A stretch of 62,796 nt of DNA from Kiritimatiellia bacterium (GTDB lineage: Bacteria; Verrucomicrobiota; Kiritimatiellia; RFP12; UBA1067): contig JAKSOW010000002.1 of NCBI GenBank assembly GCA_024405395.1, positions 1-62,796 of the forward strand. The letters are read 5' to 3'. Position numbers and translations under genes: made by a program. The notes beneath the pieces are model-generated. The model searched no databases, was not told the DNA's origin, and worked only from the letters and a program-made list of their open reading frames with translations. Positions 1 to 62,796 of this stretch are shown piece by piece (the first letter of the stretch is position 1; every line of letters starts with the position of its first letter).

Positions 1-465
1 GGCCGCAACGGCATCGGCATGAAGCACGCGCTCGAGAACCGCATCATCGGCACCAAGAGCCGTGGCGTGTATGAGGCGCCTGGCATGGAAGTGCTGTCCT
101 GGGGCCTCAAGTTCATCTACGAAGGCGTCATGGACCGTCGTTCCGGGCTTCTCTTCCAGCAGCTCTCCAAGCTGGTCGCCGACCAGATCTACGATGGCCG
201 CTGGTACGATCCCGCCACGCAGGCGGCGCGCGCGGCCATCCAGACGTGGGCCGACAAGGCCACCGCCGAGGTGACGCTGGGCCTCTACAAGGGCAACATC
301 TTCTTCGAGTCCCTCAAGGGCCTCAAGGCGACGATCTACAATGAGGCGGACAGCTCGATGGAAGCCTCCAACGGCCTCAACCCGCATTCGTCGCAGGGCT
401 TCGCCGAGATTCAGTCGGTCGAGGCGAAGATGCTCGCCAAGAGCGGACAGATCGTGACGAAGTAA
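1..465 (+). CDS. argG: argininosuccinate synthase, C-terminal fragment (gene begins upstream of window)
   Basis: Frame 1 is open from base 1. The translation ALENRIIGTKSRGVYEAPGMEVL...GRWYDP...TLGLYKGN matches the conserved C-terminal half of E. coli-type ArgG. Stop at 463-465. Confidence 0.9.
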   Translation, partial: GRNGIGMKHALENRIIGTKSRGVYEAPGMEVLSWGLKFIYEGVMDRRSGLLFQQLSKLVADQIYDGRWYDPATQAARAAIQTWADKATAEVTLGLYKGNIFFESLKGLKATIYNEADSSMEASNGLNPHSSQGFAEIQSVEAKMLAKSGQIVTK

Positions 466-479
466 GTCTCGAACGGAAG

Positions 480-516
480 GGGGCCGACCTGGTGGTCGGT
501 CCCTAACTGTTTTTTT
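480..516 (+). terminator. candidate intrinsic terminator after argG
   Basis: 10-bp GC-rich stem (480-489 pairs with 494-503, one G-U), loop TGGT, then a T7 run at 510-516. The 6-nt spacer before the T run is slightly atypical. Confidence 0.55.
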
Positions 517-544
517 GCGTTTAGCAGTTGAAAGGGAAAATCGG

Positions 545-2776
545 ATGGTGAACAGGACTATCATCAGCGCTGCCCTGTGCGCGGCGGCGTTGTCGACGAT
601 GGCGGCTCCTCAGCGGGTGCGGAGCGAAAAGGACGCGGCGGCGCGTGTGGGCATCATTGCGCCCGTTTCGGTAGGCGAGCTGCGTTTGCGCGCGACTTTC
701 GCGAACGCCAGCGTCTATTTCGGCGCGGCGGCGCCGATTGCGGGACTGGTCCTGGAATACCGAGCCGTCGGCGGCGCCTGGCAACAGGCCCGCGAGATGC
801 CCTATTTTCCCGAGACGAAAGACTACCGCGGTTCCATCATGGGGCTGGCCGAGGACACCGATTACGAAATTCGCCTTGTCGCGGACGGCAAGACGATGGC
901 GCAAGGGCGTGTGCGCACGTGGGCCAGCGCGGTGAAAGTCGCCAAGACAGTCTACCTCGATCCCGAGACGGTGACTTTCCCCGTTAAGATCGCCGACAAG
1001 GGTTCGCCTGACGGGTGGATCCGCTATACGACCAAGCCCGGGCAGAAGCTCGTCAACAAGAAGGGGCTTGGCTTTGATGTCGATGGCGCGGAATATGTGC
1101 TTCTGGACGACCTCGTCGTTGAGGGGGCGCCGCAGGCCGGGTGTGTCATCGAGGTGAAGAATTCCAAGGGCGTGCGCATCCGCAACTGCGAAATCACGGG
1201 CTGGGGCCGCACGGGCGAGCCGGACTACACCGAAAAGGCCTTCGGCAAGCGTCGGCAGGCCGGCGCCAAGCGGACCATCAACATGGATGGCGCCATCCAG
1301 ATCCGCCGCGGTTCAAGCGAGGTCGTGGTGGAGCGCTGCTACATCCATGATCCGCTCGGGCGCGCCAACAGCTGGTTCTACTCGCATCCGGCGGGACCAG
1401 AGGCCGTCATCATGTATTCGCCCGATCATTCCACCGTGTTGCGCTGGAACGACTTCGTGGGTTCCGACAACCACCGCTACAACGATGCGGTCGAGGGCGG
1501 CGGCAACTTCTACGAGGACGGCGGATTCAACCGTGACGCCGACGTGTACGGCAATTTCATGATCTTCTGCAACGACGACAACATCGAGCTCGACGGTGGC
1601 CAGCAGAACGTACGCTGCTACGACAACCGCTTCGAGGGCGCAGTCACGGGCGTGTCGATCCAGGGATGCATGGTCAGTCCCTCGTATGTCTACGACAATG
1701 ACTTCACGGGAATGGGGGACGAGTTCTCCGCCCAGTACAACTCCATCAAGACCTCGGGCATTGACCTCTTCGACTATGGGCCTGTGGCCTACGTCTTCCG
1801 GAACACGTTCCGCGGTCCCTGCGCGGCGCTTGAGGTCGGCAAGACCACCGTCAAGTACCATCTCGAGGACAATGTCCTCTACAATGGCGCCGACTATCCC
1901 GGGCTGGGCGCGCATTGCCGGGAGAAGGGCACGGTCAGGCAGGAAAACGCGCCGGCCATCACGCGTCCGGTGCGTCCCATTCCGTTTGTGCTCGACACGG
2001 CCCGCATCGAGGGCGTGAAGGTGGCTGGTGGCGTTGCCGCGCCCGCGACGGCGACGGTCACGCTTACGTGCCCGGGTTCGGGCTATGTGGCGCCGTTCAA
2101 CGTGCGCAAGAACCTTGACATGGACTGGTTTGACGTCTCGCCTGCATCTGGCGTGATTCACTCGGGGGACACCATCACCTTCACGGTGACGTTCCGGAAC
2201 GAGAAGCTGGTCAATCGCCGCCACTTCCGCGGCGCGTTCCTGGTGCGGACGAAGGATGGTCTCTCCCGTCCTGTCTCCGTGTACGCCGAGACGGATCATC
2301 TGCCGCCGTTCAAGGCCGAGAAGTCCGGCGAGTTTGCCGCATACCTGGATCCGTTCAGCCCGGCCAATGCCGACCACGCGCCAATCAAGGTCGTCGACGA
2401 CCCGCTGGGCCAGAACGGCAAGATGATGGTAATCGACAGCAAGCATGCCGCAAAGGGGCTGGACTACACCTTCTCGGTGCCGAAGGATGGGCGCTACTAC
2501 ATCCATATCCATGGTTATGCCGAAGGTCAGGTTCGGATCTACGGCGCCGTGGACGACGACGAAATCGGCAGCGGCAATCAGCTCGCGCAGAAGTTCCCGT
2601 GCTGGACGCCGTTCGCGCCTGGTGGCGGCAAGTTCAAGGATGTGCGCTTCCGCTTCTGGGAACTCAAGGCCGGCACGCATACGGTGCACATCAAGGTGGG
2701 GCCCAGGAACACGCGCAAATTCCATGTGGACGGAATCGTGGTGACGGACGCGCCAGGGTCTTTCGAGCCGCTGTGA
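545..2776 (+). CDS. secreted right-handed parallel beta-helix (pectin-lyase-fold) protein with C-terminal beta-sandwich/CBM-like module
   Basis: ORF 515-2776. The ATG at 545 gives the signal peptide MVNRTIISAALCAAALSTMAAP. Beta-helix-type segments are present (VRIRNCEITGWG, VVVERCYIHD, NIELDGG, NRFEGAVTG). The TTG at 515 lies inside the upstream terminator T-run. Confidence 0.6.
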   Translation: MVNRTIISAALCAAALSTMAAPQRVRSEKDAAARVGIIAPVSVGELRLRATFANASVYFGAAAPIAGLVLEYRAVGGAWQQAREMPYFPETKDYRGSIMGLAEDTDYEIRLVADGKTMAQGRVRTWASAVKVAKTVYLDPETVTFPVKIADKGSPDGWIRYTTKPGQKLVNKKGLGFDVDGAEYVLLDDLVVEGAPQAGCVIEVKNSKGVRIRNCEITGWGRTGEPDYTEKAFGKRRQAGAKRTINMDGAIQIRRGSSEVVVERCYIHDPLGRANSWFYSHPAGPEAVIMYSPDHSTVLRWNDFVGSDNHRYNDAVEGGGNFYEDGGFNRDADVYGNFMIFCNDDNIELDGGQQNVRCYDNRFEGAVTGVSIQGCMVSPSYVYDNDFTGMGDEFSAQYNSIKTSGIDLFDYGPVAYVFRNTFRGPCAALEVGKTTVKYHLEDNVLYNGADYPGLGAHCREKGTVRQENAPAITRPVRPIPFVLDTARIEGVKVAGGVAAPATATVTLTCPGSGYVAPFNVRKNLDMDWFDVSPASGVIHSGDTITFTVTFRNEKLVNRRHFRGAFLVRTKDGLSRPVSVYAETDHLPPFKAEKSGEFAAYLDPFSPANADHAPIKVVDDPLGQNGKMMVIDSKHAAKGLDYTFSVPKDGRYYIHIHGYAEGQVRIYGAVDDDEIGSGNQLAQKFPCWTPFAPGGGKFKDVRFRFWELKAGTHTVHIKVGPRNTRKFHVDGIVVTDAPGSFEPL

Positions 2777-2816
2777 GGGGCTGTCGATCGTAAACGTTCA
2801 TCCCTAAAGGACACTC

Positions 2817-4766
2817 ATGAAAATTGGAATTTCCGCTTTCGCCCTTGTGAATCTCGGGGCTGCGCTGCTGCTGGGGGGCTGCGCCTCCAAGACCGACCCG
2901 GGAATCAAGATCTCGACCTTCGGGTATGATCCGGAAGACGCCACGCGCTTCATCCAGCAGGCATTGGACTCTGGCGCGCCCAAGCTGATTCTCGACAAGC
3001 AGGCCGGCCCCTGGTACACGTTGCCGCTGAAGATGCGCTCCAACACCGAGCTCATCCTCGAGCCGGGGGTGGAGCTTGTGGCCAAGCGCGGCGCCTACAA
3101 GGGCTTGCGCGACTATCTGCTGGAGTTGCCGTATGCCACCAACTGCGTGATTCGCGGTGGCGCCGGATCCACGTTGCGCATGTGGAAGAAGGACTACCAG
3201 GGCCCCGACTACAAACACGGCGAATGGCGCTACGCCCTGCGCATCTACCATTGCGAAAACGTGCTGGTGGAGGGCATCAGCCTCGTGGAGTCGGGCGGCG
3301 ACGGCATTGGCGTGACCGGCCGCAACATCACCATCCGCAATTGCGTGTGCGACCGCAATCACCGGCAGGGCATTTCCGTGTTCAGCGCGGAGAATCTGCT
3401 CATCGAGGATTGTGTGCTGTCCAATACGTCGGGCACGCCGCCGCAGGCCGGCATTGACATCGAGCCTGACAGGAACAAGGAAGTGCTCAAGAATGTCGTG
3501 CTGCGCAATGTGCGCTCCTTCGGCAATGTGGGCAACGGCTTTGAGCTCTACCTCAACAACCTGGATGACACGACGCCGCCGATTTCCGTCCTTTTCGACA
3601 AGTGTGTCTCGGAGGGAAATGCCACGTCCGCCTCGGTGCATGGCGGCAGTTCGCGCGTGGACCACTTCGTGAAGGGCAAGGTCGAATTCACGAACTGCAC
3701 CTTCGAGTCGCCTCGGCGCGCGGGCATCTTTGTGGGCGCAACACCGGCTTCTGCCTATGATGTGCGTTTCGCAAATTGCACCATCTCCAATGCCGTCAAA
3801 GATGTGCGTTTTGCCTCTGCGACCTTGGCACAGGGCCAGCCAGACGGTATCGCGCTTGAGAACCTCCTCGTCTATCAGCCCACAAATCGGCCGTGGTTTG
3901 GGGTGGGAGGGCGAGGCTTAGGCCCCACGCCTACGCGCATTAGCGGTTCTGTGACGGTGGTGAAGCCAGATGGCCGCCGTGAGACTGTGAAACTGGATCA
4001 GGCCTGGGCCAATGCGAACATCCCCGAGGCGAATGGTGGGCGACCCTTGCCGCCGAAGGCGACATTCCCAGAGGCCAAGGATGTCGTTGCGGTCGACGCG
4101 AAGCCCGGACAGACGGTGGCACTGCCGCCGATGACATTCATTGGTGGTGCCCGATTGGTCTTTTGGATGGAAAAGCCGGGGGAGGCAGTCTTCACGGCAC
4201 GGCAGATTTCCGCGGTGAAGGGGCGGCCTGCCGAGACGGTCCCCTATGTCGTCACGAAGCTCAACGCTGGCAGCAAGAAGGGGAAGAGCTGGAAGATCCC
4301 CGCCGTGGGATTTGAATCGCGGGAATTCACCTTCAAGGCACCTTCGGCAGGCTTTTATTCGCTTGAGGTCAAGCGGGGCGGCACGCGGTTTGCGCTGGAG
4401 AAGTCTTCTGTGCCGATCGCCATCAACTTGGCGAACAAGGAGCAGATCGTGGCGGCTCGTGGCGGCAAGCCTTTCTCTCTGTATTTCGACAATCCCGGCG
4501 CAAAACCATTTGTGATGATGGGTGCGGGCGACGACTACTACGTCTTCGGCATGTCGGTGGCCGATCCCTCCGGCAAGGTGTTGGCCCAGCAAGACGTCAT
4601 CGACGGACTCTTCTTCGCGAATGGTGAGGCACAGGCGGCCAAGGGTCTCTGGCGCGTGGATCTTCGGCGCGCCCGCAGGCCGAACTACGACTGGATCACG
4701 CTGGACCTGTACGGCGCGCCCGCGTTCCTGTTCCTCTCGCCCGAGAAGACCTGGCGCCTGCGCTGA
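2817..4766 (+). CDS. lipoprotein with right-handed parallel beta-helix repeats (polysaccharide-active enzyme-like)
   Basis: N-terminus MKIGISAFALVNLGAALLLGGC has a lipobox. NITIRNCVCDRNHRQGISVFSAENLLIEDCVLSNT...GIDIEPD is a classic beta-helix repeat pattern. Confidence 0.6.
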   Translation: MKIGISAFALVNLGAALLLGGCASKTDPGIKISTFGYDPEDATRFIQQALDSGAPKLILDKQAGPWYTLPLKMRSNTELILEPGVELVAKRGAYKGLRDYLLELPYATNCVIRGGAGSTLRMWKKDYQGPDYKHGEWRYALRIYHCENVLVEGISLVESGGDGIGVTGRNITIRNCVCDRNHRQGISVFSAENLLIEDCVLSNTSGTPPQAGIDIEPDRNKEVLKNVVLRNVRSFGNVGNGFELYLNNLDDTTPPISVLFDKCVSEGNATSASVHGGSSRVDHFVKGKVEFTNCTFESPRRAGIFVGATPASAYDVRFANCTISNAVKDVRFASATLAQGQPDGIALENLLVYQPTNRPWFGVGGRGLGPTPTRISGSVTVVKPDGRRETVKLDQAWANANIPEANGGRPLPPKATFPEAKDVVAVDAKPGQTVALPPMTFIGGARLVFWMEKPGEAVFTARQISAVKGRPAETVPYVVTKLNAGSKKGKSWKIPAVGFESREFTFKAPSAGFYSLEVKRGGTRFALEKSSVPIAINLANKEQIVAARGGKPFSLYFDNPGAKPFVMMGAGDDYYVFGMSVADPSGKVLAQQDVIDGLFFANGEAQAAKGLWRVDLRRARRPNYDWITLDLYGAPAFLFLSPEKTWRLR

Positions 4767-4771
4767 GCCGA

Positions 4772-5959
4772 TCAGCGTCCCATGAACTGACCGGCCAGCA
4801 GAAGCGTGTCGGATTTCTCGTCCCAGACGAAATAGAGGAAGGGACGGTTGAGGATGAAGGATTCCCTGGGCATGGCCTGGCGTTCTTCATCCTCTTCGCG
4901 TTCCCGCCAGGAGCGCCGCCTATCCTGTTTGGGCGGAGGCGGCGGTGTGACGCCGGGCGTGAGCGAATAGCCGGTTTCCACGATCTTGATGTAGGCAGCC
5001 TGGACGACTTCGTTGATCTTGAAGTCTTCGCCAATGCGTTGGTAGCCGCTTACCGGCACCTTGAAGACGGCAAGCGAGGAGAGCAGCTCCCAGCGCGAGA
5101 GGTTCTCCATGCGCGGCAGTGCCACCTTGAGCGGCAATACGTCCACCTCGGCGCCACTTTTCGCGCGGAAAAGCGATTTGAGCTCGTCAATGGGGATCTT
5201 CCGTGTAAGGTTGTCGCGGAGGTCGCGGATGGGCGTTCCCGCAGGCGGCAGCAAGTAGAGCATCGACATGCCGGCGGCGGCAAAGGGCACGCGGATGGCG
5301 GTGACATGGTCGTTCTTGACGCGTACGACCTCCTGCAGTTCGCCATGCATCATCGTCAGCTTGGTTGTGCTGCCGTCTTCGCGCGTGAACGTCTCGGACA
5401 CGGAGCGGTCCGGGTCAAAGCCCTTTGCCCAGGCGCCTTCAAAGGCGATGGCATTGAGCAGCAGGACGTCTGTGCGGGGATTGACCTTGTCGATGATCGC
5501 GGCGATGCGACCATCCGTCTTCGCCTCCGTCCAGGCGTTGATGGGTTCCTCATTGATGAGGCTACCGGTTTCGGCCTCGAAATTGCGCTGAAGCGAATGG
5601 CGGTAGTCCAGATCAAGCTTCTTGCGCTGGCGGGTCCAGAGGGAGGGCGCGAACGTGATGTTCACCGCGTTTGAGGCCGAGGCCTCGGCGTAGGATTTGA
5701 ACACATAGGAAAAGGCATTGCCGAAGTCGCTCAAGAGGCCCAGGGCCTCCGCGATGTTGGCCCGATGATTGCCGCCGGTCCCCTCGCCAAGCATTGCCAC
5801 GGAAATGGCGAATCCGATGGGGGAGAACAGCTTGTCCGAGGACTCCGTCAGGGGCACGGCGTGATTCCAGCCGCGAATCTCGAACTCGCTGGGACGCCAA
5901 GCGTCCGCAAGAAGGAGAACTGGTGCCAACACGGCCAGGCTTAACACAGATTTTCTCAT
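4772..5959 (-). CDS. secreted serpin-family protein (395 aa) with atypical reactive-centre loop
   Basis: ATG at 5959. Signal peptide MRKSVLSLAVLAPVLLLADA. Serpin body motifs are present: LLLNAIAFEGAWAKGF, MSMLYLLP, and the C-terminal FILNRPFLYFVWD (F-x-x-x-RPF-L-F signature). The rest of the 906-aa ORF upstream is antisense shadow. Confidence 0.85.
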   Translation of the reverse strand: MRKSVLSLAVLAPVLLLADAWRPSEFEIRGWNHAVPLTESSDKLFSPIGFAISVAMLGEGTGGNHRANIAEALGLLSDFGNAFSYVFKSYAEASASNAVNITFAPSLWTRQRKKLDLDYRHSLQRNFEAETGSLINEEPINAWTEAKTDGRIAAIIDKVNPRTDVLLLNAIAFEGAWAKGFDPDRSVSETFTREDGSTTKLTMMHGELQEVVRVKNDHVTAIRVPFAAAGMSMLYLLPPAGTPIRDLRDNLTRKIPIDELKSLFRAKSGAEVDVLPLKVALPRMENLSRWELLSSLAVFKVPVSGYQRIGEDFKINEVVQAAYIKIVETGYSLTPGVTPPPPPKQDRRRSWREREEDEERQAMPRESFILNRPFLYFVWDEKSDTLLLAGQFMGR

Positions 5960-6039
5960 GGCCAGAATTATACCCGAACCCCCTAGCCTTTGGCAAGGGC
6001 AATTTCCAGAATCGATGATTGAGGAAAAGCGCTTTATGC

Positions 6040-6068
6040 TTGACTTTTGGCCGCATTTGGGGGATAAT
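6040..6068 (+). promoter_or_regulatory. candidate sigma-70 promoter for the 6110 gene
   Basis: TTGACT (6040-6045), 17-nt spacer, GATAAT (6063-6068), about 40 nt upstream of the ATG at 6110, inside a locally AT-rich divergent intergenic region. Confidence 0.45.
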
Positions 6069-6109
6069 CTTAGCTCGTTTCCTAGTGATAACCGAGAAGG
6101 TTCCCAATT

Positions 6110-7678
6110 ATGGCAGAAGAAAACACGGAAAAGAGCGAGGCCCTCGATCTGAGTGGCCTTGGTTCTTTTGATTTCACCCCCGCTTGGGCGAAGGGGCGTC
6201 CTGACGACAAGACGAAGTTCGCGCGTTTCGAAGAACGCGAGGATCGTGGCGATCGCCGTGCCTCGAATGAACGCAGGAGCTTTGGCGAGCGCAAGTCTTT
6301 CGGCGACCGCAAGCCGGCTGGCGAGCGCAAGGGGTTTGGCGAGCGTCGCCCGTTTGGGGATCGCAAGGGAACGGGCGAAAACCGCGGTGCCGGAGAACGC
6401 CGTTTCGGTGATCGCGGTCCGCGTCGGGATGATCGTCCCTCGCGTGAGTTCGTGAAGCCGCTTGATGTGGATGTGCGCATTCTGCCGAGCCAGAAGGAGT
6501 TGGGGCCGATCATCCGCCAGCTTCAGACGAAGCACACGGCCTATGCGCTCAAGCAGCTCGCCTATCTTTTCCTGGAGAATCCGCAGGCGTGCATGCTGCG
6601 CGTTTCCTCCAAGAAGGATGCCGCTGAGCCCATTCTGTTCCATCAGTGCAAGGCCTGCGGTTTTGTGGCGCTTTCCGCCGATGAGCTTTCCGCCCATGTT
6701 CTGGCCGAGCACATCGGCGACTACTATGACACCGAGACGATCGACTGCGAGCCGCCGAAGGGCTCCTTCAACTGCGTTGCCAAGTGCGGTGTCACCGGCG
6801 TGCTGCTCGGGCCGCCCAACCTTCATGGCTATGACGCCCGCGTGCGGGAGGTGCTGCGTGAGCGGTGCCCCGGAATGCCGGAAGGCGCCTATCGCGCCCG
6901 CATCGAAATGGTGCGCGATCCGGAAACCGTCGAGCAGTGGCGCGCCTCGGCCACGAAGAAGACCGTCTTCAAGCGCAAGGGCGAAGAGGCCGCGATTGAG
7001 CGCGAGGCGGCGGAGATGGAGTTCCGCCGCACGATTCTGCCCGGGTTGATGACCACGGCGAAGTCGGTCGACTTCACCGCCGAAGTGGCTCTCAAGTCGC
7101 CTTGCCGTGCCCTCGTCTTCGCGTGCCGCGATGCGCTCAACAAGGAAAAGCGCTTCCCGGCGTCGCTGTTCTACGCGCTGCGGGGCGCGTTCCACCACCG
7201 CAAGCTTGAGTTCTTCCGCGCCAATGATCCGCGCGGCCCCGAATTTGTGGTCGCGCAGAAGTTCCAGCCGCTGGATGTCGAGCATGCGATTCCAGAACTC
7301 GGCGCGCTCGTGAAGTATGTCTCCGAACATCCGTGCACGACCCAGGCCCAGTTGGTCGCGGCGCTTTCCGCCGGCGATGCCGCCAAGGCCGAGGAGTGCA
7401 AGAAAACGCTCGCATGGCTTATTGAAAAGGGGCACCTCGTAGGCTATTTCAATGGTGTTCTGGCCATACCCGCCGACCACCCGAAGTATCACCCGCCCAA
7501 GAAGGTGGAGGGCTCCAAAGCCGCCAAGGCGGAAGAGGTTGCACCCGCGGCCGAACCTGCTCCCGCCGTTGAAGCGGAAGCTGTGCCTGTTGCGGAGCCC
7601 GCTCCTGCGGCTGAACCTGCTCCTGCCGTTGAGGCGGAAGCGGCGCCTGCGGCCGAACCTGCTCCCACGGATGCTTAA
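6110..7678 (+). CDS. hypothetical cytoplasmic protein: N-terminal basic hexapeptide repeats, central C2H2-like zinc-finger motif, C-terminal Pro/Ala/Glu repeats
   Basis: 522-aa ORF with coding-like composition. It has (R/K)(R/K)xFG(E/D) x8, then FHQCKACGFVALSADELSAHVLAEH (C-x2-C-x12-H-x4-H), then an AEPAPAVEAEA repeat tail. No signal peptide. Confidence 0.75.
   Translation: MAEENTEKSEALDLSGLGSFDFTPAWAKGRPDDKTKFARFEEREDRGDRRASNERRSFGERKSFGDRKPAGERKGFGERRPFGDRKGTGENRGAGERRFGDRGPRRDDRPSREFVKPLDVDVRILPSQKELGPIIRQLQTKHTAYALKQLAYLFLENPQACMLRVSSKKDAAEPILFHQCKACGFVALSADELSAHVLAEHIGDYYDTETIDCEPPKGSFNCVAKCGVTGVLLGPPNLHGYDARVREVLRERCPGMPEGAYRARIEMVRDPETVEQWRASATKKTVFKRKGEEAAIEREAAEMEFRRTILPGLMTTAKSVDFTAEVALKSPCRALVFACRDALNKEKRFPASLFYALRGAFHHRKLEFFRANDPRGPEFVVAQKFQPLDVEHAIPELGALVKYVSEHPCTTQAQLVAALSAGDAAKAEECKKTLAWLIEKGHLVGYFNGVLAIPADHPKYHPPKKVEGSKAAKAEEVAPAAEPAPAVEAEAVPVAEPAPAAEPAPAVEAEAAPAAEPAPTDA
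6254..6415 (+). repeat. in-frame 18-nt tandem repeat (about 8-9 units) encoding RRSFGE/RKSFGD/RKPAGE/RKGFGE/RRPFGD/RKGTGE/NRGAGE/RRFGDR
   Basis: Periodicity is directly visible in the protein (aa 49-102) and in the DNA (ggcgagcgcaag / ggcgaccgcaag units). Confidence 0.8.
7540..7675 (+). repeat. in-frame roughly 60-nt tandem duplication encoding AEPAPAVEAEA(V/A)P(V/A)AEPAPA
   Basis: gccgaacctgctcccgccgttgaagcggaagc... recurs as gctgaacctgctcctgccgttgaggcggaagc... Confidence 0.7.
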
Positions 7679-7723
7679 CCCCCATAACCTTTTAACCTTC
7701 TAATAACATCCCACTCTCCAGCA

Positions 7724-10159
7724 ATGAAGCTTCCTCTTTCCTGGCTTAACGAATACATCGACGTTTCCGACATCGCACCTGCGGACCTGGCTGAGCGCCT
7801 CACGCGCAGCGGGCTTCAGGTCGAGGCGATTGAAACGGTCGGTGCCGAACCGCTTTCCGATTCCTTCGTTGTGGGCGAAGTGCTTACCTGCGAAGTGATT
7901 GAGGGCACGCATCTGCACAAGACCACCGTCACTGACGGCACGGAGACCGTGCAGGTGGTCTGTGGCGCGCCGAACTGTCGTGCGGGCCTCAAGAGCGTGC
8001 TCGCCAAGATCGGCGCCGTGGTGCCGGAGGGCGGGTTCAAGATCAAGAAGGGCAAGCTGCGTGGCGTCGAATCGCTGGGCATGCTCTGCAGTTCCCGGGA
8101 GCTTGCGTTGCCGGGCGGCACGCATGAGGGCATCATCGAGCTGCCGGCCGACACGAAGGTCGGCGCGCTGGCGCGTGATGTGTTGGGCGGCGAGAAGCCT
8201 GAGACGGTCTTTGAGATCGAAGTGACCTGGAACCGTCCCGATGCGCTGTCGGTGATTGGTCTCGCCCGCGAGTTCTCGGCGGTGCTCAAGCGCCCGATGA
8301 AGATGCCGGCGGTGGATTTCGTCGAGTCCGACACGGATGTCAACGACGAGGTCAAGGTTGTGGTGGAGGACTCGGTTCGCTGCCCGCGCTACACGGCACG
8401 CGTCATCACCTCTGTGAAGGACGGTCCCTCGCCTGATTTCATGCGTCGTCGTCTGGAGGCGTCTGGTGTGCGTTCGCTCGGTCTTCTTGTCGACGTCACG
8501 AACTACGTGATGCTGGAGCTCGGGCAGCCGATGCATGCCTTCGACTACCGCACGCTGGCGGGGCGCACCATTGTCGTGCGCGATGCCAAGCCCGGCGAGA
8601 CGATGAAGACGCTGGACGGCGTGGAACGCAAATTCACCCCCGACATGCTGCTCATCTGCGACGCCGAGAAGGCCAGTGCCGTGGCCGGCGTCATGGGCGG
8701 CGAACAGAGCGAGATTGCCGCAGGCACGGACCATGTGCTGCTGGAGAGCGCACTCTTCGATCCCGCCTCCACCAAGGACACGGCGACGGCGCTTGACCTT
8801 TCGACTGAAGCCGCCTATCGCTACATCCGCGGCGTGGACAAGGATCTTGCCGACTTCGCCTCCCGTCGTGCCGCCCACCTGCTGCAGAAATACGGTGCGG
8901 CCGTGGTCGCCAAAGGCGTGGTTGACGTCGACAACCGCGTGCAGCCCCTCAACGGCGACGTCTCGCTCGACTTTGAGCGTGCGCGCAAGCTCATCGGCAT
9001 TCCCGTGGGCAATGACGCCATGGTTTATCTGCTTGAGTCGCTGGGCCTCGTGTGCCGCGAAAAGGGTCCCTACGCCGCAAAGGCGTCGGTGATCTTCGGC
9101 ATTCCCTCCTGGCGCTGGGATCTCACCCTGGAGGCGGATCTCGTCGAGGAAATCGCGCGTCTTTACGGGCTCGACAACATTCCCGACACGATGCCCTCCG
9201 CGCCGAGCGTCTCCTCTCTTTCGGACGCGCCTTTCCGTGCGAAGAACAAGGTGCGTGCCACCTGCCTCGCGCTGGGCTTCACCGAGGCGATGCACTACTC
9301 GTTCCTGTCGCAGGGCGGGCTGGGCGCGTGCGACGCGCGTACGACGGGGACGCGGCTGGCGCGGCCGGATCCCGTTTCGGCCGAGTACGGCGTGTTGCGC
9401 GACTCTCTGATGCCGCAGCTCTATGGTTCGCTCGGTCGCAATGCCTCGCATCAGATCGAGGCCGCCAAGCTCTTCGAGCTCGGTCGCGTGTTTGGCCGCG
9501 ACGCCAACGGCCGCCCCTGCGAAAGCGAAAAGCTCTCGCTCGGTTTCTTCGGTCCTGTGGGGCGTGACGCCCTTGACCGCCGTCGTGCGGTCACGGCCGA
9601 GGAGGCGTTGCTGTGGATGAAGGGTGCGCTGCTGCAGCTGACGCAGCGTCTGCACGTGGGCAAGCTGATGTTCCGTCCGCTCGCCGACCATCCGGCGTTC
9701 GAGGCCGCGTTGGAGCTCGTCGTCAACGGGCGTCCTGCGGGCGTGTGCGGCGTCGTGTCCCAGAAGCTGCGCCATCCGTTCCGCCTCACCACGCAGATGG
9801 CGCTGGCGGAGATCGACGTGGCTGCCATCGTGCAGCGCGTGGATGCGGCCGGCAAGGCCCAGGCGGTGCCGGCGTTCCCGATGGTGCGCCGCGACTTCTC
9901 CTTCGTGGCGGGCCCCGAGGTCACGCACGAGGCCGTCGAGAAGTGCATCCGCAAGGCCGCCCCCAAGGAACTGGTGGCCATTGATCTCTTTGACATCTAT
10001 TCGTCCAAGGAACTCGGCAAGGGGCGCCGCAGCTTCGCCTACAAGCTGGCTTTCCGCGCCCCCGACCGTACGCTGACGGACGATGAGGTGAATCGGGCCT
10101 TCGCCAAGGTCCTGGATGCGCTGCGCACCCAGATCAAGGTGGAAGTGCGCGATTCGTAA
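7724..10159 (+). CDS. pheT: phenylalanine--tRNA ligase beta subunit
   Basis: 811 aa. The N-terminus MKLPLSWLNEYIDV is the canonical PheT start. The length is typical of PheT, and the C-terminal segment RRDFSFVAG...SFAYKLAFRAPDRTLTDDEV has the typical ending. Confidence 0.95.
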   Translation: MKLPLSWLNEYIDVSDIAPADLAERLTRSGLQVEAIETVGAEPLSDSFVVGEVLTCEVIEGTHLHKTTVTDGTETVQVVCGAPNCRAGLKSVLAKIGAVVPEGGFKIKKGKLRGVESLGMLCSSRELALPGGTHEGIIELPADTKVGALARDVLGGEKPETVFEIEVTWNRPDALSVIGLAREFSAVLKRPMKMPAVDFVESDTDVNDEVKVVVEDSVRCPRYTARVITSVKDGPSPDFMRRRLEASGVRSLGLLVDVTNYVMLELGQPMHAFDYRTLAGRTIVVRDAKPGETMKTLDGVERKFTPDMLLICDAEKASAVAGVMGGEQSEIAAGTDHVLLESALFDPASTKDTATALDLSTEAAYRYIRGVDKDLADFASRRAAHLLQKYGAAVVAKGVVDVDNRVQPLNGDVSLDFERARKLIGIPVGNDAMVYLLESLGLVCREKGPYAAKASVIFGIPSWRWDLTLEADLVEEIARLYGLDNIPDTMPSAPSVSSLSDAPFRAKNKVRATCLALGFTEAMHYSFLSQGGLGACDARTTGTRLARPDPVSAEYGVLRDSLMPQLYGSLGRNASHQIEAAKLFELGRVFGRDANGRPCESEKLSLGFFGPVGRDALDRRRAVTAEEALLWMKGALLQLTQRLHVGKLMFRPLADHPAFEAALELVVNGRPAGVCGVVSQKLRHPFRLTTQMALAEIDVAAIVQRVDAAGKAQAVPAFPMVRRDFSFVAGPEVTHEAVEKCIRKAAPKELVAIDLFDIYSSKELGKGRRSFAYKLAFRAPDRTLTDDEVNRAFAKVLDALRTQIKVEVRDS

Positions 10160-10168
10160 ACGACGTGG

Positions 10169-10323
10169 GCTCTGGACTGCACGCGGATTCGGCAGTAAAT
10201 TTCTCCGACCTTCATTTTCGTAAGGGAGCCTGAATGCGGCTAGCTGTGGCGAACCGACTAGGGCACCCGCTTGGGACATGAGGTCCCGGGGATTCTGTAC
10301 TACGGCAGTTCGGGGCTTTTTTT
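10169..10323 (+). other. candidate structured RNA or long-stem terminator between pheT and the methyltransferase gene
   Basis: The 12-nt segment 10169-10180 (GCTCTGGACTGC) can pair fully with 10305-10316 (GCAGTTCGGGGC; 9 Watson-Crick plus 3 G-U pairs). A T7 run follows at 10317-10323. There is an internal 8-bp hairpin at 10270-10290. No family recognised. Confidence 0.25.
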
Positions 10324-10336
10324 AAGACAGAAAAAC

Positions 10337-11197
10337 ATGACAGAACTCACCTCGCCCGCCAACCCTAAGATCAAGTATGTCGTCAAGCTCCGCACGTGCT
10401 CCGTGCGCGAGGAGACGGGCGAGATGATTGTCGAGGGATTCCGCGAATGCCGTCGCGCGCTCGACAACGGCTATCGGCCGCATGCGGTCTTCTTCTGTCC
10501 GGAGCTCTATCTCAAGAACGAGAACGAGCCTGGCCTGGTGGCGGATTGCGAGAAGCGCGGGGCGGAAGTGTTCCGGTGCGCGAAGAACGCATTCCTCAAG
10601 ATGGCCTACAAGGACCGCCCGGACGGGCTGCTGATGGTTGGTCCGCATGTGGCCAAGCATCTGGAGGGCCTGCAGCTGCCGCCCAATGCCCTGGTGATTG
10701 TCACCGAGGCAATCGAAAAGCCCGGCAATCTCGGCACCATTCTCCGTTCGGCGGATGCCGCCAAGGCCGCGGCCGTGATTGTGTGCGACCGCACGACCGA
10801 CGTGCACAACCCGAATGTCGTGCGCGCTTCGACGGGCACGATGTTCTCCGTGCCGATCATCGAGGCGTCATCCGATGAAGCCCTGGCCTGGCTCAAGGCC
10901 CACGGCTTCAAGATCCTTGCCGCCACGCCGCATGCCGAGAAGCTGCACTTTGAGGTTGATCTGACGGGGAATGTGGCTCTTGCTGTGGGGGCCGAGCAAT
11001 ACGGGCTCACGGCGAAGTGGATGGACAATGCGGATCTGCGCGTGCGCATCCCGATGCTGGGACTGGCCGACTCGCTCAACGTCTCCGCCGCCACCACGAT
11101 TCTCGTTTATGAGGCCGTGCGCCAGCGCATTGCCGCCGGAATCGACCAGGTGCCCGCTTTTGTTCCCTGGCACGGCGAAGGCCGCCACGATCATTGA
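10337..11197 (+). CDS. TrmH/SpoU-family RNA 2'-O-methyltransferase
   Basis: SpoU motifs EKPGNLGTILRSADAAKAAAVIV and IPMLGLADSLNVSAATTILVYE. The ATG at 10337 follows the T-run, whereas the TTG at 10271 would read through the hairpin and T-run. Confidence 0.85.
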   Translation: MTELTSPANPKIKYVVKLRTCSVREETGEMIVEGFRECRRALDNGYRPHAVFFCPELYLKNENEPGLVADCEKRGAEVFRCAKNAFLKMAYKDRPDGLLMVGPHVAKHLEGLQLPPNALVIVTEAIEKPGNLGTILRSADAAKAAAVIVCDRTTDVHNPNVVRASTGTMFSVPIIEASSDEALAWLKAHGFKILAATPHAEKLHFEVDLTGNVALAVGAEQYGLTAKWMDNADLRVRIPMLGLADSLNVSAATTILVYEAVRQRIAAGIDQVPAFVPWHGEGRHDH

Positions 11198-11211
11198 GAA
11201 AGGACTGAATT

Positions 11212-13113
11212 ATGATTCGTACCACTATCCTGGCGGGCCTGGCGCTCGCCTCCTGGACCATATTTGCCGGCAAGCCCGTTGAACTGGTGAATTCCGCATT
11301 TGAGCAGGTGGATGCGAAGGGCGTGCCGGTGGGCTGGAGCAGACACGCCAACTGGCATGCGGAGCGGGCGGGGCATAATGGGTCCGGCGGTTATGTCTAT
11401 ACATGCACCAATGCGGCGATGTGGCGCGGGGGGCGTCCACATCAGGATGTGAAGCTTACGCCCGGCAAGCGTTACCTGTTCTCCGCGCTCGTGAAGGCCG
11501 ATGGTCTGAAGACCGAGCGCTCGGCGCACGGCATCGGCCTCTACATCGAGGGGTGGAACGCCTCGAACAAGTGGGTGTGGGGGGCGCAGTCAAAGCCCAT
11601 GGTCAACGGCAGGAGCCGCGATTGGGTGAAGGTGCAGGGCCTTACGCGCGAAGTGCCGGACGACCTGGTGCGGGCCCAGATCCAGCCGTATGTGAACGGC
11701 AAGGGGATGGGACGCGCCATCATCGACAATGTCTATCTCGAGGAGTTCGAAATGCAGCCCGTTGAAGGGGTGTACGCCGACAAGTATCGCCACGAGGCCG
11801 TTTCCGGCAATGTCACCTTTCATGCGGTCATCAACACGGACCTTCATGCGAATCTGCTTACGGACTATTCCGCCGTCTTCACCTATGTGGGCGCGGATGG
11901 TGCTGCGAAGACGGTTCCGGGGCAGGTGGCCTCTGGTACGCATGCCTGTGTGACGCTGCCGGCCGCCGAACTCGCGGAGGGGACCAATGAAGTGGTGTGC
12001 GCATTGTCCCTCAAAGGACAGGAACTCGGCCGTGGCGCGTGCCGTTTCGCCCGTCTTGCCGCGCCGACGCCGCGTCGAGTATACATCGACGAGTTCCGCC
12101 GCACGATTGTGGATGGCAAGCCGTTCTTCCCGCTGGGCATGTACTTCCGCCAGGTCACGGCTTCCAATCTCGCGCACTACTGCGAGGCGCCGTTCAACGT
12201 TCTGATGCCGTACAAGCGTCCAGAAAAGGCCGAATTCGATCTCTGCGCCGACCATGGCCTCAAGGTGATCTACAATCTACAGGGGTGTTTCCACGAAAAG
12301 GACGCCGGCAAGGCGTGGATGACGGCGCGCATCGCAGAATTCAAGGACCATCCTGCGCTGCTTGCCTGGTACACCAATGACGAGAAGCCCCTTACCGACA
12401 TCCCGCGCCTCACGATGCGCCAGCAGTGGGTGGAGGAGCTGGACAAGGATCACCCCACCTGGAGCGTGCAGGACGTCTACACGGAACTCGCCCACTATCT
12501 GCCCACCTACGACGTGCTCGGCATGGATCCCTATCCGATCGGACGGAAAATGCCCATCGGCCGCTGCATCTACACGATGCGCCAGAGCGACAAGGATGCC
12601 TTCGGCATGCGCGCCGTGTGGCATGTGCCGCAGGCCTTTGGCTGGAACTGGCTCAACCGCAGGGAGACGGCGAAGATGGTGTGCCCTACGCGCGAGGAGC
12701 TGGAGAACATGAGCTGGCAGGCGATTGCCGGCGGCGCGAATGGACTCGTCTACTATGCCTATCACCACATTGTGGAACCCCGCGCCACGAAGAACAACGA
12801 TGACGAATTCACCTGGGGTGACATGTGCGCGATTGCCCGTGACATCAAGAAATACGAGGATGTGCTGTTGGCCAAGCCCGGAATCGTGGTGGAAGGCGCG
12901 ACGGACGAATTGGCTGTGCGCACTTGGCGCAAGGATGGGGCAGACTACATGCTGATCGTCAACTGCACGGTCGAACGGCAGCAGGCGACGTTGCGGCTCT
13001 CGCGGAAGATTGGTGACGTGTCGGCCGATCTGGGTCCTGCGCCGAAGGTTAATGGCGATAGACTTGAAGTGGATTTCCCGCCGATGGCCTACACGATGCT
13101 GAAGCTGATGTAA
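11212..13113 (+). CDS. secreted glycoside-hydrolase-like protein (N-terminal CBM-like module plus TIM-barrel-like domain)
   Basis: Signal peptide MIRTTILAGLALASWTIFA. NSAFEQVDAKGVPVGWS is a CBM4/9-like opening. GKPFFPLGMYF and HPALLAWYTNDE are typical of GH42/GH5-like barrels. The family is not resolved. Confidence 0.5.
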   Translation: MIRTTILAGLALASWTIFAGKPVELVNSAFEQVDAKGVPVGWSRHANWHAERAGHNGSGGYVYTCTNAAMWRGGRPHQDVKLTPGKRYLFSALVKADGLKTERSAHGIGLYIEGWNASNKWVWGAQSKPMVNGRSRDWVKVQGLTREVPDDLVRAQIQPYVNGKGMGRAIIDNVYLEEFEMQPVEGVYADKYRHEAVSGNVTFHAVINTDLHANLLTDYSAVFTYVGADGAAKTVPGQVASGTHACVTLPAAELAEGTNEVVCALSLKGQELGRGACRFARLAAPTPRRVYIDEFRRTIVDGKPFFPLGMYFRQVTASNLAHYCEAPFNVLMPYKRPEKAEFDLCADHGLKVIYNLQGCFHEKDAGKAWMTARIAEFKDHPALLAWYTNDEKPLTDIPRLTMRQQWVEELDKDHPTWSVQDVYTELAHYLPTYDVLGMDPYPIGRKMPIGRCIYTMRQSDKDAFGMRAVWHVPQAFGWNWLNRRETAKMVCPTREELENMSWQAIAGGANGLVYYAYHHIVEPRATKNNDDEFTWGDMCAIARDIKKYEDVLLAKPGIVVEGATDELAVRTWRKDGADYMLIVNCTVERQQATLRLSRKIGDVSADLGPAPKVNGDRLEVDFPPMAYTMLKLM

Positions 13114-13177
13114 GGTTCGACGGTCGCCTCCGGTCTCCGTCCCTGTTTGCCGCCCCCACGCGGGGACGTTCCCGTCC

Positions 13178-13329
13178 GTACCGTCGATTCGTTCTGGCGT
13201 ACAGTCGAATCGTGTGGTTGGTACAGTCGAATCGTTCAGTGCCTACCGCCGATTTGTGATTGCTCAACCATTCGTCGATGATTCGTCAACCACTCGCCAC
13301 GAGAAACTCAACCACTCACCCTGATTTCG
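13178..13329. repeat. seven contiguous 21-22-bp direct repeat units (iteron-like, two helical turns per unit)
   Basis: Units start at 13178, 13199, 13221, 13242, 13264, 13286 and 13308. Units 1-3 share GTAC(C/A)GTCGA(T/A)TCGT and units 5-7 share TCAACCA(T/C)TC. Unit 5 also contains TCGTCGATGATTCG. Confidence 0.75.
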
Positions 13330-13443
13330 TTGGGAATTGCCCCCGCCAGGCAGGAGATTTCCAGCCTTCAAGGCTTCAAGAGGGGGTTGTGCGAGGGGGT
13401 GTTTTTTTCGGGTGGGAGGCAGGGGGCTTGAAGTGTTGAAGAG

Positions 13444-13504
13444 TTATATATAAATATATATATTATATATTATTAGTTGATATATAGACAAAACATTGAT
13501 ATTT
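13444..13504. other. extreme AT island (DNA-unwinding-element-like) in a GC-rich genome
   Basis: 32 consecutive A/T bases (13444-13475) built from short (TA)n tracts. 55 of 61 bases are A/T across 13444-13504. Confidence 0.9.
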
Positions 13505-13551
13505 GGGTTTCAAAGGCTTCAAAATCAAGCGTTGAAGTGTCTTGAAGAATC

Positions 13552-13598
13552 TTGAAGTCTTACCCCAAAAACAGCCCCAAAATGGGGCAAGACTTCAA
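13552..13598. repeat. 47-bp imperfect palindrome (15-bp arms, 1 mismatch, 17-nt loop)
   Basis: TTGAAGTCTTACCCC (13552-13566) versus GGGGCAAGACTTCAA (13584-13598). The loop itself contains CCCCAAAATGGGG. Confidence 0.8.
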
Positions 13599-13723
13599 AG
13601 TGCTTGAAGTGTTCAGAGAGGATGGTCTTGAAGACTTCTGCTACCTGACATGACACGGCGAAGATTCTTGGGTGAGTGAAGGGGAAATCTCTAGGAACAA
13701 TGGAATTTTCTCAAATTTTATAA

Positions 13724-13753
13724 TTGCAAAAATCAGACTGGAAAAGGTATAAT
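13724..13753 (+). promoter_or_regulatory. candidate sigma-70 promoter for the giant-gene trio
   Basis: TTGCAA (13724-13729), 18-nt spacer, TATAAT (13748-13753), 67 nt upstream of the ATG at 13820. Confidence 0.4.
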
Positions 13754-13819
13754 GTTTGACCATCATATCTGGGATTGACAGAAGAAATCAATACGACAAT
13801 TAGGCAACGATTTGCAGAA

Positions 13820-16800
13820 ATGAAGAAAGGATGTCATGCTATGACGACCGCAGCCCTAAGGGAGAAGTCGAATACTGGAGATTCGCATGGTTTGATTCTT
13901 TCTCTCATGGTTATGGTGGGGATGTCGTCGGCGATTTCCGGGGCGGCGACACCGGTGACCTGGACGAATACCTTTGCCTATGCCGACGAGCTCTCCTCGC
14001 GCGCCTCGACGCAGTGGGGCAATGTCACGAACTGGGTAGACGCGGGTGGCGCAATGCCGACGGTTGCCCCTACCAATGGCGTAGACCAGTTCGCCGTCAC
14101 GCTGGCACCGCATGCCTATGTCTATGACGCGGAAGGCAAGAAGGTCCTTGACGAGGGCTACCGTAAGCTCATCACGACGGGATCCTGGAGCGGCAGCGAC
14201 AGCAATATCCGTCTCGACTATCCTGCCGTCGATCCCGCGATTGCGTCCATTGAGGGGCCTGCCAGCTATCGCATCACCCACACGGTGATGTCCACCTACA
14301 AGCAGCAGAAGGCCCGCGTCTTCACGGTAGGGGATCCGAACAATTTCCTTGGCTGGTGGGCGACGGGAGATGCCTATGCCTGGTTTCGGCTGCTCGCCAC
14401 GGAGACCTTTACGCCCACCCTGCAGGGACTCTATACGTCACGTCGCCCGTATGTCGACGTGCCAGCGGCCGGCACAACGGCTGCTGTGGCGGCATTGGGC
14501 GAGGGTGGCAGCCTCGACAAGGTGGGGCCTGGCACGCTGCAGGTTGGACCGTCCGCGGATCCTTCGAGCGGGTTCCTGGTTGAAGAAGGCACGCTGGAGT
14601 TGAGGGGACGGGACGAAGGGGAGCTCGCGCGCATTCTCAACCTTGCGGCGTTGCATCTTGATGCGGACAACGAATCGACGCTCGTCTACACGAATGTGGT
14701 CGAGGAGCCTGGTTATCGATTTGTCGACCGCTGGAATGACGTGCGCGGCAATGGCAACTATGCCTACTTCCCCGACTTCCGTTACGGGAATCCGGCCTCT
14801 GAATACGCCGTCTACTACTATCCCTACACCTTGCCGCCGTTTGAGAGCCCGGCGACGTCGCCGACCGGCAGGCGGCTTATTGATTTCGGTTCGAAATTCG
14901 CCGACAAGGGGGCGCTTGGGCCGTCCAATTGCGTGCTGAAGCTCAACAAGGCCGTGACGGGCATCAGCGACGCCTTTGTGGTGGAATGGGATCCCAAGGG
15001 CGGCACGGATGTGACGCTTCTGGGCGGGTTGGGCGGAGCGACGCTTGACTACAATCGCAAGGGACTCTATCTTTGGGGGCCATCGCAGCATCAGCTGAAC
15101 AACGGCTTCAAGACCTGCGAAGTCATCTTCAACGACGGCGTCTACTGGTGGAACGATCCTGTGCTCAAGTGCGCCTCGCTCACCAATCTCTTCACGGCCT
15201 GCTTCTCCAGCGAGGCGACGGGACGCGTGGAGGCGCTTGGTACGGATCGCTACTACTTGAGCCGCTCCAACCGCACGCGGGCGGGTGAGATCATCCTCTT
15301 CACGAATTCCCTCACGCGCGCCGAGCGGCTGATCGTCTCGCGTTATCTGGAGGCGAAATGGCGTACGGGCCTGCCGCACGACTTGGACGGCTATTCGGCC
15401 GTCACGGCAGCCGGGGCCAAGATTGCCGTCGATGAAGGCCATACGGCCTATCTCGCCACCGTGACCGCGACGAACGGCACATTCGTGAAGGCGGGCGCGG
15501 GCACATTGGCCGTTGAGCAGCTCTCGCCGGCCGGGGTGGCCGTTGTACAGGAGGCGGGCACGGTGAAGTTCACCCAGAAGCTGCGCGCCCCCACGTCGAC
15601 GGGGCCCGCTGCAGACGCCTACATCTGGCTCGATGCATCGGATGCGGCCGACTTCACCTTTGAGGACGGCAGTGATACGCGCGTGACCGTCTGGCGTGAC
15701 CACCGCGCAGACAAGACCGTCGTGGCGACGGCGTGCGATGACCAGAAACTTGGCAATCTGCCGACCTTGCAGCGTGCGGCGGTCAATGGAAAGGCCGTTG
15801 TTTCGATGGGGCGCAGTGCCGCAAGTCAGCAGGCCTATTTCGCCTTGCCTACCTGGACAGACGCCGCCAAATACGTCTATGCCGGCTTCATGGTGCTGCG
15901 TCCGTCCGTGGCGGGTAGCACGAGCCACAACTATTTCGGGTCCAGCGATCTGACGATGATGCGCAACTCGGGATATGGCATCCTCAGCGCCACCTATAAG
16001 CAAGCCGATGCGTTGGCGGCGCGTTGGACCATCAATGGTGATGTGGTGGACCCTATGGCGCGCCAGAGCGCCTACACGCGGCAGACCAATGACTTCTTCG
16101 TGCTGTCGTTCCTTTCCTCGCAGCCACTTGTCATGAACGCCATCAACAAGGACCGCAGGGGGCAGCAGGCCGCAGGATGCGGTGACATCGAGGTGGGAGA
16201 GGTCCTGGTCTACCACCGCAAGCTCGACATAGAGGAATTCCGCGACACGGAGGCCTACCTCATGAAGAAGTGGTTGGGCAAGGAGCATCCGGCGGTGGGG
16301 GCTGCGCACATTTCGTCCCTCATGGCCGCCGATGGTCAGGACGCCGTCCTGGATGCCGATCGCGATATCGTCGTTGACGAGGTGGTCGCCACTGGCGAGA
16401 AATTCGTCAAGAAGGGGACCGGCTCCGCCGACGTCCGGCAGATGCCCGTCGACACGCCGCCCATGGCTCTTGCCGTGGAGGGCGGTGCGCTCAAGCCGAA
16501 ATTCGCCTTCAATCCCGACAACTCGGCGCTGTTCCATTTCGACGCCAGCAATGTGGATTCGATGCGTCTCCAGGTTTCCGATGACCAGGCCGTCACCAAT
16601 GTCACGCACTGGTACGACTCGCGTGGAAATGGGCTCTACGCGCGTTCCGAATGGGATGCGCAGACGACCTATGCGAAGGACCGGTCCGAAACGTCGTTTG
16701 CCTTTGCCGTGACGGATCCCAAGCTGGTGACGGTGACTTTGGCCGAAGGCGTAACGGGCCTGGCCCTTGACTTCGGCACAAAGCGGAACTGCCAGGACAA

Positions 16801-17773
16801 GCCGACCGCCGCCGCCACATCCACGACCGCCGCGGCCATGCGCTTCTATGACGCCAACGTCAAGCGGACGAACGGGGACGACTCCGAAACCAGATATGAT
16901 ACGGTCCAGGAGACGTTCCTGGTGGTTGCCCGCCATGGTTCGCAAGGAAACAACCTCATCGGTGATGCGAGTGCCGCCGGTACGACAACAGACGCCGCCG
17001 GACGCCTTTTGCCCAATGGCGGCAACTACATGAGCGTCAGCACGCTGGCATATCCGAGCTACAGCTATTTGACGCTCACCAACGATTCGGGCACGGTCTT
17101 CGTGAATGGAGAGAGCGTGAAGGGTTCGACCTACACGTTCACGGAGGCCATGGGCTTCAAGCTGATCGAATACCGTCCGGGCGGCAATACGCGCGTGGGC
17201 GCGCTTGCGCTCGACCGCAACTGCAATGCGGGCGGCTGCTACATCTGCGAGGTGATCGGTTTCGACCATGTGCTGACGGATGCCGAACGTACGCAGTTGC
17301 GCGCGCAACTTCAGAACAAGTGGTTTGGGCTTGAATTGCCGCCGCGCACATTCACGTCCATAGAAGTCGTCCCGGGGGCGTCGCTGGACATGGGCACGGC
17401 AGACCTTGCCGTTTCCTCGGTCTCGGGTGGCGGTCTGTTGACCTGCGGTGGATTGACGCTAGCCGGCTTCGAGGCCGCGGCGGAGATCGCCGTTGCCTAC
17501 CATTCGGCAGAGGATGTGGATTGCTTTACTGTGACAAGCCCTGTGTCGTTCCCGAATGGCGTGAAGGTGTCGGTGTCGTTTGCGGGCGTGAACATGGCGG
17601 ACGTGGTGCCGGGCGAATGGCCGATCTTCACGGCCCCGGGCCTGACGCTGGCGCCGCATGCGCTTTCCTTCGAGCACGACTATGCGGGCACGCGCTGCGT
17701 CTCGATTGTTCGTAGTGGCAACACCCTGTTGCTGCGTGTGATGCCGCGTGGCACCACAATCATTTTCCGCTGA
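13820..17773 (+). CDS. giant secreted autotransporter-associated beta-strand-repeat (PATR) protein with three LamG-like modules (paralog P1)
   Basis: The ORF opens at TTG 13775; in-frame ATGs at 13820 and 13841 precede the signal-like stretch GLILSLMVMVGMSSAISGA. PATR-type units: KVGPGTLQVG...EEGTLELRG, VKAGAGTLAVE...EAGTVKF. Three LamG-type endings: SLTRAERLIVSRYLEAKW, KLDIEEFRDTEAYLMKKW, VLTDAERTQLRAQLQNKW. Confidence 0.75.
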   Translation: MKKGCHAMTTAALREKSNTGDSHGLILSLMVMVGMSSAISGAATPVTWTNTFAYADELSSRASTQWGNVTNWVDAGGAMPTVAPTNGVDQFAVTLAPHAYVYDAEGKKVLDEGYRKLITTGSWSGSDSNIRLDYPAVDPAIASIEGPASYRITHTVMSTYKQQKARVFTVGDPNNFLGWWATGDAYAWFRLLATETFTPTLQGLYTSRRPYVDVPAAGTTAAVAALGEGGSLDKVGPGTLQVGPSADPSSGFLVEEGTLELRGRDEGELARILNLAALHLDADNESTLVYTNVVEEPGYRFVDRWNDVRGNGNYAYFPDFRYGNPASEYAVYYYPYTLPPFESPATSPTGRRLIDFGSKFADKGALGPSNCVLKLNKAVTGISDAFVVEWDPKGGTDVTLLGGLGGATLDYNRKGLYLWGPSQHQLNNGFKTCEVIFNDGVYWWNDPVLKCASLTNLFTACFSSEATGRVEALGTDRYYLSRSNRTRAGEIILFTNSLTRAERLIVSRYLEAKWRTGLPHDLDGYSAVTAAGAKIAVDEGHTAYLATVTATNGTFVKAGAGTLAVEQLSPAGVAVVQEAGTVKFTQKLRAPTSTGPAADAYIWLDASDAADFTFEDGSDTRVTVWRDHRADKTVVATACDDQKLGNLPTLQRAAVNGKAVVSMGRSAASQQAYFALPTWTDAAKYVYAGFMVLRPSVAGSTSHNYFGSSDLTMMRNSGYGILSATYKQADALAARWTINGDVVDPMARQSAYTRQTNDFFVLSFLSSQPLVMNAINKDRRGQQAAGCGDIEVGEVLVYHRKLDIEEFRDTEAYLMKKWLGKEHPAVGAAHISSLMAADGQDAVLDADRDIVVDEVVATGEKFVKKGTGSADVRQMPVDTPPMALAVEGGALKPKFAFNPDNSALFHFDASNVDSMRLQVSDDQAVTNVTHWYDSRGNGLYARSEWDAQTTYAKDRSETSFAFAVTDPKLVTVTLAEGVTGLALDFGTKRNCQDKPTAAATSTTAAAMRFYDANVKRTNGDDSETRYDTVQETFLVVARHGSQGNNLIGDASAAGTTTDAAGRLLPNGGNYMSVSTLAYPSYSYLTLTNDSGTVFVNGESVKGSTYTFTEAMGFKLIEYRPGGNTRVGALALDRNCNAGGCYICEVIGFDHVLTDAERTQLRAQLQNKWFGLELPPRTFTSIEVVPGASLDMGTADLAVSSVSGGGLLTCGGLTLAGFEAAAEIAVAYHSAEDVDCFTVTSPVSFPNGVKVSVSFAGVNMADVVPGEWPIFTAPGLTLAPHALSFEHDYAGTRCVSIVRSGNTLLLRVMPRGTTIIFR

Positions 17774-17789
17774 GTAAGGAACTCTCAAT

Positions 17790-20321
17790 ATGAAAACTTC
17801 TGTCCTGATGATGATGGGCGCCACTCTCATGTGCGCGACCACGGTGTTGGCCGCCACCTACACGGTGGAGGTGGACGATGCGCACACTTTCGAATCGCCG
17901 CTTGAGCTGGCGAATGCGTCGGTGAGCGTGGATGGCGCGGAGGCGGTTGCGTTTTCGACGCTTCTGGACGGCGAGGGGAAATTCACCGCTTCCGGCACGT
18001 TTGTGAAAACGGGACCAGGTTTTCTCGTCTCCTCGCCGGCGATGGCGAACTTCACCGGGGAAATCCGCATCGCGGCCGGTGCGCTCATTGCGTGCGCGGG
18101 AGGCGATCTCGGGCCGAGTGTCGTTTCCTCTGCGCCACTGGTGACGGTCTCGGACGGCGCCACGCTCGTCTTCTCCACGCCCAAGAAGTGCGGCTTCTAC
18201 AACTCGCTTGTGCTTGCGGGCGAAGGCGTGTCGTTGGCAGGCAAGAAAATGGGCGTCCTGTGCCTCAATTCCGCTGTCCATCAGCAGGACTATTTCTTCT
18301 ACGCAGGATGGGAGCTTACAGGCGACGCCACATTCACGTCGATGACGGACATGCGCATGGACATCGGGGACCGCACCGTGAAGTTGAACGGGCATGTGCT
18401 CACCTTTAGACCGTATGACCGGAAGGGCGGGCAGATCTGCATGAGCGGCACCGTCGTGACGCCTGGCGTTGGCGGCAAGATCGAGATACAGGGCAGCTGC
18501 CGCCTCCAGTCGCAGGCCAACGGTACCTGGAACGGCGACGCCTCCAATGAATTGGTGTTCAATGACAGTTCGTATATCGGCTACTACAACAATGGCGTGA
18601 AGGCACCCTGGACAATGGTGTGGAACACCACGGGAGCGCTCTCGCCGGGCGGCACCCTAGGGTCGACACCGGGTGGCTGGGCGAAGACGAACTACCTGTA
18701 TTGGACGGGCCCGGTTCGCATCGCGGGCGACATGCTTAAGATCTCCGGCGGCGAGACGCAGCGTACCTATGCGTTTCGTGGCCCTGTTTCGGGCAGTGGC
18801 GGCATCTATTGCTACGCCTCCTGGCTGCATCTCGTCGACCCTGCCAATACGTTTGAGGGGCCGGTTGTCGTGTCCGATCCGGGAAAGAGACCATCCGGAC
18901 TCTGCCTCTACAATCCGGGCGCTCTGCCGCGGAACGGGCATCCGACCACGATCACGAACGCGCCGCTCATGATGGCGGCGAATGGCGCGTATGCGCTGCC
19001 GGCGCTCGCGTATCACGTGGCCAGCGGCACGAACTTCAGCATCACGGGTGGCAGCCTTGGTTCGTCGGCGGAATCGCTCAGGAAGACCGGCGCCGGACGG
19101 CTTACGGTGGCGGCGCCGCTCGCCATCTCGGACGTCCTCAGGCTAGAGGAAGGCACCGTGACGCTGCCGCCGGTGAAGGGTACGCTTCATTCGGGTGTGC
19201 CGGGGCTTTGGCGTGGTGTGCTGCTGCCGCCCTGCACAAACAGCGCAGGCGATCTTGTGTCGCTTGTGACGAATGCAAGTGGGGCGATCGTTCCGCCCGA
19301 CGGAGCATATTTTGACAAAACGCAGCCGGCGTTCATGGATCAGCCCGGCACGGCCCTTTCGAATGAAGTGGTCTCCTGCATGGACTGGATGCGCCAGACA
19401 TCCTATCCGCCGTGGACCCAGTATGGCGCGGTCTCGTGGAGCGGATATGTGTGGAACCGGTCCGCGACGAATGAGACCTGGCGTTTCGCGCAGGCGGTCT
19501 GCGGCTATTCGCGGTTCTGGCTCGATGGCGTCCGGATTCAGAGCTCAGACGACAATGGGCGCGTGTTTTTCAATGACAAGCTGATTACGCCCGGACCGCA
19601 CAGGATCGTGTTCAAGGTCTGCCCGCGCAACTACGCCGGGCCCGGGTCGATCGCGAATCCCGGCCTGCAGTCGATCAACGGGGTTTCCCAAGGCACGGGC
19701 ACAAAGTTCTATACCTGGGGACCGAAGATGGGCTTTGCGATCGACTTCGAGGGGCGGGGTTCCACGAATGTGGTCGATTTCACCTTCCCCGAGAATGCCG
19801 ACGTGGGCTATGTCGCGGGGGGTGACGGTTCTCGCTTCACGCGCGATGCCCGTGACACCGCCGACTTTGACGCGGAGGAGCTGGCGGCGATGGTTCGCTC
19901 GGGCGTAACCTACTCGAACATCGTGGCAAAGGCGGGAACCACGATTGACCTTGGTGAAGGAAACGAATATCCGCTGCCGGTGCGCGCGTTCACGGGCACG
20001 ACCCAGGTTTTGAATGGTTCGCTGCGCATCGTCAAGGCGTTCAACCTCGTGGCGGTGGACAACAAGGCCTCGCCGCTGACGGTGACGGACGGCAAGCTGC
20101 TCTTCGATGCGGACGCGGAGATTTCGGTGGATGATGGTGCCGGATTCGGAAGTGAGCATGGCGTGCCGGTGGTGGTCGCGCGTGCAACAGCCGGCATCGA
20201 GGGGCTGCCCACACCGACCGCCAACTTCCTGGCCGCGCGCTGCCGACTGGCGAAGTCCGCCGACGGAAAGGAGCTCACGGTTACCGTGATGCCCAAGGGC
20301 GTAATTCTCTATTTGAAGTGA
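17790..20321 (+). CDS. secreted PATR-repeat protein with PA14-like module (paralog P2)
   Basis: Signal peptide MKTSVLMMMGATLMCATTVLA. PATR units FVKTGPGFLV...IAAGALIA and LRKTGAGRLTVAAPL...LEEGTVTL. The segment YGAVSWSGYVWNRSATNETWRFAQAVCGYSRFWLDGVRI resembles a PA14 core. It starts 16 nt after the P1 stop. Confidence 0.75.
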   Translation: MKTSVLMMMGATLMCATTVLAATYTVEVDDAHTFESPLELANASVSVDGAEAVAFSTLLDGEGKFTASGTFVKTGPGFLVSSPAMANFTGEIRIAAGALIACAGGDLGPSVVSSAPLVTVSDGATLVFSTPKKCGFYNSLVLAGEGVSLAGKKMGVLCLNSAVHQQDYFFYAGWELTGDATFTSMTDMRMDIGDRTVKLNGHVLTFRPYDRKGGQICMSGTVVTPGVGGKIEIQGSCRLQSQANGTWNGDASNELVFNDSSYIGYYNNGVKAPWTMVWNTTGALSPGGTLGSTPGGWAKTNYLYWTGPVRIAGDMLKISGGETQRTYAFRGPVSGSGGIYCYASWLHLVDPANTFEGPVVVSDPGKRPSGLCLYNPGALPRNGHPTTITNAPLMMAANGAYALPALAYHVASGTNFSITGGSLGSSAESLRKTGAGRLTVAAPLAISDVLRLEEGTVTLPPVKGTLHSGVPGLWRGVLLPPCTNSAGDLVSLVTNASGAIVPPDGAYFDKTQPAFMDQPGTALSNEVVSCMDWMRQTSYPPWTQYGAVSWSGYVWNRSATNETWRFAQAVCGYSRFWLDGVRIQSSDDNGRVFFNDKLITPGPHRIVFKVCPRNYAGPGSIANPGLQSINGVSQGTGTKFYTWGPKMGFAIDFEGRGSTNVVDFTFPENADVGYVAGGDGSRFTRDARDTADFDAEELAAMVRSGVTYSNIVAKAGTTIDLGEGNEYPLPVRAFTGTTQVLNGSLRIVKAFNLVAVDNKASPLTVTDGKLLFDADAEISVDDGAGFGSEHGVPVVVARATAGIEGLPTPTANFLAARCRLAKSADGKELTVTVMPKGVILYLK

Positions 20322-20362
20322 TGATGTGTGGATGACGGCGTAGTCAAGAAGGCAAGGATCCC

Positions 20363-23143
20363 ATGATCAGAAGAAATTGTTTGCGGGCGAGTTTGCTGGT
20401 ATTGGGCGCGTGTGTGGGGGGCGCGTCTCTGCAGGCGACTGAATTCATCTGGACCGGCAAAGCCGGGGACGGCGATTGGACGAATCCCACGAATTGGCAG
20501 TTCAGGAATGCTGCGGGCGACCACGGTTCCCCGCAAGCCGGCGACTCCATCTGGGTGTCCGTCAACTATCCTATGACGCTGGACGCCTCGAATGCGGCCA
20601 ACCTGGCCGTTCTCAACAGTGTGGACAGCGTGAACATTGCGGAATCTACGAGCTACTTCACGATTACGGTGCCATCTGCTACGGAGGCAACCATCTCCGT
20701 GCCCGTCTGGGGCGGCTATGGCGCGAGCGGGAGGGGTGATCCTTTGCGCGGAAACTTGACGGTTCAGGGCGGCGGTACGCTGCATCTGACCGCAACGGGC
20801 ATGTACGACTACTGCATGAAGAATCTTACGCTTGATGGCGCCTGCGTCTGGTTGCCGCAGAACCCCGATCTGGTGTTGACCCTGTACAGTCTGGGATCAA
20901 TCACCGTGACGAATGGCGCCACGCTGCATCTGCCCACCTGTCACGATGGCCAAAAAAACAACGGCGGAAATTATGTGAACATCGCGGCGCTTTATGGCGA
21001 CGGCACGGTGACAGCCTCAGAAGCCACGGAAGTGCGCTTCACATCCGCGGGCGGCGTTTTCGCGGGCGTGCTGGACAAGAACATCGGCCTCTTTTCCGGT
21101 GGCCGCCAATATCTGACGGGCGAAAATTCGTCGATGGCAGGAAAGGCCGCGCCGCTCGTCTACAACGCCAAGCTGCAGTGGTCGACCGGCATGGGACTTC
21201 TTGGCGTCAAGAAGTTTGGCTACGACGCCTCCGAACTTTCCTCGATCGGCAAGGGCGCCAGTTTTGCCGCGAATGTGAATGGTGCCACCTACCTCTACCT
21301 GGGAGAGGGCGAGACGACGACGAAATACTACAACATCTATCCGGCCAACAACGGTTATGATGTACTGGACGCCGGCACCTATGGCGGTCTGCAGTTCGTC
21401 ACCAACGGCGGTGTTTGGGTCAGTACAACGTCAAAGGTCTCCGCCAACAACAGTATCGTTGGTCTCAATGGCTCCAACACGACAGTTAGCGTCTTCCGTG
21501 GTCGTTATCTGGAGGACGCCGCCAACAGCAATCTGCTGACGACCGTGAAGAAGGGCACCGGCACCTGGCGTTTCGCCGATCCCGCGCTGGATGGCCTTTC
21601 GGTCGTGACCTACCGCAAATTCCGCGGCACGATCAGCGTGGATGAGGGCGTGCTGCAGTTCGACACGCTCGCGCCGCGCGGAGAATACTGTTCCGTGGGC
21701 CTCGCCACGCAGCTGAAGGGCCCCGTGCTGGGTACTTGGAGGGATCTGCCCGACGTCGACTGGGCCTTTTCGCTGGGCGGCACCAACGCGGCCCTGAAGG
21801 CGCTCGCGGAAGGCACGCTCGAGTACACGGGTACGTCTGCGGCACTCTGCGATGATCGTCGGGTTCGCCTGGAGGCCGATGGCCGTTTCCGCGCCAACGG
21901 ACCGAAGCACATCCGCTATCGTCTGGCCGAGAGTACGTCCGCTCGCGCGAAGACGCTTTCACTTGACGGCGCCTCCACTGCGACAAACGAAGTGAGCGAT
22001 CTCGTGGATTCGGCGGCTTATCCCGTCTCGCTGGTCAAGGAAGGCACGGGCAGTTGGTGTCTCGGCAACAATTCCGACATCCATGGCGATCTGACGGTCA
22101 AGGGCGGTACGCTCATCGTGCGCCAGCAGGACGTCGGCGCGAACTACACGTGGTTCCGCTTCACGGTGAAGGATCTTTTCGATTCGCCTTTGGGTATAGC
22201 CAAGGGCAATCTGTCCATGAGGTTCCTGGGCTTCTATGATGTGACGGGCCGTGACCAGACGCTCAACCTCCCGGCTTCAGAAGATGGTTTCGCCGCCTCG
22301 CTCCAGCCTGGACAATGCGCCTACGGCACGACACGCAGACACGCCAAGGGGTCGTATTCTCAGGTTCCCCATGACGACAACGTCACGAATCTCTTCCACG
22401 CCGCCACGGTCTACGACGCGAATATGCGCAATCTGGAAGGCTCCTCTAGCGGCTACTATCCGCGCCTGGACGTGCCGGCCTCCCACGTGCCGTTTGTCGT
22501 GCGTCTCACCAACGGCGCGCCCGCCATCGCCAGCTACGACTGGGCAACGACGTATGGCTGGACATCCGGCAACAAGGGCGGCTTCCACTGGATGCCGTGC
22601 CGTTGGTCGCTTGAGGGCAGTGTCGACGGACTCCACTGGGAGGACCTGAACCCCGAGGGCGGCGACTACGTCATTACGACCAACGATTGCCCGGCGGTGG
22701 CCAGGGACGGCCGCTATGTCCACACGGACACGGCGTATTCGGCGGCGTCCGCAAATGTGCACTCGGGTGGGTGGCCGATCCGCGGCACGTCCACCAATGC
22801 GTTCGCGTGCTTGAGCCATGTGCAGTCGCTGCGCGTGGATGCGGGGGCGAGCTTGGTGCTTGACGGCCCGGCGCTTACGGTTTCGCGTCTGCGCATCGAT
22901 CCGAGCCAGGGCGTGGGCACAATCGCGGGCGTCACGTTCGCCGAGACTGGCCTGGTTGAACTGGCAAGCTCTGTCACCGAGGCGAAGACGCTGCCCTGCG
23001 ACTGGTCGGCCACGTCGGGTACGGAGAATCTCTCCGGATGGTCCGTGAAGGCAGATGGGCGGATCCAGGCGCGGTGTCGCGTGAAGTACGCGGATGGCGC
23101 ACTTGTCATTCTGCCGCCCGGGCTTACCCTCTCTTTCCGCTGA
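20363..23143 (+). CDS. secreted PATR-repeat protein with discoidin (F5/8 type C)-like module (paralog P3)
   Basis: Signal peptide MIRRNCLRASLLVLGACVGGASLQA. FIWTGKAGDGDWTNPTNW is a PATR-type opening. Further PATR units: VKKGTGTWRF and LVKEGTGSWCLGN...VKGGTLIV. WMPCRWSLEGSVDGLHWEDL is discoidin-like. Confidence 0.75.
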   Translation: MIRRNCLRASLLVLGACVGGASLQATEFIWTGKAGDGDWTNPTNWQFRNAAGDHGSPQAGDSIWVSVNYPMTLDASNAANLAVLNSVDSVNIAESTSYFTITVPSATEATISVPVWGGYGASGRGDPLRGNLTVQGGGTLHLTATGMYDYCMKNLTLDGACVWLPQNPDLVLTLYSLGSITVTNGATLHLPTCHDGQKNNGGNYVNIAALYGDGTVTASEATEVRFTSAGGVFAGVLDKNIGLFSGGRQYLTGENSSMAGKAAPLVYNAKLQWSTGMGLLGVKKFGYDASELSSIGKGASFAANVNGATYLYLGEGETTTKYYNIYPANNGYDVLDAGTYGGLQFVTNGGVWVSTTSKVSANNSIVGLNGSNTTVSVFRGRYLEDAANSNLLTTVKKGTGTWRFADPALDGLSVVTYRKFRGTISVDEGVLQFDTLAPRGEYCSVGLATQLKGPVLGTWRDLPDVDWAFSLGGTNAALKALAEGTLEYTGTSAALCDDRRVRLEADGRFRANGPKHIRYRLAESTSARAKTLSLDGASTATNEVSDLVDSAAYPVSLVKEGTGSWCLGNNSDIHGDLTVKGGTLIVRQQDVGANYTWFRFTVKDLFDSPLGIAKGNLSMRFLGFYDVTGRDQTLNLPASEDGFAASLQPGQCAYGTTRRHAKGSYSQVPHDDNVTNLFHAATVYDANMRNLEGSSSGYYPRLDVPASHVPFVVRLTNGAPAIASYDWATTYGWTSGNKGGFHWMPCRWSLEGSVDGLHWEDLNPEGGDYVITTNDCPAVARDGRYVHTDTAYSAASANVHSGGWPIRGTSTNAFACLSHVQSLRVDAGASLVLDGPALTVSRLRIDPSQGVGTIAGVTFAETGLVELASSVTEAKTLPCDWSATSGTENLSGWSVKADGRIQARCRVKYADGALVILPPGLTLSFR

Positions 23144-23189
23144 TCTTTTCCGATGTGGTGCGGCAACTGCCGAATGGAGTAACGTGATC

Positions 23190-26100
23190 ATGAAGAATCT
23201 GTTTGTTCTGGCGCTCGCCTGTGGCCTCGGCGTCGTGGCTTCGGCAAAGGACGATCTGGTGATTTCGGCGGCCGATGGCTTTGCCGCCGTCACGCGCGTG
23301 TCGAACGCACGCATGGAGCGGACGCCAACGTCGCTCGTCTTCACGGACATCCTTCCCGACATGCAGGTGTATCTGAAGACGCCCGTCGTCTTTTCGGGCG
23401 AAATCGAGGGCTTTGAATTCCGCTATCGTGCCTCAGGCCCCACGCCCAAGCCGAAGGCCGGCGGGGAACTCTTCTACGCCGCGTTCGGCGCATCATTCTC
23501 GGATGCGCGCGCCTGGTCGATTCCGGCGCTCGTGCGCGATGGCGAATGGCACACGCTTCGGCTTACGCTTTCAGCCATCCGCAAGCCCGCCGAATGGGAG
23601 GCGAGCGGCCGCATGACCAAGTTCCGTCTCGACCCCACGAACGCCGAGGGGGGCAAGATCGAGATCTCCGAGATTCGGTTCATTCGGCGGGGGGCGTCTG
23701 CAAAGGCCGCCGTGCGCACGGCTAAGTTCCACGGCGAGGACGCCTGGCCCGAAGTGACGCCTGAATTGTTCCGGCACGCCCAGCCGCCGCCCTTGGAGAA
23801 GGTGGAGGCGGCCCTGGTCGAGCTCCAGGGCGGCACGGCCGTGCCGCGTGTGCAGACGGCCGGGCAAAAGGTCCATCTGCGCTATGATTACCGTGGGCCC
23901 GAGCCGAAGGGCGAGTTCCTGACGGGGAAGCTCCTGATGCTCACGCCGAAGGGGACGCTCAAATGGTGCGAGCCGCTGACGCTGGCGCGTGCGCAGGTGC
24001 TTACGCGCATGGCCGACGATCGCTGGGCGCTGGAGTTCGACTATGAGGTGCCGCCCTATCTCGGGGAGGGGACATGCGACGTGAGTTTTGACGTGGTCGG
24101 CGTCAAGCCGTGCAAGGGGCGTGAGACGGGCGCGCGCCTGACGGTGAAGCGTTTGGCGGTTGATCCCGACTGGGCTGCGCCTATTTCCGCCAAAGTCGTC
24201 GACGTCGCTGGCACCCCTGCCTTCGCCGTGAACGGCACCCCCGTCTATCCGCTCTGGGGCACAATCGCCTATGGCCGCCATGCCGAGGAGCATCCCTCGC
24301 GCCATTCCTCAGCGCCGCTCAACTTCACCACGGTATGGACGCGCCATCTCGAGTGGTGGCCGCGCGGGGACGAGTTCGACCCCACCGACCTCGACCGTCT
24401 CGCCGAGCAGCACCGCCGCGAATTCCCGGGCGCGTACTTCATGTGGGACATCTCCATCTATCCGCCGCCGGACTGGCGTGACGCCAATCCCGACGACATG
24501 GCGCGGGACGAGCAGGGGCACATCAACACCGACTGCGGCGATGCGGAGATCAACTACACCTTTGCCTCGCAGAAGGCATATGATGACATGACGCGCGTGA
24601 TGAAGAAGGTTATCGCCTACCTGGAGAAGGCGCCCTACGCCAACCGAATCGTCGGTTACCGCATCAATTCCGGCCACACCGTCGAGTGGCTGGGCTGGGA
24701 TCCTTCGCGCAAGGGGACGATCCTCGACTTCTCGCCCGTCGCGCAGAAGGGGTTTGAGGCCTTCGCCAAGGCGCACTACCCGTGGGTGACGGACTATTCC
24801 GTGCCGACGCTTGCCGAACGCCGCGAGCTCGACGGCACCGATCTGCTCTGGGACCAGCGCAAACACGCGCGCACGATCGCCTACCACGACTTCTACTGCA
24901 CCGCCGTCGCCGATGGCGCGATCCGCATGTGCCGTGCGGCAAAGGCCGCGGTGGACGGTCGCAAGCTGGTGGGCACCTACTTCGGCTACGTGATGACGCT
25001 CAACGCGGGTGGGCGCAACCAGATGCGCGCGCATTACGCGATGAAGCACTTCCTCGATGCGCAGGCGACGGACTTCGTGATGAGTCCGCAGAACTACACC
25101 CACATCTCCCGCCAGCCCGGCACGCTCATCAACGACATGAAGCCGTTCAAGTCCATTCAGGACCACGGCATGGTCTCGGTGATCGAGGACGACACGCGCA
25201 CGCACAACATCATGCCAGTCGGCTACTGCCAGACTCTCAATGAGGAGATGACTGTGAGCATTCTGCGCCGCAACATGGGCGTCGCGCTCTGCCGCAACCA
25301 GCCGTTCTACACCTACGCCATCACGAGTGGGCATGAATTCGACTTCCCGCAGTTCGCCGACGACGCGGCTGCCCTGGCCCAGGCGGGCGCCTACGCCCTG
25401 GAGAAGGGCGTTGCGCGCAAGGCCGAGATCGCCTACATCGTGAGCGAGGAGGCGATGAAGTCGACCTCCATGAACCATGGCAACGGCGAGGTGTATGTCG
25501 GCCGTTCGCTGCAGACCTACGACAAGACAGGCAAGGTCGTGCCCTACGAGTCGCTCGGCGGTCCGAAGCTCGCCGCCTGGGCGTATTCGAACATCTACAC
25601 GGAGCTTGGGCGCATCGGTGCGGGCGTCGACTATCTGCTGGCCGAAGACGTGGCGGATCATCCGGGCAACTACAAACTCTACATCTTCAACGGCTGCACG
25701 AAGCTGACGCCCGCGCTGCTCAAGGCGGCCGAAACGTTGCGCACGCGCAAGTGTACGATTCTCTGGACTTACGCGCCCGGCTATACGTCCAACGACGGCA
25801 ATTCGCTCGCGAACATGAAGGCCCTCACGGGACTGGACTTCCAGCTGTGCCCGGACGTGACGGAACCCGGCGTCACCCTGGCGGACGGTTCGCGCACTGG
25901 GGCGCTTGTCTATCCGAAAGGGCAGCCGGCGCTTTCGCCGATCTTCGCGGTTGCGAACCCCCAGGATGTGATCGGGCGCTACACGAATGGTGCGGCGGGT
26001 CTGGCCGCCTCTCAGACGGGGCTGGCGCGGACGGTCTTCTCGGGGTCGTATTTCCTGGAGACGCCGCTGATGCAGCGCCTTGCGCGCGAGGCGGGCGTGC

Positions 26101-26336
26101 ACATCTTCTCCGAATCGCGTGACGTGCTGGAGGCCAACGCGAACTTCCTTCTTTTCCATGCGCGCAACGCCGGCAAGAAGACGATTCGCCTGCCGAAGAA
26201 GACGCAGGTGATTGACGTGTTCAACCGCCGCCTCGTCGCGGAAGGCGTCGACTGCTTTGAATTCGACGCCCCCCTGCATGGCACCTATTTCTTCTATTTT
26301 GGTGACGATGCCCAGAATTTGCTGGCGCGCCTGTGA
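23190..26336 (+). CDS. secreted glycoside-hydrolase-like protein (GH42-like barrel plus trimerisation-like domain); family uncertain
   Basis: The ATG at 23190 gives the signal peptide MKNLFVLALACGLGVVASA. The ORF-track start at 23094 overlaps the P3 end. YKLYIFNGCTKLTPALLKAAE...TILWTYAPGY resembles the GH42 middle domain. Confidence 0.4.
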   Translation: MKNLFVLALACGLGVVASAKDDLVISAADGFAAVTRVSNARMERTPTSLVFTDILPDMQVYLKTPVVFSGEIEGFEFRYRASGPTPKPKAGGELFYAAFGASFSDARAWSIPALVRDGEWHTLRLTLSAIRKPAEWEASGRMTKFRLDPTNAEGGKIEISEIRFIRRGASAKAAVRTAKFHGEDAWPEVTPELFRHAQPPPLEKVEAALVELQGGTAVPRVQTAGQKVHLRYDYRGPEPKGEFLTGKLLMLTPKGTLKWCEPLTLARAQVLTRMADDRWALEFDYEVPPYLGEGTCDVSFDVVGVKPCKGRETGARLTVKRLAVDPDWAAPISAKVVDVAGTPAFAVNGTPVYPLWGTIAYGRHAEEHPSRHSSAPLNFTTVWTRHLEWWPRGDEFDPTDLDRLAEQHRREFPGAYFMWDISIYPPPDWRDANPDDMARDEQGHINTDCGDAEINYTFASQKAYDDMTRVMKKVIAYLEKAPYANRIVGYRINSGHTVEWLGWDPSRKGTILDFSPVAQKGFEAFAKAHYPWVTDYSVPTLAERRELDGTDLLWDQRKHARTIAYHDFYCTAVADGAIRMCRAAKAAVDGRKLVGTYFGYVMTLNAGGRNQMRAHYAMKHFLDAQATDFVMSPQNYTHISRQPGTLINDMKPFKSIQDHGMVSVIEDDTRTHNIMPVGYCQTLNEEMTVSILRRNMGVALCRNQPFYTYAITSGHEFDFPQFADDAAALAQAGAYALEKGVARKAEIAYIVSEEAMKSTSMNHGNGEVYVGRSLQTYDKTGKVVPYESLGGPKLAAWAYSNIYTELGRIGAGVDYLLAEDVADHPGNYKLYIFNGCTKLTPALLKAAETLRTRKCTILWTYAPGYTSNDGNSLANMKALTGLDFQLCPDVTEPGVTLADGSRTGALVYPKGQPALSPIFAVANPQDVIGRYTNGAAGLAASQTGLARTVFSGSYFLETPLMQRLAREAGVHIFSESRDVLEANANFLLFHARNAGKKTIRLPKKTQVIDVFNRRLVAEGVDCFEFDAPLHGTYFFYFGDDAQNLLARL

Positions 26337-26343
26337 GGGTGGA

Positions 26344-27789
26344 ATGGAAAGTCTGAATGCATTGATAGATACGCTTAACGGCTGGCTTTATGGCTACATC
26401 CTTGTGGCTTTGCTGGTCGTGGGCGGGATCTACTTCACGGTCAGGCTGCAGTTTCTGCCGACCGTGCTGCTGAAGGAGGCGATTCGGACGCTTGCCGTGC
26501 GAGGTGGCCGGGGTGCCGGCACGATGTCGAGCTTTCAGGCGTTGATGGTTTCGACGGCTTCGCGCGTTGGCACGGGCAACATCATCGGCGTGACGGCGGC
26601 GATTCTGGCGGGAGGTCCGGGTGCGGTGTTCTGGATGTGGATCATCGCCGTATTCGGCGCGGCTTCGGCCTTTGTCGAGTCGACGCTTGCCCAGATGTAC
26701 AAATGCCGCGACGCGCATGGCTTCTACTACGGCGGACCAGCCTACTACATTCGCAAGGCCCTGCATGCCCCCGTGTTCGGCGGCGTCTTTGCTGCGTTCG
26801 TCATTCTTCTGTACATGGGCGGATTCAATGCGCTGTGTTCGTTCAACACGACGGACTTCATCTGCAACTACGCACGGAACGTGCCGCACATGACGGTCTA
26901 CGTCGGGTTCGCGTTTGCCGCGCTTGCCGGTCTCGTCATCCTCGGTGGCGGCAAATTCATCTCGCGCGTCACGCAGTTTCTCGTGCCGATCATGGCCGGT
27001 GGCTATATCGTGATCGCGCTGGCGGTGATGGTGCTGCACATCACGGACCTGCCGGGCGTCATGGCCTCGATTCTCGCGCAGGCGTTTGACCTCCATTCGG
27101 CGTTCGGGGGCTTTCTCGGCGCGGCGATCATGATGGGCGTCAAGCGCGGCCTCTATTCGAACGAAGCCGGCGTTGGCTCGGCTCCGAATGCCGCTGCCTC
27201 TGCGGACGTGAAGCATCCCGTGAACCAGGGGCTTGCGCAGTTCCTTTCGGTCTTCATCGACACGATTCTGATCTGTTCGGCGACGGCGTTCATCGTGCTG
27301 TGTTCAGGTGTCGATCCGGCGGGGTATGTCGCGGGAACGGACAATACGCGTTTCCTTCAGGATTGCATGAGTGCTTCGTTTGGCGGCGGCGGTGGCGTTC
27401 TCCTCACCTGCGCACTCGTAATCTTCGCCTATACGACGCTTGTCGGCAACTATTTCTACGCTGAGCAGAGTGTCCGTTACTTCTATCCCAATGCGCATAT
27501 CGACCGGAAGTTCATGACCTGTTATCGAATTGTGGCGATTCTCGTCATTTTCGCAGGTTCGCAGTTCAAGGCTGCCTTTGCCTGGAACCTGTCAGACCTT
27601 ATCATGGGCATGATGGCTCTCGTCAACATCCCGGTCTGCATCTTCCTGGGTAAGCACGTCTACAAGGCGCTTTGGGATTACATGATCCAGCGTAGCCGCG
27701 GCAAGGTGCCGACGTTTGATCCCGAGAAGACGTTGGGGACGGCCGAAGGCATGGAGTGCTGGTGTCGAATCCCCGGTCCTCAGAGCTAA
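26344..27789 (+). CDS. sodium:alanine (amino acid) symporter, AGCS family
   Basis: MESLNALIDTLNGWLYGYILVALLVVGGIYFT, GGPGAVFWMWI and GLYSNEAGVGSAPNAAA are hallmark AGCS segments. The protein is polytopic. Confidence 0.85.
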   Translation: MESLNALIDTLNGWLYGYILVALLVVGGIYFTVRLQFLPTVLLKEAIRTLAVRGGRGAGTMSSFQALMVSTASRVGTGNIIGVTAAILAGGPGAVFWMWIIAVFGAASAFVESTLAQMYKCRDAHGFYYGGPAYYIRKALHAPVFGGVFAAFVILLYMGGFNALCSFNTTDFICNYARNVPHMTVYVGFAFAALAGLVILGGGKFISRVTQFLVPIMAGGYIVIALAVMVLHITDLPGVMASILAQAFDLHSAFGGFLGAAIMMGVKRGLYSNEAGVGSAPNAAASADVKHPVNQGLAQFLSVFIDTILICSATAFIVLCSGVDPAGYVAGTDNTRFLQDCMSASFGGGGGVLLTCALVIFAYTTLVGNYFYAEQSVRYFYPNAHIDRKFMTCYRIVAILVIFAGSQFKAAFAWNLSDLIMGMMALVNIPVCIFLGKHVYKALWDYMIQRSRGKVPTFDPEKTLGTAEGMECWCRIPGPQS

Positions 27790-27802
27790 GAAACCAGAAG
27801 TA

Positions 27803-28747
27803 ATGGAGGTTGATGTGAAGATTTTCCCATTGGCGTTGTTGGCGGCGATTGCCCTGCAGGCTATGGGCGAGACGGTTGACCTGAAGGGCATCTTTCCGTC
27901 CTCGGTCAAGTGCGTGACGATTGTTGCGCCGTCGAGTCACATCGGCGCCGAATCGGTGGCGGCTGTGACGAATGGACTGGGCCAGGCTGGCTACAAAGTG
28001 AAGGTGGCCGACAGCGTATGGACCTATAGCGCCGATCCCGCCGTTCGTGCACGCGACATCGAGAAGGCCTGGCTCGATCCCGAGACGGACCTTGTTCTGT
28101 GCGCACGGGGCGGTCGTGGCGGCTGGGATACGGTGACAAACCTCAACTTCAGCGTTCTGAAGTCGCGGAATGTCCCGTTTGTCGGCTTCTCCAACATCTC
28201 CACCCTCATGAACGCCTTCATTGCCCAGGGCGTCCATCATCCGATCACGGGGCCCATGTGCTCGACGCTGTCGCGCGGCAAGTACCCGCGTGATGCCCGT
28301 GAGCGGCTTTGCCAGACGGTTGCCGGTGAGCCGCTTGCGGCCACGCAGCTCAAGGTTTTACGGGCCTCGCCCACAACGGTCACGGGCAAGCCCGTCGGGG
28401 GGCACTGGCCCTCCATCAGCCGCATGGAGGCGCCCTATCTGCCCGATACGACAGGGCGTGTCGCCTTTTTGGAGATCAATCGCACCTATACGTTTGACAC
28501 CGCCACAAACACCTTTGCCGTCCTGAAGCGGAAGGGGTACTTCAAGTCATTGTCTGCCGCCGTTCTCTGCGACTTCGGCATCAGGGGCACGGCCGAGGAG
28601 AAGGAGAAATTGAGGAAGCATGTTGTCGGTGAGTTGACGTGTCCTGTTTTCAGCGGTTATCCGTATGGTCATATCGGGCGCATCTACGCCATTGACTATG
28701 AGCGGGAGCTGGCCATCTCCCCGAGCGGGTTGCTGACCTGGAAATGA
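27803..28747 (+). CDS. LD-carboxypeptidase-like peptidase (S66 family) with N-terminal signal-like segment
   Basis: IVAPSS...ARGGRGGWD...VGFSNISTL...GYPYGHIG matches the S66 layout (nucleophile Ser in GFS, His near the C-terminus). The N-terminus MEVDVKIFPLALLAAIALQAMG is hydrophobic. Confidence 0.7.
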   Translation: MEVDVKIFPLALLAAIALQAMGETVDLKGIFPSSVKCVTIVAPSSHIGAESVAAVTNGLGQAGYKVKVADSVWTYSADPAVRARDIEKAWLDPETDLVLCARGGRGGWDTVTNLNFSVLKSRNVPFVGFSNISTLMNAFIAQGVHHPITGPMCSTLSRGKYPRDARERLCQTVAGEPLAATQLKVLRASPTTVTGKPVGGHWPSISRMEAPYLPDTTGRVAFLEINRTYTFDTATNTFAVLKRKGYFKSLSAAVLCDFGIRGTAEEKEKLRKHVVGELTCPVFSGYPYGHIGRIYAIDYERELAISPSGLLTWK

Positions 28748-28782
28748 GCCCGGGCGAAGGTCTGGTGAGAGGAGTCTGTGTG

Positions 28783-31086
28783 ATGAAGTCAAAGGTGTTG
28801 CTCGCGGTGCTGGGGCTGACGGCCGTGTTGCGGGCCGACGTGGTCTTGGCGCCGAATCAGACGGAGGTGGTCGTTCCAAGGCGGGCGCCGGCCACCGTGC
28901 GGGTGGCAGCCCAGGAGATGACGAACGCCCTGGCGCAGGTGCTGGGATGTCCGATCCCCGTGGTGCAGAAGAAGACGGCCGGCCGTACGGCTGTCTTCCT
29001 GGGTGATGGCGAGGTCGCCCGCGAGGCGGGCATCGACGTCGCTCAGCTGCCGCGCGACGGATTCGTCATTCGCACGCTGGGGACCGACCGCATCGTCATC
29101 GCCGGCCGAGACGCACCCTTGGCGCGCTTCATCGGCACGCCGAACTACACAGGCGGCGCCTTTTTCGAGCACGCCACGGTCTTTGGCGTGTATGCGTTCC
29201 TGGAGCGGTTCGCCGATTGCCGTTTCTTCTTCCCCGGCGAACTCGGGACCATCCTGCCGCGGGCCGAGAAGCTGGTGATTCCGCCGACGGACTTCTCTGA
29301 CGCGCCCGATTCGGCTGTGCGGCGATACTACAACCATTCGGCTGATGGGCGGTGGTTCGACGAGACGGTGAACACACGCGACGCCAAGGGCCTCAACTGG
29401 TTGCGCACGCGCATGTCATCGCTGAACATCCCCTGTTGCCATGGCTCGATCCGCTTCCAGTACGTCGAACGCTTCAAGGAATCACACCCCGAATACTTCT
29501 CGCTGGATGCCAAGGGCAAGCGCCGTTCGTCGCCGACGCCGGGGCGCCCGGATTCCGTGTACGGTCAGCTTTGCTGGAGCTCGGCCATCACCAATGAGCT
29601 CTTCCTGGACGCCAAATGTTACCTGACCGGGGGCGATCCCGCCGAGCGCGGCCTGTCGGGAAAGTGGGGGGTGAACTGCTGCGACCGCAAATATGTGGAC
29701 ATCATGCCCAACGACGCCTATCAGGAATGCTGCTGCGCAGCGTGTCAGGCGGCGAAGTTGCCGGGTGCCAGCTATGCCAATGACATCATCTGGAAGGCCA
29801 CGGCGGGGATTGCCCAGCGCCTTATCGACGAGGGTATCCCCGGCTACATCACGCAGATGTCCTATAACCCCTACAAGGACGTACCGTCCTTCCACTTGCC
29901 CACGAACGTGCTGGTGATGGTGGCGGTGAACGGCCCCTATTCCCATTACGACGCGGCGAGCCGCAAGGCGCAGTTCGACCGCACGAAGGCGTGGATGACG
30001 AAGACTGGGCACAAGGTGTGGCTGTGGACGTATCCCGGCAAGTGGGGGCCTCGGGCCTTCGCCGACGTGCCGCAGATCTGCCCCAGGGCGTGGGGAGCCT
30101 TCTATCGCGAGATGGCCCCCTATTCGATCGGAGCCTTTGCCGAATCGGAATCGGATCGCTGGTTCTACAACCACCTCAACTACTATGTCTTCGGGAAGGT
30201 GATGTGGCGCACGAGCATCGATGTCGATGCCGTGCTGACCGATTATTATGCCCGGATGTATGGTCCTGCGGCCGAGGAGGTGCGGCAGATGTTCGAGTCG
30301 CTTGAGGATACCTGGCTGAAGAAGACGATGGGTCGCACAATCGATACGCCGCTGGGCCCGCAGACGCGTGTGCCCAGCGTACACGACCTCTGGAATGTGG
30401 TCTACACGCCGGCCTACATCGCCTCCGTGCGTGCGCGGTTGGACGCGGCCGTGGCAAAGGTCGCCAAGGACAGTCTGGAGGCTCGCCGCCTGGCGCTGCT
30501 GGATCGGGAGATCGTGTCACCGCTTGCGCGCGCCTCTGCCGCGTATCTGGAAGGGCAGTCGGTGGACGTCGAGCAGAAGCGCCGCGCCGCACACCCCGAA
30601 GAGGTGTCCATTGTCTCCAACGGTGACTTCACGGAATCGCCGCGTGGCCGCTTCTTTGGCGGCTGGTATGTGGACAAGGAGCCTGTGCCGCTGTCCCAGG
30701 CGGAGAGTGTGGTGGGTGGACAGTCCGTTGTGCTGACGGGTGCCGTCGACGGCAAGCGCATGATGGTTGGTCAATATCTGCCGCAGCTCAAGCCGAATAC
30801 CCGCTATCGGATCTCGTTCTACCTGAAGCTGGCGGATGTCGTTTCGCCCGGGGCGGGGGGCGGCGCGCACATCACCCTCATGGACGACTGCAACCACAGC
30901 TTCCCGGAACGCACCGCCTATTCCGGCACGATGGACTGGACGCACTGCCAGTTCACCTACACCACGCGCCCCGGCACAAACGGCAAACACCGCTCCTACA
31001 TCCGCCTCGTGCTCACCGCCGGCTGCACCGGCACGGCCTGGTTTGACGGCGTGCGGATCGTCGAGATGCCGGATTCGGACAAATGA
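28783..31086 (+). CDS. secreted DUF4838-type glycoside-hydrolase-like protein with C-terminal CBM-like module
   Basis: Signal peptide MKSKVLLAVLGLTAVLRA (alternative ATG at 28744 overlaps the upstream stop as ATGA). DGFVIRTLGTDRIVIAGRD and FLERFADCRFFFPG are typical of DUF4838 N-termini. NGDFTESPRGRFFGGWY is a CBM-like tail. Confidence 0.55.
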   Translation: MKSKVLLAVLGLTAVLRADVVLAPNQTEVVVPRRAPATVRVAAQEMTNALAQVLGCPIPVVQKKTAGRTAVFLGDGEVAREAGIDVAQLPRDGFVIRTLGTDRIVIAGRDAPLARFIGTPNYTGGAFFEHATVFGVYAFLERFADCRFFFPGELGTILPRAEKLVIPPTDFSDAPDSAVRRYYNHSADGRWFDETVNTRDAKGLNWLRTRMSSLNIPCCHGSIRFQYVERFKESHPEYFSLDAKGKRRSSPTPGRPDSVYGQLCWSSAITNELFLDAKCYLTGGDPAERGLSGKWGVNCCDRKYVDIMPNDAYQECCCAACQAAKLPGASYANDIIWKATAGIAQRLIDEGIPGYITQMSYNPYKDVPSFHLPTNVLVMVAVNGPYSHYDAASRKAQFDRTKAWMTKTGHKVWLWTYPGKWGPRAFADVPQICPRAWGAFYREMAPYSIGAFAESESDRWFYNHLNYYVFGKVMWRTSIDVDAVLTDYYARMYGPAAEEVRQMFESLEDTWLKKTMGRTIDTPLGPQTRVPSVHDLWNVVYTPAYIASVRARLDAAVAKVAKDSLEARRLALLDREIVSPLARASAAYLEGQSVDVEQKRRAAHPEEVSIVSNGDFTESPRGRFFGGWYVDKEPVPLSQAESVVGGQSVVLTGAVDGKRMMVGQYLPQLKPNTRYRISFYLKLADVVSPGAGGGAHITLMDDCNHSFPERTAYSGTMDWTHCQFTYTTRPGTNGKHRSYIRLVLTAGCTGTAWFDGVRIVEMPDSDK

Positions 31087-31104
31087 TCTAGAGAGGAAAC
31101 CGAG

Positions 31105-32871
31105 ATGCACATCAACCGAAGGAACTTCATCGGCTCATCCGTCGCCACGCTGGCGGTGGGCCTGTCCTACCCTGCCTATGCGGGCGAGAAGCCTCTGCTC
31201 AAGGTTGGCTTCATGACCGATACGCATGTGGGTACCACCAAGAAATCATGCGAACGCGTGAAAGGCGCCTTTGAGGTGTTCAAGGCGCAGGGCGTCGACG
31301 CCGTGGGGCATTGCGGCGACTTGGCCGACTGGCACTATGTCGAGGGCTACAGGTACTACCGCGAGACATTTGAGGATGTCTATCCGGAGGGGGCGAAGCG
31401 CCCCGAACTGCTCTACGTCTACGCTAACCACGATGCGCTTGACCCCACCAAGAAGGATCCGAAACTGCGCCAGCAGCGCGTGATGGATCTGGCGACGGCA
31501 TTCGCCGACATGCGCGCGCGGCTCAAGATCGACCATGGCCTTTTCCATCAGACGACCCTAGGCGGCATTCCGTTCCTCGTGTTCCCCCAGACGCAGAGGC
31601 TCATCGGCGGTTATGAGGAAGTGGAGAAGCAGGTGGCGGCCGCCTGCGCGGCCCACCCCACGGGGCCAGTCGTGGTGCTCACGCACATGGCGCCCGCCCA
31701 CACGGCCTACAACAGTGGCGAATGGGGCGATTCTGCCTTGCGCAAGATATTCAACAAATATCCGCGCGTCGTCACGTTCACCGGCCATACGCATGGCTCC
31801 CTGCGCAATGAGCAGAGCGTCTGGCAGGGAGAATTCACGGCTGTGGACGTCTGCTGCCTCCAGGAATGGCATGGCATCAGCGTGGGCACACCAGTCGCCG
31901 GCAAACAGGCGTATGGCGTGGTTGTGGCCGAATTCTTCGCGAATCGGATCGTGCTGCGCCGCTTCGATGTGCGTGACGGCAGCGAATTCAAGCCTGAGGA
32001 TCCTTGGGTCGTGACGTTGCCGTTTATCGCCGCCACCGCCCCGCTGAACTGGGAGACGCGCGCGAAGACCGAGCGCAAGGCCGCGTTTGCCGCCGGTTCG
32101 CAGATGACCTTTACGACCGATGCCGTGCCGTTTGGCTCCCTGAAGGTGGCGTTTCCGGGGGCACAGGCCGAAGAGGACGTGCTTTCCTATCGCATTGAGA
32201 TCTCGCGGCGGAAAGACGGGGCGTGGGAACGTTTCGCCCGCAATGACGTCTTTGGCGAGTTCTATCTGCGGCCCGCAGACCGCACAGGCCGATATGCGCG
32301 CTCCTATCCGGCCATCTTCTTCGAGGCGAACGAGACCTATCGCTTCACGGTTACGCCCGTGGGCTTCTTTGGCGCGCTTGGTACGCCGCTTGAAGGTGAA
32401 TGGACGGCGCCCGCCAAGAAACCCGCGAAGTCTATTCTGCTGGAGGAGGATCCCATGGACAAGCTCATCTGCCGCCAAGGATGGCCGCGGAGTGCGCAAG
32501 ATCGCCAGAACGCCAAACCCACGCGACGTGACGCCGAGGGCTGGTATCTGCGGGATGGCGGGCTCAACTGGTTTGAGCTGCCGGAAGGCGTGTGGCAGAC
32601 GAAGAAGGGCACGCATTTCCGCGTGGCGGCGGATCTGCGCGTGCAGCAGGCGCCCAAGATAGACGGGTGGTGTCTGCGGCTGTCGACGGCGGACGGCACG
32701 AGCCGCAGCGCGTGTGGCTGGATGACGACGCCGGATGGCGATGCGGGGCTACTGCGCTGTGTCTTCGAGTTTGATGCGCGCGTTGACGACCAGCCGAACT
32801 TTGCGCTTCAGCTGGATCGTGGCGGAAAGGGGCGCTTCCGTTTGGAGCGTCTGGCCATTGAAAACGACTAA
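31105..32871 (+). CDS. Tat-exported calcineurin-like metallophosphoesterase
   Basis: Twin-arginine signal MHINRRNFIGSSVATLAVGLSYPAYA. Metallophosphatase motifs DTHVG, GDLAD, ANHD and GHTHG. Confidence 0.75.
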   Translation: MHINRRNFIGSSVATLAVGLSYPAYAGEKPLLKVGFMTDTHVGTTKKSCERVKGAFEVFKAQGVDAVGHCGDLADWHYVEGYRYYRETFEDVYPEGAKRPELLYVYANHDALDPTKKDPKLRQQRVMDLATAFADMRARLKIDHGLFHQTTLGGIPFLVFPQTQRLIGGYEEVEKQVAAACAAHPTGPVVVLTHMAPAHTAYNSGEWGDSALRKIFNKYPRVVTFTGHTHGSLRNEQSVWQGEFTAVDVCCLQEWHGISVGTPVAGKQAYGVVVAEFFANRIVLRRFDVRDGSEFKPEDPWVVTLPFIAATAPLNWETRAKTERKAAFAAGSQMTFTTDAVPFGSLKVAFPGAQAEEDVLSYRIEISRRKDGAWERFARNDVFGEFYLRPADRTGRYARSYPAIFFEANETYRFTVTPVGFFGALGTPLEGEWTAPAKKPAKSILLEEDPMDKLICRQGWPRSAQDRQNAKPTRRDAEGWYLRDGGLNWFELPEGVWQTKKGTHFRVAADLRVQQAPKIDGWCLRLSTADGTSRSACGWMTTPDGDAGLLRCVFEFDARVDDQPNFALQLDRGGKGRFRLERLAIEND

Positions 32872-32883
32872 AGGGGATTCCGA

Positions 32884-35400
32884 ATGAAGAACATGCTTCT
32901 GATTGCCGCGGCTTTCGCAGCGGCTACCAGCTGCGCCAAGGTGGCGCCTGGCGAAAACATCATTCTCAATGGTCGCTTCGACAGCGATCAGATGGAGGTG
33001 CCGCCTTTCTGGCATGTCGCGGACGCCGGCAAGAGTGGCCTGGTGTGTGACCCGTCAGGCGGACCTGGCGGCGTGCCGTCGGTCAAATTCGCCAATCCAG
33101 GCCCCGAGGTGAAATCCTTCACCCTGCGCCAGTTCGATCTGACCCTGGTGCCCGGCGCGAAGTACCGTCTTTCCGCCAAGATCCGCACGCGGGACTTCAG
33201 CTCGAAGCATGCGGGATTCATGGTGATCAATGCGGGGTGGCACAAGACGGTTTCGGTGGGCGCCATTGCCCCCACGCAGGAATGGAAGTCCTACACGCGC
33301 GACGTCGTGATGGTACCGTCCAAGGACGAAAAGGCCTACTCGGTCGCACTCTACGCCGGCAAATGCACAGGCGAGATCGAAGTCGCCGATGTGCGGCTGG
33401 AGGCGTTGGATGACGCCGCCTGCGCGGGATCGTGCGCGACTTCGTCCGCAGGTGATCCGCGTCAGCCGCGGTTCGTGCCCATGAAGCCGCTCCTGGCGCG
33501 TATTCCGCGAGATCGGCGCGAGGTGCTGTTCCGTCTGTACGGCGTCTTGCCCGGCGCCGCGGCGGACTACGACGTGGTACTTTCCGCGGAAGGGGCGCCT
33601 GCGCCTACGCGCCGTGCATTGCGGGAAGGGGACAACCTGCTGCCGCTGCCTGACGGTGCTTTCGAGGGAAAACTCTCGGTGGCGCTTGTTCGGCGCGCAG
33701 ACGGCCAGGAGGTGCTGCGCGACCACCATCGCTTTGCTGTTGTGGATGTGCCCGCGCAGGCGGTGGACAGCGGTCGCCGCCTCAACAATCTCGTCATCGA
33801 GCTTGTCAATGAGCAGGTGGCAAAGGAAGAGGCCTCGTATTCCTTCTCATTGGCGAATGACGCCTGGGTGTTCATCTCGGCGGGCAAGGCAGGGGCCTCG
33901 GTGAAGCTGGATGGGCGTGCTGTGATTGATGGCGAGGCCCTTCGGGGCGAGACGTTCCGCCAGGCCAAGGCGGGTTCACATACCCTGACGGTGAAAGGCA
34001 ACCAGGGCGCGAAGCTGGTGGCGCGCAAAGTTCCCGACATCTTCAACTATCCGGTCTGCGTCAATAGCCATGTCAAGGAAAATGGCCTCTATGATTGGGC
34101 TTTTGCCGAAAAGCACGTCTTCCCGGCCTCCAACACCCAGAATGGTGGCGTGATGCCGAACGAGAAGATACCGCTTTTCCACCGGCGTGGCGGCGTGTGG
34201 TTCGCGAATCTGGGCACAACGTCGATCGCCGACGGCGACGACCTCGTGCGCCGCCTGAAGGGATCGCCCGGCATCACCGATGCTCGGTATGACGGCGTCA
34301 CCTGCGACGAGCAGTTCTTCGGCAAGCCCGGCAAGATTGCGGACTATGCCAAGGGCCTCAAGGCCTTCAATGCCGACTACACGGGCGATCACATCGTCTA
34401 CACCTGGATTGTGGGAAAATCGGCTACGCCGGGCGTTGACCAGGAATTCGCCTCGGCCTGCGCGAATGCGTCGCGCGGACGCGGGCGGATGATTTCGGAG
34501 ATCTACTGCCGCACCAAACCCACCGAAGCGGCGGCGCGCGAATACCTGGATGACTACCTTACGGGCACCATGACGATGTTTGCGGAGCTTTTCCCTGAGG
34601 CCACCAAGTCCACGGGCATCATTCTCGGCAACTTCAACCAGGTTCCCGTCATCTCGCTACAACACCATCCGGAAGTGGACTACAAGTACTATCTCGACCT
34701 GCAGCTGAACATCATCGCCAACAATCCCGCGTTCAGGGATTTGGGATGTACGGGCTACTGGGGCAGCTACTACGCCGACCGGGAGCTCCACATCTGGTCG
34801 ATGCAGCTGCTGCGTCATTATTGCGTGGAGGGGCACACGGCGATGCTGTCGGACAAATACGGCTACACCTACCTGCCAGGGCATCTCACCAACGGCGACT
34901 TCCGCGAATCGCTGGACGGATGGTCCGTGACCGGCGCGGTCACGCGCGAAGAGGTGGCGGGCTTTGGCGACAAGAGCGAACGTCGCTGGGGGCGTGCCGG
35001 CGGCATTGGCGATGCGTTCGCCACGCTGACGAAGAAGTCGGGCCAGACGGCTCTGCTCGTGCAGCAGGCAAAGGGGCTTGTGCCGGGACGCCTCTACTGT
35101 CTGCAGGGATGCGTCTTCGATGCGCAGCACGCTCGGGCGCGCCTCGCCCAGCCGCGTCGCATTGAACTGGAGCTGGAGACCGGCGCGGGGGCCGAGGTCC
35201 AGCCTGCGCTCACGTGGCGCCACATCGACCGCCGGGTCGACAAGAAGCACAAGGACGGCGCTTTTGTGAATCTGGTGCACGTGGTCTTCAGGGCCACGGC
35301 TCCAGAGGCGACTGTGCGCATCTCCAATGCCGCGGCGCCAGATGGATCGGAGCTGGGCGTCAATTATGTGTCGCTCAATCCCTATCATCCCGAAGATTGA
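32884..35400 (+). CDS. hypothetical lipoprotein with N- and C-terminal CBM4/9-like (galactose-binding-like) modules
   Basis: MKNMLLIAAAFAAATSC has a lipobox. ENIILNGRFDSD...PPFWHV and HLTNGDFRESLDGWSV are CBM-like openings. The central domain is unassigned. Confidence 0.45.
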   Translation: MKNMLLIAAAFAAATSCAKVAPGENIILNGRFDSDQMEVPPFWHVADAGKSGLVCDPSGGPGGVPSVKFANPGPEVKSFTLRQFDLTLVPGAKYRLSAKIRTRDFSSKHAGFMVINAGWHKTVSVGAIAPTQEWKSYTRDVVMVPSKDEKAYSVALYAGKCTGEIEVADVRLEALDDAACAGSCATSSAGDPRQPRFVPMKPLLARIPRDRREVLFRLYGVLPGAAADYDVVLSAEGAPAPTRRALREGDNLLPLPDGAFEGKLSVALVRRADGQEVLRDHHRFAVVDVPAQAVDSGRRLNNLVIELVNEQVAKEEASYSFSLANDAWVFISAGKAGASVKLDGRAVIDGEALRGETFRQAKAGSHTLTVKGNQGAKLVARKVPDIFNYPVCVNSHVKENGLYDWAFAEKHVFPASNTQNGGVMPNEKIPLFHRRGGVWFANLGTTSIADGDDLVRRLKGSPGITDARYDGVTCDEQFFGKPGKIADYAKGLKAFNADYTGDHIVYTWIVGKSATPGVDQEFASACANASRGRGRMISEIYCRTKPTEAAAREYLDDYLTGTMTMFAELFPEATKSTGIILGNFNQVPVISLQHHPEVDYKYYLDLQLNIIANNPAFRDLGCTGYWGSYYADRELHIWSMQLLRHYCVEGHTAMLSDKYGYTYLPGHLTNGDFRESLDGWSVTGAVTREEVAGFGDKSERRWGRAGGIGDAFATLTKKSGQTALLVQQAKGLVPGRLYCLQGCVFDAQHARARLAQPRRIELELETGAGAEVQPALTWRHIDRRVDKKHKDGAFVNLVHVVFRATAPEATVRISNAAAPDGSELGVNYVSLNPYHPED

Positions 35401-35410
35401 GGCCTGAAAG

Positions 35411-37735
35411 ATGTTGGCTATGAAGACTAGGACGCTACTTGGAATTCTGGCGCTTTCCTGTGTGGGCGCGTGGGGACAGGCCGTGCACGCCGCCGATGCC
35501 TTCACGGTGGCCGTGAGGGGCGAGAAGCCCACCTGCACGATCGTGGTGGCCACAAATGCCTCACCCACCGTGCGCCGTGCCGCCGAAGAGCTGCGCGCCT
35601 ACACGGAAAAGATGACAGGCGTCACGCTACCCGTGGCCGCAGTTGCCAAGCCGGGCACGGCTGCCTTGGTTCTTGAGGAGACTGATCGCCATGGGGTGGA
35701 TGGCTTCGCGCTGAAGGGGGATGCGCGGCAGTTGGTCGTTTCGGGCGGCCGTCGGGGTGTGCTGTATGGCGCCTGGGAGCTGCTGGAGGAGTATGGCGGG
35801 TGCGGCTGGTTTGCCTCGTGGCAGGAAATCGTGCCCACCTGCGCGCGCTTCGTCGTGCCGCTGCCGTTGGACGTGGTGCGCAAGCCGGCCTTCCGCATGC
35901 GCGACCTTTCCTATCAGGATGTCAACCGTAATCCGCTGCTGGCGGCGCGGCTGCGGCTGAACGGACCGCGGACGCATTTTCCCGCGGAGTTGGGCGGGCC
36001 CTCCGAATATGCCTTTGACAATCAGCTCGGCGTCTGCCATACGGTGACGCGCATTCTGCCGCCGGCCGAGTTTGCGAAGACGCATCCGGAATACTACGGA
36101 CTTGTGGACGGCAAGCGCATTGTCGACGAGGAACGGCGGCCGCAGCTCTGCCTTACGAATCCTGATGTGCGGCGCCTGTCGAAGGAGCGTGTGCTGAAGC
36201 GTATCCGAGCGAATCCGTGCTGCAAGTATTTCGGCATCAGCCAGGGTGATTCCACGCGCACCCTGTGTCAGTGCGCCAACTGCAAGGCTTCCGACCACAA
36301 GTATGGCGATGCGCCCTCGGGCACGTTTTTGGCGTATGTGAACGAAATCGCCGAGGCCGTCGAGAAGGAGTTCCCGGATGTCGTGATCGAGACGCTGGCG
36401 TACCGCTACACGCGCAAGCCGCCCGTGGGCATTGTGCCGAGGCGCAACGTGATGCCCTGCTTCTGCACGATCGAGTGCGATTTCTCGCGTCCGATTCCCG
36501 AGAGCGACTTCGCGGAGAACGTGGCGCTCGTGAAGGACATCCGCGAATGGCGCAAGATATCGCCTTACTTGTATGTGTGGGACTATACGGTGAATTTCAG
36601 CCACTACCACTATCCGTTCGCGAACTTCAGGGCGCTTCAGGGCAATCTGCGATTCTTCCGCGAATGCGGTGTGGAGCAGATTTTCGAACAGGGAGACAGT
36701 CTGGGGCTGCATGCCTGGTTCGGCGAGTTGCGCGCCTGGCTGCTGGCGAAACTGGAATGGAATCCCGACGCCGATGTGCCCGCGCTGCTGGATAGGTTCT
36801 TCAAGGGATACTATGGTGCGGCTTCGGACTTGGCGCGTGCCGACTTCGAGGCGGCGCATGCCCTGGGGCGCGGCGGCGCCGCCGATCCGGTGACGATCTA
36901 CGAGCGTGTTGACTGCACGAATCTACCGAATGCGTTCCTGGCCGCGTCAGACGCGCGTTGGGCCGCGGCGGCGAAACTGGTGAGGAACGATCCCGTGCGG
37001 GCGTCCAATGTCGCCTGGGCGCGTCTCTGCGTGGATTATGCGCGCGTCATGCGCCATATCTCCACGCACAAGGATCCGCCGATCTTCGCGTCCCGCCATC
37101 CCGAACGTTTCCGCACGCCGGAGGCCTTGGAGATGCAGGCGGCCGGTCAGCGCATCGCGTCGTTCATGAATGGCGCCGTCAAGCCACGCTTCAGCGAAGG
37201 AAAGGGCAGCAATGAGGCAATATGGAAGCGCCTTTCGTCCTTTGTGGCCGCACCCCTGCCGGAACATCCGGTCGAGAAGGTCACACTGGGCGTCAGGGAG
37301 TTCAATGTGGCGTCAATTCGCGCCAAGGTGGTGCGCGATGAAACGGCGCATGGCGGCCAGGCGTATCTCTTCCCGAACACGCACCATCAGTGGTCTGGGC
37401 ATCTGTATGCCAACTCGATGATGCTCGACCCCGGGGCGAAGTTCCGTGTGCGCATTCATCTCAAGGCCTACCTGCCGACCGATGCGGTCGGAGAAGTGTT
37501 CCGTGCGGGCGTGTACAACTACGATCTGAAGAAGGCCATTGTCCGTGACAACTGCATCAAAGTCGAGAAGATAAAGCCTGGTGAATGGCAGTGGATCGAC
37601 CTTTTCGTCTGGGAGCCGAAGGGTGTGGACATGTTCTGGGTGAGTCCTGGCGTGTTCGACACGAAACGGTATCCCGAGAGCCCCGCCTTCACTTCGGTCC
37701 TGTTGGATGCCATAGAACTGGAACGCGTGGATTGA
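35411..37735 (+). CDS. secreted DUF4838-type glycoside-hydrolase-like protein (second copy)
   Basis: Signal peptide (MLA)MKTRTLLGILALSCVGAWGQAVHA. CTIVVATNASPTVRRAAEELRAYTEKMTGV, DGFALKGDARQLVVSGG and GVLYGAWELLEEYGGCGWF match the typical DUF4838 N-terminal architecture. Confidence 0.55.
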   Translation: MLAMKTRTLLGILALSCVGAWGQAVHAADAFTVAVRGEKPTCTIVVATNASPTVRRAAEELRAYTEKMTGVTLPVAAVAKPGTAALVLEETDRHGVDGFALKGDARQLVVSGGRRGVLYGAWELLEEYGGCGWFASWQEIVPTCARFVVPLPLDVVRKPAFRMRDLSYQDVNRNPLLAARLRLNGPRTHFPAELGGPSEYAFDNQLGVCHTVTRILPPAEFAKTHPEYYGLVDGKRIVDEERRPQLCLTNPDVRRLSKERVLKRIRANPCCKYFGISQGDSTRTLCQCANCKASDHKYGDAPSGTFLAYVNEIAEAVEKEFPDVVIETLAYRYTRKPPVGIVPRRNVMPCFCTIECDFSRPIPESDFAENVALVKDIREWRKISPYLYVWDYTVNFSHYHYPFANFRALQGNLRFFRECGVEQIFEQGDSLGLHAWFGELRAWLLAKLEWNPDADVPALLDRFFKGYYGAASDLARADFEAAHALGRGGAADPVTIYERVDCTNLPNAFLAASDARWAAAAKLVRNDPVRASNVAWARLCVDYARVMRHISTHKDPPIFASRHPERFRTPEALEMQAAGQRIASFMNGAVKPRFSEGKGSNEAIWKRLSSFVAAPLPEHPVEKVTLGVREFNVASIRAKVVRDETAHGGQAYLFPNTHHQWSGHLYANSMMLDPGAKFRVRIHLKAYLPTDAVGEVFRAGVYNYDLKKAIVRDNCIKVEKIKPGEWQWIDLFVWEPKGVDMFWVSPGVFDTKRYPESPAFTSVLLDAIELERVD

Positions 37736-37762
37736 CGAGGTGTCATGAACCCAGTTGACGAC

Positions 37763-37795
37763 TGGTGATTTCAGTTGCCATCACCACGTTTTTTT
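37763..37795 (+). terminator. intrinsic terminator
   Basis: TGGTGAT (37763-37769) pairs with ATCACCA (37780-37786) around a 10-nt loop, followed by CG and a T7 run (37789-37795). Confidence 0.6.
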
Positions 37796-37837
37796 GGTTA
37801 AATATTCCAAAATTTCATCTACCAACAAGGAGCGAAA

Positions 37838-38767
37838 ATGAACGGAATCAATCGTCGTGGTTTTCTGGGTCTCACGGCTGCTGCCGCTGCGGCGGGCTGC
37901 GCCAGCGACAAGTGCTGCACGGGCAGCAAATGCTGTGCGGGTGACAAGGGACGCATGCTCTTCGGCGCGTGCCGCGGTCTCGATGCGGTGCCGCTGATGA
38001 AGAAGATCGGCTATGATTTCTTCGAGTCCAGCGTGCCGGCCATGCTGCAGCCCGAAAAGTCCGACGCCGAATGGGCCAAGCAGCGCGACGCCATCCTCGC
38101 GGCGCCGTTGCCGCTGCGTTCCTGCAATGGCTTCATTCCGGGCAAGTTCCGCCTCACGGGGCCCGAGGCGAAGTTCGACGACGCGCTGGTCTTCGCGGAG
38201 ACCGCCTGCCGCCGTGCGGACATCGTCGGCGTCAAGACCATCGTGTTCGGTTCGAGCGGTGCGCGCAACGTGCCGGGTGACCTGCTCGCGAAGGACAAGA
38301 AGGACCGTCCCGACACCGAGAAGGGCGTGGAGCAGTACACCGAGTTCTGCCGCCAGCTGTGCAAGCGCATCGCCGACTGCAAGGTGACGATCGTCATCGA
38401 GCCGCTGCGCCCGAACGAGTCCAACATCATCAACTACGTGTGGCAGGGCCTGCAGATTGTCGAGGACGTCAATTCGCCGCGTCTGCGCCAGCTCGCGGAC
38501 CTCTTCCATATGCTCTGCGGCCGTGAGAGCGCCTGCTCGATCGTCAAGGCAGCCGATCGCTTGATGCACTGCCACATCGCCGCCAAGGGCACGCGCCTCT
38601 TCCCGGGTTCGGACGACACCAACTTCCAGCCCTACTTCGACGCGCTCAACAAGATCAACTACCGCGGTGGCGTTTCCTGCGAGTGCGGCTGGGGCGACAA
38701 GAAGGATCTCGAGAAGAATCTCATGACGGCCCTCGCGACGATGCGCAAGTTCGCGGGTCTCGCGTAA
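37838..38767 (+). CDS. Tat-signal lipoprotein, xylose-isomerase-like TIM-barrel (sugar phosphate isomerase/epimerase family)
   Basis: MNGINRRGFLGLTAAAAAAGC has a twin-arginine motif plus a lipobox, followed by the Cys-rich linker CCTGSKCC. IVIEPL...NIINY and HCHIAAKG are typical of the AP-endonuclease-2/xylose-isomerase-like fold. Confidence 0.6.
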   Translation: MNGINRRGFLGLTAAAAAAGCASDKCCTGSKCCAGDKGRMLFGACRGLDAVPLMKKIGYDFFESSVPAMLQPEKSDAEWAKQRDAILAAPLPLRSCNGFIPGKFRLTGPEAKFDDALVFAETACRRADIVGVKTIVFGSSGARNVPGDLLAKDKKDRPDTEKGVEQYTEFCRQLCKRIADCKVTIVIEPLRPNESNIINYVWQGLQIVEDVNSPRLRQLADLFHMLCGRESACSIVKAADRLMHCHIAAKGTRLFPGSDDTNFQPYFDALNKINYRGGVSCECGWGDKKDLEKNLMTALATMRKFAGLA

Positions 38768-38784
38768 GCGCTGACCAGAAGGGA

Positions 38785-39174
38785 ATGAACCTCATGAAGA
38801 TCGAGAAGATTCTCTCCGTGATGGCGCTTTCCGCTGCGTTCTTCGCGGGAAATGTCGCCATGGCCGATGTGCCTCCGCCTCCGCCGCCCCATGCCCCGCA
38901 TGGCGTTCATCTGCGGCCGGGCATGATGTGGTGTTCGCATTGTGAAGGCCGCGGCACGCATGGCCGCTACTGGTATGGATTCCGCAAACCCTGCCACAAG
39001 TGCGGCGGTTCGGGCATGGTGCCGGCTCCGCATCCGCCGCATCACCCGCATCCAGGGGCGCACCATCCGGCTCCGCCGCCGCCACCTGCGGTGAAGCGTC
39101 CAGCGCCGCCACCTCCGCCCAAGCGCCCGGTTCCGCCGCCGCCGCCGGCCCCCAAGGGAGGTCCTCGTCGGTGA
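38785..39174 (+). CDS. small secreted Pro/His-rich protein with one DnaJ-type CxxCxGxG pair
   Basis: The ATG at 38785 gives the signal peptide MNLMKIEKILSVMALSAAFFAGNVAMA. The mature part is PPPPPPHAPHG...CSHCEGRG...CHKCGGSG...HPPHHPHPGAHHPAPPPPP...PPPPPKRPVPPPPP. Confidence 0.6.
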   Translation: MNLMKIEKILSVMALSAAFFAGNVAMADVPPPPPPHAPHGVHLRPGMMWCSHCEGRGTHGRYWYGFRKPCHKCGGSGMVPAPHPPHHPHPGAHHPAPPPPPAVKRPAPPPPPKRPVPPPPPAPKGGPRR

Positions 39175-39743
39175 GCGGCTTCACGCTGGAGAGCGTTGCA
39201 GCCGCATTGGAGAAGCGCGGTTTTGACGCCCGTGTGGTCGCCACGCGTGATGAGGCCCGGGCGATTGTCCTCAAGGCGGCCGAATCCGCCCAGGTCATCG
39301 GCATTGGGGGCACCGAGAGCGTAAAGGCTCTCGGTGTGCCTGAGGCCCTGTCTCAGGCCGGCAAGACGCTGATACGCGAAACGCCCTGCGATCTCTTTCT
39401 GCTGAGCGCGAATGCGCTCACGGCGGATGGCCGCATCGTCAATGTTGACGGCAACGGAAACCGTGTGGCGGCATCCATTCACGGTGCGGGCCATGTGCTC
39501 TACGTGATTGGCCGCAACAAGATTGTGGACGGCGGCATCGACGAGGCGCTGGCGCGCGTCAAGCGCTGTGCCTGCCCGCCGAATTGCCGGCGCCTCGGCA
39601 AGAAGACGCCGTGCGCGCTCACGGATACGTGTGCCGATTGCGATTCACCGGATCGCATCTGCAAGGTCACGGTCATCTTTGATCGTCGTCCCACAGGCGC
39701 GCCCACCACGGTGTTGCTCGTGGACGAAGACCTCGGCTACTGA
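39171..39743 (+). CDS. LUD-domain (lactate-utilisation LutC/YkgG-like) protein with C-terminal Cys cluster
   Basis: The GTG at 39171 overlaps the upstream stop (GTGA). VIGIGGTESV, LLSANALTADGRIVNVDGNGNRV and YVIGRNKIV are LUD-like. The tail is CACPPNC...C...C..C...IC. Confidence 0.6.
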   Translation: MSGFTLESVAAALEKRGFDARVVATRDEARAIVLKAAESAQVIGIGGTESVKALGVPEALSQAGKTLIRETPCDLFLLSANALTADGRIVNVDGNGNRVAASIHGAGHVLYVIGRNKIVDGGIDEALARVKRCACPPNCRRLGKKTPCALTDTCADCDSPDRICKVTVIFDRRPTGAPTTVLLVDEDLGY

Positions 39744-39761
39744 TCCGGGAAACGGCGACAG

Positions 39762-40943
39762 ATGAAGGCGCTTTGCTATTTCACGTTTTTTCTTTCGCCG
39801 TTTCTCGCTCTGGGAGTCCTTTATTTCCTCTACGTGCGCCTGCTGCGCGTCAAGTTGCGCTGGCAGGCGCTTGTTTTTGCGCTGTTGGCGATTGCCGTCG
39901 GAAAGAGCCTCTGGTTCAGCATCTTCGGCGATCACATGTTCTATCCGGACATCGCATCCGAGGTTGTCGTTGACGCCATAGGCTGCGCCTATTCCTATGC
40001 CATGCTGTTGGCGGGACTGGCGTTGATTCCTCCTTACCGGTGGCGCGGGCGTGGCGTGGTGCTGCCCGTGGTGGCCCTGTTGCTGATGGTGTGGGGATCC
40101 TACGAGGCCCTGCGGGTGCCGGATGTCGTACGCCGCGAGATCGTACTGCCCGGGCTGCCGCGGTCCTTTGACGGACTTCGTGTGGCGCAGATCTCGGATA
40201 TCCACTGCAGTCCTGCGGCACGTCGCCATTATGTGGCCGACATTGTCGAAACGGTCAATGCGCTCAAGCCGGACCTCATCTGCATCACGGGCGATTTTGT
40301 GGATGGACCGCCGTCATTGCGGTATGACGACCTGGCGCCGCTCAAGGACCTGAAGGCCCCGCTGGGGGTGTTGGGGTGTGCGGGCAACCATGAGTTCTAC
40401 TCCAATTATGCGCTGTGGCGGCCCATCTTCGAATCTTGGGGCATTCGCATGCTGGACAATGCGCATGTGGCCTTCACGAACGGAAACGACGTCATTGTCG
40501 TAGGGGGCGTTCTGGACAAGACGGGGACGCAATACCGGAAATGGGACGGGAAGTCCCGCAACGGATCTGGCGGTGATCCCGCCGGGCCTCTGCCGGAAGA
40601 TCCTGAAATGCCTGAGTTTGCCTGTTTTGACGCGCCCGATCCGGCCGTGGCATTTTCGAATGCGCCGCCGTCGACCTGTCGGATTCTTCTGCAGCATCGG
40701 CCGATCAACCTCTACACCAATGCGCTCAACGGCGTGAATCTTCAGCTTTCGGGCCATACGCACGGCGCGCCGCTTTGGGGAACAGGCCCCCTGATTGCCG
40801 CCATGAACGAGGGGCATGCCGTCGGTCTCCACCGTGAAGAGGGGCTGTCCCTCTATGTGACGCCTGGCGCCGGGCAGTGGGTTGGGTTCCCGATCCGTCT
40901 GGGCGTTCCCTCTGAGATTGCGCTGCTTACGCTGCGCAGATAA
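39762..40943 (+). CDS. membrane-anchored metallophosphoesterase (YkuE/YaeI-like)
   Basis: Several N-terminal TM helices, then the motifs ISDIHCS, ITGDFVDG, GNHEF and LSGHTHG. Confidence 0.75.
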   Translation: MKALCYFTFFLSPFLALGVLYFLYVRLLRVKLRWQALVFALLAIAVGKSLWFSIFGDHMFYPDIASEVVVDAIGCAYSYAMLLAGLALIPPYRWRGRGVVLPVVALLLMVWGSYEALRVPDVVRREIVLPGLPRSFDGLRVAQISDIHCSPAARRHYVADIVETVNALKPDLICITGDFVDGPPSLRYDDLAPLKDLKAPLGVLGCAGNHEFYSNYALWRPIFESWGIRMLDNAHVAFTNGNDVIVVGGVLDKTGTQYRKWDGKSRNGSGGDPAGPLPEDPEMPEFACFDAPDPAVAFSNAPPSTCRILLQHRPINLYTNALNGVNLQLSGHTHGAPLWGTGPLIAAMNEGHAVGLHREEGLSLYVTPGAGQWVGFPIRLGVPSEIALLTLRR

Positions 40944-40949
40944 CGGAAT

Positions 40950-43900
40950 ATGGATATGCATTATCTACGCTTCTCCGCCATGTTGGTTATGGCGGTTTCC
41001 TCTGTCGTTTGGGCGGATTCCCTGGAGGACGGATTCCGCAATCCGCCGCCGGAGGCGCGCCCGCACACCTGGTACCACATGATGAACGGCAATGTCACGA
41101 AAGCGGGCATCACGCGCGACTTCGAGGCATTGGCGGAAGCCGGTATCGGGGGTGTGCAGATGTTCGATGCGGGGTGCAACATCCCGCCGGGTGGGCTCGA
41201 CTTCAACTCGCCCGAATGGTTCGAGATGTTCCACCATGCCGCCGCCGAGGCACGCCGTCTGGGCCTGGAGATCTGCATTCCCAACTGTTCGGGCTGGTCC
41301 AGCTCGGGTGGGCCCTGGAATCCTGCCTCCAATGCGATGAAGCGCGTGGTCTTCACTGAAACGCATGTGATGGGGCCGAAGACATTTGTCGGCAAGCTGC
41401 CGCGTACGGGAAACGACAACGGATTCTACGACGACATCGCCGTGCTGGCCTTTCCGCGTCCGGCGTGTGAGCTGGATGCGACGAAACTTCCCGTGGGCAA
41501 GCTCACCACCGATCTGAAGCCTGAGGGGACGGGAGATGCCGCAAAACGCTTGGCGGATGGTTCGGGGAAGTCCGTGTTCACGCTGCGGCGTGGCGAGAAC
41601 AAGCCCAATGTCTTTACGCTTGCCTATGAGCAGCCCGTCACGGCGGTCGCGCTCACCTTTCAGATGGCGGGTGGCGATACCTGGAGTGGCCGCTATTGGC
41701 TCGCTCTGGAGGTTTCCCAGGAGGAGGGGGAGTTCCGGCCCGTGTTCCGTCGCAGCTTTGTGCATGCCCAATCGGGTGGTGCGGATACGGCCATACGCCA
41801 TGCCGCCTTCGGTAAGGCGCTTACGTTCCGCGCGTTGCGCGTGACGATCACGTGCCCGGAAGGCGGGTCGCATCCCGAACCCTACCTGCTTGGCGAACTG
41901 GCGCCAGTCAACTATCGCCGTGTCGCGGATGTGGCCGCCAAGACGTTTCAGATACGTCGGGGCGTGACATCCGATTCCATTGCGGCGGACTATGGGCAAG
42001 TGGTGCCCAAGGCGGCGATTCAGGATATTACGGCGAAAATGGCCTCGGACGGAACGCTGACGTGGCAGGTGCCGGCTGGCGCATGGTCAATTCTTCGCGT
42101 AGGATACATCTGCAATGGCCGCTGTAACCATCCTGCTTCCGACCATGGCCGCGGACTGGAGGTGGACAAGCTTTCGGCTTCGGCGATGGACTACCATTTT
42201 GAGCAGTATGTGGCGCGCCTCTGCCGTACGCTCGGCCCGCTTGCCGGTAACGTGAAGAGCGGATTCAACAACATTCTCGTGGACAGCTACGAAGTGGGGT
42301 CGCAGAACTGGACCCTGGGCCTTGAGCGGGAATTCATGCACCGTCAGGGCTATGACCTCAAGACCTACTTGCCGGCCTTTGCGGGCTATGTGGTGGAGAG
42401 CGTCGCGGAGACTGACCGCGCGCTGGAGGACTTCCGCCGTACGGTGGCGGATCTTTTTGCCGAAAACTATGCGGGGGCGCTCGCCGTGAAATGCCGCCAA
42501 TACGGCCTGCAGTGCTCGATTGAGCCATACGGGAACTGTCCGTCCGACAATCTGCAGTATGGCGAATATGTGGATATCCCCATGGGTGAGTTCTGGAGCG
42601 ATGCCTCCAATCCGTATCTCACAAGCGCCGGCAATTCAAAGTTCGTTTCGCACATTGCCCATGTGTGGGGTCGGAAGTTCTGCGCCACCGAGTCGTTCAC
42701 GGCCAGTCCTCGAGGTGGCGCGGGGCGCTGGCGCACCGTGCCGTTCTCCATCAAGGCCCAGGGCGACCGCGCCTATGCCCAGGGCATCAACCGCATCATC
42801 TACCATCGCTTTACGCATCAGCCATGGGCCGACGACAAGTATCTGCCTGGCATGACGATGGGGCGCTGGGGTATGCATCTGGACCGCACGCAGACCTGGT
42901 GGCCGTATGCGCAGCCCTGGTTTCTATACCAGACGCGCTGTCAGTATATGCTTCAACAGGGCACTTTCGCGGCTGATGTGCTCTTTTTCTGTGGTGAGCA
43001 GGCGCCCAATCAGGGTGGCAACACGGACGGCGGCGCCGAGTCCAGCCGATTTTTCAGTCTGCCGGAAGGCTATGACCATGACGTCTGCCCCACCGATGCG
43101 ATGTATGCGCTCAAGGTTGTGGATGGCCGTGTGGTGGTGCCGGGCGGCGTGTCCTATCGGCTGCTCGCGATCCCGCCGCTGGAGGCGATGACGCCGAAGA
43201 TGGTGCGTCAGATCGCCAAACTGCAGGCGGAAGGGGCTACCATCGTGTGGGCAAAGGCGCCGTCGCGCGCACCGGGACTGGCCTGTGGCGCCGCAGGGGA
43301 TGACGAGGTTCGGCGTCTGGCGGATGAGGTATTTGCCGCAGGTGCCTTCAAGGGGACGCCAGCTCAGGCGCTGAAGAAATTCGCCGTGTCGCCGGATGTG
43401 GTGGCTGTCGCCAGGACATTGCCACGCGGAATGGCGAACAACTGGGCGTGGTTGCACCGCCGTTCCTCCGCGGCCGACTGGTACTTTCTCTCGATGCCCA
43501 ACCGCGTGCGGGCCGAGGTGGAATTCTCCTTCCGCCAAAGTGGGCGTGTGCCCGAGCTCTGGAACGCCGAAACGGGGACGATGACGGCCGCACCCGTGTG
43601 GCGTGAAGAGGCGGGGCGCACATTCGTGACCGTGCCGCTGGAGGTCTGCGGCTCCATGTTTGTGGTGTTCCGCAAACCCGTGAAGGACAAGCATCTGGTT
43701 TCGTGTGCCGTTCAAGTTTCCGTGCCCAAGATGGCGGCCAAGGCCAGTTCGGATCTTGTGTTTCTCTCGGCTCTGTATGGTGTTGATGGTAGGAGGAAAG
43801 ACTTGACGGCCAAGCTCAATGCGATCGCCGCCCAGCAGGGGTGTGTGGACGAGATCGTGAACAATGTCCTGGCCGATGGCGACCCTGCCCCCAATGTGGT

Positions 43901-44735
43901 GAAGAACATGCTCGTCACCTACGTCTACAAGGGCGAGACCAATGCTCTTGAACTGGGCGAGCACAAGCGCTTGGCTGTGCCAGCGGACAAGGTTCCGGTC
44001 GTTCTGCCGGGACTGGAATGGCGGGCTGGACGGCCCTGGGCGTGGCAGACGCTCACCGCCGCGCTCAAGATGTCGGACGGTGCGGAGCGGAAGCTCGTTG
44101 CCGATGTGCCGGCGCCTGTGGTGGTTAATGGCGCCTGGGAAGTGATGTTCCCACACGCCTTTTTGCCGAATGCGCTGCCTGCGGCGCAGGGAACTCGCGA
44201 AAGGGTGGTCTTTGACGCGCTCGTCTCCTGGCCGGAACGCGCGGAGAAGGGCGTCAAGTATTTCTCGGGCACAGCTGTCTATAAAAAGAAGCTGTCCGTG
44301 AACGTCCCCAAGGGTGCACGCGTGATCCTTGATCTGGGTGTTGTGCGCGAGGTGGCGGAGGTGACTGTGAACGGTCGTACGTTCACGCCGTTGTGGAAGC
44401 CGCCGTTCCGTGTGGATATCACGGAGGCTCTGGATCCCGATGCGTCCGCGGCCACAATCGATTTGGCGGTCAAGGTGGCCAATCTCTGGGCCAACCGGCT
44501 GATCGGCGACGACGTCGAACATGCGGAAGACTGTGAATGGTCTGGCAAGGTGCTTCATGGCGTGAAGGAAATTGGCGTCAAGGCGATTCCCGAGTGGGTG
44601 AAGAAGGGGCAGCCTTCGCCTACCGGACGATGCACCTTCACCACCTGGAAGCATTGGGACAAGCATGATCCGCTGCAGCCATCAGGCCTGCTGGGACCCG
44701 TGCAATTGCGTTTTGTGATGCCGCTGCCGCGCTAA
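40950..44735 (+). CDS. large secreted glycoside hydrolase (GH106/alpha-L-rhamnosidase-like with GH2-type sugar-binding C-terminal module); family uncertain
   Basis: FRNPPPEARPHTWYHMMNGNVTKAGITRDFEALAEAGIGGVQMFD is the characteristic N-terminus of this large hydrolase class. VKYFSGTAVYKKKLSV...VAEVTVNGRTF resembles the GH2 sugar-binding domain. Confidence 0.45.
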   Translation: MDMHYLRFSAMLVMAVSSVVWADSLEDGFRNPPPEARPHTWYHMMNGNVTKAGITRDFEALAEAGIGGVQMFDAGCNIPPGGLDFNSPEWFEMFHHAAAEARRLGLEICIPNCSGWSSSGGPWNPASNAMKRVVFTETHVMGPKTFVGKLPRTGNDNGFYDDIAVLAFPRPACELDATKLPVGKLTTDLKPEGTGDAAKRLADGSGKSVFTLRRGENKPNVFTLAYEQPVTAVALTFQMAGGDTWSGRYWLALEVSQEEGEFRPVFRRSFVHAQSGGADTAIRHAAFGKALTFRALRVTITCPEGGSHPEPYLLGELAPVNYRRVADVAAKTFQIRRGVTSDSIAADYGQVVPKAAIQDITAKMASDGTLTWQVPAGAWSILRVGYICNGRCNHPASDHGRGLEVDKLSASAMDYHFEQYVARLCRTLGPLAGNVKSGFNNILVDSYEVGSQNWTLGLEREFMHRQGYDLKTYLPAFAGYVVESVAETDRALEDFRRTVADLFAENYAGALAVKCRQYGLQCSIEPYGNCPSDNLQYGEYVDIPMGEFWSDASNPYLTSAGNSKFVSHIAHVWGRKFCATESFTASPRGGAGRWRTVPFSIKAQGDRAYAQGINRIIYHRFTHQPWADDKYLPGMTMGRWGMHLDRTQTWWPYAQPWFLYQTRCQYMLQQGTFAADVLFFCGEQAPNQGGNTDGGAESSRFFSLPEGYDHDVCPTDAMYALKVVDGRVVVPGGVSYRLLAIPPLEAMTPKMVRQIAKLQAEGATIVWAKAPSRAPGLACGAAGDDEVRRLADEVFAAGAFKGTPAQALKKFAVSPDVVAVARTLPRGMANNWAWLHRRSSAADWYFLSMPNRVRAEVEFSFRQSGRVPELWNAETGTMTAAPVWREEAGRTFVTVPLEVCGSMFVVFRKPVKDKHLVSCAVQVSVPKMAAKASSDLVFLSALYGVDGRRKDLTAKLNAIAAQQGCVDEIVNNVLADGDPAPNVVKNMLVTYVYKGETNALELGEHKRLAVPADKVPVVLPGLEWRAGRPWAWQTLTAALKMSDGAERKLVADVPAPVVVNGAWEVMFPHAFLPNALPAAQGTRERVVFDALVSWPERAEKGVKYFSGTAVYKKKLSVNVPKGARVILDLGVVREVAEVTVNGRTFTPLWKPPFRVDITEALDPDASAATIDLAVKVANLWANRLIGDDVEHAEDCEWSGKVLHGVKEIGVKAIPEWVKKGQPSPTGRCTFTTWKHWDKHDPLQPSGLLGPVQLRFVMPLPR

Positions 44736-44742
44736 ATTACCC

Positions 44743-44772
44743 TTGCCTAACACGGGCATTGTATGGGATAAT
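44743..44772 (+). promoter_or_regulatory. candidate extended -10 sigma-70 promoter for the ferredoxin-permease pair
   Basis: TTGCCT (44743-44748), 18-nt spacer ending in TGg, then GATAAT (44767-44772). A strong AGGAGA ribosome-binding site lies 7 nt before the ATG at 44814. Confidence 0.4.
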
Positions 44773-44813
44773 ATTCGCGTTTTCGAAAACAACCCGATTA
44801 AGGAGAATTCAAA

Positions 44814-44984
44814 ATGGCTCACAAGATTGATGCTGAAAAGTGCGTTGCTTGCGGCTGCTGCAAGGATGCTTGCCCGGCCGAGGCGATTTCCGAGGGTGCC
44901 GCCTACTCGATCGACGCTGACAAGTGCGTTGACTGCGGCGCTTGCGCGGCGACCTGCCCGAACGAAGCGATTGCCCCGGCGTGA
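44814..44984 (+). CDS. 2x[4Fe-4S] ferredoxin, 56 aa (absent from ORF track)
   Basis: My own translation is MAHKIDAEKCVACGCCKDACPAEAISEGAAYSIDADKCVDCGACAATCPNEAIAPA. It has two CxxCxxCxxxCP motifs, an AGGAGA RBS, and a stop at 44982-44984. Confidence 0.85.
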   Translation: MAHKIDAEKCVACGCCKDACPAEAISEGAAYSIDADKCVDCGACAATCPNEAIAPA

Positions 44985-45823
44985 TTGACTTCCTCGTAGA
45001 GAACCTGCTCCTTCTCCCATTCCTGTTTCCGGCGTATCTGGTGCTGGAGTGGGTGGAGGCGCACGCAGGCGATGCGCTCGAGCAGAAGCTCGGGCGCGTC
45101 AGTCATTTGGGGCCTCTCTTCGGGGCCTTCGCCGGTGTGGTGCCGCAGTGCGGTTTTTCGGCGGCGGCGGCGTCCCTCTATGCGGGAGGGGTGGTCTCGC
45201 TGGGCACGCTCATTGCGGTGTTCCTGTCCACCTCCGATGAACTCATCCCGATTCTGCTGGCGGAGTCGCGGGTGTCCACTTTGTTTCTGACGAAGCTGAT
45301 TGTGGCCAAGGTCGTGTTCGCCGTGTTGGCCGGCTTTCTCGTCAATGCGTTTCTCTATGCCATCGGGCGGCGCGGCCCCTCGCCGCATGTGGGCGAGCTT
45401 TGTGCGCACAGTCGGTGCAGCTGTGCCGAGCGGAAGGGCATATTGGTGCCGGCGCTCATCCACACGGTGGAGATCTTCGTCTTTCTGCTTGTTGTATCAG
45501 GTGTGCTGCACGTGGTGTTGGAGCATTTCGGCGGCGAGGATGCCCTCGCGGGATTTGTGCTCAATCGGCCCATTGTCGGCGAACTTCTGTCCGGCCTTCT
45601 GGGGCTGGTGCCGAACTGCGCGGCCTCGGCGGCCTGCGCCAAGCTCTATGCGGCCGGCGGCATGAGTGCCGGGGCGCTGATGGCCTCGTCCTTGACGGGG
45701 GCTGGCGTGGGTCTGCTGGTGCTTTTCCGTTCGCATCGTCACCAGCTGCAGAATGTGGCGATTTTGGCATCGGTCTACGCGTTTGGCGTGCTGTTTGGTT
45801 GCCTTTATGATTTTCTGTTCTAG
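44981..45823 (+). CDS. polytopic membrane protein with internal two-fold repeat, resembling the ArsP_2 (putative 10-TM heavy-metal exporter) family
   Basis: The GTG at 44981 overlaps the ferredoxin stop (GTGA). Repeated halves are GVVPQCGFSAAAASLYAGG and GLVPNCAASAACAKLYAAG. A Cys-rich loop reads CAHSRCSC. Confidence 0.45.
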   Translation: MIDFLVENLLLLPFLFPAYLVLEWVEAHAGDALEQKLGRVSHLGPLFGAFAGVVPQCGFSAAAASLYAGGVVSLGTLIAVFLSTSDELIPILLAESRVSTLFLTKLIVAKVVFAVLAGFLVNAFLYAIGRRGPSPHVGELCAHSRCSCAERKGILVPALIHTVEIFVFLLVVSGVLHVVLEHFGGEDALAGFVLNRPIVGELLSGLLGLVPNCAASAACAKLYAAGGMSAGALMASSLTGAGVGLLVLFRSHRHQLQNVAILASVYAFGVLFGCLYDFLF

Positions 45824-45850
45824 ATTGTCTTGAATGAGGAGGGAAAGCGG

Positions 45851-48214
45851 ATGATGGCAAAATCATTTTCAACTTTTTCCATGGCTGTGCTTGCCGCCGT
45901 TTGCGTCCTGCGTGGCGCCTCGGCGGCCTCGCAGACGGCCTACCTCAAGGGCACGGATGATGTGGGCTACTCGGCCATGACCAATGCGGCCAAGTGGGGA
46001 ATCGGGTCGGCTACCGGTGCTGCGCTTGGCGCTGTGGGGCAGGAGCTTCCCGCCGATTGCGACTATGTGGTGCAGAGACTCGGCATTCGTACGCCGTTCT
46101 ACGACTTCACTTTCCCTGGGGCGTCTTTGACGTTGACGGACGGGGCAACCTTCAATTTCCTGCAGGGGTCAGTCGGACGCACCTATACCTTCCCCAATCT
46201 GATTTTGGCGGGAGGTACGATGATGAATCTTGCGGGTTCGCAGGCACCGACCGTCAAGGGCTCGGTCACTGTGACGGCGCCAGAGACGGCGCCTTTCACT
46301 ATTGCCGACATCCATGCGTCGCCTGCCATCACGATTGATGCCGCCGTCCATGGCGACAGCTCAGCGGCGCTTTGGCTCTATGCGCGGCGCGACCATGGGT
46401 CCACGTCCTGGAAAAACACGAACTCCACAATCTGCTTTACGGATGACGCGCTTGCCGACTATGCGGGATTGATCACCGTGGCGCAGTTCATGTATATGAA
46501 CCGCTCGCTGGTGACCTCTGCCGTCATCCGCGCCGAATTGCGTTCGGGAAACGTGGTTTCCCCGGCGCGTGTCGAAGTGCGCCGCCATTGCCATGTGGGC
46601 GCGCTTGACGCGGATGATGTGGCGAACTTCCAGTCGCTGGCGCTGGCGGATGAGGCGGTGCTGGATGTGCCTTGTGCGGGAGGTTCGGCAGGTGTGCTGA
46701 AGGTGGCTGGCACGTTCACGCGGGCGGGCAAGGTGAAAGTGAATCTTCTACGGACAGCTGCGCTGACGGGCGACCGTGAGCTGCCGATTCTCGTAGTCCC
46801 GGCGGGCAGCACGTTGTCTCTCGACGATTTCGAGCTGGTGGCGCCGCTGGACATCGTGGCCGACCTTCAGGTGCATGAGAACGAGGCCGGACTTCCCACG
46901 TTGTTTTTGCGCTGGTGGACGGAAGCAATCATACAGAAGGTTGCGGACGCCTATACTTCCGTCTCAAAGGAAAAATTCTACACCTTCTATTCGGGCGATC
47001 ATTGGGAAAACGGCGAGGAGCCCCGGCCCGACCGCATCTATCGGTCTGATCTTGAGATGCGCAACGACAGCCCAACTGGCACCGTGACGCGTTTCGCGGG
47101 ACGTGCCTTGCTTAAGTCGGGTTCGTTTGATCTTTTCGGCGATCTCACGATAGACGACTTGCGCCTTTGCGGCGGTACGTCAATCACGGCCTATTCGCTG
47201 TTCTGCTCCATTAGCGGCTGCATCATCGCGGACAGTTCGCTCATGGCTGGCAATAATCTCTCGTTCCCGGCCATGAACAAGCGCACAACAACCGTCTACG
47301 CGTCGATTGTCGGCGATCGGAACGTCAATGTCGCCACTTCCGCTTCGGCGACGGAAACAGATTCGAGCAAGTTGCAGATGGGCTATGTGCGGCTCATGGG
47401 CGACAATTCCAGGCATACAGGCAGCTATAATTTCTACAACAACCTAGGCAGTGCGCCCCGCGTGGACTGGGGGCCGATTGTCTCGGTTGGCCGAGCCGAG
47501 GCCTTGGGCGGCCCGATGCCGGCCTGGACCTACAACGGACATCGTCTGCAGCACTACACCCAGCTTGTGCCGCTTGCCACGATGACGTTGGATCGGCAGA
47601 ATTGCGGGTTCATGGTTGACGGGCCGTCCTACATCGTTTGCTCGAATGGGGTTGCGTTCACGTTGCGGGAACGCATTTGCTGGAAAGGCTTGCTGACGAA
47701 AAAGGGCGAAGGAACATTGGCTTTAGGCGGTCCTGCGCCAACCTTCGGCACGGCTACGGGTACGACGCCCACAGCGGATCAGAATCGTCTAGTTGTGGCC
47801 GAGGGCGCGTTGAAGGTGGATTCGGCCGAGGCGTTCCAGGGTACGCAGGTGGAGATGGCCGAAGGCACGGAACTGATCGTGAACCTGCCGACGGAGGTCG
47901 GAAGCGCGTTAGCCACCTATGGTCTGAAGAACACCCTGTGGGACAATGCGCTGCTGTTGCCCGAAGGCGGCGTGACGGTGCGTATCGAGGACGCGTCTGG
48001 TGCTACCCAGCCGGCGACGGGTGGATCTCGGCCGATTCGCGTGCCCATCTGCACGGTAAGCGCCACGGCGGCGGCTCGCGTACGCGGGCGGCTGCGTCTG
48101 GCAAAGTCGCCGTATGCGGGCTATGGGCTGACCTTGCAGGAAACCGTCAATGGCGACGGCAGTGTGACGTTTGCCGTGTTGTTCCAAAAGGGAACGATGA
48201 TTTTGTTCCGGTGA
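45851..48214 (+). CDS. secreted PATR-repeat protein (paralog P4)
   Basis: The ATG at 45851 follows GGAGGG. Signal peptide MMAKSFSTFSMAVLAAVCVLRGASA. PATR unit LTKKGEGTLALGG...VAEGALKV. The C-terminal tail GSVTFAVLFQKGTMILFR is shared with P1-P3. Confidence 0.7.
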   Translation: MMAKSFSTFSMAVLAAVCVLRGASAASQTAYLKGTDDVGYSAMTNAAKWGIGSATGAALGAVGQELPADCDYVVQRLGIRTPFYDFTFPGASLTLTDGATFNFLQGSVGRTYTFPNLILAGGTMMNLAGSQAPTVKGSVTVTAPETAPFTIADIHASPAITIDAAVHGDSSAALWLYARRDHGSTSWKNTNSTICFTDDALADYAGLITVAQFMYMNRSLVTSAVIRAELRSGNVVSPARVEVRRHCHVGALDADDVANFQSLALADEAVLDVPCAGGSAGVLKVAGTFTRAGKVKVNLLRTAALTGDRELPILVVPAGSTLSLDDFELVAPLDIVADLQVHENEAGLPTLFLRWWTEAIIQKVADAYTSVSKEKFYTFYSGDHWENGEEPRPDRIYRSDLEMRNDSPTGTVTRFAGRALLKSGSFDLFGDLTIDDLRLCGGTSITAYSLFCSISGCIIADSSLMAGNNLSFPAMNKRTTTVYASIVGDRNVNVATSASATETDSSKLQMGYVRLMGDNSRHTGSYNFYNNLGSAPRVDWGPIVSVGRAEALGGPMPAWTYNGHRLQHYTQLVPLATMTLDRQNCGFMVDGPSYIVCSNGVAFTLRERICWKGLLTKKGEGTLALGGPAPTFGTATGTTPTADQNRLVVAEGALKVDSAEAFQGTQVEMAEGTELIVNLPTEVGSALATYGLKNTLWDNALLLPEGGVTVRIEDASGATQPATGGSRPIRVPICTVSATAAARVRGRLRLAKSPYAGYGLTLQETVNGDGSVTFAVLFQKGTMILFR

Positions 48215-48241
48215 GCAGGATATTGAAGGAGTTGGAGAATC

Positions 48242-49618
48242 ATGGACAAGAAAGCTGTTGAGAGTTATTGTCGGGAATACATGGACTTCCTCGCGAAGGC
48301 CAAGACGGAGCGGCGCGCCTATGCGGCGGCGGTGGAGCTGCTGACCAAGGCCGGTTTCAAGGAGATCACTTCGGTCAAGAAACTGAAGGCCGGCGACAAA
48401 GTGTATCGTGGCTACCACGGCAAGACGCTCATGGCGTGTGTGATCGGCAAGAATGCCACCGCCACGGGTCTCAAGGTCGTGGGCGGCCACACGGATGCGC
48501 CGCGGTTGGACCTCAAGCCCCGGCCTGTCTACGCCAAGGACGGCGTGGTGTATTTCGACACGCACATGTACGGCGGCATCAAGAAGTATCAGTGGCTGGT
48601 CATGCCGCTCGCGCTCTACGGCGTGATCGTGCGCAAGGACGGCTCCAAGGTGGAAGTCGCCGTGGGCGACAAGCCCGAGGATCCGGTCTTCATGATCTCC
48701 GACATCCTGCCGCACCTCGGCAAGGATCAGGCGCAGAAGACGCAGAAGGACTTCTTCCCCGCCGAGGATCTGGACGTCATCGCGGCGACGGACGCCGACC
48801 ACGCCTATGCCGCCAAGGAGGGTGAGGCTCTGGGCAAGATCACGGATGCCGCCCGCGACAATCTCGTGAAGCTCCTGAAGAAGACCTACAACGTCACGGA
48901 GGAGGATCTGCTCTCCGCCGAGCTGGAGATCGTGCCGGCGGGGCTGCCGCGCGAGGTCGGATTTGACCGTTCGCTCATCGCGGCCTACGGCCATGACGAC
49001 CGCGTGTGCGCCTATGCGGGCCTTTCGGCGCTGCTGGACGTCGCGAAGGCCAAGACGCCGCCCGCAAAGACCTGCGCCTGCATCCTCTGCGACAAGGAGG
49101 AGATCGGTTCTACCGGCGCAAGCGGCATGGAAAGCTCGTTTTTCGAGAACACGGTCGCAGAGTTGCTGGACCGCGAGAATTCCGCCGCGCGGGATATCGA
49201 CGTGCGCCGTGCGCTGGAGGCTTCGTCCATGCTTTCGGCCGACGTGACGGCGGCGGCGGATCCACACTTCAGCGATGTCGACTCCACCGGCAACGAGGCG
49301 CGTCTCAACAAGGGCCCCTGCGCCTCCAAATACACGGGCGGCGCCTCCAAGAGCGGTGCCAGCGACTGCCGTGCCGAATTCATCGCCGACATCCGCCGGA
49401 TGATGGAGGCCGAGAAGGTCGTGTGGCAGATGGCCGAGCTCGGCAAGGCCGAGAAGGGCGGCGGCGGCACGATCGCGATGTTCATGGCGCGCTTCGGCAT
49501 GGACGTGCTTGATTTCGGCACACCGCTTCTCAACATGCACGCGCCGTGGGAACTCGCCTCGAAGATCGACTGCCACCAGACCAAGTGTGCCTACCTCGCT
49601 TATTTCCGCGGAAAATAA
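48242..49618 (+). CDS. M18-family aminopeptidase
   Basis: VGGHTDAPRLDLKPRP, YGHDDRVCAY, CDKEEIGSTG and GGGGTIA match the M18 (aspartyl aminopeptidase / aminopeptidase 1) metal-ligand blocks. Confidence 0.85.
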   Translation: MDKKAVESYCREYMDFLAKAKTERRAYAAAVELLTKAGFKEITSVKKLKAGDKVYRGYHGKTLMACVIGKNATATGLKVVGGHTDAPRLDLKPRPVYAKDGVVYFDTHMYGGIKKYQWLVMPLALYGVIVRKDGSKVEVAVGDKPEDPVFMISDILPHLGKDQAQKTQKDFFPAEDLDVIAATDADHAYAAKEGEALGKITDAARDNLVKLLKKTYNVTEEDLLSAELEIVPAGLPREVGFDRSLIAAYGHDDRVCAYAGLSALLDVAKAKTPPAKTCACILCDKEEIGSTGASGMESSFFENTVAELLDRENSAARDIDVRRALEASSMLSADVTAAADPHFSDVDSTGNEARLNKGPCASKYTGGASKSGASDCRAEFIADIRRMMEAEKVVWQMAELGKAEKGGGGTIAMFMARFGMDVLDFGTPLLNMHAPWELASKIDCHQTKCAYLAYFRGK

Positions 49619-49656
49619 CCCTTTAACCTTTTAACCCTAATATCGGAGAAACATCC

Positions 49657-50562
49657 ATGCTCAAGCAAGCCTACGTCAACGGTCAGCCCATTTCACGCGA
49701 AGCGGTTCAGTTCGAACTGGAGCGTCTCGTCAAGTTCTACACGAGCCACGGGATGCGCCCGGACGAGATCAAGAAGAACATGGACAAGCTCGTGGAGAAG
49801 GCACAGGAGCAGGCCATTGGCGCGAAGCTCCTGCTTGACCGTGCCGCGCAGCTGGACATGCCGGTGCCCGAGAGCGCCCTGGATGCCCAGATCGACCAGA
49901 TTGTGCAGCAGGTGGGCGGGCGCGACAACTTCGCCAAGGCGCTGGCCGCCCAGAAGATGACGGAAGAGGCGCTGCGCAAGGAGCTTGTGAAGGGCTGCCG
50001 CGTGGATGCGCTGGTGCAGCAGGCCTGTTCGGGCGTCGAAGAACCGACGGAGAAGGATGTGTCGGACTACTATCAGGCGCATGCGACGGAGTTCGTCACC
50101 GATCCGCAGGTGCTGGCCCAGCACATCCTCGTGAAGACCGAAGGTCTGGACGCTGCCGACAAGGCTCAGGCGCTGGAGAAGATCAAGGCCATCCGTGCGC
50201 GCATCCTCAAGGCGGGCGATCCCGGTGAAGTGGGCCAGGCGTTCTGCAAGGAAGCCAAGGAGAATTCCGACTGCCCGTCCGGCGCCGAGGGCGGTTCGCT
50301 TGGTTGGTTTGGCCGTGGCATGATGGTGCCCGAGTTCGATCAGGCGGCCTTCTCGATGAAGTGCGGCGAGATCTCCGACGTGATCGAGACGCAGTTCGGC
50401 TACCACATCATCCTCAAGACGGATGAGAAGGCTGGTGGTGCGCAGACGCTCGTGGATGTGGCCGACCAGATCAAGGACCTGCTTCGCCACGAGGCCCGTG
50501 GCCGCGCAATGGACGCCTATGTCGCGGAATTGCGCGAGAAGGTGACCATCGAATACAAGTAA
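49657..50562 (+). CDS. parvulin-type peptidyl-prolyl cis-trans isomerase (PrsA/SurA-like)
   Basis: HILV...GGSLGWFGRGMMVPEFDQAAF...ISDVIETQFGYHIILK is the rotamase (PpiC) domain. Confidence 0.85.
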   Translation: MLKQAYVNGQPISREAVQFELERLVKFYTSHGMRPDEIKKNMDKLVEKAQEQAIGAKLLLDRAAQLDMPVPESALDAQIDQIVQQVGGRDNFAKALAAQKMTEEALRKELVKGCRVDALVQQACSGVEEPTEKDVSDYYQAHATEFVTDPQVLAQHILVKTEGLDAADKAQALEKIKAIRARILKAGDPGEVGQAFCKEAKENSDCPSGAEGGSLGWFGRGMMVPEFDQAAFSMKCGEISDVIETQFGYHIILKTDEKAGGAQTLVDVADQIKDLLRHEARGRAMDAYVAELREKVTIEYK

Positions 50563-50599
50563 GTGGCTTGAGGCCCTGAATCGGACATCCCAGGGGAAT

Positions 50600-51904
50600 A
50601 TGCATATGCGCGCCCAGGTTGGATTCGGATTGGCAACGCTGGTGTTGGCTTTTGCCGGAATTGCGGCAGTGACGCCGGAGACCTCTCGGCTGTTTGATCG
50701 GTACGTCGATCCGCAGTCGGGAGTCGTCTCCTATATGCTCAAACCGGGGCTGGTGGCCGACAATCAGCAGAGCATCTACTTCACCGCCAAGTCGATGACG
50801 GACGATGGTCGCTTCCTCGTGTTCTGGACCAGCGCCAATGAGTTCAAGCTCGTCAACGGGAAGAAGCCTTCTGGACGCCAGGCGACGGCGATTGTGGATT
50901 TTGAGAAGGATGAGATCGTCAAATTGGATGATCTGCCTGCCTCAACGCCGTTCATCGACGTGAAGACAGATCAGATGTGGTATGTCTCCCAGACGCCGCC
51001 GCGCATCTGCCGCCGCGATCTAAAGGTTGATCCGCGCCGTGAAATCACCGCGTGCGCCATTCCCACCAATGTGCTGCTATCCGCAGGGGAGCGTGTGGCC
51101 TACTACTGCACGCACATCACGCTGACCAAGGCCCGCGACAAGGCCTTTCTCGATCTGGGGATTCGTGTGACGCCTGATGTCCTAAAGGCCCGGGGTGTGT
51201 CAGACCCCAAGACGGCCGGTTTGGACGAGACCTGTCGGTTTGTTGAGGGTACGCTCGATCTCAAGACGGGAGCCTGGGAAGAATGGTGCCGCGCGCCGTT
51301 CTACTGCAACCACGGCCAGCTCAATCCGCAGGACGACAACTTGGCGATGTGCGCCTGGGAAAAGTGCTGGCGCAGCAAGGAAGCCATGCGTTGGCGCGAG
51401 ATCAGTGAAGTCTATCCCCGGATCTGGCTTTTCCGCAAGGGACGGCGGCCCGAGCTCATCGTGCCTGAACTGCGCAATGGCGCCACGCATGAGGCGTGGG
51501 ATGCAGACGGCAAAGGCTTCTACTGGTGTGCTGGCGGCGTATACCACTGCGAGCTGGAATCGCGCAAACAGGAAGTGATTTGCCCCCTTAGGGCTTCTCA
51601 TGCGGCCAAGTCGGCCAATAACCGGTACATTACCTTTGACGATCCCGTGGGGACATGGTATCGGGGCTGTTCCTGGCGTGTGGGATTCTGGAACCGCGAT
51701 ACCCAGCAGGGCGTCTACATCCATTCCAAACGGCCGTCGCTCTGCCCGCAGGATGACGGCTGGCATCACCATCCTGATCCGCATCCGCATTTCGTGTGCA
51801 ATGACCGCTATGTGGTGTGCACCATCAACAACGCGGATGGCCATATGGACCTCACCATCACCCCGGTGGCGCAGCTGGTGGAGAAGACAAAAGTCGCCAA
51901 ATGA
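50600..51904 (+). CDS. signal-anchored beta-propeller protein, oligogalacturonide-lyase (PL22)-like
   Basis: DPQSGVVSYMLKP...NQQSIYFTAKSMTDDGRFLVF and HHHPDPHPHFVCNDRYVV resemble the N- and C-terminal blocks of Ogl-type lyases. Weak call. Confidence 0.4.
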   Translation: MHMRAQVGFGLATLVLAFAGIAAVTPETSRLFDRYVDPQSGVVSYMLKPGLVADNQQSIYFTAKSMTDDGRFLVFWTSANEFKLVNGKKPSGRQATAIVDFEKDEIVKLDDLPASTPFIDVKTDQMWYVSQTPPRICRRDLKVDPRREITACAIPTNVLLSAGERVAYYCTHITLTKARDKAFLDLGIRVTPDVLKARGVSDPKTAGLDETCRFVEGTLDLKTGAWEEWCRAPFYCNHGQLNPQDDNLAMCAWEKCWRSKEAMRWREISEVYPRIWLFRKGRRPELIVPELRNGATHEAWDADGKGFYWCAGGVYHCELESRKQEVICPLRASHAAKSANNRYITFDDPVGTWYRGCSWRVGFWNRDTQQGVYIHSKRPSLCPQDDGWHHHPDPHPHFVCNDRYVVCTINNADGHMDLTITPVAQLVEKTKVAK

Positions 51905-53553
51905 CTGATGAATTGGAGCGTGTGGCTATGGCGAAATGCGGGAGATTGTTGTTGGCGGCCGTTGCATGTGCATCTGCAGCATGCTTTGCCGACCCGGTGT
52001 TTGAAGTGGCCCATGAGACGACGTTCGATCCCGCAAAGGCGGGGTGGAAACTTGTCTTCGCGGATGAATTTGACGGCACGGAACTGGATGCCGGCAAATG
52101 GTATCGGCCGCATTTCGCCCGCAAGCAGCGCATGGACATCGCGCCTGACGGGAACGGTCATCTCGTCTTCAAGGTCAAGAGGAACGAAAAGGGACGTTTC
52201 CCCAACACCTATCTCTATTCGATTCCCGAATACACGTATGGGTATTTCGAGGCCCGCGTCAAGTTCACGAAAGGGCTTGGCTGGTGGGCGGCAAGTTGGG
52301 TGCACGGCGCGAGCAAGGAGAATCCCTTCCTGGACGGCATCGAGGTCGACACCTTCGAGGATTTCTTCACGCGTCTAGTGGACGGACATCCCCTTAGGGA
52401 TCGCATGGCCCATTCGCTGCATACCAAGATCGGTTCGCATGGCGTGAGCCAGCAGGTGACGACCTCGGTCGAGCCGCCTGTTGACGGCTGGCATACGATA
52501 GCCTGCAAATGGCGTCCACTGGCGTTCGAGTTCTATCTGGATGGGCGTTTGACCGGATCCTACACGGCCTTCAACAACGCCGCCTGCATCCGTCCGCTCC
52601 ATGCCGTTCTGAGCGTTGAGGACATGCAGGGCAAAAAATGGCTGCAGAATGCAGGTCGCGAGGGCGCCGAAGACGGCGAGTACATTGTCGACTATGTGCG
52701 CATCTGGAAGGACCCCGAGGAGGAAAAGGTCCCACAGATCGTCTGGAAGGATGTCGACTGCCAACGCGTCTTCACGCCGACCGGAAAGGTCGAAAACTTC
52801 ATGGTCGTGGCGAAGAGCCCTGTTGAGGACGATCCGATTACCGAAACCTATCTTTTCGACAATGGCTTTATGGTAGGCTCTTCGCTTACGCGGCCCTACA
52901 AGTTTGAGGTTCCGTTTGTGGCGGAGACATTCACGAACGCATCCTATGGCCGGTTCCGTTGCACGCGTAACGGAAAGTGGCCGCCTTTTGACGCCTATCC
53001 GCATGTCTTCGTGGCCTTTGCGCGCACGCAGTCGGGGCGTGTTGGCCATAGTGCGCCCATTTTCCGCATTGTGGCGGACACGCCATCTCCTGCGCCGTTC
53101 GAGGGTAAAGCGGCGTCGATCCCCGGCTCGGTTGAGGTGTGGCGGTTTGATGCGGGCGGCCCGGAGGTCTCCTATCACCGGCTCCCCGGGAAGAAATTCT
53201 CGCAGAAGGGGGCGCGGGTACGCGAGACGGAACAGCTGGACTGTTCCAAGGGCTCGTTGGGCGTCACCTATGCCGGAGAATGGGTGAACTATACCGTGGA
53301 TGTGGCGAAGTCGGGAACCTATCAGGCGAATCTCCGCTATGGGGCACCCATGCGAAGCGAGAATTGCGTCGACTTGCTGGTTGATGGCCGTTATGCGACG
53401 TCATTCACCCTTACGGCGAACGACAATTTCGCGTGGGCCCCGAGTCAGACTTCCTCTGCGCGGCTTGAACTCGAGGCGGGCCGGCATGTCCTGACGGTTC
53501 TCTTTCGTTCGCAGTTGATGTTCGGCGGGCTTGACTTCATCGCCCAACCCTGA
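51901..53553 (+). CDS. secreted GH16-family glycoside hydrolase with C-terminal CBM6-like module
   Basis: FADEFDGTELDAGKWY, GYFEARVKF and the catalytic block GIEVDTFE (E-x-D-x-x-E). The C-terminal GEWVNYTVDVAKSGTYQANLRYG is CBM6-like. The ATG at 51901 overlaps the upstream stop (ATGA), and the signal peptide follows an alternative ATG at 51928. Confidence 0.8.
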   Translation: MTDELERVAMAKCGRLLLAAVACASAACFADPVFEVAHETTFDPAKAGWKLVFADEFDGTELDAGKWYRPHFARKQRMDIAPDGNGHLVFKVKRNEKGRFPNTYLYSIPEYTYGYFEARVKFTKGLGWWAASWVHGASKENPFLDGIEVDTFEDFFTRLVDGHPLRDRMAHSLHTKIGSHGVSQQVTTSVEPPVDGWHTIACKWRPLAFEFYLDGRLTGSYTAFNNAACIRPLHAVLSVEDMQGKKWLQNAGREGAEDGEYIVDYVRIWKDPEEEKVPQIVWKDVDCQRVFTPTGKVENFMVVAKSPVEDDPITETYLFDNGFMVGSSLTRPYKFEVPFVAETFTNASYGRFRCTRNGKWPPFDAYPHVFVAFARTQSGRVGHSAPIFRIVADTPSPAPFEGKAASIPGSVEVWRFDAGGPEVSYHRLPGKKFSQKGARVRETEQLDCSKGSLGVTYAGEWVNYTVDVAKSGTYQANLRYGAPMRSENCVDLLVDGRYATSFTLTANDNFAWAPSQTSSARLELEAGRHVLTVLFRSQLMFGGLDFIAQP

Positions 53554-53564
53554 CTCCGGGCGGA

Positions 53565-53822
53565 TCACCGCGAGGCGGTTTCCAGCACTTTGCAGGCCCG
53601 CCAGCCACCCCACACAAACAGGCGCCAGGGCTTGATGCCTTTGACGACTTTGACGATCGCTCCCTTGCGGTCGAAGAAGGTCGCGTCAATGGGAAAGCGC
53701 ATGAAGAGCGTGTGGATGCAGTTGCAGTGGGGGATGAGCAGGCCTTCGTCCTCCGCTAGCGACTTCCGTCCGATCAGTCCGCGGGCACGCTGAAAGAAGG
53801 TCTTGGCTTCGGTGATGCGCAT
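53565..53822 (-). CDS. DUF192-domain protein (85 aa)
   Basis: MRITEAKTFFQRARGLIGRKSLAEDEGLLIPHCNCIHTLFMRFPIDATFFD is the DUF192 core (ARGLMGR-like plus IHT). The ATG at 53822 lies 4 nt after the hemA-fusion stop. Confidence 0.75.
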   Translation of the reverse strand: MRITEAKTFFQRARGLIGRKSLAEDEGLLIPHCNCIHTLFMRFPIDATFFDRKGAIVKVVKGIKPWRLFVWGGWRACKVLETASR

Positions 53823-53826
53823 ACCC

Positions 53827-55308
53827 CTAGACGATGTCCTTGTATTCTGACTGGATGATTTCGTCGGCGCGGGACAGGACTTCGTTGAGCGTACCCGTCT
53901 TGACGCGATGCCAGAGCTTGAGGTCGTCGAGATCGGCAACGGTGACGCCATGGCCACAGTCATCAAAGAAGGGGTCGATGTTGCGCGGCACCCCCAGATC
54001 CACCATCAGCACATTGCGGTCCTGGACCTGAGGCGCCATGGCAGCCGTCACCACAGGCTTGGCGGAGTCCACCGCCGAGAGAACGATGTCGGCCGTGGCG
54101 AGAACCTGCGGCAAGTCCGTCAGCGGCGCCAAGGAGATGGCGGATGAGGCGGTGGCTCCAGGCGCCTGCAGGGAGCCAAGCTCGGGGATGCGGCTGTGGT
54201 AAATCCAGGTGATGCGCACGCCCAGTCGAAGCAGAGCCTCCACCGCGCCTGTGCCCACCATACCGGTACCGACTACCACCACGTGGGTGGTTGGGTCAAC
54301 GCCACCATGGACAGAAAGGTAACGCACGGCGATCTGGTCGATTTCAGCCACCTTCAGCAGGCCCTCCACCGCATGGCGGACGCACTTCGACACGCGCAGA
54401 ATCTCAGCGGCAGCAAATTTGAGGGCCGGCCCGCTCCAGCCTTTGGCTTCAGCCTCGTCGAAGGCCTCCTTGATCTGGCTGACCACATGGAATTCGCCGA
54501 GCAGGGAAGACTCCAGGCCTGAGGCCACGCGCACCAGGTGGCGAAACGCCTCAAAGCCGGAGAGGGCGAAATATTCGTTTTCGGCAAGCCGGTCAAAGCC
54601 CGTAAGGCGCTTCAGCAGGGCCAGCGTCTCGGGGTCGTCAGGCCCCACGATCGTCAGCTCAACGCGATTGCAGGTGTTGAGGATGAAGAATTCGCGCACT
54701 CCCTTGATGTGGGTGATGAGGCGGCCCAACGCCGCCCGTTCCTCGGCGGGAAGGTGAAGTGGCGCACGGCGGCGGGAGGGCAGAAACGCATCGGACGTGC
54801 CCAAAACGAAAATCTGGGCATTGCGCCGACTGTCCAGATACTGCACGAGCTCATTCTTCACGTCGCGCGCGGACCGGCAGCTCTGACCAGAGGTCGAGAC
54901 CGCGAGCAGGATATCTCCCAGGCGAGCGGCGGCAGGGGTCGTGAAGTCGCCGTCGCACCAGTTCATGTCGCTGCAGCAGCAGGGCACGTGGAGTCTGCGG
55001 GCATCATCCAGGATGGCGCGATTGGCGTGCTTGTCGTCGGTGCAGGCGAAAACGACGAGATGGCCAGCGGCATTGCCGGCGGCATAGCGGCGTCTTTCCC
55101 ATGCGAGGCGCGCGCTTTCGGCGTCGCAAAGGGCGACGAGATCGGTGCAGGCCTCGGGACAGACGAGCACCACTCGGGCGCCGGCATCCAGCAGATTCCG
55201 AACTTTGCGCAAGCCTACCTGTCCACCTCCGACGACAAGCGCGGGCCGATCGTCGATGATCAGATTGAGGGGCAGTGTCTGGCGAATGGGTCTGGAGGTA
55301 CGATGCAT
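53827..55308 (-). CDS. hemA: fusion of SirC-like precorrin-2 dehydrogenase/sirohydrochlorin ferrochelatase domain with glutamyl-tRNA reductase
   Basis: The N-terminal roughly 160 aa (ALVVGGGQVGLRKVRNLLDAGARVVLVCPE...ACTDDKHANRAI...FTTPAAARLGDILLAVSTSGQS) is a CysG-N/SirC pattern. The remainder (ILNTCNRVELT, HLVRVASGLESSLLGE, VVVVGTGMVG, LMVDLGVPRNIDP) is GluTR. ATG at 55308; an alternative TTG at 55320 would overlap the kinase gene. Confidence 0.8.
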   Translation of the reverse strand: MHRTSRPIRQTLPLNLIIDDRPALVVGGGQVGLRKVRNLLDAGARVVLVCPEACTDLVALCDAESARLAWERRRYAAGNAAGHLVVFACTDDKHANRAILDDARRLHVPCCCSDMNWCDGDFTTPAAARLGDILLAVSTSGQSCRSARDVKNELVQYLDSRRNAQIFVLGTSDAFLPSRRRAPLHLPAEERAALGRLITHIKGVREFFILNTCNRVELTIVGPDDPETLALLKRLTGFDRLAENEYFALSGFEAFRHLVRVASGLESSLLGEFHVVSQIKEAFDEAEAKGWSGPALKFAAAEILRVSKCVRHAVEGLLKVAEIDQIAVRYLSVHGGVDPTTHVVVVGTGMVGTGAVEALLRLGVRITWIYHSRIPELGSLQAPGATASSAISLAPLTDLPQVLATADIVLSAVDSAKPVVTAAMAPQVQDRNVLMVDLGVPRNIDPFFDDCGHGVTVADLDDLKLWHRVKTGTLNEVLSRADEIIQSEYKDIV

Positions 55309-55309
55309 A

Positions 55310-56425
55310 TCAGGCTTCAATCTTCACGGAAGAGACGATGGCGGGATTGAGCGGCGGAACCTGGCCACCATTCTCCAGCACTTGAACGGTTTCATAGACG
55401 TCATCCCACGTCTGGTAGCGGTAGTCCTTGTCCTTCACGAGCATGCCCGCCAGAAGGTTGCAGAAACTGGGGGAAAGCGAAGGCACCAACGTGCGCGGAT
55501 CCGGGGCTTGGCAGTCCGGGTCGACGTGTGCACGCAGCATGTCGTCGTTTGAGAGGTCGGGGAAGAGCATACGCCCCGTGGTGAGGTGGTAGAGTGTGGC
55601 GCCCAGCGAATAGATGTCCGCTCGGCAGTCCAGCGACCCGTTGGCGTAGACCTGTTCAGGCGAGATGTAGGCGGGCGTGCCGACCACTTCATCGTCGTGG
55701 GCGGCGGCGATGAAGGCCGTCGACTGGCAGAGGCCCAGGTCCGTGATCTTCACGGTGCCATCGCGGTCGACCATGATGTTCTCGGGCTTGATGTCGCAAT
55801 GCACGATCTTGGATGTGCTCCAGGCGTAGCTCATGGCATCGGCCACGGATTCGCCGATGACCAACGCATCAATCTCCGGAAGGCGCGCTTTGCGGTGAAG
55901 CAGCGATCCGAAGGTGTAGCCGTCCACGTAGTCCATGATGAAATAGTAGCGTCCGTCCACGCAGTCCGCACCATAGCCCTGAACGATGCCGGGATGATGG
56001 AGGCTGGTCATCGTGCGCACTTCGAGCATGAACTGGCGCACGTCCTGGCCCGACGTCGCGAATTCGCGGTTCATGACCTTGACTGCGACATTGCGCTGAA
56101 GATCCTTGTGCCAGGCACGCCACACAACGGCCATGCCGCCTCGCCCGGCGACGGCGTCAAACCGAAGCGAGGGAATGTTCGGCGGCTGCGTCACCTGCAT
56201 TTTGCGCGTGAGGCGCTGGGTGAGCTTCTGTTCGCCCCAGCCGTATTGATCGTCTTCGGGAGTCGGCGAACGGGGGGGCTGGGGCCGCGCCAGGCGCGTG
56301 GTGTCCGTCTCTTCGGCAGCTTTTGCCTTGGCGGCCTGCAGTTGACGAGCCGCCTTGCCGAACAGGTACTTGGGCTGGGCAGGGGTGGGGGCAGGAGCAG
56401 GGGAGCCTTTCTTCTTGAATACCAT
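55310..56425 (-). CDS. soluble Hanks-type Ser/Thr protein kinase (371 aa)
   Basis: GRGGMAVVWRA (G-loop), VAVKV, HCDIKPENI (catalytic loop), ITDLG, GTPAYISPE. No TM segment. The roughly 90-aa N-terminus is low-complexity and Pro-rich. The start shares one base with the upstream stop (TGATG). Confidence 0.85.
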   Translation of the reverse strand: MVFKKKGSPAPAPTPAQPKYLFGKAARQLQAAKAKAAEETDTTRLARPQPPRSPTPEDDQYGWGEQKLTQRLTRKMQVTQPPNIPSLRFDAVAGRGGMAVVWRAWHKDLQRNVAVKVMNREFATSGQDVRQFMLEVRTMTSLHHPGIVQGYGADCVDGRYYFIMDYVDGYTFGSLLHRKARLPEIDALVIGESVADAMSYAWSTSKIVHCDIKPENIMVDRDGTVKITDLGLCQSTAFIAAAHDDEVVGTPAYISPEQVYANGSLDCRADIYSLGATLYHLTTGRMLFPDLSNDDMLRAHVDPDCQAPDPRTLVPSLSPSFCNLLAGMLVKDKDYRYQTWDDVYETVQVLENGGQVPPLNPAIVSSVKIEA

Positions 56426-56994
56426 CAGCGCACCTTCTTTCCGAGGCCAGAACAGGATCTGCAGGGCGAGCCGCCCATCCCCTGGCATTCTGGGCAGACA
56501 ATCTTTCCGAGACCGCCACAAGTGGGACAGGGCTCTACGGACATCTTGAAATGTCGGTTCGTCTTGCCCGTGCCAACTTCGTTTCTGCGCACGATCCAGC
56601 CGTTCTTGCATTCGCGTCCGCTGCAGGGGACAAGGCCCGAGGTGAGGCATTTGCGGCATTTCTCCACGCCCGACCATCCGCAGGTACGGCAGGGCGGAAT
56701 GTCCTCCATCGTGGGTGTCTCGAAGCGATAGGTCAGGCGGCGTGCCTTGCCTTTGCAGACAGGGCAGATGCACTTCACGTCGTAATACGACTTGGCGAGC
56801 ATTGATCCTTTATGCTGACCATGGTCGGGTGGTGTAAGGCGCAGTTTCCCGCGACCCTCTTTGCTGGATGCGCAAACGGGGCAGGAGACGATTCGCTTCT
56901 GGATGCCGTTGGCGGGTTGGGGCGTTGGCGTGGGCGGCGCGGACAGGGTTGGCAAGGCCGCCAACAGCAGGCAAAGGGACAAGGCGAATTTCAT
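56425..56994 (-). CDS. secreted Cys-rich protein with multiple CxxC / CxxCxGxG (DnaJ-type zinc-finger-like) motifs
   Basis: Signal peptide MKFALSLCLLLAALPTLSA. Motifs CPVC, CPVCKGKA, CRTCGWSG, CRKCLTSG, CPTCGGLG, CPECQGMG and CRSCSGLG. ATGA overlap with the upstream regulator gene. Confidence 0.7.
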   Translation of the reverse strand: MKFALSLCLLLAALPTLSAPPTPTPQPANGIQKRIVSCPVCASSKEGRGKLRLTPPDHGQHKGSMLAKSYYDVKCICPVCKGKARRLTYRFETPTMEDIPPCRTCGWSGVEKCRKCLTSGLVPCSGRECKNGWIVRRNEVGTGKTNRHFKMSVEPCPTCGGLGKIVCPECQGMGGSPCRSCSGLGKKVR

Positions 56995-58346
56995 AGGACT
57001 TCTCCTTCCGCAGCGTATTCGTCAAGCTTTCGGTAGATGGTGCGACGGGAAATGCCGAGCATTTTCGCGGCGCGGGTACGGTTTCCACCTGCTTCCTTCA
57101 GGGTCGCCAGGATCTTTGCTTTCTCGGTTTCGCCGAGCGTGGCGGTATCGGCCAGCGTCTGCATCGACGGCGCATGGGTGCGCAGACGATCCGGCACATC
57201 ATCCACGTCCAGCACAGGATTCTGGGCCAACACCACCATCTTTTCCATGGTGTTTCGCAGTTCGCGCACGTTGCCGGGCCAGGACCAGGCCTCCAGGCAT
57301 TTCAGCGCGGCCGGCGTTATGCCCGTCACCTTGCCGCCATTCGCTTCCGAGAATTCTTTGAGGAACCGCGACACAAGTAACGCCACGTCGCCCGGACGGT
57401 CCTTCAGCGCAGGGAGCAGGACATCGACCACATTGAGGCGATAGTAGAGATCTTCGCGGAACTTGCCCTCGGCCACATACTGCTCGAGATCCCGGTTGGT
57501 GGCGGCCACAATGCGAATGTCCGTCTTGATGGCTTCATTGCCGCCCAGGCGCGTGATGGTGCGTGTCTCCAGGGCCCGCAGCAGCTTCATCTGCATGGCG
57601 GGGCTGATCTCGGAGATCTCGTCCAGGAAGATGGTGCCGTGGTCGGCCGCCTCAAAGCGCCCGATCTGGCGTTGGTGGGCACCCGTGAAGGCACCTTTTT
57701 CGTGTCCGAACAGTTCGCTTTCGAGCAGCGTCTCAGGCAATGCGCCGCATTGCACGGCCACAAACGGGCCATGGGCACGTGGCGAGAGATTGTGGATCGC
57801 ATGGGCGATGAGCTCCTTGCCCGTGCCGCTGGGGCCCTGGATGAGGACGGTCGCGGCGGTGGGAGCCGCCTGCTTCACGATGCGGAACACGCGCTTCATC
57901 GCGTCCGATTCGCCGGTGATGTTCTCCAGGCCGTATTTCTCGTCGAGCTGACTGCGCAGGCGCGCGACTTCGTCTTCAAGAGCCACCGTCCGTATGGCCT
58001 TGGCCACGCGCGCCTCAAGCTGATCTAGGTCCACGGGCTTGGTGATGAAGTCGTCGGCACCGTCTTTCATTGCCTCCACCGCCTGGTCCACCGAACCATA
58101 GGCGGTGAGGAGTATGCATGACAGACGGGGGTACTGGGCCTTGGCGGCCTTGAGCAGCTCGATGCCGCTGGCCCCGGGCATGCGCACATCGGAGAGCATC
58201 AGCACGATGGAAGGATCGGCGGCGAGCGCCTTGAGCGCTAGTTCGGCGTCCGGCGCGGTGGTCACCGTGTAGTCTTCCGACAAGGCGCGCTGCATCAGAT
58301 CGCGCGTGTCTTTTTCGTCATCGACGACGAGGATGGCAGGTTTCAT
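56991..58346 (-). CDS. sigma-54-dependent response regulator (NtrC/AtoC family)
   Basis: Receiver domain ILVVDDE...LSDVRMPG. AAA+ domain VLIQGPSGTGKELIAHAIH, GAFTGA, ELFGHEKGAFTG. C-terminal Fis-type HTH AAKMLGISRRTIYRKL. Confidence 0.9.
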   Translation of the reverse strand: MKPAILVVDDEKDTRDLMQRALSEDYTVTTAPDAELALKALAADPSIVLMLSDVRMPGASGIELLKAAKAQYPRLSCILLTAYGSVDQAVEAMKDGADDFITKPVDLDQLEARVAKAIRTVALEDEVARLRSQLDEKYGLENITGESDAMKRVFRIVKQAAPTAATVLIQGPSGTGKELIAHAIHNLSPRAHGPFVAVQCGALPETLLESELFGHEKGAFTGAHQRQIGRFEAADHGTIFLDEISEISPAMQMKLLRALETRTITRLGGNEAIKTDIRIVAATNRDLEQYVAEGKFREDLYYRLNVVDVLLPALKDRPGDVALLVSRFLKEFSEANGGKVTGITPAALKCLEAWSWPGNVRELRNTMEKMVVLAQNPVLDVDDVPDRLRTHAPSMQTLADTATLGETEKAKILATLKEAGGNRTRAAKMLGISRRTIYRKLDEYAAEGEVL

Positions 58347-59485
58347 GTCAGGCGCCTCACTCTCTTTTCCAGTCGGGGCAGGCGCACGGTGAAGCGCGTA
58401 CCTTCCCCCTCCTTGGATTCCACGTCAATTTCGCCGCCATGTGCACGGACGATGCGGCGGCACATCATCAGCCCCAAACCATTGCCCAATTCTCCCTTGG
58501 TGGTGTGGTAGGGCTCGAAGAGGCGACCCAGGTCGGCCGCGGGAATGCCCGATCCGGTGTCGCGGAAGGAAATGGCCACCTCGGCGTCCGTCACATCAAT
58601 CGCAATGGCGAGTGCGCCCCCGTCCTTCATGGCCTCCAGGGCGTTCTTGATCAGGTTGAAGAACACCTGCTGCAGCTGTCCCTCATCGAAGATTACGGAG
58701 GGAAGGGCGCTTGGCAGGTCCAGCGCCACCCGAATGGCGCGGTCGGCAAATCGGGGCTTGAGCTCCTCCAATGTGGCCTTGAGCGGGTCGGCCAGATTGC
58801 CGGGCTTGAGCACGGGCTTCACGGGACGGAGCGCATTGAGGAAGCCGCGGTTGATGGCGTCGATGCGCTTCACCTCGCGCTTGGCCGTTTCCACATCCGT
58901 CAACAGGCGCGCACGACGATCGGGGTCGGGCTCCTTGCGCAGATCGCGGGCCAGCAGGTCAAGGTTGAGCGAAAGGGCGTTGAGCGGGTTGCCGATTTCG
59001 TGGGCCACGCCGCTGGCCAGTTGCTGAATGGCCTCAATGCGACTGGACTCAAGGGCGTCGGCCTCGCGTGCGTGCGCGAGTGTGACATCCCTTACGATCA
59101 AAATGGTCGCCTCGCCATTCGGCATCGCCTGCACTTCCAGAATGCGGCGTTCGGGGTAGGTTTGGGTGATTTCGCGCATGGCCGCTCGAGACCATTGCAC
59201 ATCGGAAGGGGGCGAGAGCAAATCTGCCACATTCCACCCGGGCAACACATCGACGAGGGGGGCGTTCTTGGCAGAGGAAAATTCGAAATGCGCCAGCCGT
59301 TCCGCAGCCGGATTGGCATAGACAAGCAAACCCTCGGCAGATGCGACAATTACGCCTTCCCCCAGCGCACGGAACACCGTCTCCAGTAAAGTGAATTCCT
59401 GCACGAGCCCTTTGTACTGCCCGCGAACGCTTTCGGCATCCAGCTTGTCGAGGTGTTGTGCAACTTTATTGAAGAAACGATTCAT
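58343..59485 (-). CDS. cytoplasmic PAS-domain sensor histidine kinase (NtrB/AtoS-like)
   Basis: PAS-like N-terminus (GVIVASAEGLLVYANPAAERL), H-box ASGVAHEIGNPLNA, N/G boxes FFNLIKNALEAM and DTGSGI...GLGLMMC. No TM helix. Confidence 0.85.
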   Translation of the reverse strand: MNRFFNKVAQHLDKLDAESVRGQYKGLVQEFTLLETVFRALGEGVIVASAEGLLVYANPAAERLAHFEFSSAKNAPLVDVLPGWNVADLLSPPSDVQWSRAAMREITQTYPERRILEVQAMPNGEATILIVRDVTLAHAREADALESSRIEAIQQLASGVAHEIGNPLNALSLNLDLLARDLRKEPDPDRRARLLTDVETAKREVKRIDAINRGFLNALRPVKPVLKPGNLADPLKATLEELKPRFADRAIRVALDLPSALPSVIFDEGQLQQVFFNLIKNALEAMKDGGALAIAIDVTDAEVAISFRDTGSGIPAADLGRLFEPYHTTKGELGNGLGLMMCRRIVRAHGGEIDVESKEGEGTRFTVRLPRLEKRVRRLT

Positions 59486-59521
59486 GGTGACTTTTTGTCC
59501 CGATGTCTAAAATCGGCACAT

Positions 59522-59550
59522 ATTATACTCTTAAGTGGGGGTATAATCAA
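59522..59550 (-). promoter_or_regulatory. candidate sigma-70 promoter for the minus-strand six-gene operon
   Basis: On the minus strand: TTGATT (59550-59545), 17-nt spacer, TATAAT (59527-59522), about 37 nt upstream of the ATG at 59485. Confidence 0.45.
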
Positions 59551-59574
59551 GCAGAAGCAATCAAAACTTTACGG

Positions 59575-59603
59575 TAGACACCTATTAGAAAGTCTGCTAT
59601 ACT
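59575..59603 (+). promoter_or_regulatory. candidate sigma-70 promoter for paralog P5
   Basis: TAGACA (59575-59580), 17-nt spacer, TATACT (59598-59603), 45 nt upstream of the ATG at 59648. Confidence 0.35.
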
Positions 59604-59647
59604 CATCATGTTTTGGAAAAAGGGGTGTTCCAAGGGAGATTTTCTAC

Positions 59648-62600
59648 ATGAAACGTTTTCAGCATTTTGCCTTGTTGTCTTGTGTGGCCTTGATGGGGAG
59701 CGCTGTGTTGGCGGATTCTTACGCCGAAAACACGGTGGTTTCGGGCGATGAGATTGTGTTGGCCGTTGGCGAGACGCGGGATTTCGACGTGAGTGCCGGG
59801 GTCACGGTCACGGTGTCGCGGGTGATTTCCGGCGAAGGCGCAATCCGCAAGACGGGGTTGGGAGTTCTGAAGCTTGACGGCGCGAATTCGTTTACGGGCG
59901 GCGTGGATCTGGTGGCCGGTGAGCTGTGGGCGAATGCCGCCTGTGCCTTGGGCTCTGGCCCTGTTTCCTTTACGAGCAGTGCGCAGGCATCCTTGTTGGC
60001 CTTCAATGCGCCTGATGCCACATTCGCAAACGACATCCGCTTCAAGGTTGTGCCCACGAGATTCAGTTCATATCGGGGGGCGCTGGAGTTCAAGTCTAAT
60101 ACGCGCCTAACGGGAAATGTCTATGGCCCCGGCAATCTTTATGATTGGATTGTCGTCGGCGTGCAGTATTCGACCATCTCGCACAGTCAGAATGCCGCCG
60201 TGGTCTTTGACGGCGACATCTGCTTTGAAGGCGCCACCTGCGGCGCGTTAAAGGTCAACGGGTATGGCACAACGACATTCAACGGCAAGGTGTACACACG
60301 GCAACTCAGCTTCTCAACGGCCTGGAGCGCGAGCGGTACCGTCATCTTCAACAATCCCGACAGTTTCCTTGGCTCCACTTATGTGGTCAATTCCTATTGC
60401 CCCTGTCTGATCTACGGCGCTGACAACATCTTCACGAACATGGATTTGGCCGCCCAGTACACCTACAGAAACGAGACAGCCAACTGCATGGACCTCAATG
60501 GCCATGATCAGACCTTCCGCGCCTTGCGCGTGAATCCTGCGACCAATCCCGACTATCCGCTGCCCCAGGCGCCGAATGACGGCTACGGCCTGCAGGTCAA
60601 GTCGACGCTCCCCGCGACATTGACGCTGACGGGGTTCGGCGCCGGAGCGAGCACGGACACCTATCACGCCTTCAATGGGGCCTTGTCGCTGGTGCTTGAC
60701 GCCGATCCCACCTACACACTCAACCTCGTCAACCGCACGCATCACATGAGCGGGGCGCTGATCGTGTCGAACGGTACACTGCGGGCCACCGGGGCGGCAT
60801 CTTTCCCGAGTGCACGGCGCGTCGTGGTGGCGGCGGGCACCACCCTGGATGTGGCGACGACGACGGCCAACGCCTTCGGCTCCTGCGTGGCTGTGGATGT
60901 GGACGGTGCGTTTTCCCTGGCCAGTGCGGCGGCTCAGAGCATGGGGCATGCCGCCGTGAATCTGGGGCAGGAAGCCTCGCTGTCCTTGCCGGCGGACATG
61001 GTGCTGCTCGCCAAATCCCTGGTGGTGGCGGGCGAAACCAAGGCCGAGGGCTATTATACCTCCGCCGACATTCCGCAGCTCAAGAGCGGACGCATCCGTG
61101 TGACGGAACAATTCTGGCCGGAACTGACAGAGCCCGTCTACACCATTTCGGTTTCCGCTGGCGAAACCAACTGCATTGACGATCTCATGGTTGAGGTGAC
61201 GGCGGGCGGTACCACGACTTCCTCTCTTTTCTCGGAGCTTGCCGCCCCCACGGCGGGCACAGTGCTCAAGGTCGGCCAGGGCGTTGTGAAGTCCTCCTCG
61301 CGGATGGCGCAGTTCACGGGCCAGCTTCTGGTGGAGGAGGGCGGCTTTGCCGTCAACGACAATCTTCAGGTGGGGCCTCAAAACCGCGCCACGGCGCCTG
61401 TGGTCTGGGTCAAGAAGGGGGCGTCCTTCATCCTCTACGGCACGAAAGACACCTGCGGCGCAAGCAAGCTCATGCTCAAGAACAGTTTCCATTTTGCCGG
61501 CGAGGGCCTCAATGGACTGGGGGCGCTGGATCTTGAGATCGATGCCTACCAGAACTATACGTTCACCGAATGCGGCACATGGTTCCTGGACGGCGACACG
61601 CGCATCGGGGGCCATTCGACGCAGCGGGTTGACCTCTACAACACCACCTTGGACATGAAGGGCAATCGTCTTGAGTTCAAACGCCCCGAGGGGAATCCCT
61701 CGTATTTCACGTTCTTCTTTGATGCGCTGCAGATCAAGAACGCCGGCGACATTCTGGTAAATGGCGCCAATTTCACGCCCCAAGGCGTAGTTACCTGGGC
61801 GCAGGACGTCGTCTCGACCATCTCGTTCACCAATGGGGCGGCGTTCGGCTTCTGGAATTCCTCAATGCGGGAAACGCACACGACAACGCTCAAGTTCTCG
61901 GAGGGGAAAACAACCTGGGGCGTTGGCGGCAGTCTGAACGACGGTTCGCGCGTGACGCCCGGGGCCATCAAGCAGGCTTTTTGGGATGGTCCCGTTCAGG
62001 TGGAGGGACAGCTCAACATCGATGCCTCCGTGGACCAGAAGGGCGCGGCTCTGCGCGGTAGGCTTTCGGGTGACGGGGCGCTGCTCATGCGCGGCGGATG
62101 GCTTCATCTGACGAATGCCGACAATGACTTCGCGGGGACGATAGGCGTGGCCACATCGGCTTCCGCCGACAAACAGATTTTCGAGCGGGGTTTGGCCGTG
62201 TATGCCAATGGGGCCTTGCCGCTTTCATGCCGCCAGGTGGCGGTGACCAATTCGCCCGTGATGCTTCTGGAGGCGGCGCGATTCGATTTGCCGGCGCTGG
62301 CTTTTCAGGTTCCTGCTGCCACAAATCAGACGTTCTCCTCGGATGGTGCGGCGGCGAGCGGCACCCTGGCGGGATTGCTGAAGCTGGGCGACGGTACGCT
62401 GTCCTATGCGGTTCCGTTGGCGGTTACGGGCGTCTTGGAGGTGGCGGAAGGAACGCTGGACGTCAAGGGTGGTTCGCTTGCGGCGGGAACGCTGGCGATG
62501 GCGGGTGGTACAGTCAAAGGTGACGTCAGCGTGACGCAGGGCATGGCTTTTGCGCCCGCCGCCTACGCGAATGGCGCACTGAAGGTGCTCTTGGTTGAAG

Positions 62601-62796
62601 GTGCGGTGGCCTTTGCTGAAGGTGCCGTGCTGGATCTCGATGAGCTTATGGCGGGCGCGTATCCGTTTTCGCCGCGTTATGGCGATCATCTGGTGCTGCA
62701 GACGACGGACGGAATTACGGGGACACCTGTGCTGGATCGAGATTCGGCGGCCTATCAGGCGGGCTGGCGCTGTGGCGTGAAAAACGGCGCTTTGTA
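59648..62796 (+). CDS. secreted PATR-repeat protein, 3'-truncated by window end (paralog P5; absent from ORF track)
   Basis: I translated the frame from the ATG at 59648 to the window end (at least 1049 codons) and found no stop. Signal peptide MKRFQHFALLSCVALMGSAVLA. PATR unit ISGEGAIRKTGLGVLKLDGANSFTGGVDLVAGELWA. The last residues, AGWRCGVKNGAL, align with the C-terminal tail of P1-P3. The 489-aa minus-strand ORF 60314-61783 is its shadow. Confidence 0.8.
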   Translation, partial: MKRFQHFALLSCVALMGSAVLADSYAENTVVSGDEIVLAVGETRDFDVSAGVTVTVSRVISGEGAIRKTGLGVLKLDGANSFTGGVDLVAGELWANAACALGSGPVSFTSSAQASLLAFNAPDATFANDIRFKVVPTRFSSYRGALEFKSNTRLTGNVYGPGNLYDWIVVGVQYSTISHSQNAAVVFDGDICFEGATCGALKVNGYGTTTFNGKVYTRQLSFSTAWSASGTVIFNNPDSFLGSTYVVNSYCPCLIYGADNIFTNMDLAAQYTYRNETANCMDLNGHDQTFRALRVNPATNPDYPLPQAPNDGYGLQVKSTLPATLTLTGFGAGASTDTYHAFNGALSLVLDADPTYTLNLVNRTHHMSGALIVSNGTLRATGAASFPSARRVVVAAGTTLDVATTTANAFGSCVAVDVDGAFSLASAAAQSMGHAAVNLGQEASLSLPADMVLLAKSLVVAGETKAEGYYTSADIPQLKSGRIRVTEQFWPELTEPVYTISVSAGETNCIDDLMVEVTAGGTTTSSLFSELAAPTAGTVLKVGQGVVKSSSRMAQFTGQLLVEEGGFAVNDNLQVGPQNRATAPVVWVKKGASFILYGTKDTCGASKLMLKNSFHFAGEGLNGLGALDLEIDAYQNYTFTECGTWFLDGDTRIGGHSTQRVDLYNTTLDMKGNRLEFKRPEGNPSYFTFFFDALQIKNAGDILVNGANFTPQGVVTWAQDVVSTISFTNGAAFGFWNSSMRETHTTTLKFSEGKTTWGVGGSLNDGSRVTPGAIKQAFWDGPVQVEGQLNIDASVDQKGAALRGRLSGDGALLMRGGWLHLTNADNDFAGTIGVATSASADKQIFERGLAVYANGALPLSCRQVAVTNSPVMLLEAARFDLPALAFQVPAATNQTFSSDGAAASGTLAGLLKLGDGTLSYAVPLAVTGVLEVAEGTLDVKGGSLAAGTLAMAGGTVKGDVSVTQGMAFAPAAYANGALKVLLVEGAVAFAEGAVLDLDELMAGAYPFSPRYGDHLVLQTTDGITGTPVLDRDSAAYQAGWRCGVKNGAL

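Follow-up and report, generated by a model that had tools for sequence, protein, structure and literature searches.

The window analysed here, a 62,796-nucleotide stretch of DNA from a Kiritimatiellia bacterium, encodes five exported proteins (P1–P5) with a similar C-terminal tail, which raises the question of whether this tail is a structural element of the proteins or a signal that is read by another component of the cell. Kiritimatiellia abound as degraders of polysaccharides in guts, rumens, digesters and sediments but are poorly represented in culture, and the question bears on how they bring adhesin-like proteins of large size, and enzymes, to the cell surface.

All five genes lie on the + strand, and translation reproduces the five C-terminal peptides in which a sequence-only reading of the window had recognized a shared tail. 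P1 (13775..17773) is an exported protein of 1332 residues whose open reading frame opens at TTG, with the signal peptide ∼40 residues in; it matches no Pfam or NCBIfam family except for one weak chance match. Its C-terminal peptide (17690-17770) closes with the heptapeptide GTTIIFR (17750..17770). P2 (17790..20321; 843 residues) and P3 (20363..23143; 926 residues) are exported PATR-repeat proteins that score 27.5 and 26.8 bits, respectively, with TIGR02601 (cut-off 19.85 bits, below which P1 and P4 fall), and their C-terminal peptides (20235-20318 and 23069-23140) end in GVILYLK (20298..20318) and GLTLSFR (23120..23140). P4 (45830..48214), an exported protein of ∼790 residues with a probable start at the Met at 45851, has the C-terminal peptide 48119-48211 and ends in GTMILFR (48191..48211). 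A TGA stop codon directly follows each of these four heptapeptides. P5 (59648..62796) is an exported PATR protein related to P2; the window end cuts off its last ∼20 residues, within the C-terminal peptide (visible at 62762-62794). The description of the five as giant paralogs holds for P2 and P5, which are related by BLASTP (29% over 475 residues), and does not extend to the other bodies, which show no detectable similarity. The N-termini of P1–P5 and of most complete long matches resemble Sec signal peptides when judged by eye. Rfam and tRNA scans of the window gave no matches.

The tail can be written as G-x-x-Φ-x-Φ-[RK]-stop. Scored as G..[ILVMFA].[FLVIYMW][RK]-stop, this motif ends 38 of the 251 complete genes called in the window and 28 related loci, compared with 0.32 expected by chance from the background rate in the same called genes (0.0013 per residue position), and a chance origin is rejected on this basis. 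The codons differ between copies and the genes have no downstream DNA in common, so that conservation is at the protein level; a repeat or terminator in the DNA of the gene ends is rejected on the same grounds. In an exhaustive search with a profile, 437 protein clusters matched at E ≤ 1e-3. A search of this kind was needed, as word-index searches gave three relatives of P2 and a 34-sequence module profile gave 11 short fragments. For the best 149 of the 437 clusters, the alignment ends on the last residue in 124 and at most 12 residues short of it in 20 more; in hundreds of proteins, therefore, the tail keeps strictly to the very end of the chain, as the sequence-only reading had anticipated.

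Among 184 distinct tails, Gly is found at position −7 in 93%, positions −4 and −2 are hydrophobic in 100% and the last residue is Arg (141) or Lys (32) in 94%, and nothing follows it. Pro predominates at position −9. From −5 to −2 both faces are hydrophobic and β-branched aliphatic residues abound, aromatic residues being uncommon there (Phe in 21% at −2), and the hydrophobic stretch of four or five residues contains no membrane-spanning segment. The resulting consensus is G, [T/L/M/F], x, Φ, Φ, Φ, [R/K] with a free carboxylate. The tail also recurs within genomes on proteins with Sec-like N-termini, with five copies in the window (that of P5 being cut by its end) and at least seven in four loci of one MAG. 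Hundreds of exported, surface-type Kiritimatiellia proteins from gut, rumen and digester, to judge from their sequences, stop on this common heptapeptide, which is confined to one lineage as far as sampled (27 GTDB loci and a few named cluster members).

The heptapeptide usually closes a ∼120-residue β-helix-like end module of PATR proteins, of which it is the best-conserved part (mean column identity of the module 24–30%). A profile built from 128 external sequences recognizes the module in P2 (residues 717–843, 19938..20318; E = 2e-28), in P1 (∼130 residues, 17381..17770 in the A3 profile coordinates; E = 4e-17, aligned to the last residue) and in P5 (62435..62794; E = 1.9e-15). The P5 match stops at profile position 119 of 140, and the P5 heptapeptide is not visible because the window end cuts the module at this point. 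The profile fails to recognize the ∼100 residues that precede the tail in P3 and P4, the P4 module being divergent with a 14-residue insertion in its hairpin, and the link of these two proteins to the others therefore rests on the last ∼20 residues. Of the terminal β-hairpin that had been described from the window, the hairpin belongs to the larger module and the last seven residues are retained as a separable unit, and the Arg-Cys pair that had been counted into the signal is peculiar to this lineage: elsewhere in the family the consensus residue there is Trp.

Fifteen internal copies of the module occur in 13 proteins. None of the 15 is followed by the tail motif, the profile match stopping at positions 112–121 of 124, and 11 of the 13 proteins have the tail at their own C-terminus. 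Only the last seven residues behave as a separate unit, and the heptapeptide is separable from the end module. It is also portable, being found with an identical stop position on at least two unrelated folds. An NHL/SGL β-propeller family (∼640 residues) unrelated to the PATR proteins carries it in 19 of 20 homologues (41–98% identity), where the chain ends in TG-x-EPPP-x-GT-x-x-x-x-[KR and others]-stop, placing the tail behind a Pro-rich linker. Other carriers are LamG/BNR proteins, one 80-residue open reading frame and module-bearing proteins with GH16, GH129 or GDSL domains, so that, contrary to the earlier suggestion, its carriers go beyond a single class of surface giants. PATR matches are present in 17 of 33 long tail-bearing proteins, and NCBI names some cluster members as autotransporter-associated beta strand repeat proteins.

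The absence of the tail from the 15 internal modules and its presence on NHL propellers favour a portable tag, and the tail looks more like a docking or sorting tag of this kind than like a piece of one protein fold. The reading that is preferred here, although tentatively and at somewhat less than even confidence, is that of a lineage-specific, C-terminus-locked tag that docks on a putative partner by β-strand addition. In Kiritimatiellia and their close relatives, proteins of the surface type that are exported by Sec would bear such a tag, its passengers being PATR β-helix adhesin-like, lectin-domain and glycoside-hydrolase or esterase-domain proteins, and a turn, often P-x-G, or a linker rich in Pro would set it off from whichever domain comes last. 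We infer that recognition may occur in trans, the tail being presented at the C-terminus as a free and extended aliphatic β-strand, with the basic end residue and the carboxylate fixing the register, and that it would dock on an exposed sheet edge or hydrophobic groove of the partner. The most likely partner would be an outer-membrane protein, for example of the Omp85 type, and the effect would be to direct the protein to the cell surface or to hold it there, where neighbouring glycan-degrading enzymes act.

The main rival, and a serious one even though it is thought rather doubtful, is that the heptapeptide is a structural cap with no sorting role, plugging the last β-helix rung in PATR proteins or forming a velcro strand in NHL proteins; a cap would shield the protein from edge-to-edge aggregation. 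It is well established that β-helices can have C-terminal caps and β-propellers velcro strands, and both, like the autochaperone regions of β-helices, provide a hydrophobic terminal element after the last rung or blade. The usual position of the tail behind a β-helix-like module agrees with this, as does its hydrophobicity on both faces, which suits a buried segment and is unlike an amphipathic membrane strand. The absence of the tail from internal modules could also reflect a cap, because a cap is needed only where nothing follows the module, and the domains that follow internal modules could cap those instead. However, known caps and velcro strands are fold-specific and variable in length, whereas the tail has a fixed stop, is common to unrelated folds within the one lineage sampled and is absent after internal modules. 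P3 and P4 retain it even though the module profile no longer recognizes the ∼100 residues in front of it. The exact end of the chain after Arg or Lys is not needed by a purely structural strand and would favour a tag. The NHL family can be read in both directions: a position behind a Pro-rich linker is not expected of a cap, but velcro strands are common in β-propellers and only 13 of the 19 tails end in a basic residue, which counts against docking.

Structure prediction is similarly divided. Modelled by AF2, the final 200 residues of P2 (mean pLDDT 80.7) show paired hairpin strands and no DSSP strand or β-bridge in the last ten residues, and the missing β-pairing is counted for a tag and against a cap. 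The same ten-residue block, however, averages a pLDDT of ∼80, which is not a disordered value, and for this reason the tail may pack against its own domain, as a cap would and a free docking strand would not. An AF2 model of full-length P2 (four sequences) draws the tail as a strand, a further point against docking, at low confidence (C-terminal pLDDT < 50). A Foldseek search of the P2 end-module model against the PDB gave no significant match, the best of the weak ones being autotransporter and tailspike β-helices, which lend the cap some support, and a profile search of PDB sequences found no related structure.

The tail is uncatalogued in the curated libraries: no Pfam or NCBIfam model covers it, and for 18 proteins NCBIfam gave no match on the tail at E ≤ 1–10. 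This bears out the earlier view that it fits none of the known C-terminal signals, and no described C-terminal signal of Kiritimatiellia was found in the literature. General criteria for a sorting signal are location at the extreme C-terminus, several copies per genome, N-terminal signal peptides and varied passengers (10.1101/2023.06.07.544157). In all of these respects the tail is like the tripartite signals (PEP-CTERM/exosortase, LPXTG/sortase, GlyGly-CTERM/rhombosortase and MYXO-CTERM/myxosortase), with which it also shares the order of a small-residue motif, a hydrophobic stretch and a basic terminus; its agreement with the general criteria is counted for a tag. It differs from them in that its four or five hydrophobic residues do not form a transmembrane helix, in ending with a single Arg or Lys rather than a cluster of 2–5 basic residues and in having no multi-residue signature, only the Gly at −7 being near-invariant and the other positions being residue classes.

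These similarities would allow a cleaved sorting signal, in which a peptidase or transpeptidase (compare sortase, exosortase and the T9SS PorU) would cleave close to the Gly and link the protein to a glycan or lipid of the surface, leaving the mature protein tailless. The near-invariant Gly, then Thr, the hydrophobic residues and the basic end are a miniature of the known signal layout, and several copies per genome on exported proteins and the conserved EP[PS]P just upstream of the tail in the NHL family point the same way. Nevertheless, this reading is considered unlikely. Known intramembrane sorting enzymes require a substrate that is held in the inner membrane (10.1101/2023.06.07.544157), which the tail cannot provide because its hydrophobic stretch is short and is followed by one basic residue. 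The curated CTERM models (TIGR02595 and relatives) show no match on the tail, no candidate enzyme is encoded nearby, and a related MAG contains a classic-looking PEP-CTERM-like tail (locus L026, 7693-10050) that is entirely different, consisting of VPEPS, ∼20 hydrophobic residues and RRRRR. PATR-type proteins of other PVC bacteria commonly bear PEP-CTERM. The tail is not a PEP-CTERM-type signal because it lacks a membrane-spanning segment, and with no HMM match and the classic form coexisting, a PEP-CTERM or other tripartite signal, even a shortened one, is rejected. A PDZ-type ligand is likewise rejected on account of the terminal Arg or Lys, as PDZ domains prefer a hydrophobic last residue.

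The T9SS C-terminal domain (CTD) is also a conserved C-terminal unit of ∼100 residues on secreted surface enzymes and adhesins. In RgpB the last strand of the CTD reportedly closes on hydrophobic residues and a basic one, and export is said to need the final few. However, the CTD is an Ig-like sandwich (∼70–100 residues), whereas the module described here looks more like a β-helix end, to judge from its weak structural matches, and also occurs internally, and the separable unit is only seven residues long. The T9SS is known from Bacteroidota and relatives and, to our knowledge, not from PVC bacteria. The CTD models PF18962, TIGR04183 and TIGR04131 gave no match at E ≤ 1, and identity with this domain is rejected, as is identity with an autotransporter barrel: the tail proteins end ∼120 residues after the last repeat and have no match to PF03797 (the 12-strand translocator barrel of type Va autotransporters), and Pfam and NCBIfam detect no β-barrel or autotransporter domain in tail carriers. 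A search of the loci for native barrel proteins with which to compare C-termini turned up a candidate ending in Phe that is a GH127 enzyme.

There is also a likeness to the BAM β-signal, the consensus of which is ζ-x-G-x-x-[Ω/Φ]-x-[Ω/Φ] (PMC10945584). Its core G-x-x-Φ-x-Φ is equal to that of the tail (Gly in 93%, both Φ in 100%) and is likewise C-terminal, and a short extended strand would suit recognition by β-augmentation. The tail differs in the extra Arg or Lys after the last hydrophobic residue and in the Pro at −9, and it is not amphipathic, the intervening positions also being hydrophobic and aromatic residues being in the minority; the last two features weigh against docking. There is structural precedent for such docking by a soluble protein: the lectin-like bacteriocins LlpA and pyocin L pair a C-terminal peptide of ∼9 residues with strand 1 of BamA by main-chain β-augmentation, and loss of its last two residues abolishes activity (10.64898/2026.09.25.754295). 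The likeness is in the short C-terminal peptide on a non-barrel protein. In contrast, the bacteriocin peptides are hypervariable, amphipathic and aromatic-rich and belong to toxins that act on other cells, whereas the tail is highly conserved, aliphatic and Arg/Lys-ended and is found on the cell's own exported proteins. The match to the β-signal core and the bacteriocin precedent are counted, by analogy, for the docking reading.

In the window no sorting enzyme can be seen, as already noted, and a search of the flanks of ∼35 loci revealed no recurring partner gene or sorting enzyme, which counts against a docking tag; the neighbours are CAZymes, AraC-type regulators, transporters and housekeeping genes. 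The tail-bearing genes themselves are sometimes adjacent. P1, P2 and P3 are in tight tandem with gaps of 16 and 41 nt, and an orthologue of P2 (65% identical) in locus L001 is one of four tail-bearing genes arrayed in tandem. Such arrays, together with the β-branched aliphatic richness of the tails, could indicate a self-association tag, with aliphatic strands zipping in a cross-β or donor-strand style into hetero-oligomeric surface fibres or layers of tandemly encoded proteins. This is judged improbable, as nothing points to an acceptor groove that would match, many of the genes with a tail stand alone and proteins with enzyme domains also carry the tail.

The proposal of a dedicated export, tethering or processing tag that had been made from the window is thus partly supported. 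A more specific form of the docking reading, possible but viewed with distinct reserve, is that the tail is the address tag of a previously unrecognized Kiritimatiellia sorting or surface-anchoring system without a transmembrane anchor, in which a dedicated outer-membrane or periplasmic receptor, neither an exosortase nor a T9SS component, would recognize the free strand at the C-terminus and position proteins that bind or degrade glycans at the surface.

The heptapeptide signature marks at least 437 protein clusters and offers a cheap way of listing the likely surface proteome of these bacteria from metagenomes, and the number of tails per genome provides a handle for phylogenetic profiling towards the machinery. 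If the heptapeptide is a cap, it would be a family-defining feature that improves the annotation of proteins now named 'autotransporter-associated beta strand repeat' or 'hypothetical'. If it acts in trans, diderm bacteria would have a new and very small type of signal for sorting or anchoring, which might be usable for surface display.

Translation of the window reproduces exactly the five C-terminal peptides from which the sequence-only reading proposed a common ending for the large exported proteins P1–P5, all five of which, as judged by eye, carry Sec-type signal peptides at their N-termini. P1 (13775–17773) ends in GTTIIFR, P2 (17790–20321) in GVILYLK, P3 (20363–23143) in GLTLSFR and P4 (45830–48214) in GTMILFR, each followed directly by TGA, and P5 (from 59648) leaves the window after ...GWRCGVKNGAL. 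The four visible tails (P1–P4) are encoded by unlike codons and the DNA downstream of them has no common sequence; conservation is therefore at the protein rather than the DNA level. The description of the five as paralogs is apt only in a loose sense: BLASTP relates P2 to P5 alone (29% over 475 residues) and the other bodies have no detectable similarity, which makes the common ending more striking. The Arg-Cys pair that had been included in the shared pattern proved to be peculiar to this organism. Its Cys (P1, 17696–17701; P2, 20238–20243; P3, 23072–23077; P5, 62768–62773; Leu in P4) occupies the position of a nearly conserved Trp in an x-W-x-Φ strand (Φ, hydrophobic) of the wider family, and is a lineage-specific Trp-to-Cys replacement that is also present in P0013, a fragment of a P1 orthologue with ∼95% identity.

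Among 184 distinct tails, the heptapeptide has Gly at position −7 in 93%, T, L, M or F at −6 and hydrophobic residues at −5 (77%), −4 (100%), −3 (85%) and −2 (100%), with R (141) or K (32) as the final residue and mostly Q in the remainder. The pattern G..[ILVMFA].[FLVIYMW][RK] occurs at a background rate of 0.0013 per residue position in the window and 28 related loci, and terminates 38 of their 251 complete genes versus 0.32 expected. A short off-frame ORF (44989–45237, + strand) inside a membrane-protein gene (44942–45823) also ends in this motif; with 547 ORFs in six frames one match is expected by chance, and this ORF accounts for it. Three of three distant P2 homologues (23–65% identity) retain the tail. 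Relatives of P2, drawn from one genome per species, occur only in MAGs labelled Kiritimatiellae/Kiritimatiellia, 'Verrucomicrobia' or 'Lentisphaeraceae' and in a few plainly misnamed bins, from gut, rumen, digester and similar habitats. High-GC contigs with Kiritimatiellia-type tail-bearing genes (L003, L006, L010, L012 and L022) are part of species-representative assemblies that go under the names 'Clostridium sp. CAG:138' and 'Limosilactobacillus gorillae', bins that look mislabelled or contaminated. P2 and its relatives also have in common a conserved central region (P2 residues ∼505–640, window 19300–19700; [WY]-[SG]-G-[YC]-[VI]-W-N-[RN]-S ... G-P-H) that has no Pfam match, is absent from the otherwise alignable P5 and may be an uncharacterised lectin-like insert.

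Usually, the tail forms the end of a C-terminal module of ∼110–125 residues with the rough consensus ...G.ttV.NG.l.v..w.l......l.vdG.L.F..Ga.l.v.d......y.iA.A.gGI.G.P......W.l..s.DGk.L.L.....GT.ΦΦΦR-stop. With the module profile, HMMER was run exhaustively against 1.84 billion representative proteins and retrieved 437 clusters at E ≤ 1e-3, of which 60 reached E ≤ 1e-10; among the best 149, the alignment reaches the final residue in 124, stops at most 12 residues short in 20 (variant tails) and is internal in five. An external profile of 128 sequences, none from the window proteins, matches P2 (2e-28), P1 (4e-17) and the truncated P5 (2e-15) and gives no match to P3 or P4, which have only the last ∼20 residues in common with the family. 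Structure and sequence-profile searches found no significant PDB neighbour for the module, the best weak matches being beta-helical autotransporter passengers.

Three results lead us to say that the heptapeptide is separable from the module fold. Firstly, none of 15 internal module copies, in 13 proteins, is followed by the motif; their profile match breaks off at positions 112–121 of 124, and 11 of the 13 proteins have a C-terminal tail of their own. Secondly, the tail occurs on carriers without a recognisable module, including LamG/BNR proteins, an 80-residue ORF and an unrelated NHL/SGL beta-propeller family of ∼640 residues, in which a Pro-rich linker precedes it and 19 of 20 homologues (41–98% identity) end in TG-x-EPPP-x-GT-x-x-x-x-[K/R, sometimes Q/H/Y/W]-stop. 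Thirdly, AF2 modelling of the C-terminal 200 residues of P2 (alignment of 50 sequences, mean pLDDT 80.7) shows CRLAK and ELTVTV as paired strands of the hairpin, but MPKGVILYLK, the final ten residues, takes part in neither strand nor bridge, although the pLDDT of this block is still ∼80. The main rival to a tag read by a partner, that the tail is an intramolecular cap or velcro strand, is less likely but a serious alternative; self-association through the tail seems very unlikely. The 80-residue ORF (locus L031, 5514–5756), which has a signal peptide, ends in ...WYDYGTVILLR-stop and sits between FGE-sulfatase-domain genes, is the smallest carrier seen; it could be either a genuine mini-protein or what is left of a gene.

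That no known signal model fits the tail, as first suggested, is borne out by Pfam and NCBIfam (June 2026), neither of which gave a tail match even at E ≤ 1–10; model searches also ruled out a T9SS CTD and an autotransporter barrel. Set against tripartite sorting signals and their published criteria (10.1101/2023.06.07.544157), the tail is similar in its position, its multiplicity and the signal peptides and variety of its carriers, but it has neither a signature of several residues nor a hydrophobic segment of transmembrane length, and no basic cluster. In locus L026 of a Kiritimatiellae MAG (7693–10050, − strand), a protein that has a VIT domain and is related to XrtN-sorted proteins has a classic-looking VPEPS + TM + RRRRR ending, with no PEP-CTERM model match and NCBIfam matches in the body, and its gene lies ∼7 kb from that of a GT...R-tailed protein. 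The two clearly different endings thus coexist, and exosortase-type sorting probably coexists with the tail in this MAG. No recurring sortase, exosortase, Omp85 or peptidase gene was found beside the carriers in the window and loci, and a cleaved transpeptidation signal is an improbable reading of the tail. The core G-x-x-Φ-x-Φ is formally identical to that of the BAM beta-signal (PMC10945584), but the tail proteins have no barrel, a basic residue follows the core, aromatics are in the minority and both strand faces are hydrophobic. Soluble lectin-like bacteriocins, in which a C-terminal peptide of ∼9 residues docks on BamA strand 1 by beta-augmentation (2026 preprint, 10.64898/2026.09.25.754295), show in structural terms that a protein other than a barrel can engage an outer-membrane partner through a short strand at its C-terminus; as a precedent only, this says nothing on whether the tail would dock likewise.

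Of 33 long carriers, 17 have matches to the PATR repeat (TIGR02601), and LamG, GDSL esterase, GH16, GH129, DUF2341 or pectate-lyase-like domains are found in others; cluster members (Kiritimatiellia or Lentisphaerota MAGs) are named by NCBI 'autotransporter-associated beta strand repeat-containing protein' or 'hypothetical protein'. At 1.4 kb downstream of P4, a gene (49657–50562) encodes a periplasmic PPIase of SurA-like type (SurA_N + rotamase); on an unrelated Kiritimatiellia contig a similar gene (L033, 17392–18429) is ∼3.7 kb away from a PATR gene with the tail, and the two cases could be coincidental. Elsewhere in the window, the C-terminal 350 residues of a 906-residue ORF (4772–7492, − strand) are a serpin (E 5e-47), the ∼550 residues ahead of it belong to no family, and another long ORF, with an Ala/Pro/Glu-rich end (6110–7678, + strand), overlaps the 906-residue ORF on the opposite strand. 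The longest ORF after P3 (23094–26336) opens within the final codons of P3; its real start is likely the Met of MKNLFVLA... near 23190, giving a signal peptide. This ∼1050-residue protein and those at 11212–13113 and 32884–35400 match no Pfam family.

The motif is real, ancient within the lineage, locked to the C-terminus, portable and uncatalogued. From this pattern and its distribution, both directly observed, we infer a mechanism: the reading that we tentatively favour is a trans-acting docking or sorting tag, in which the tail would be read in trans as a free C-terminal beta-strand. Because glycoside hydrolases (GH106, GH16, GH5, GH10, GH78, GH127 and DUF4838), AraC-type regulators and transporters lie alongside them in the window and loci, the carriers would seem to be the secreted or surface parts of loci for glycan utilisation. 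The locus of the NHL propeller, conserved in L029 and L031 (around 10001–11941) and also containing FG-GAP/LamG proteins, encodes sialidase-like BNR proteins, a DHDPS-family (NanA-type) lyase, a sodium:solute symporter (SSF) and several FGE-sulfatase-domain proteins, a make-up that suggests the use of sialoglycans or sulfated glycans.
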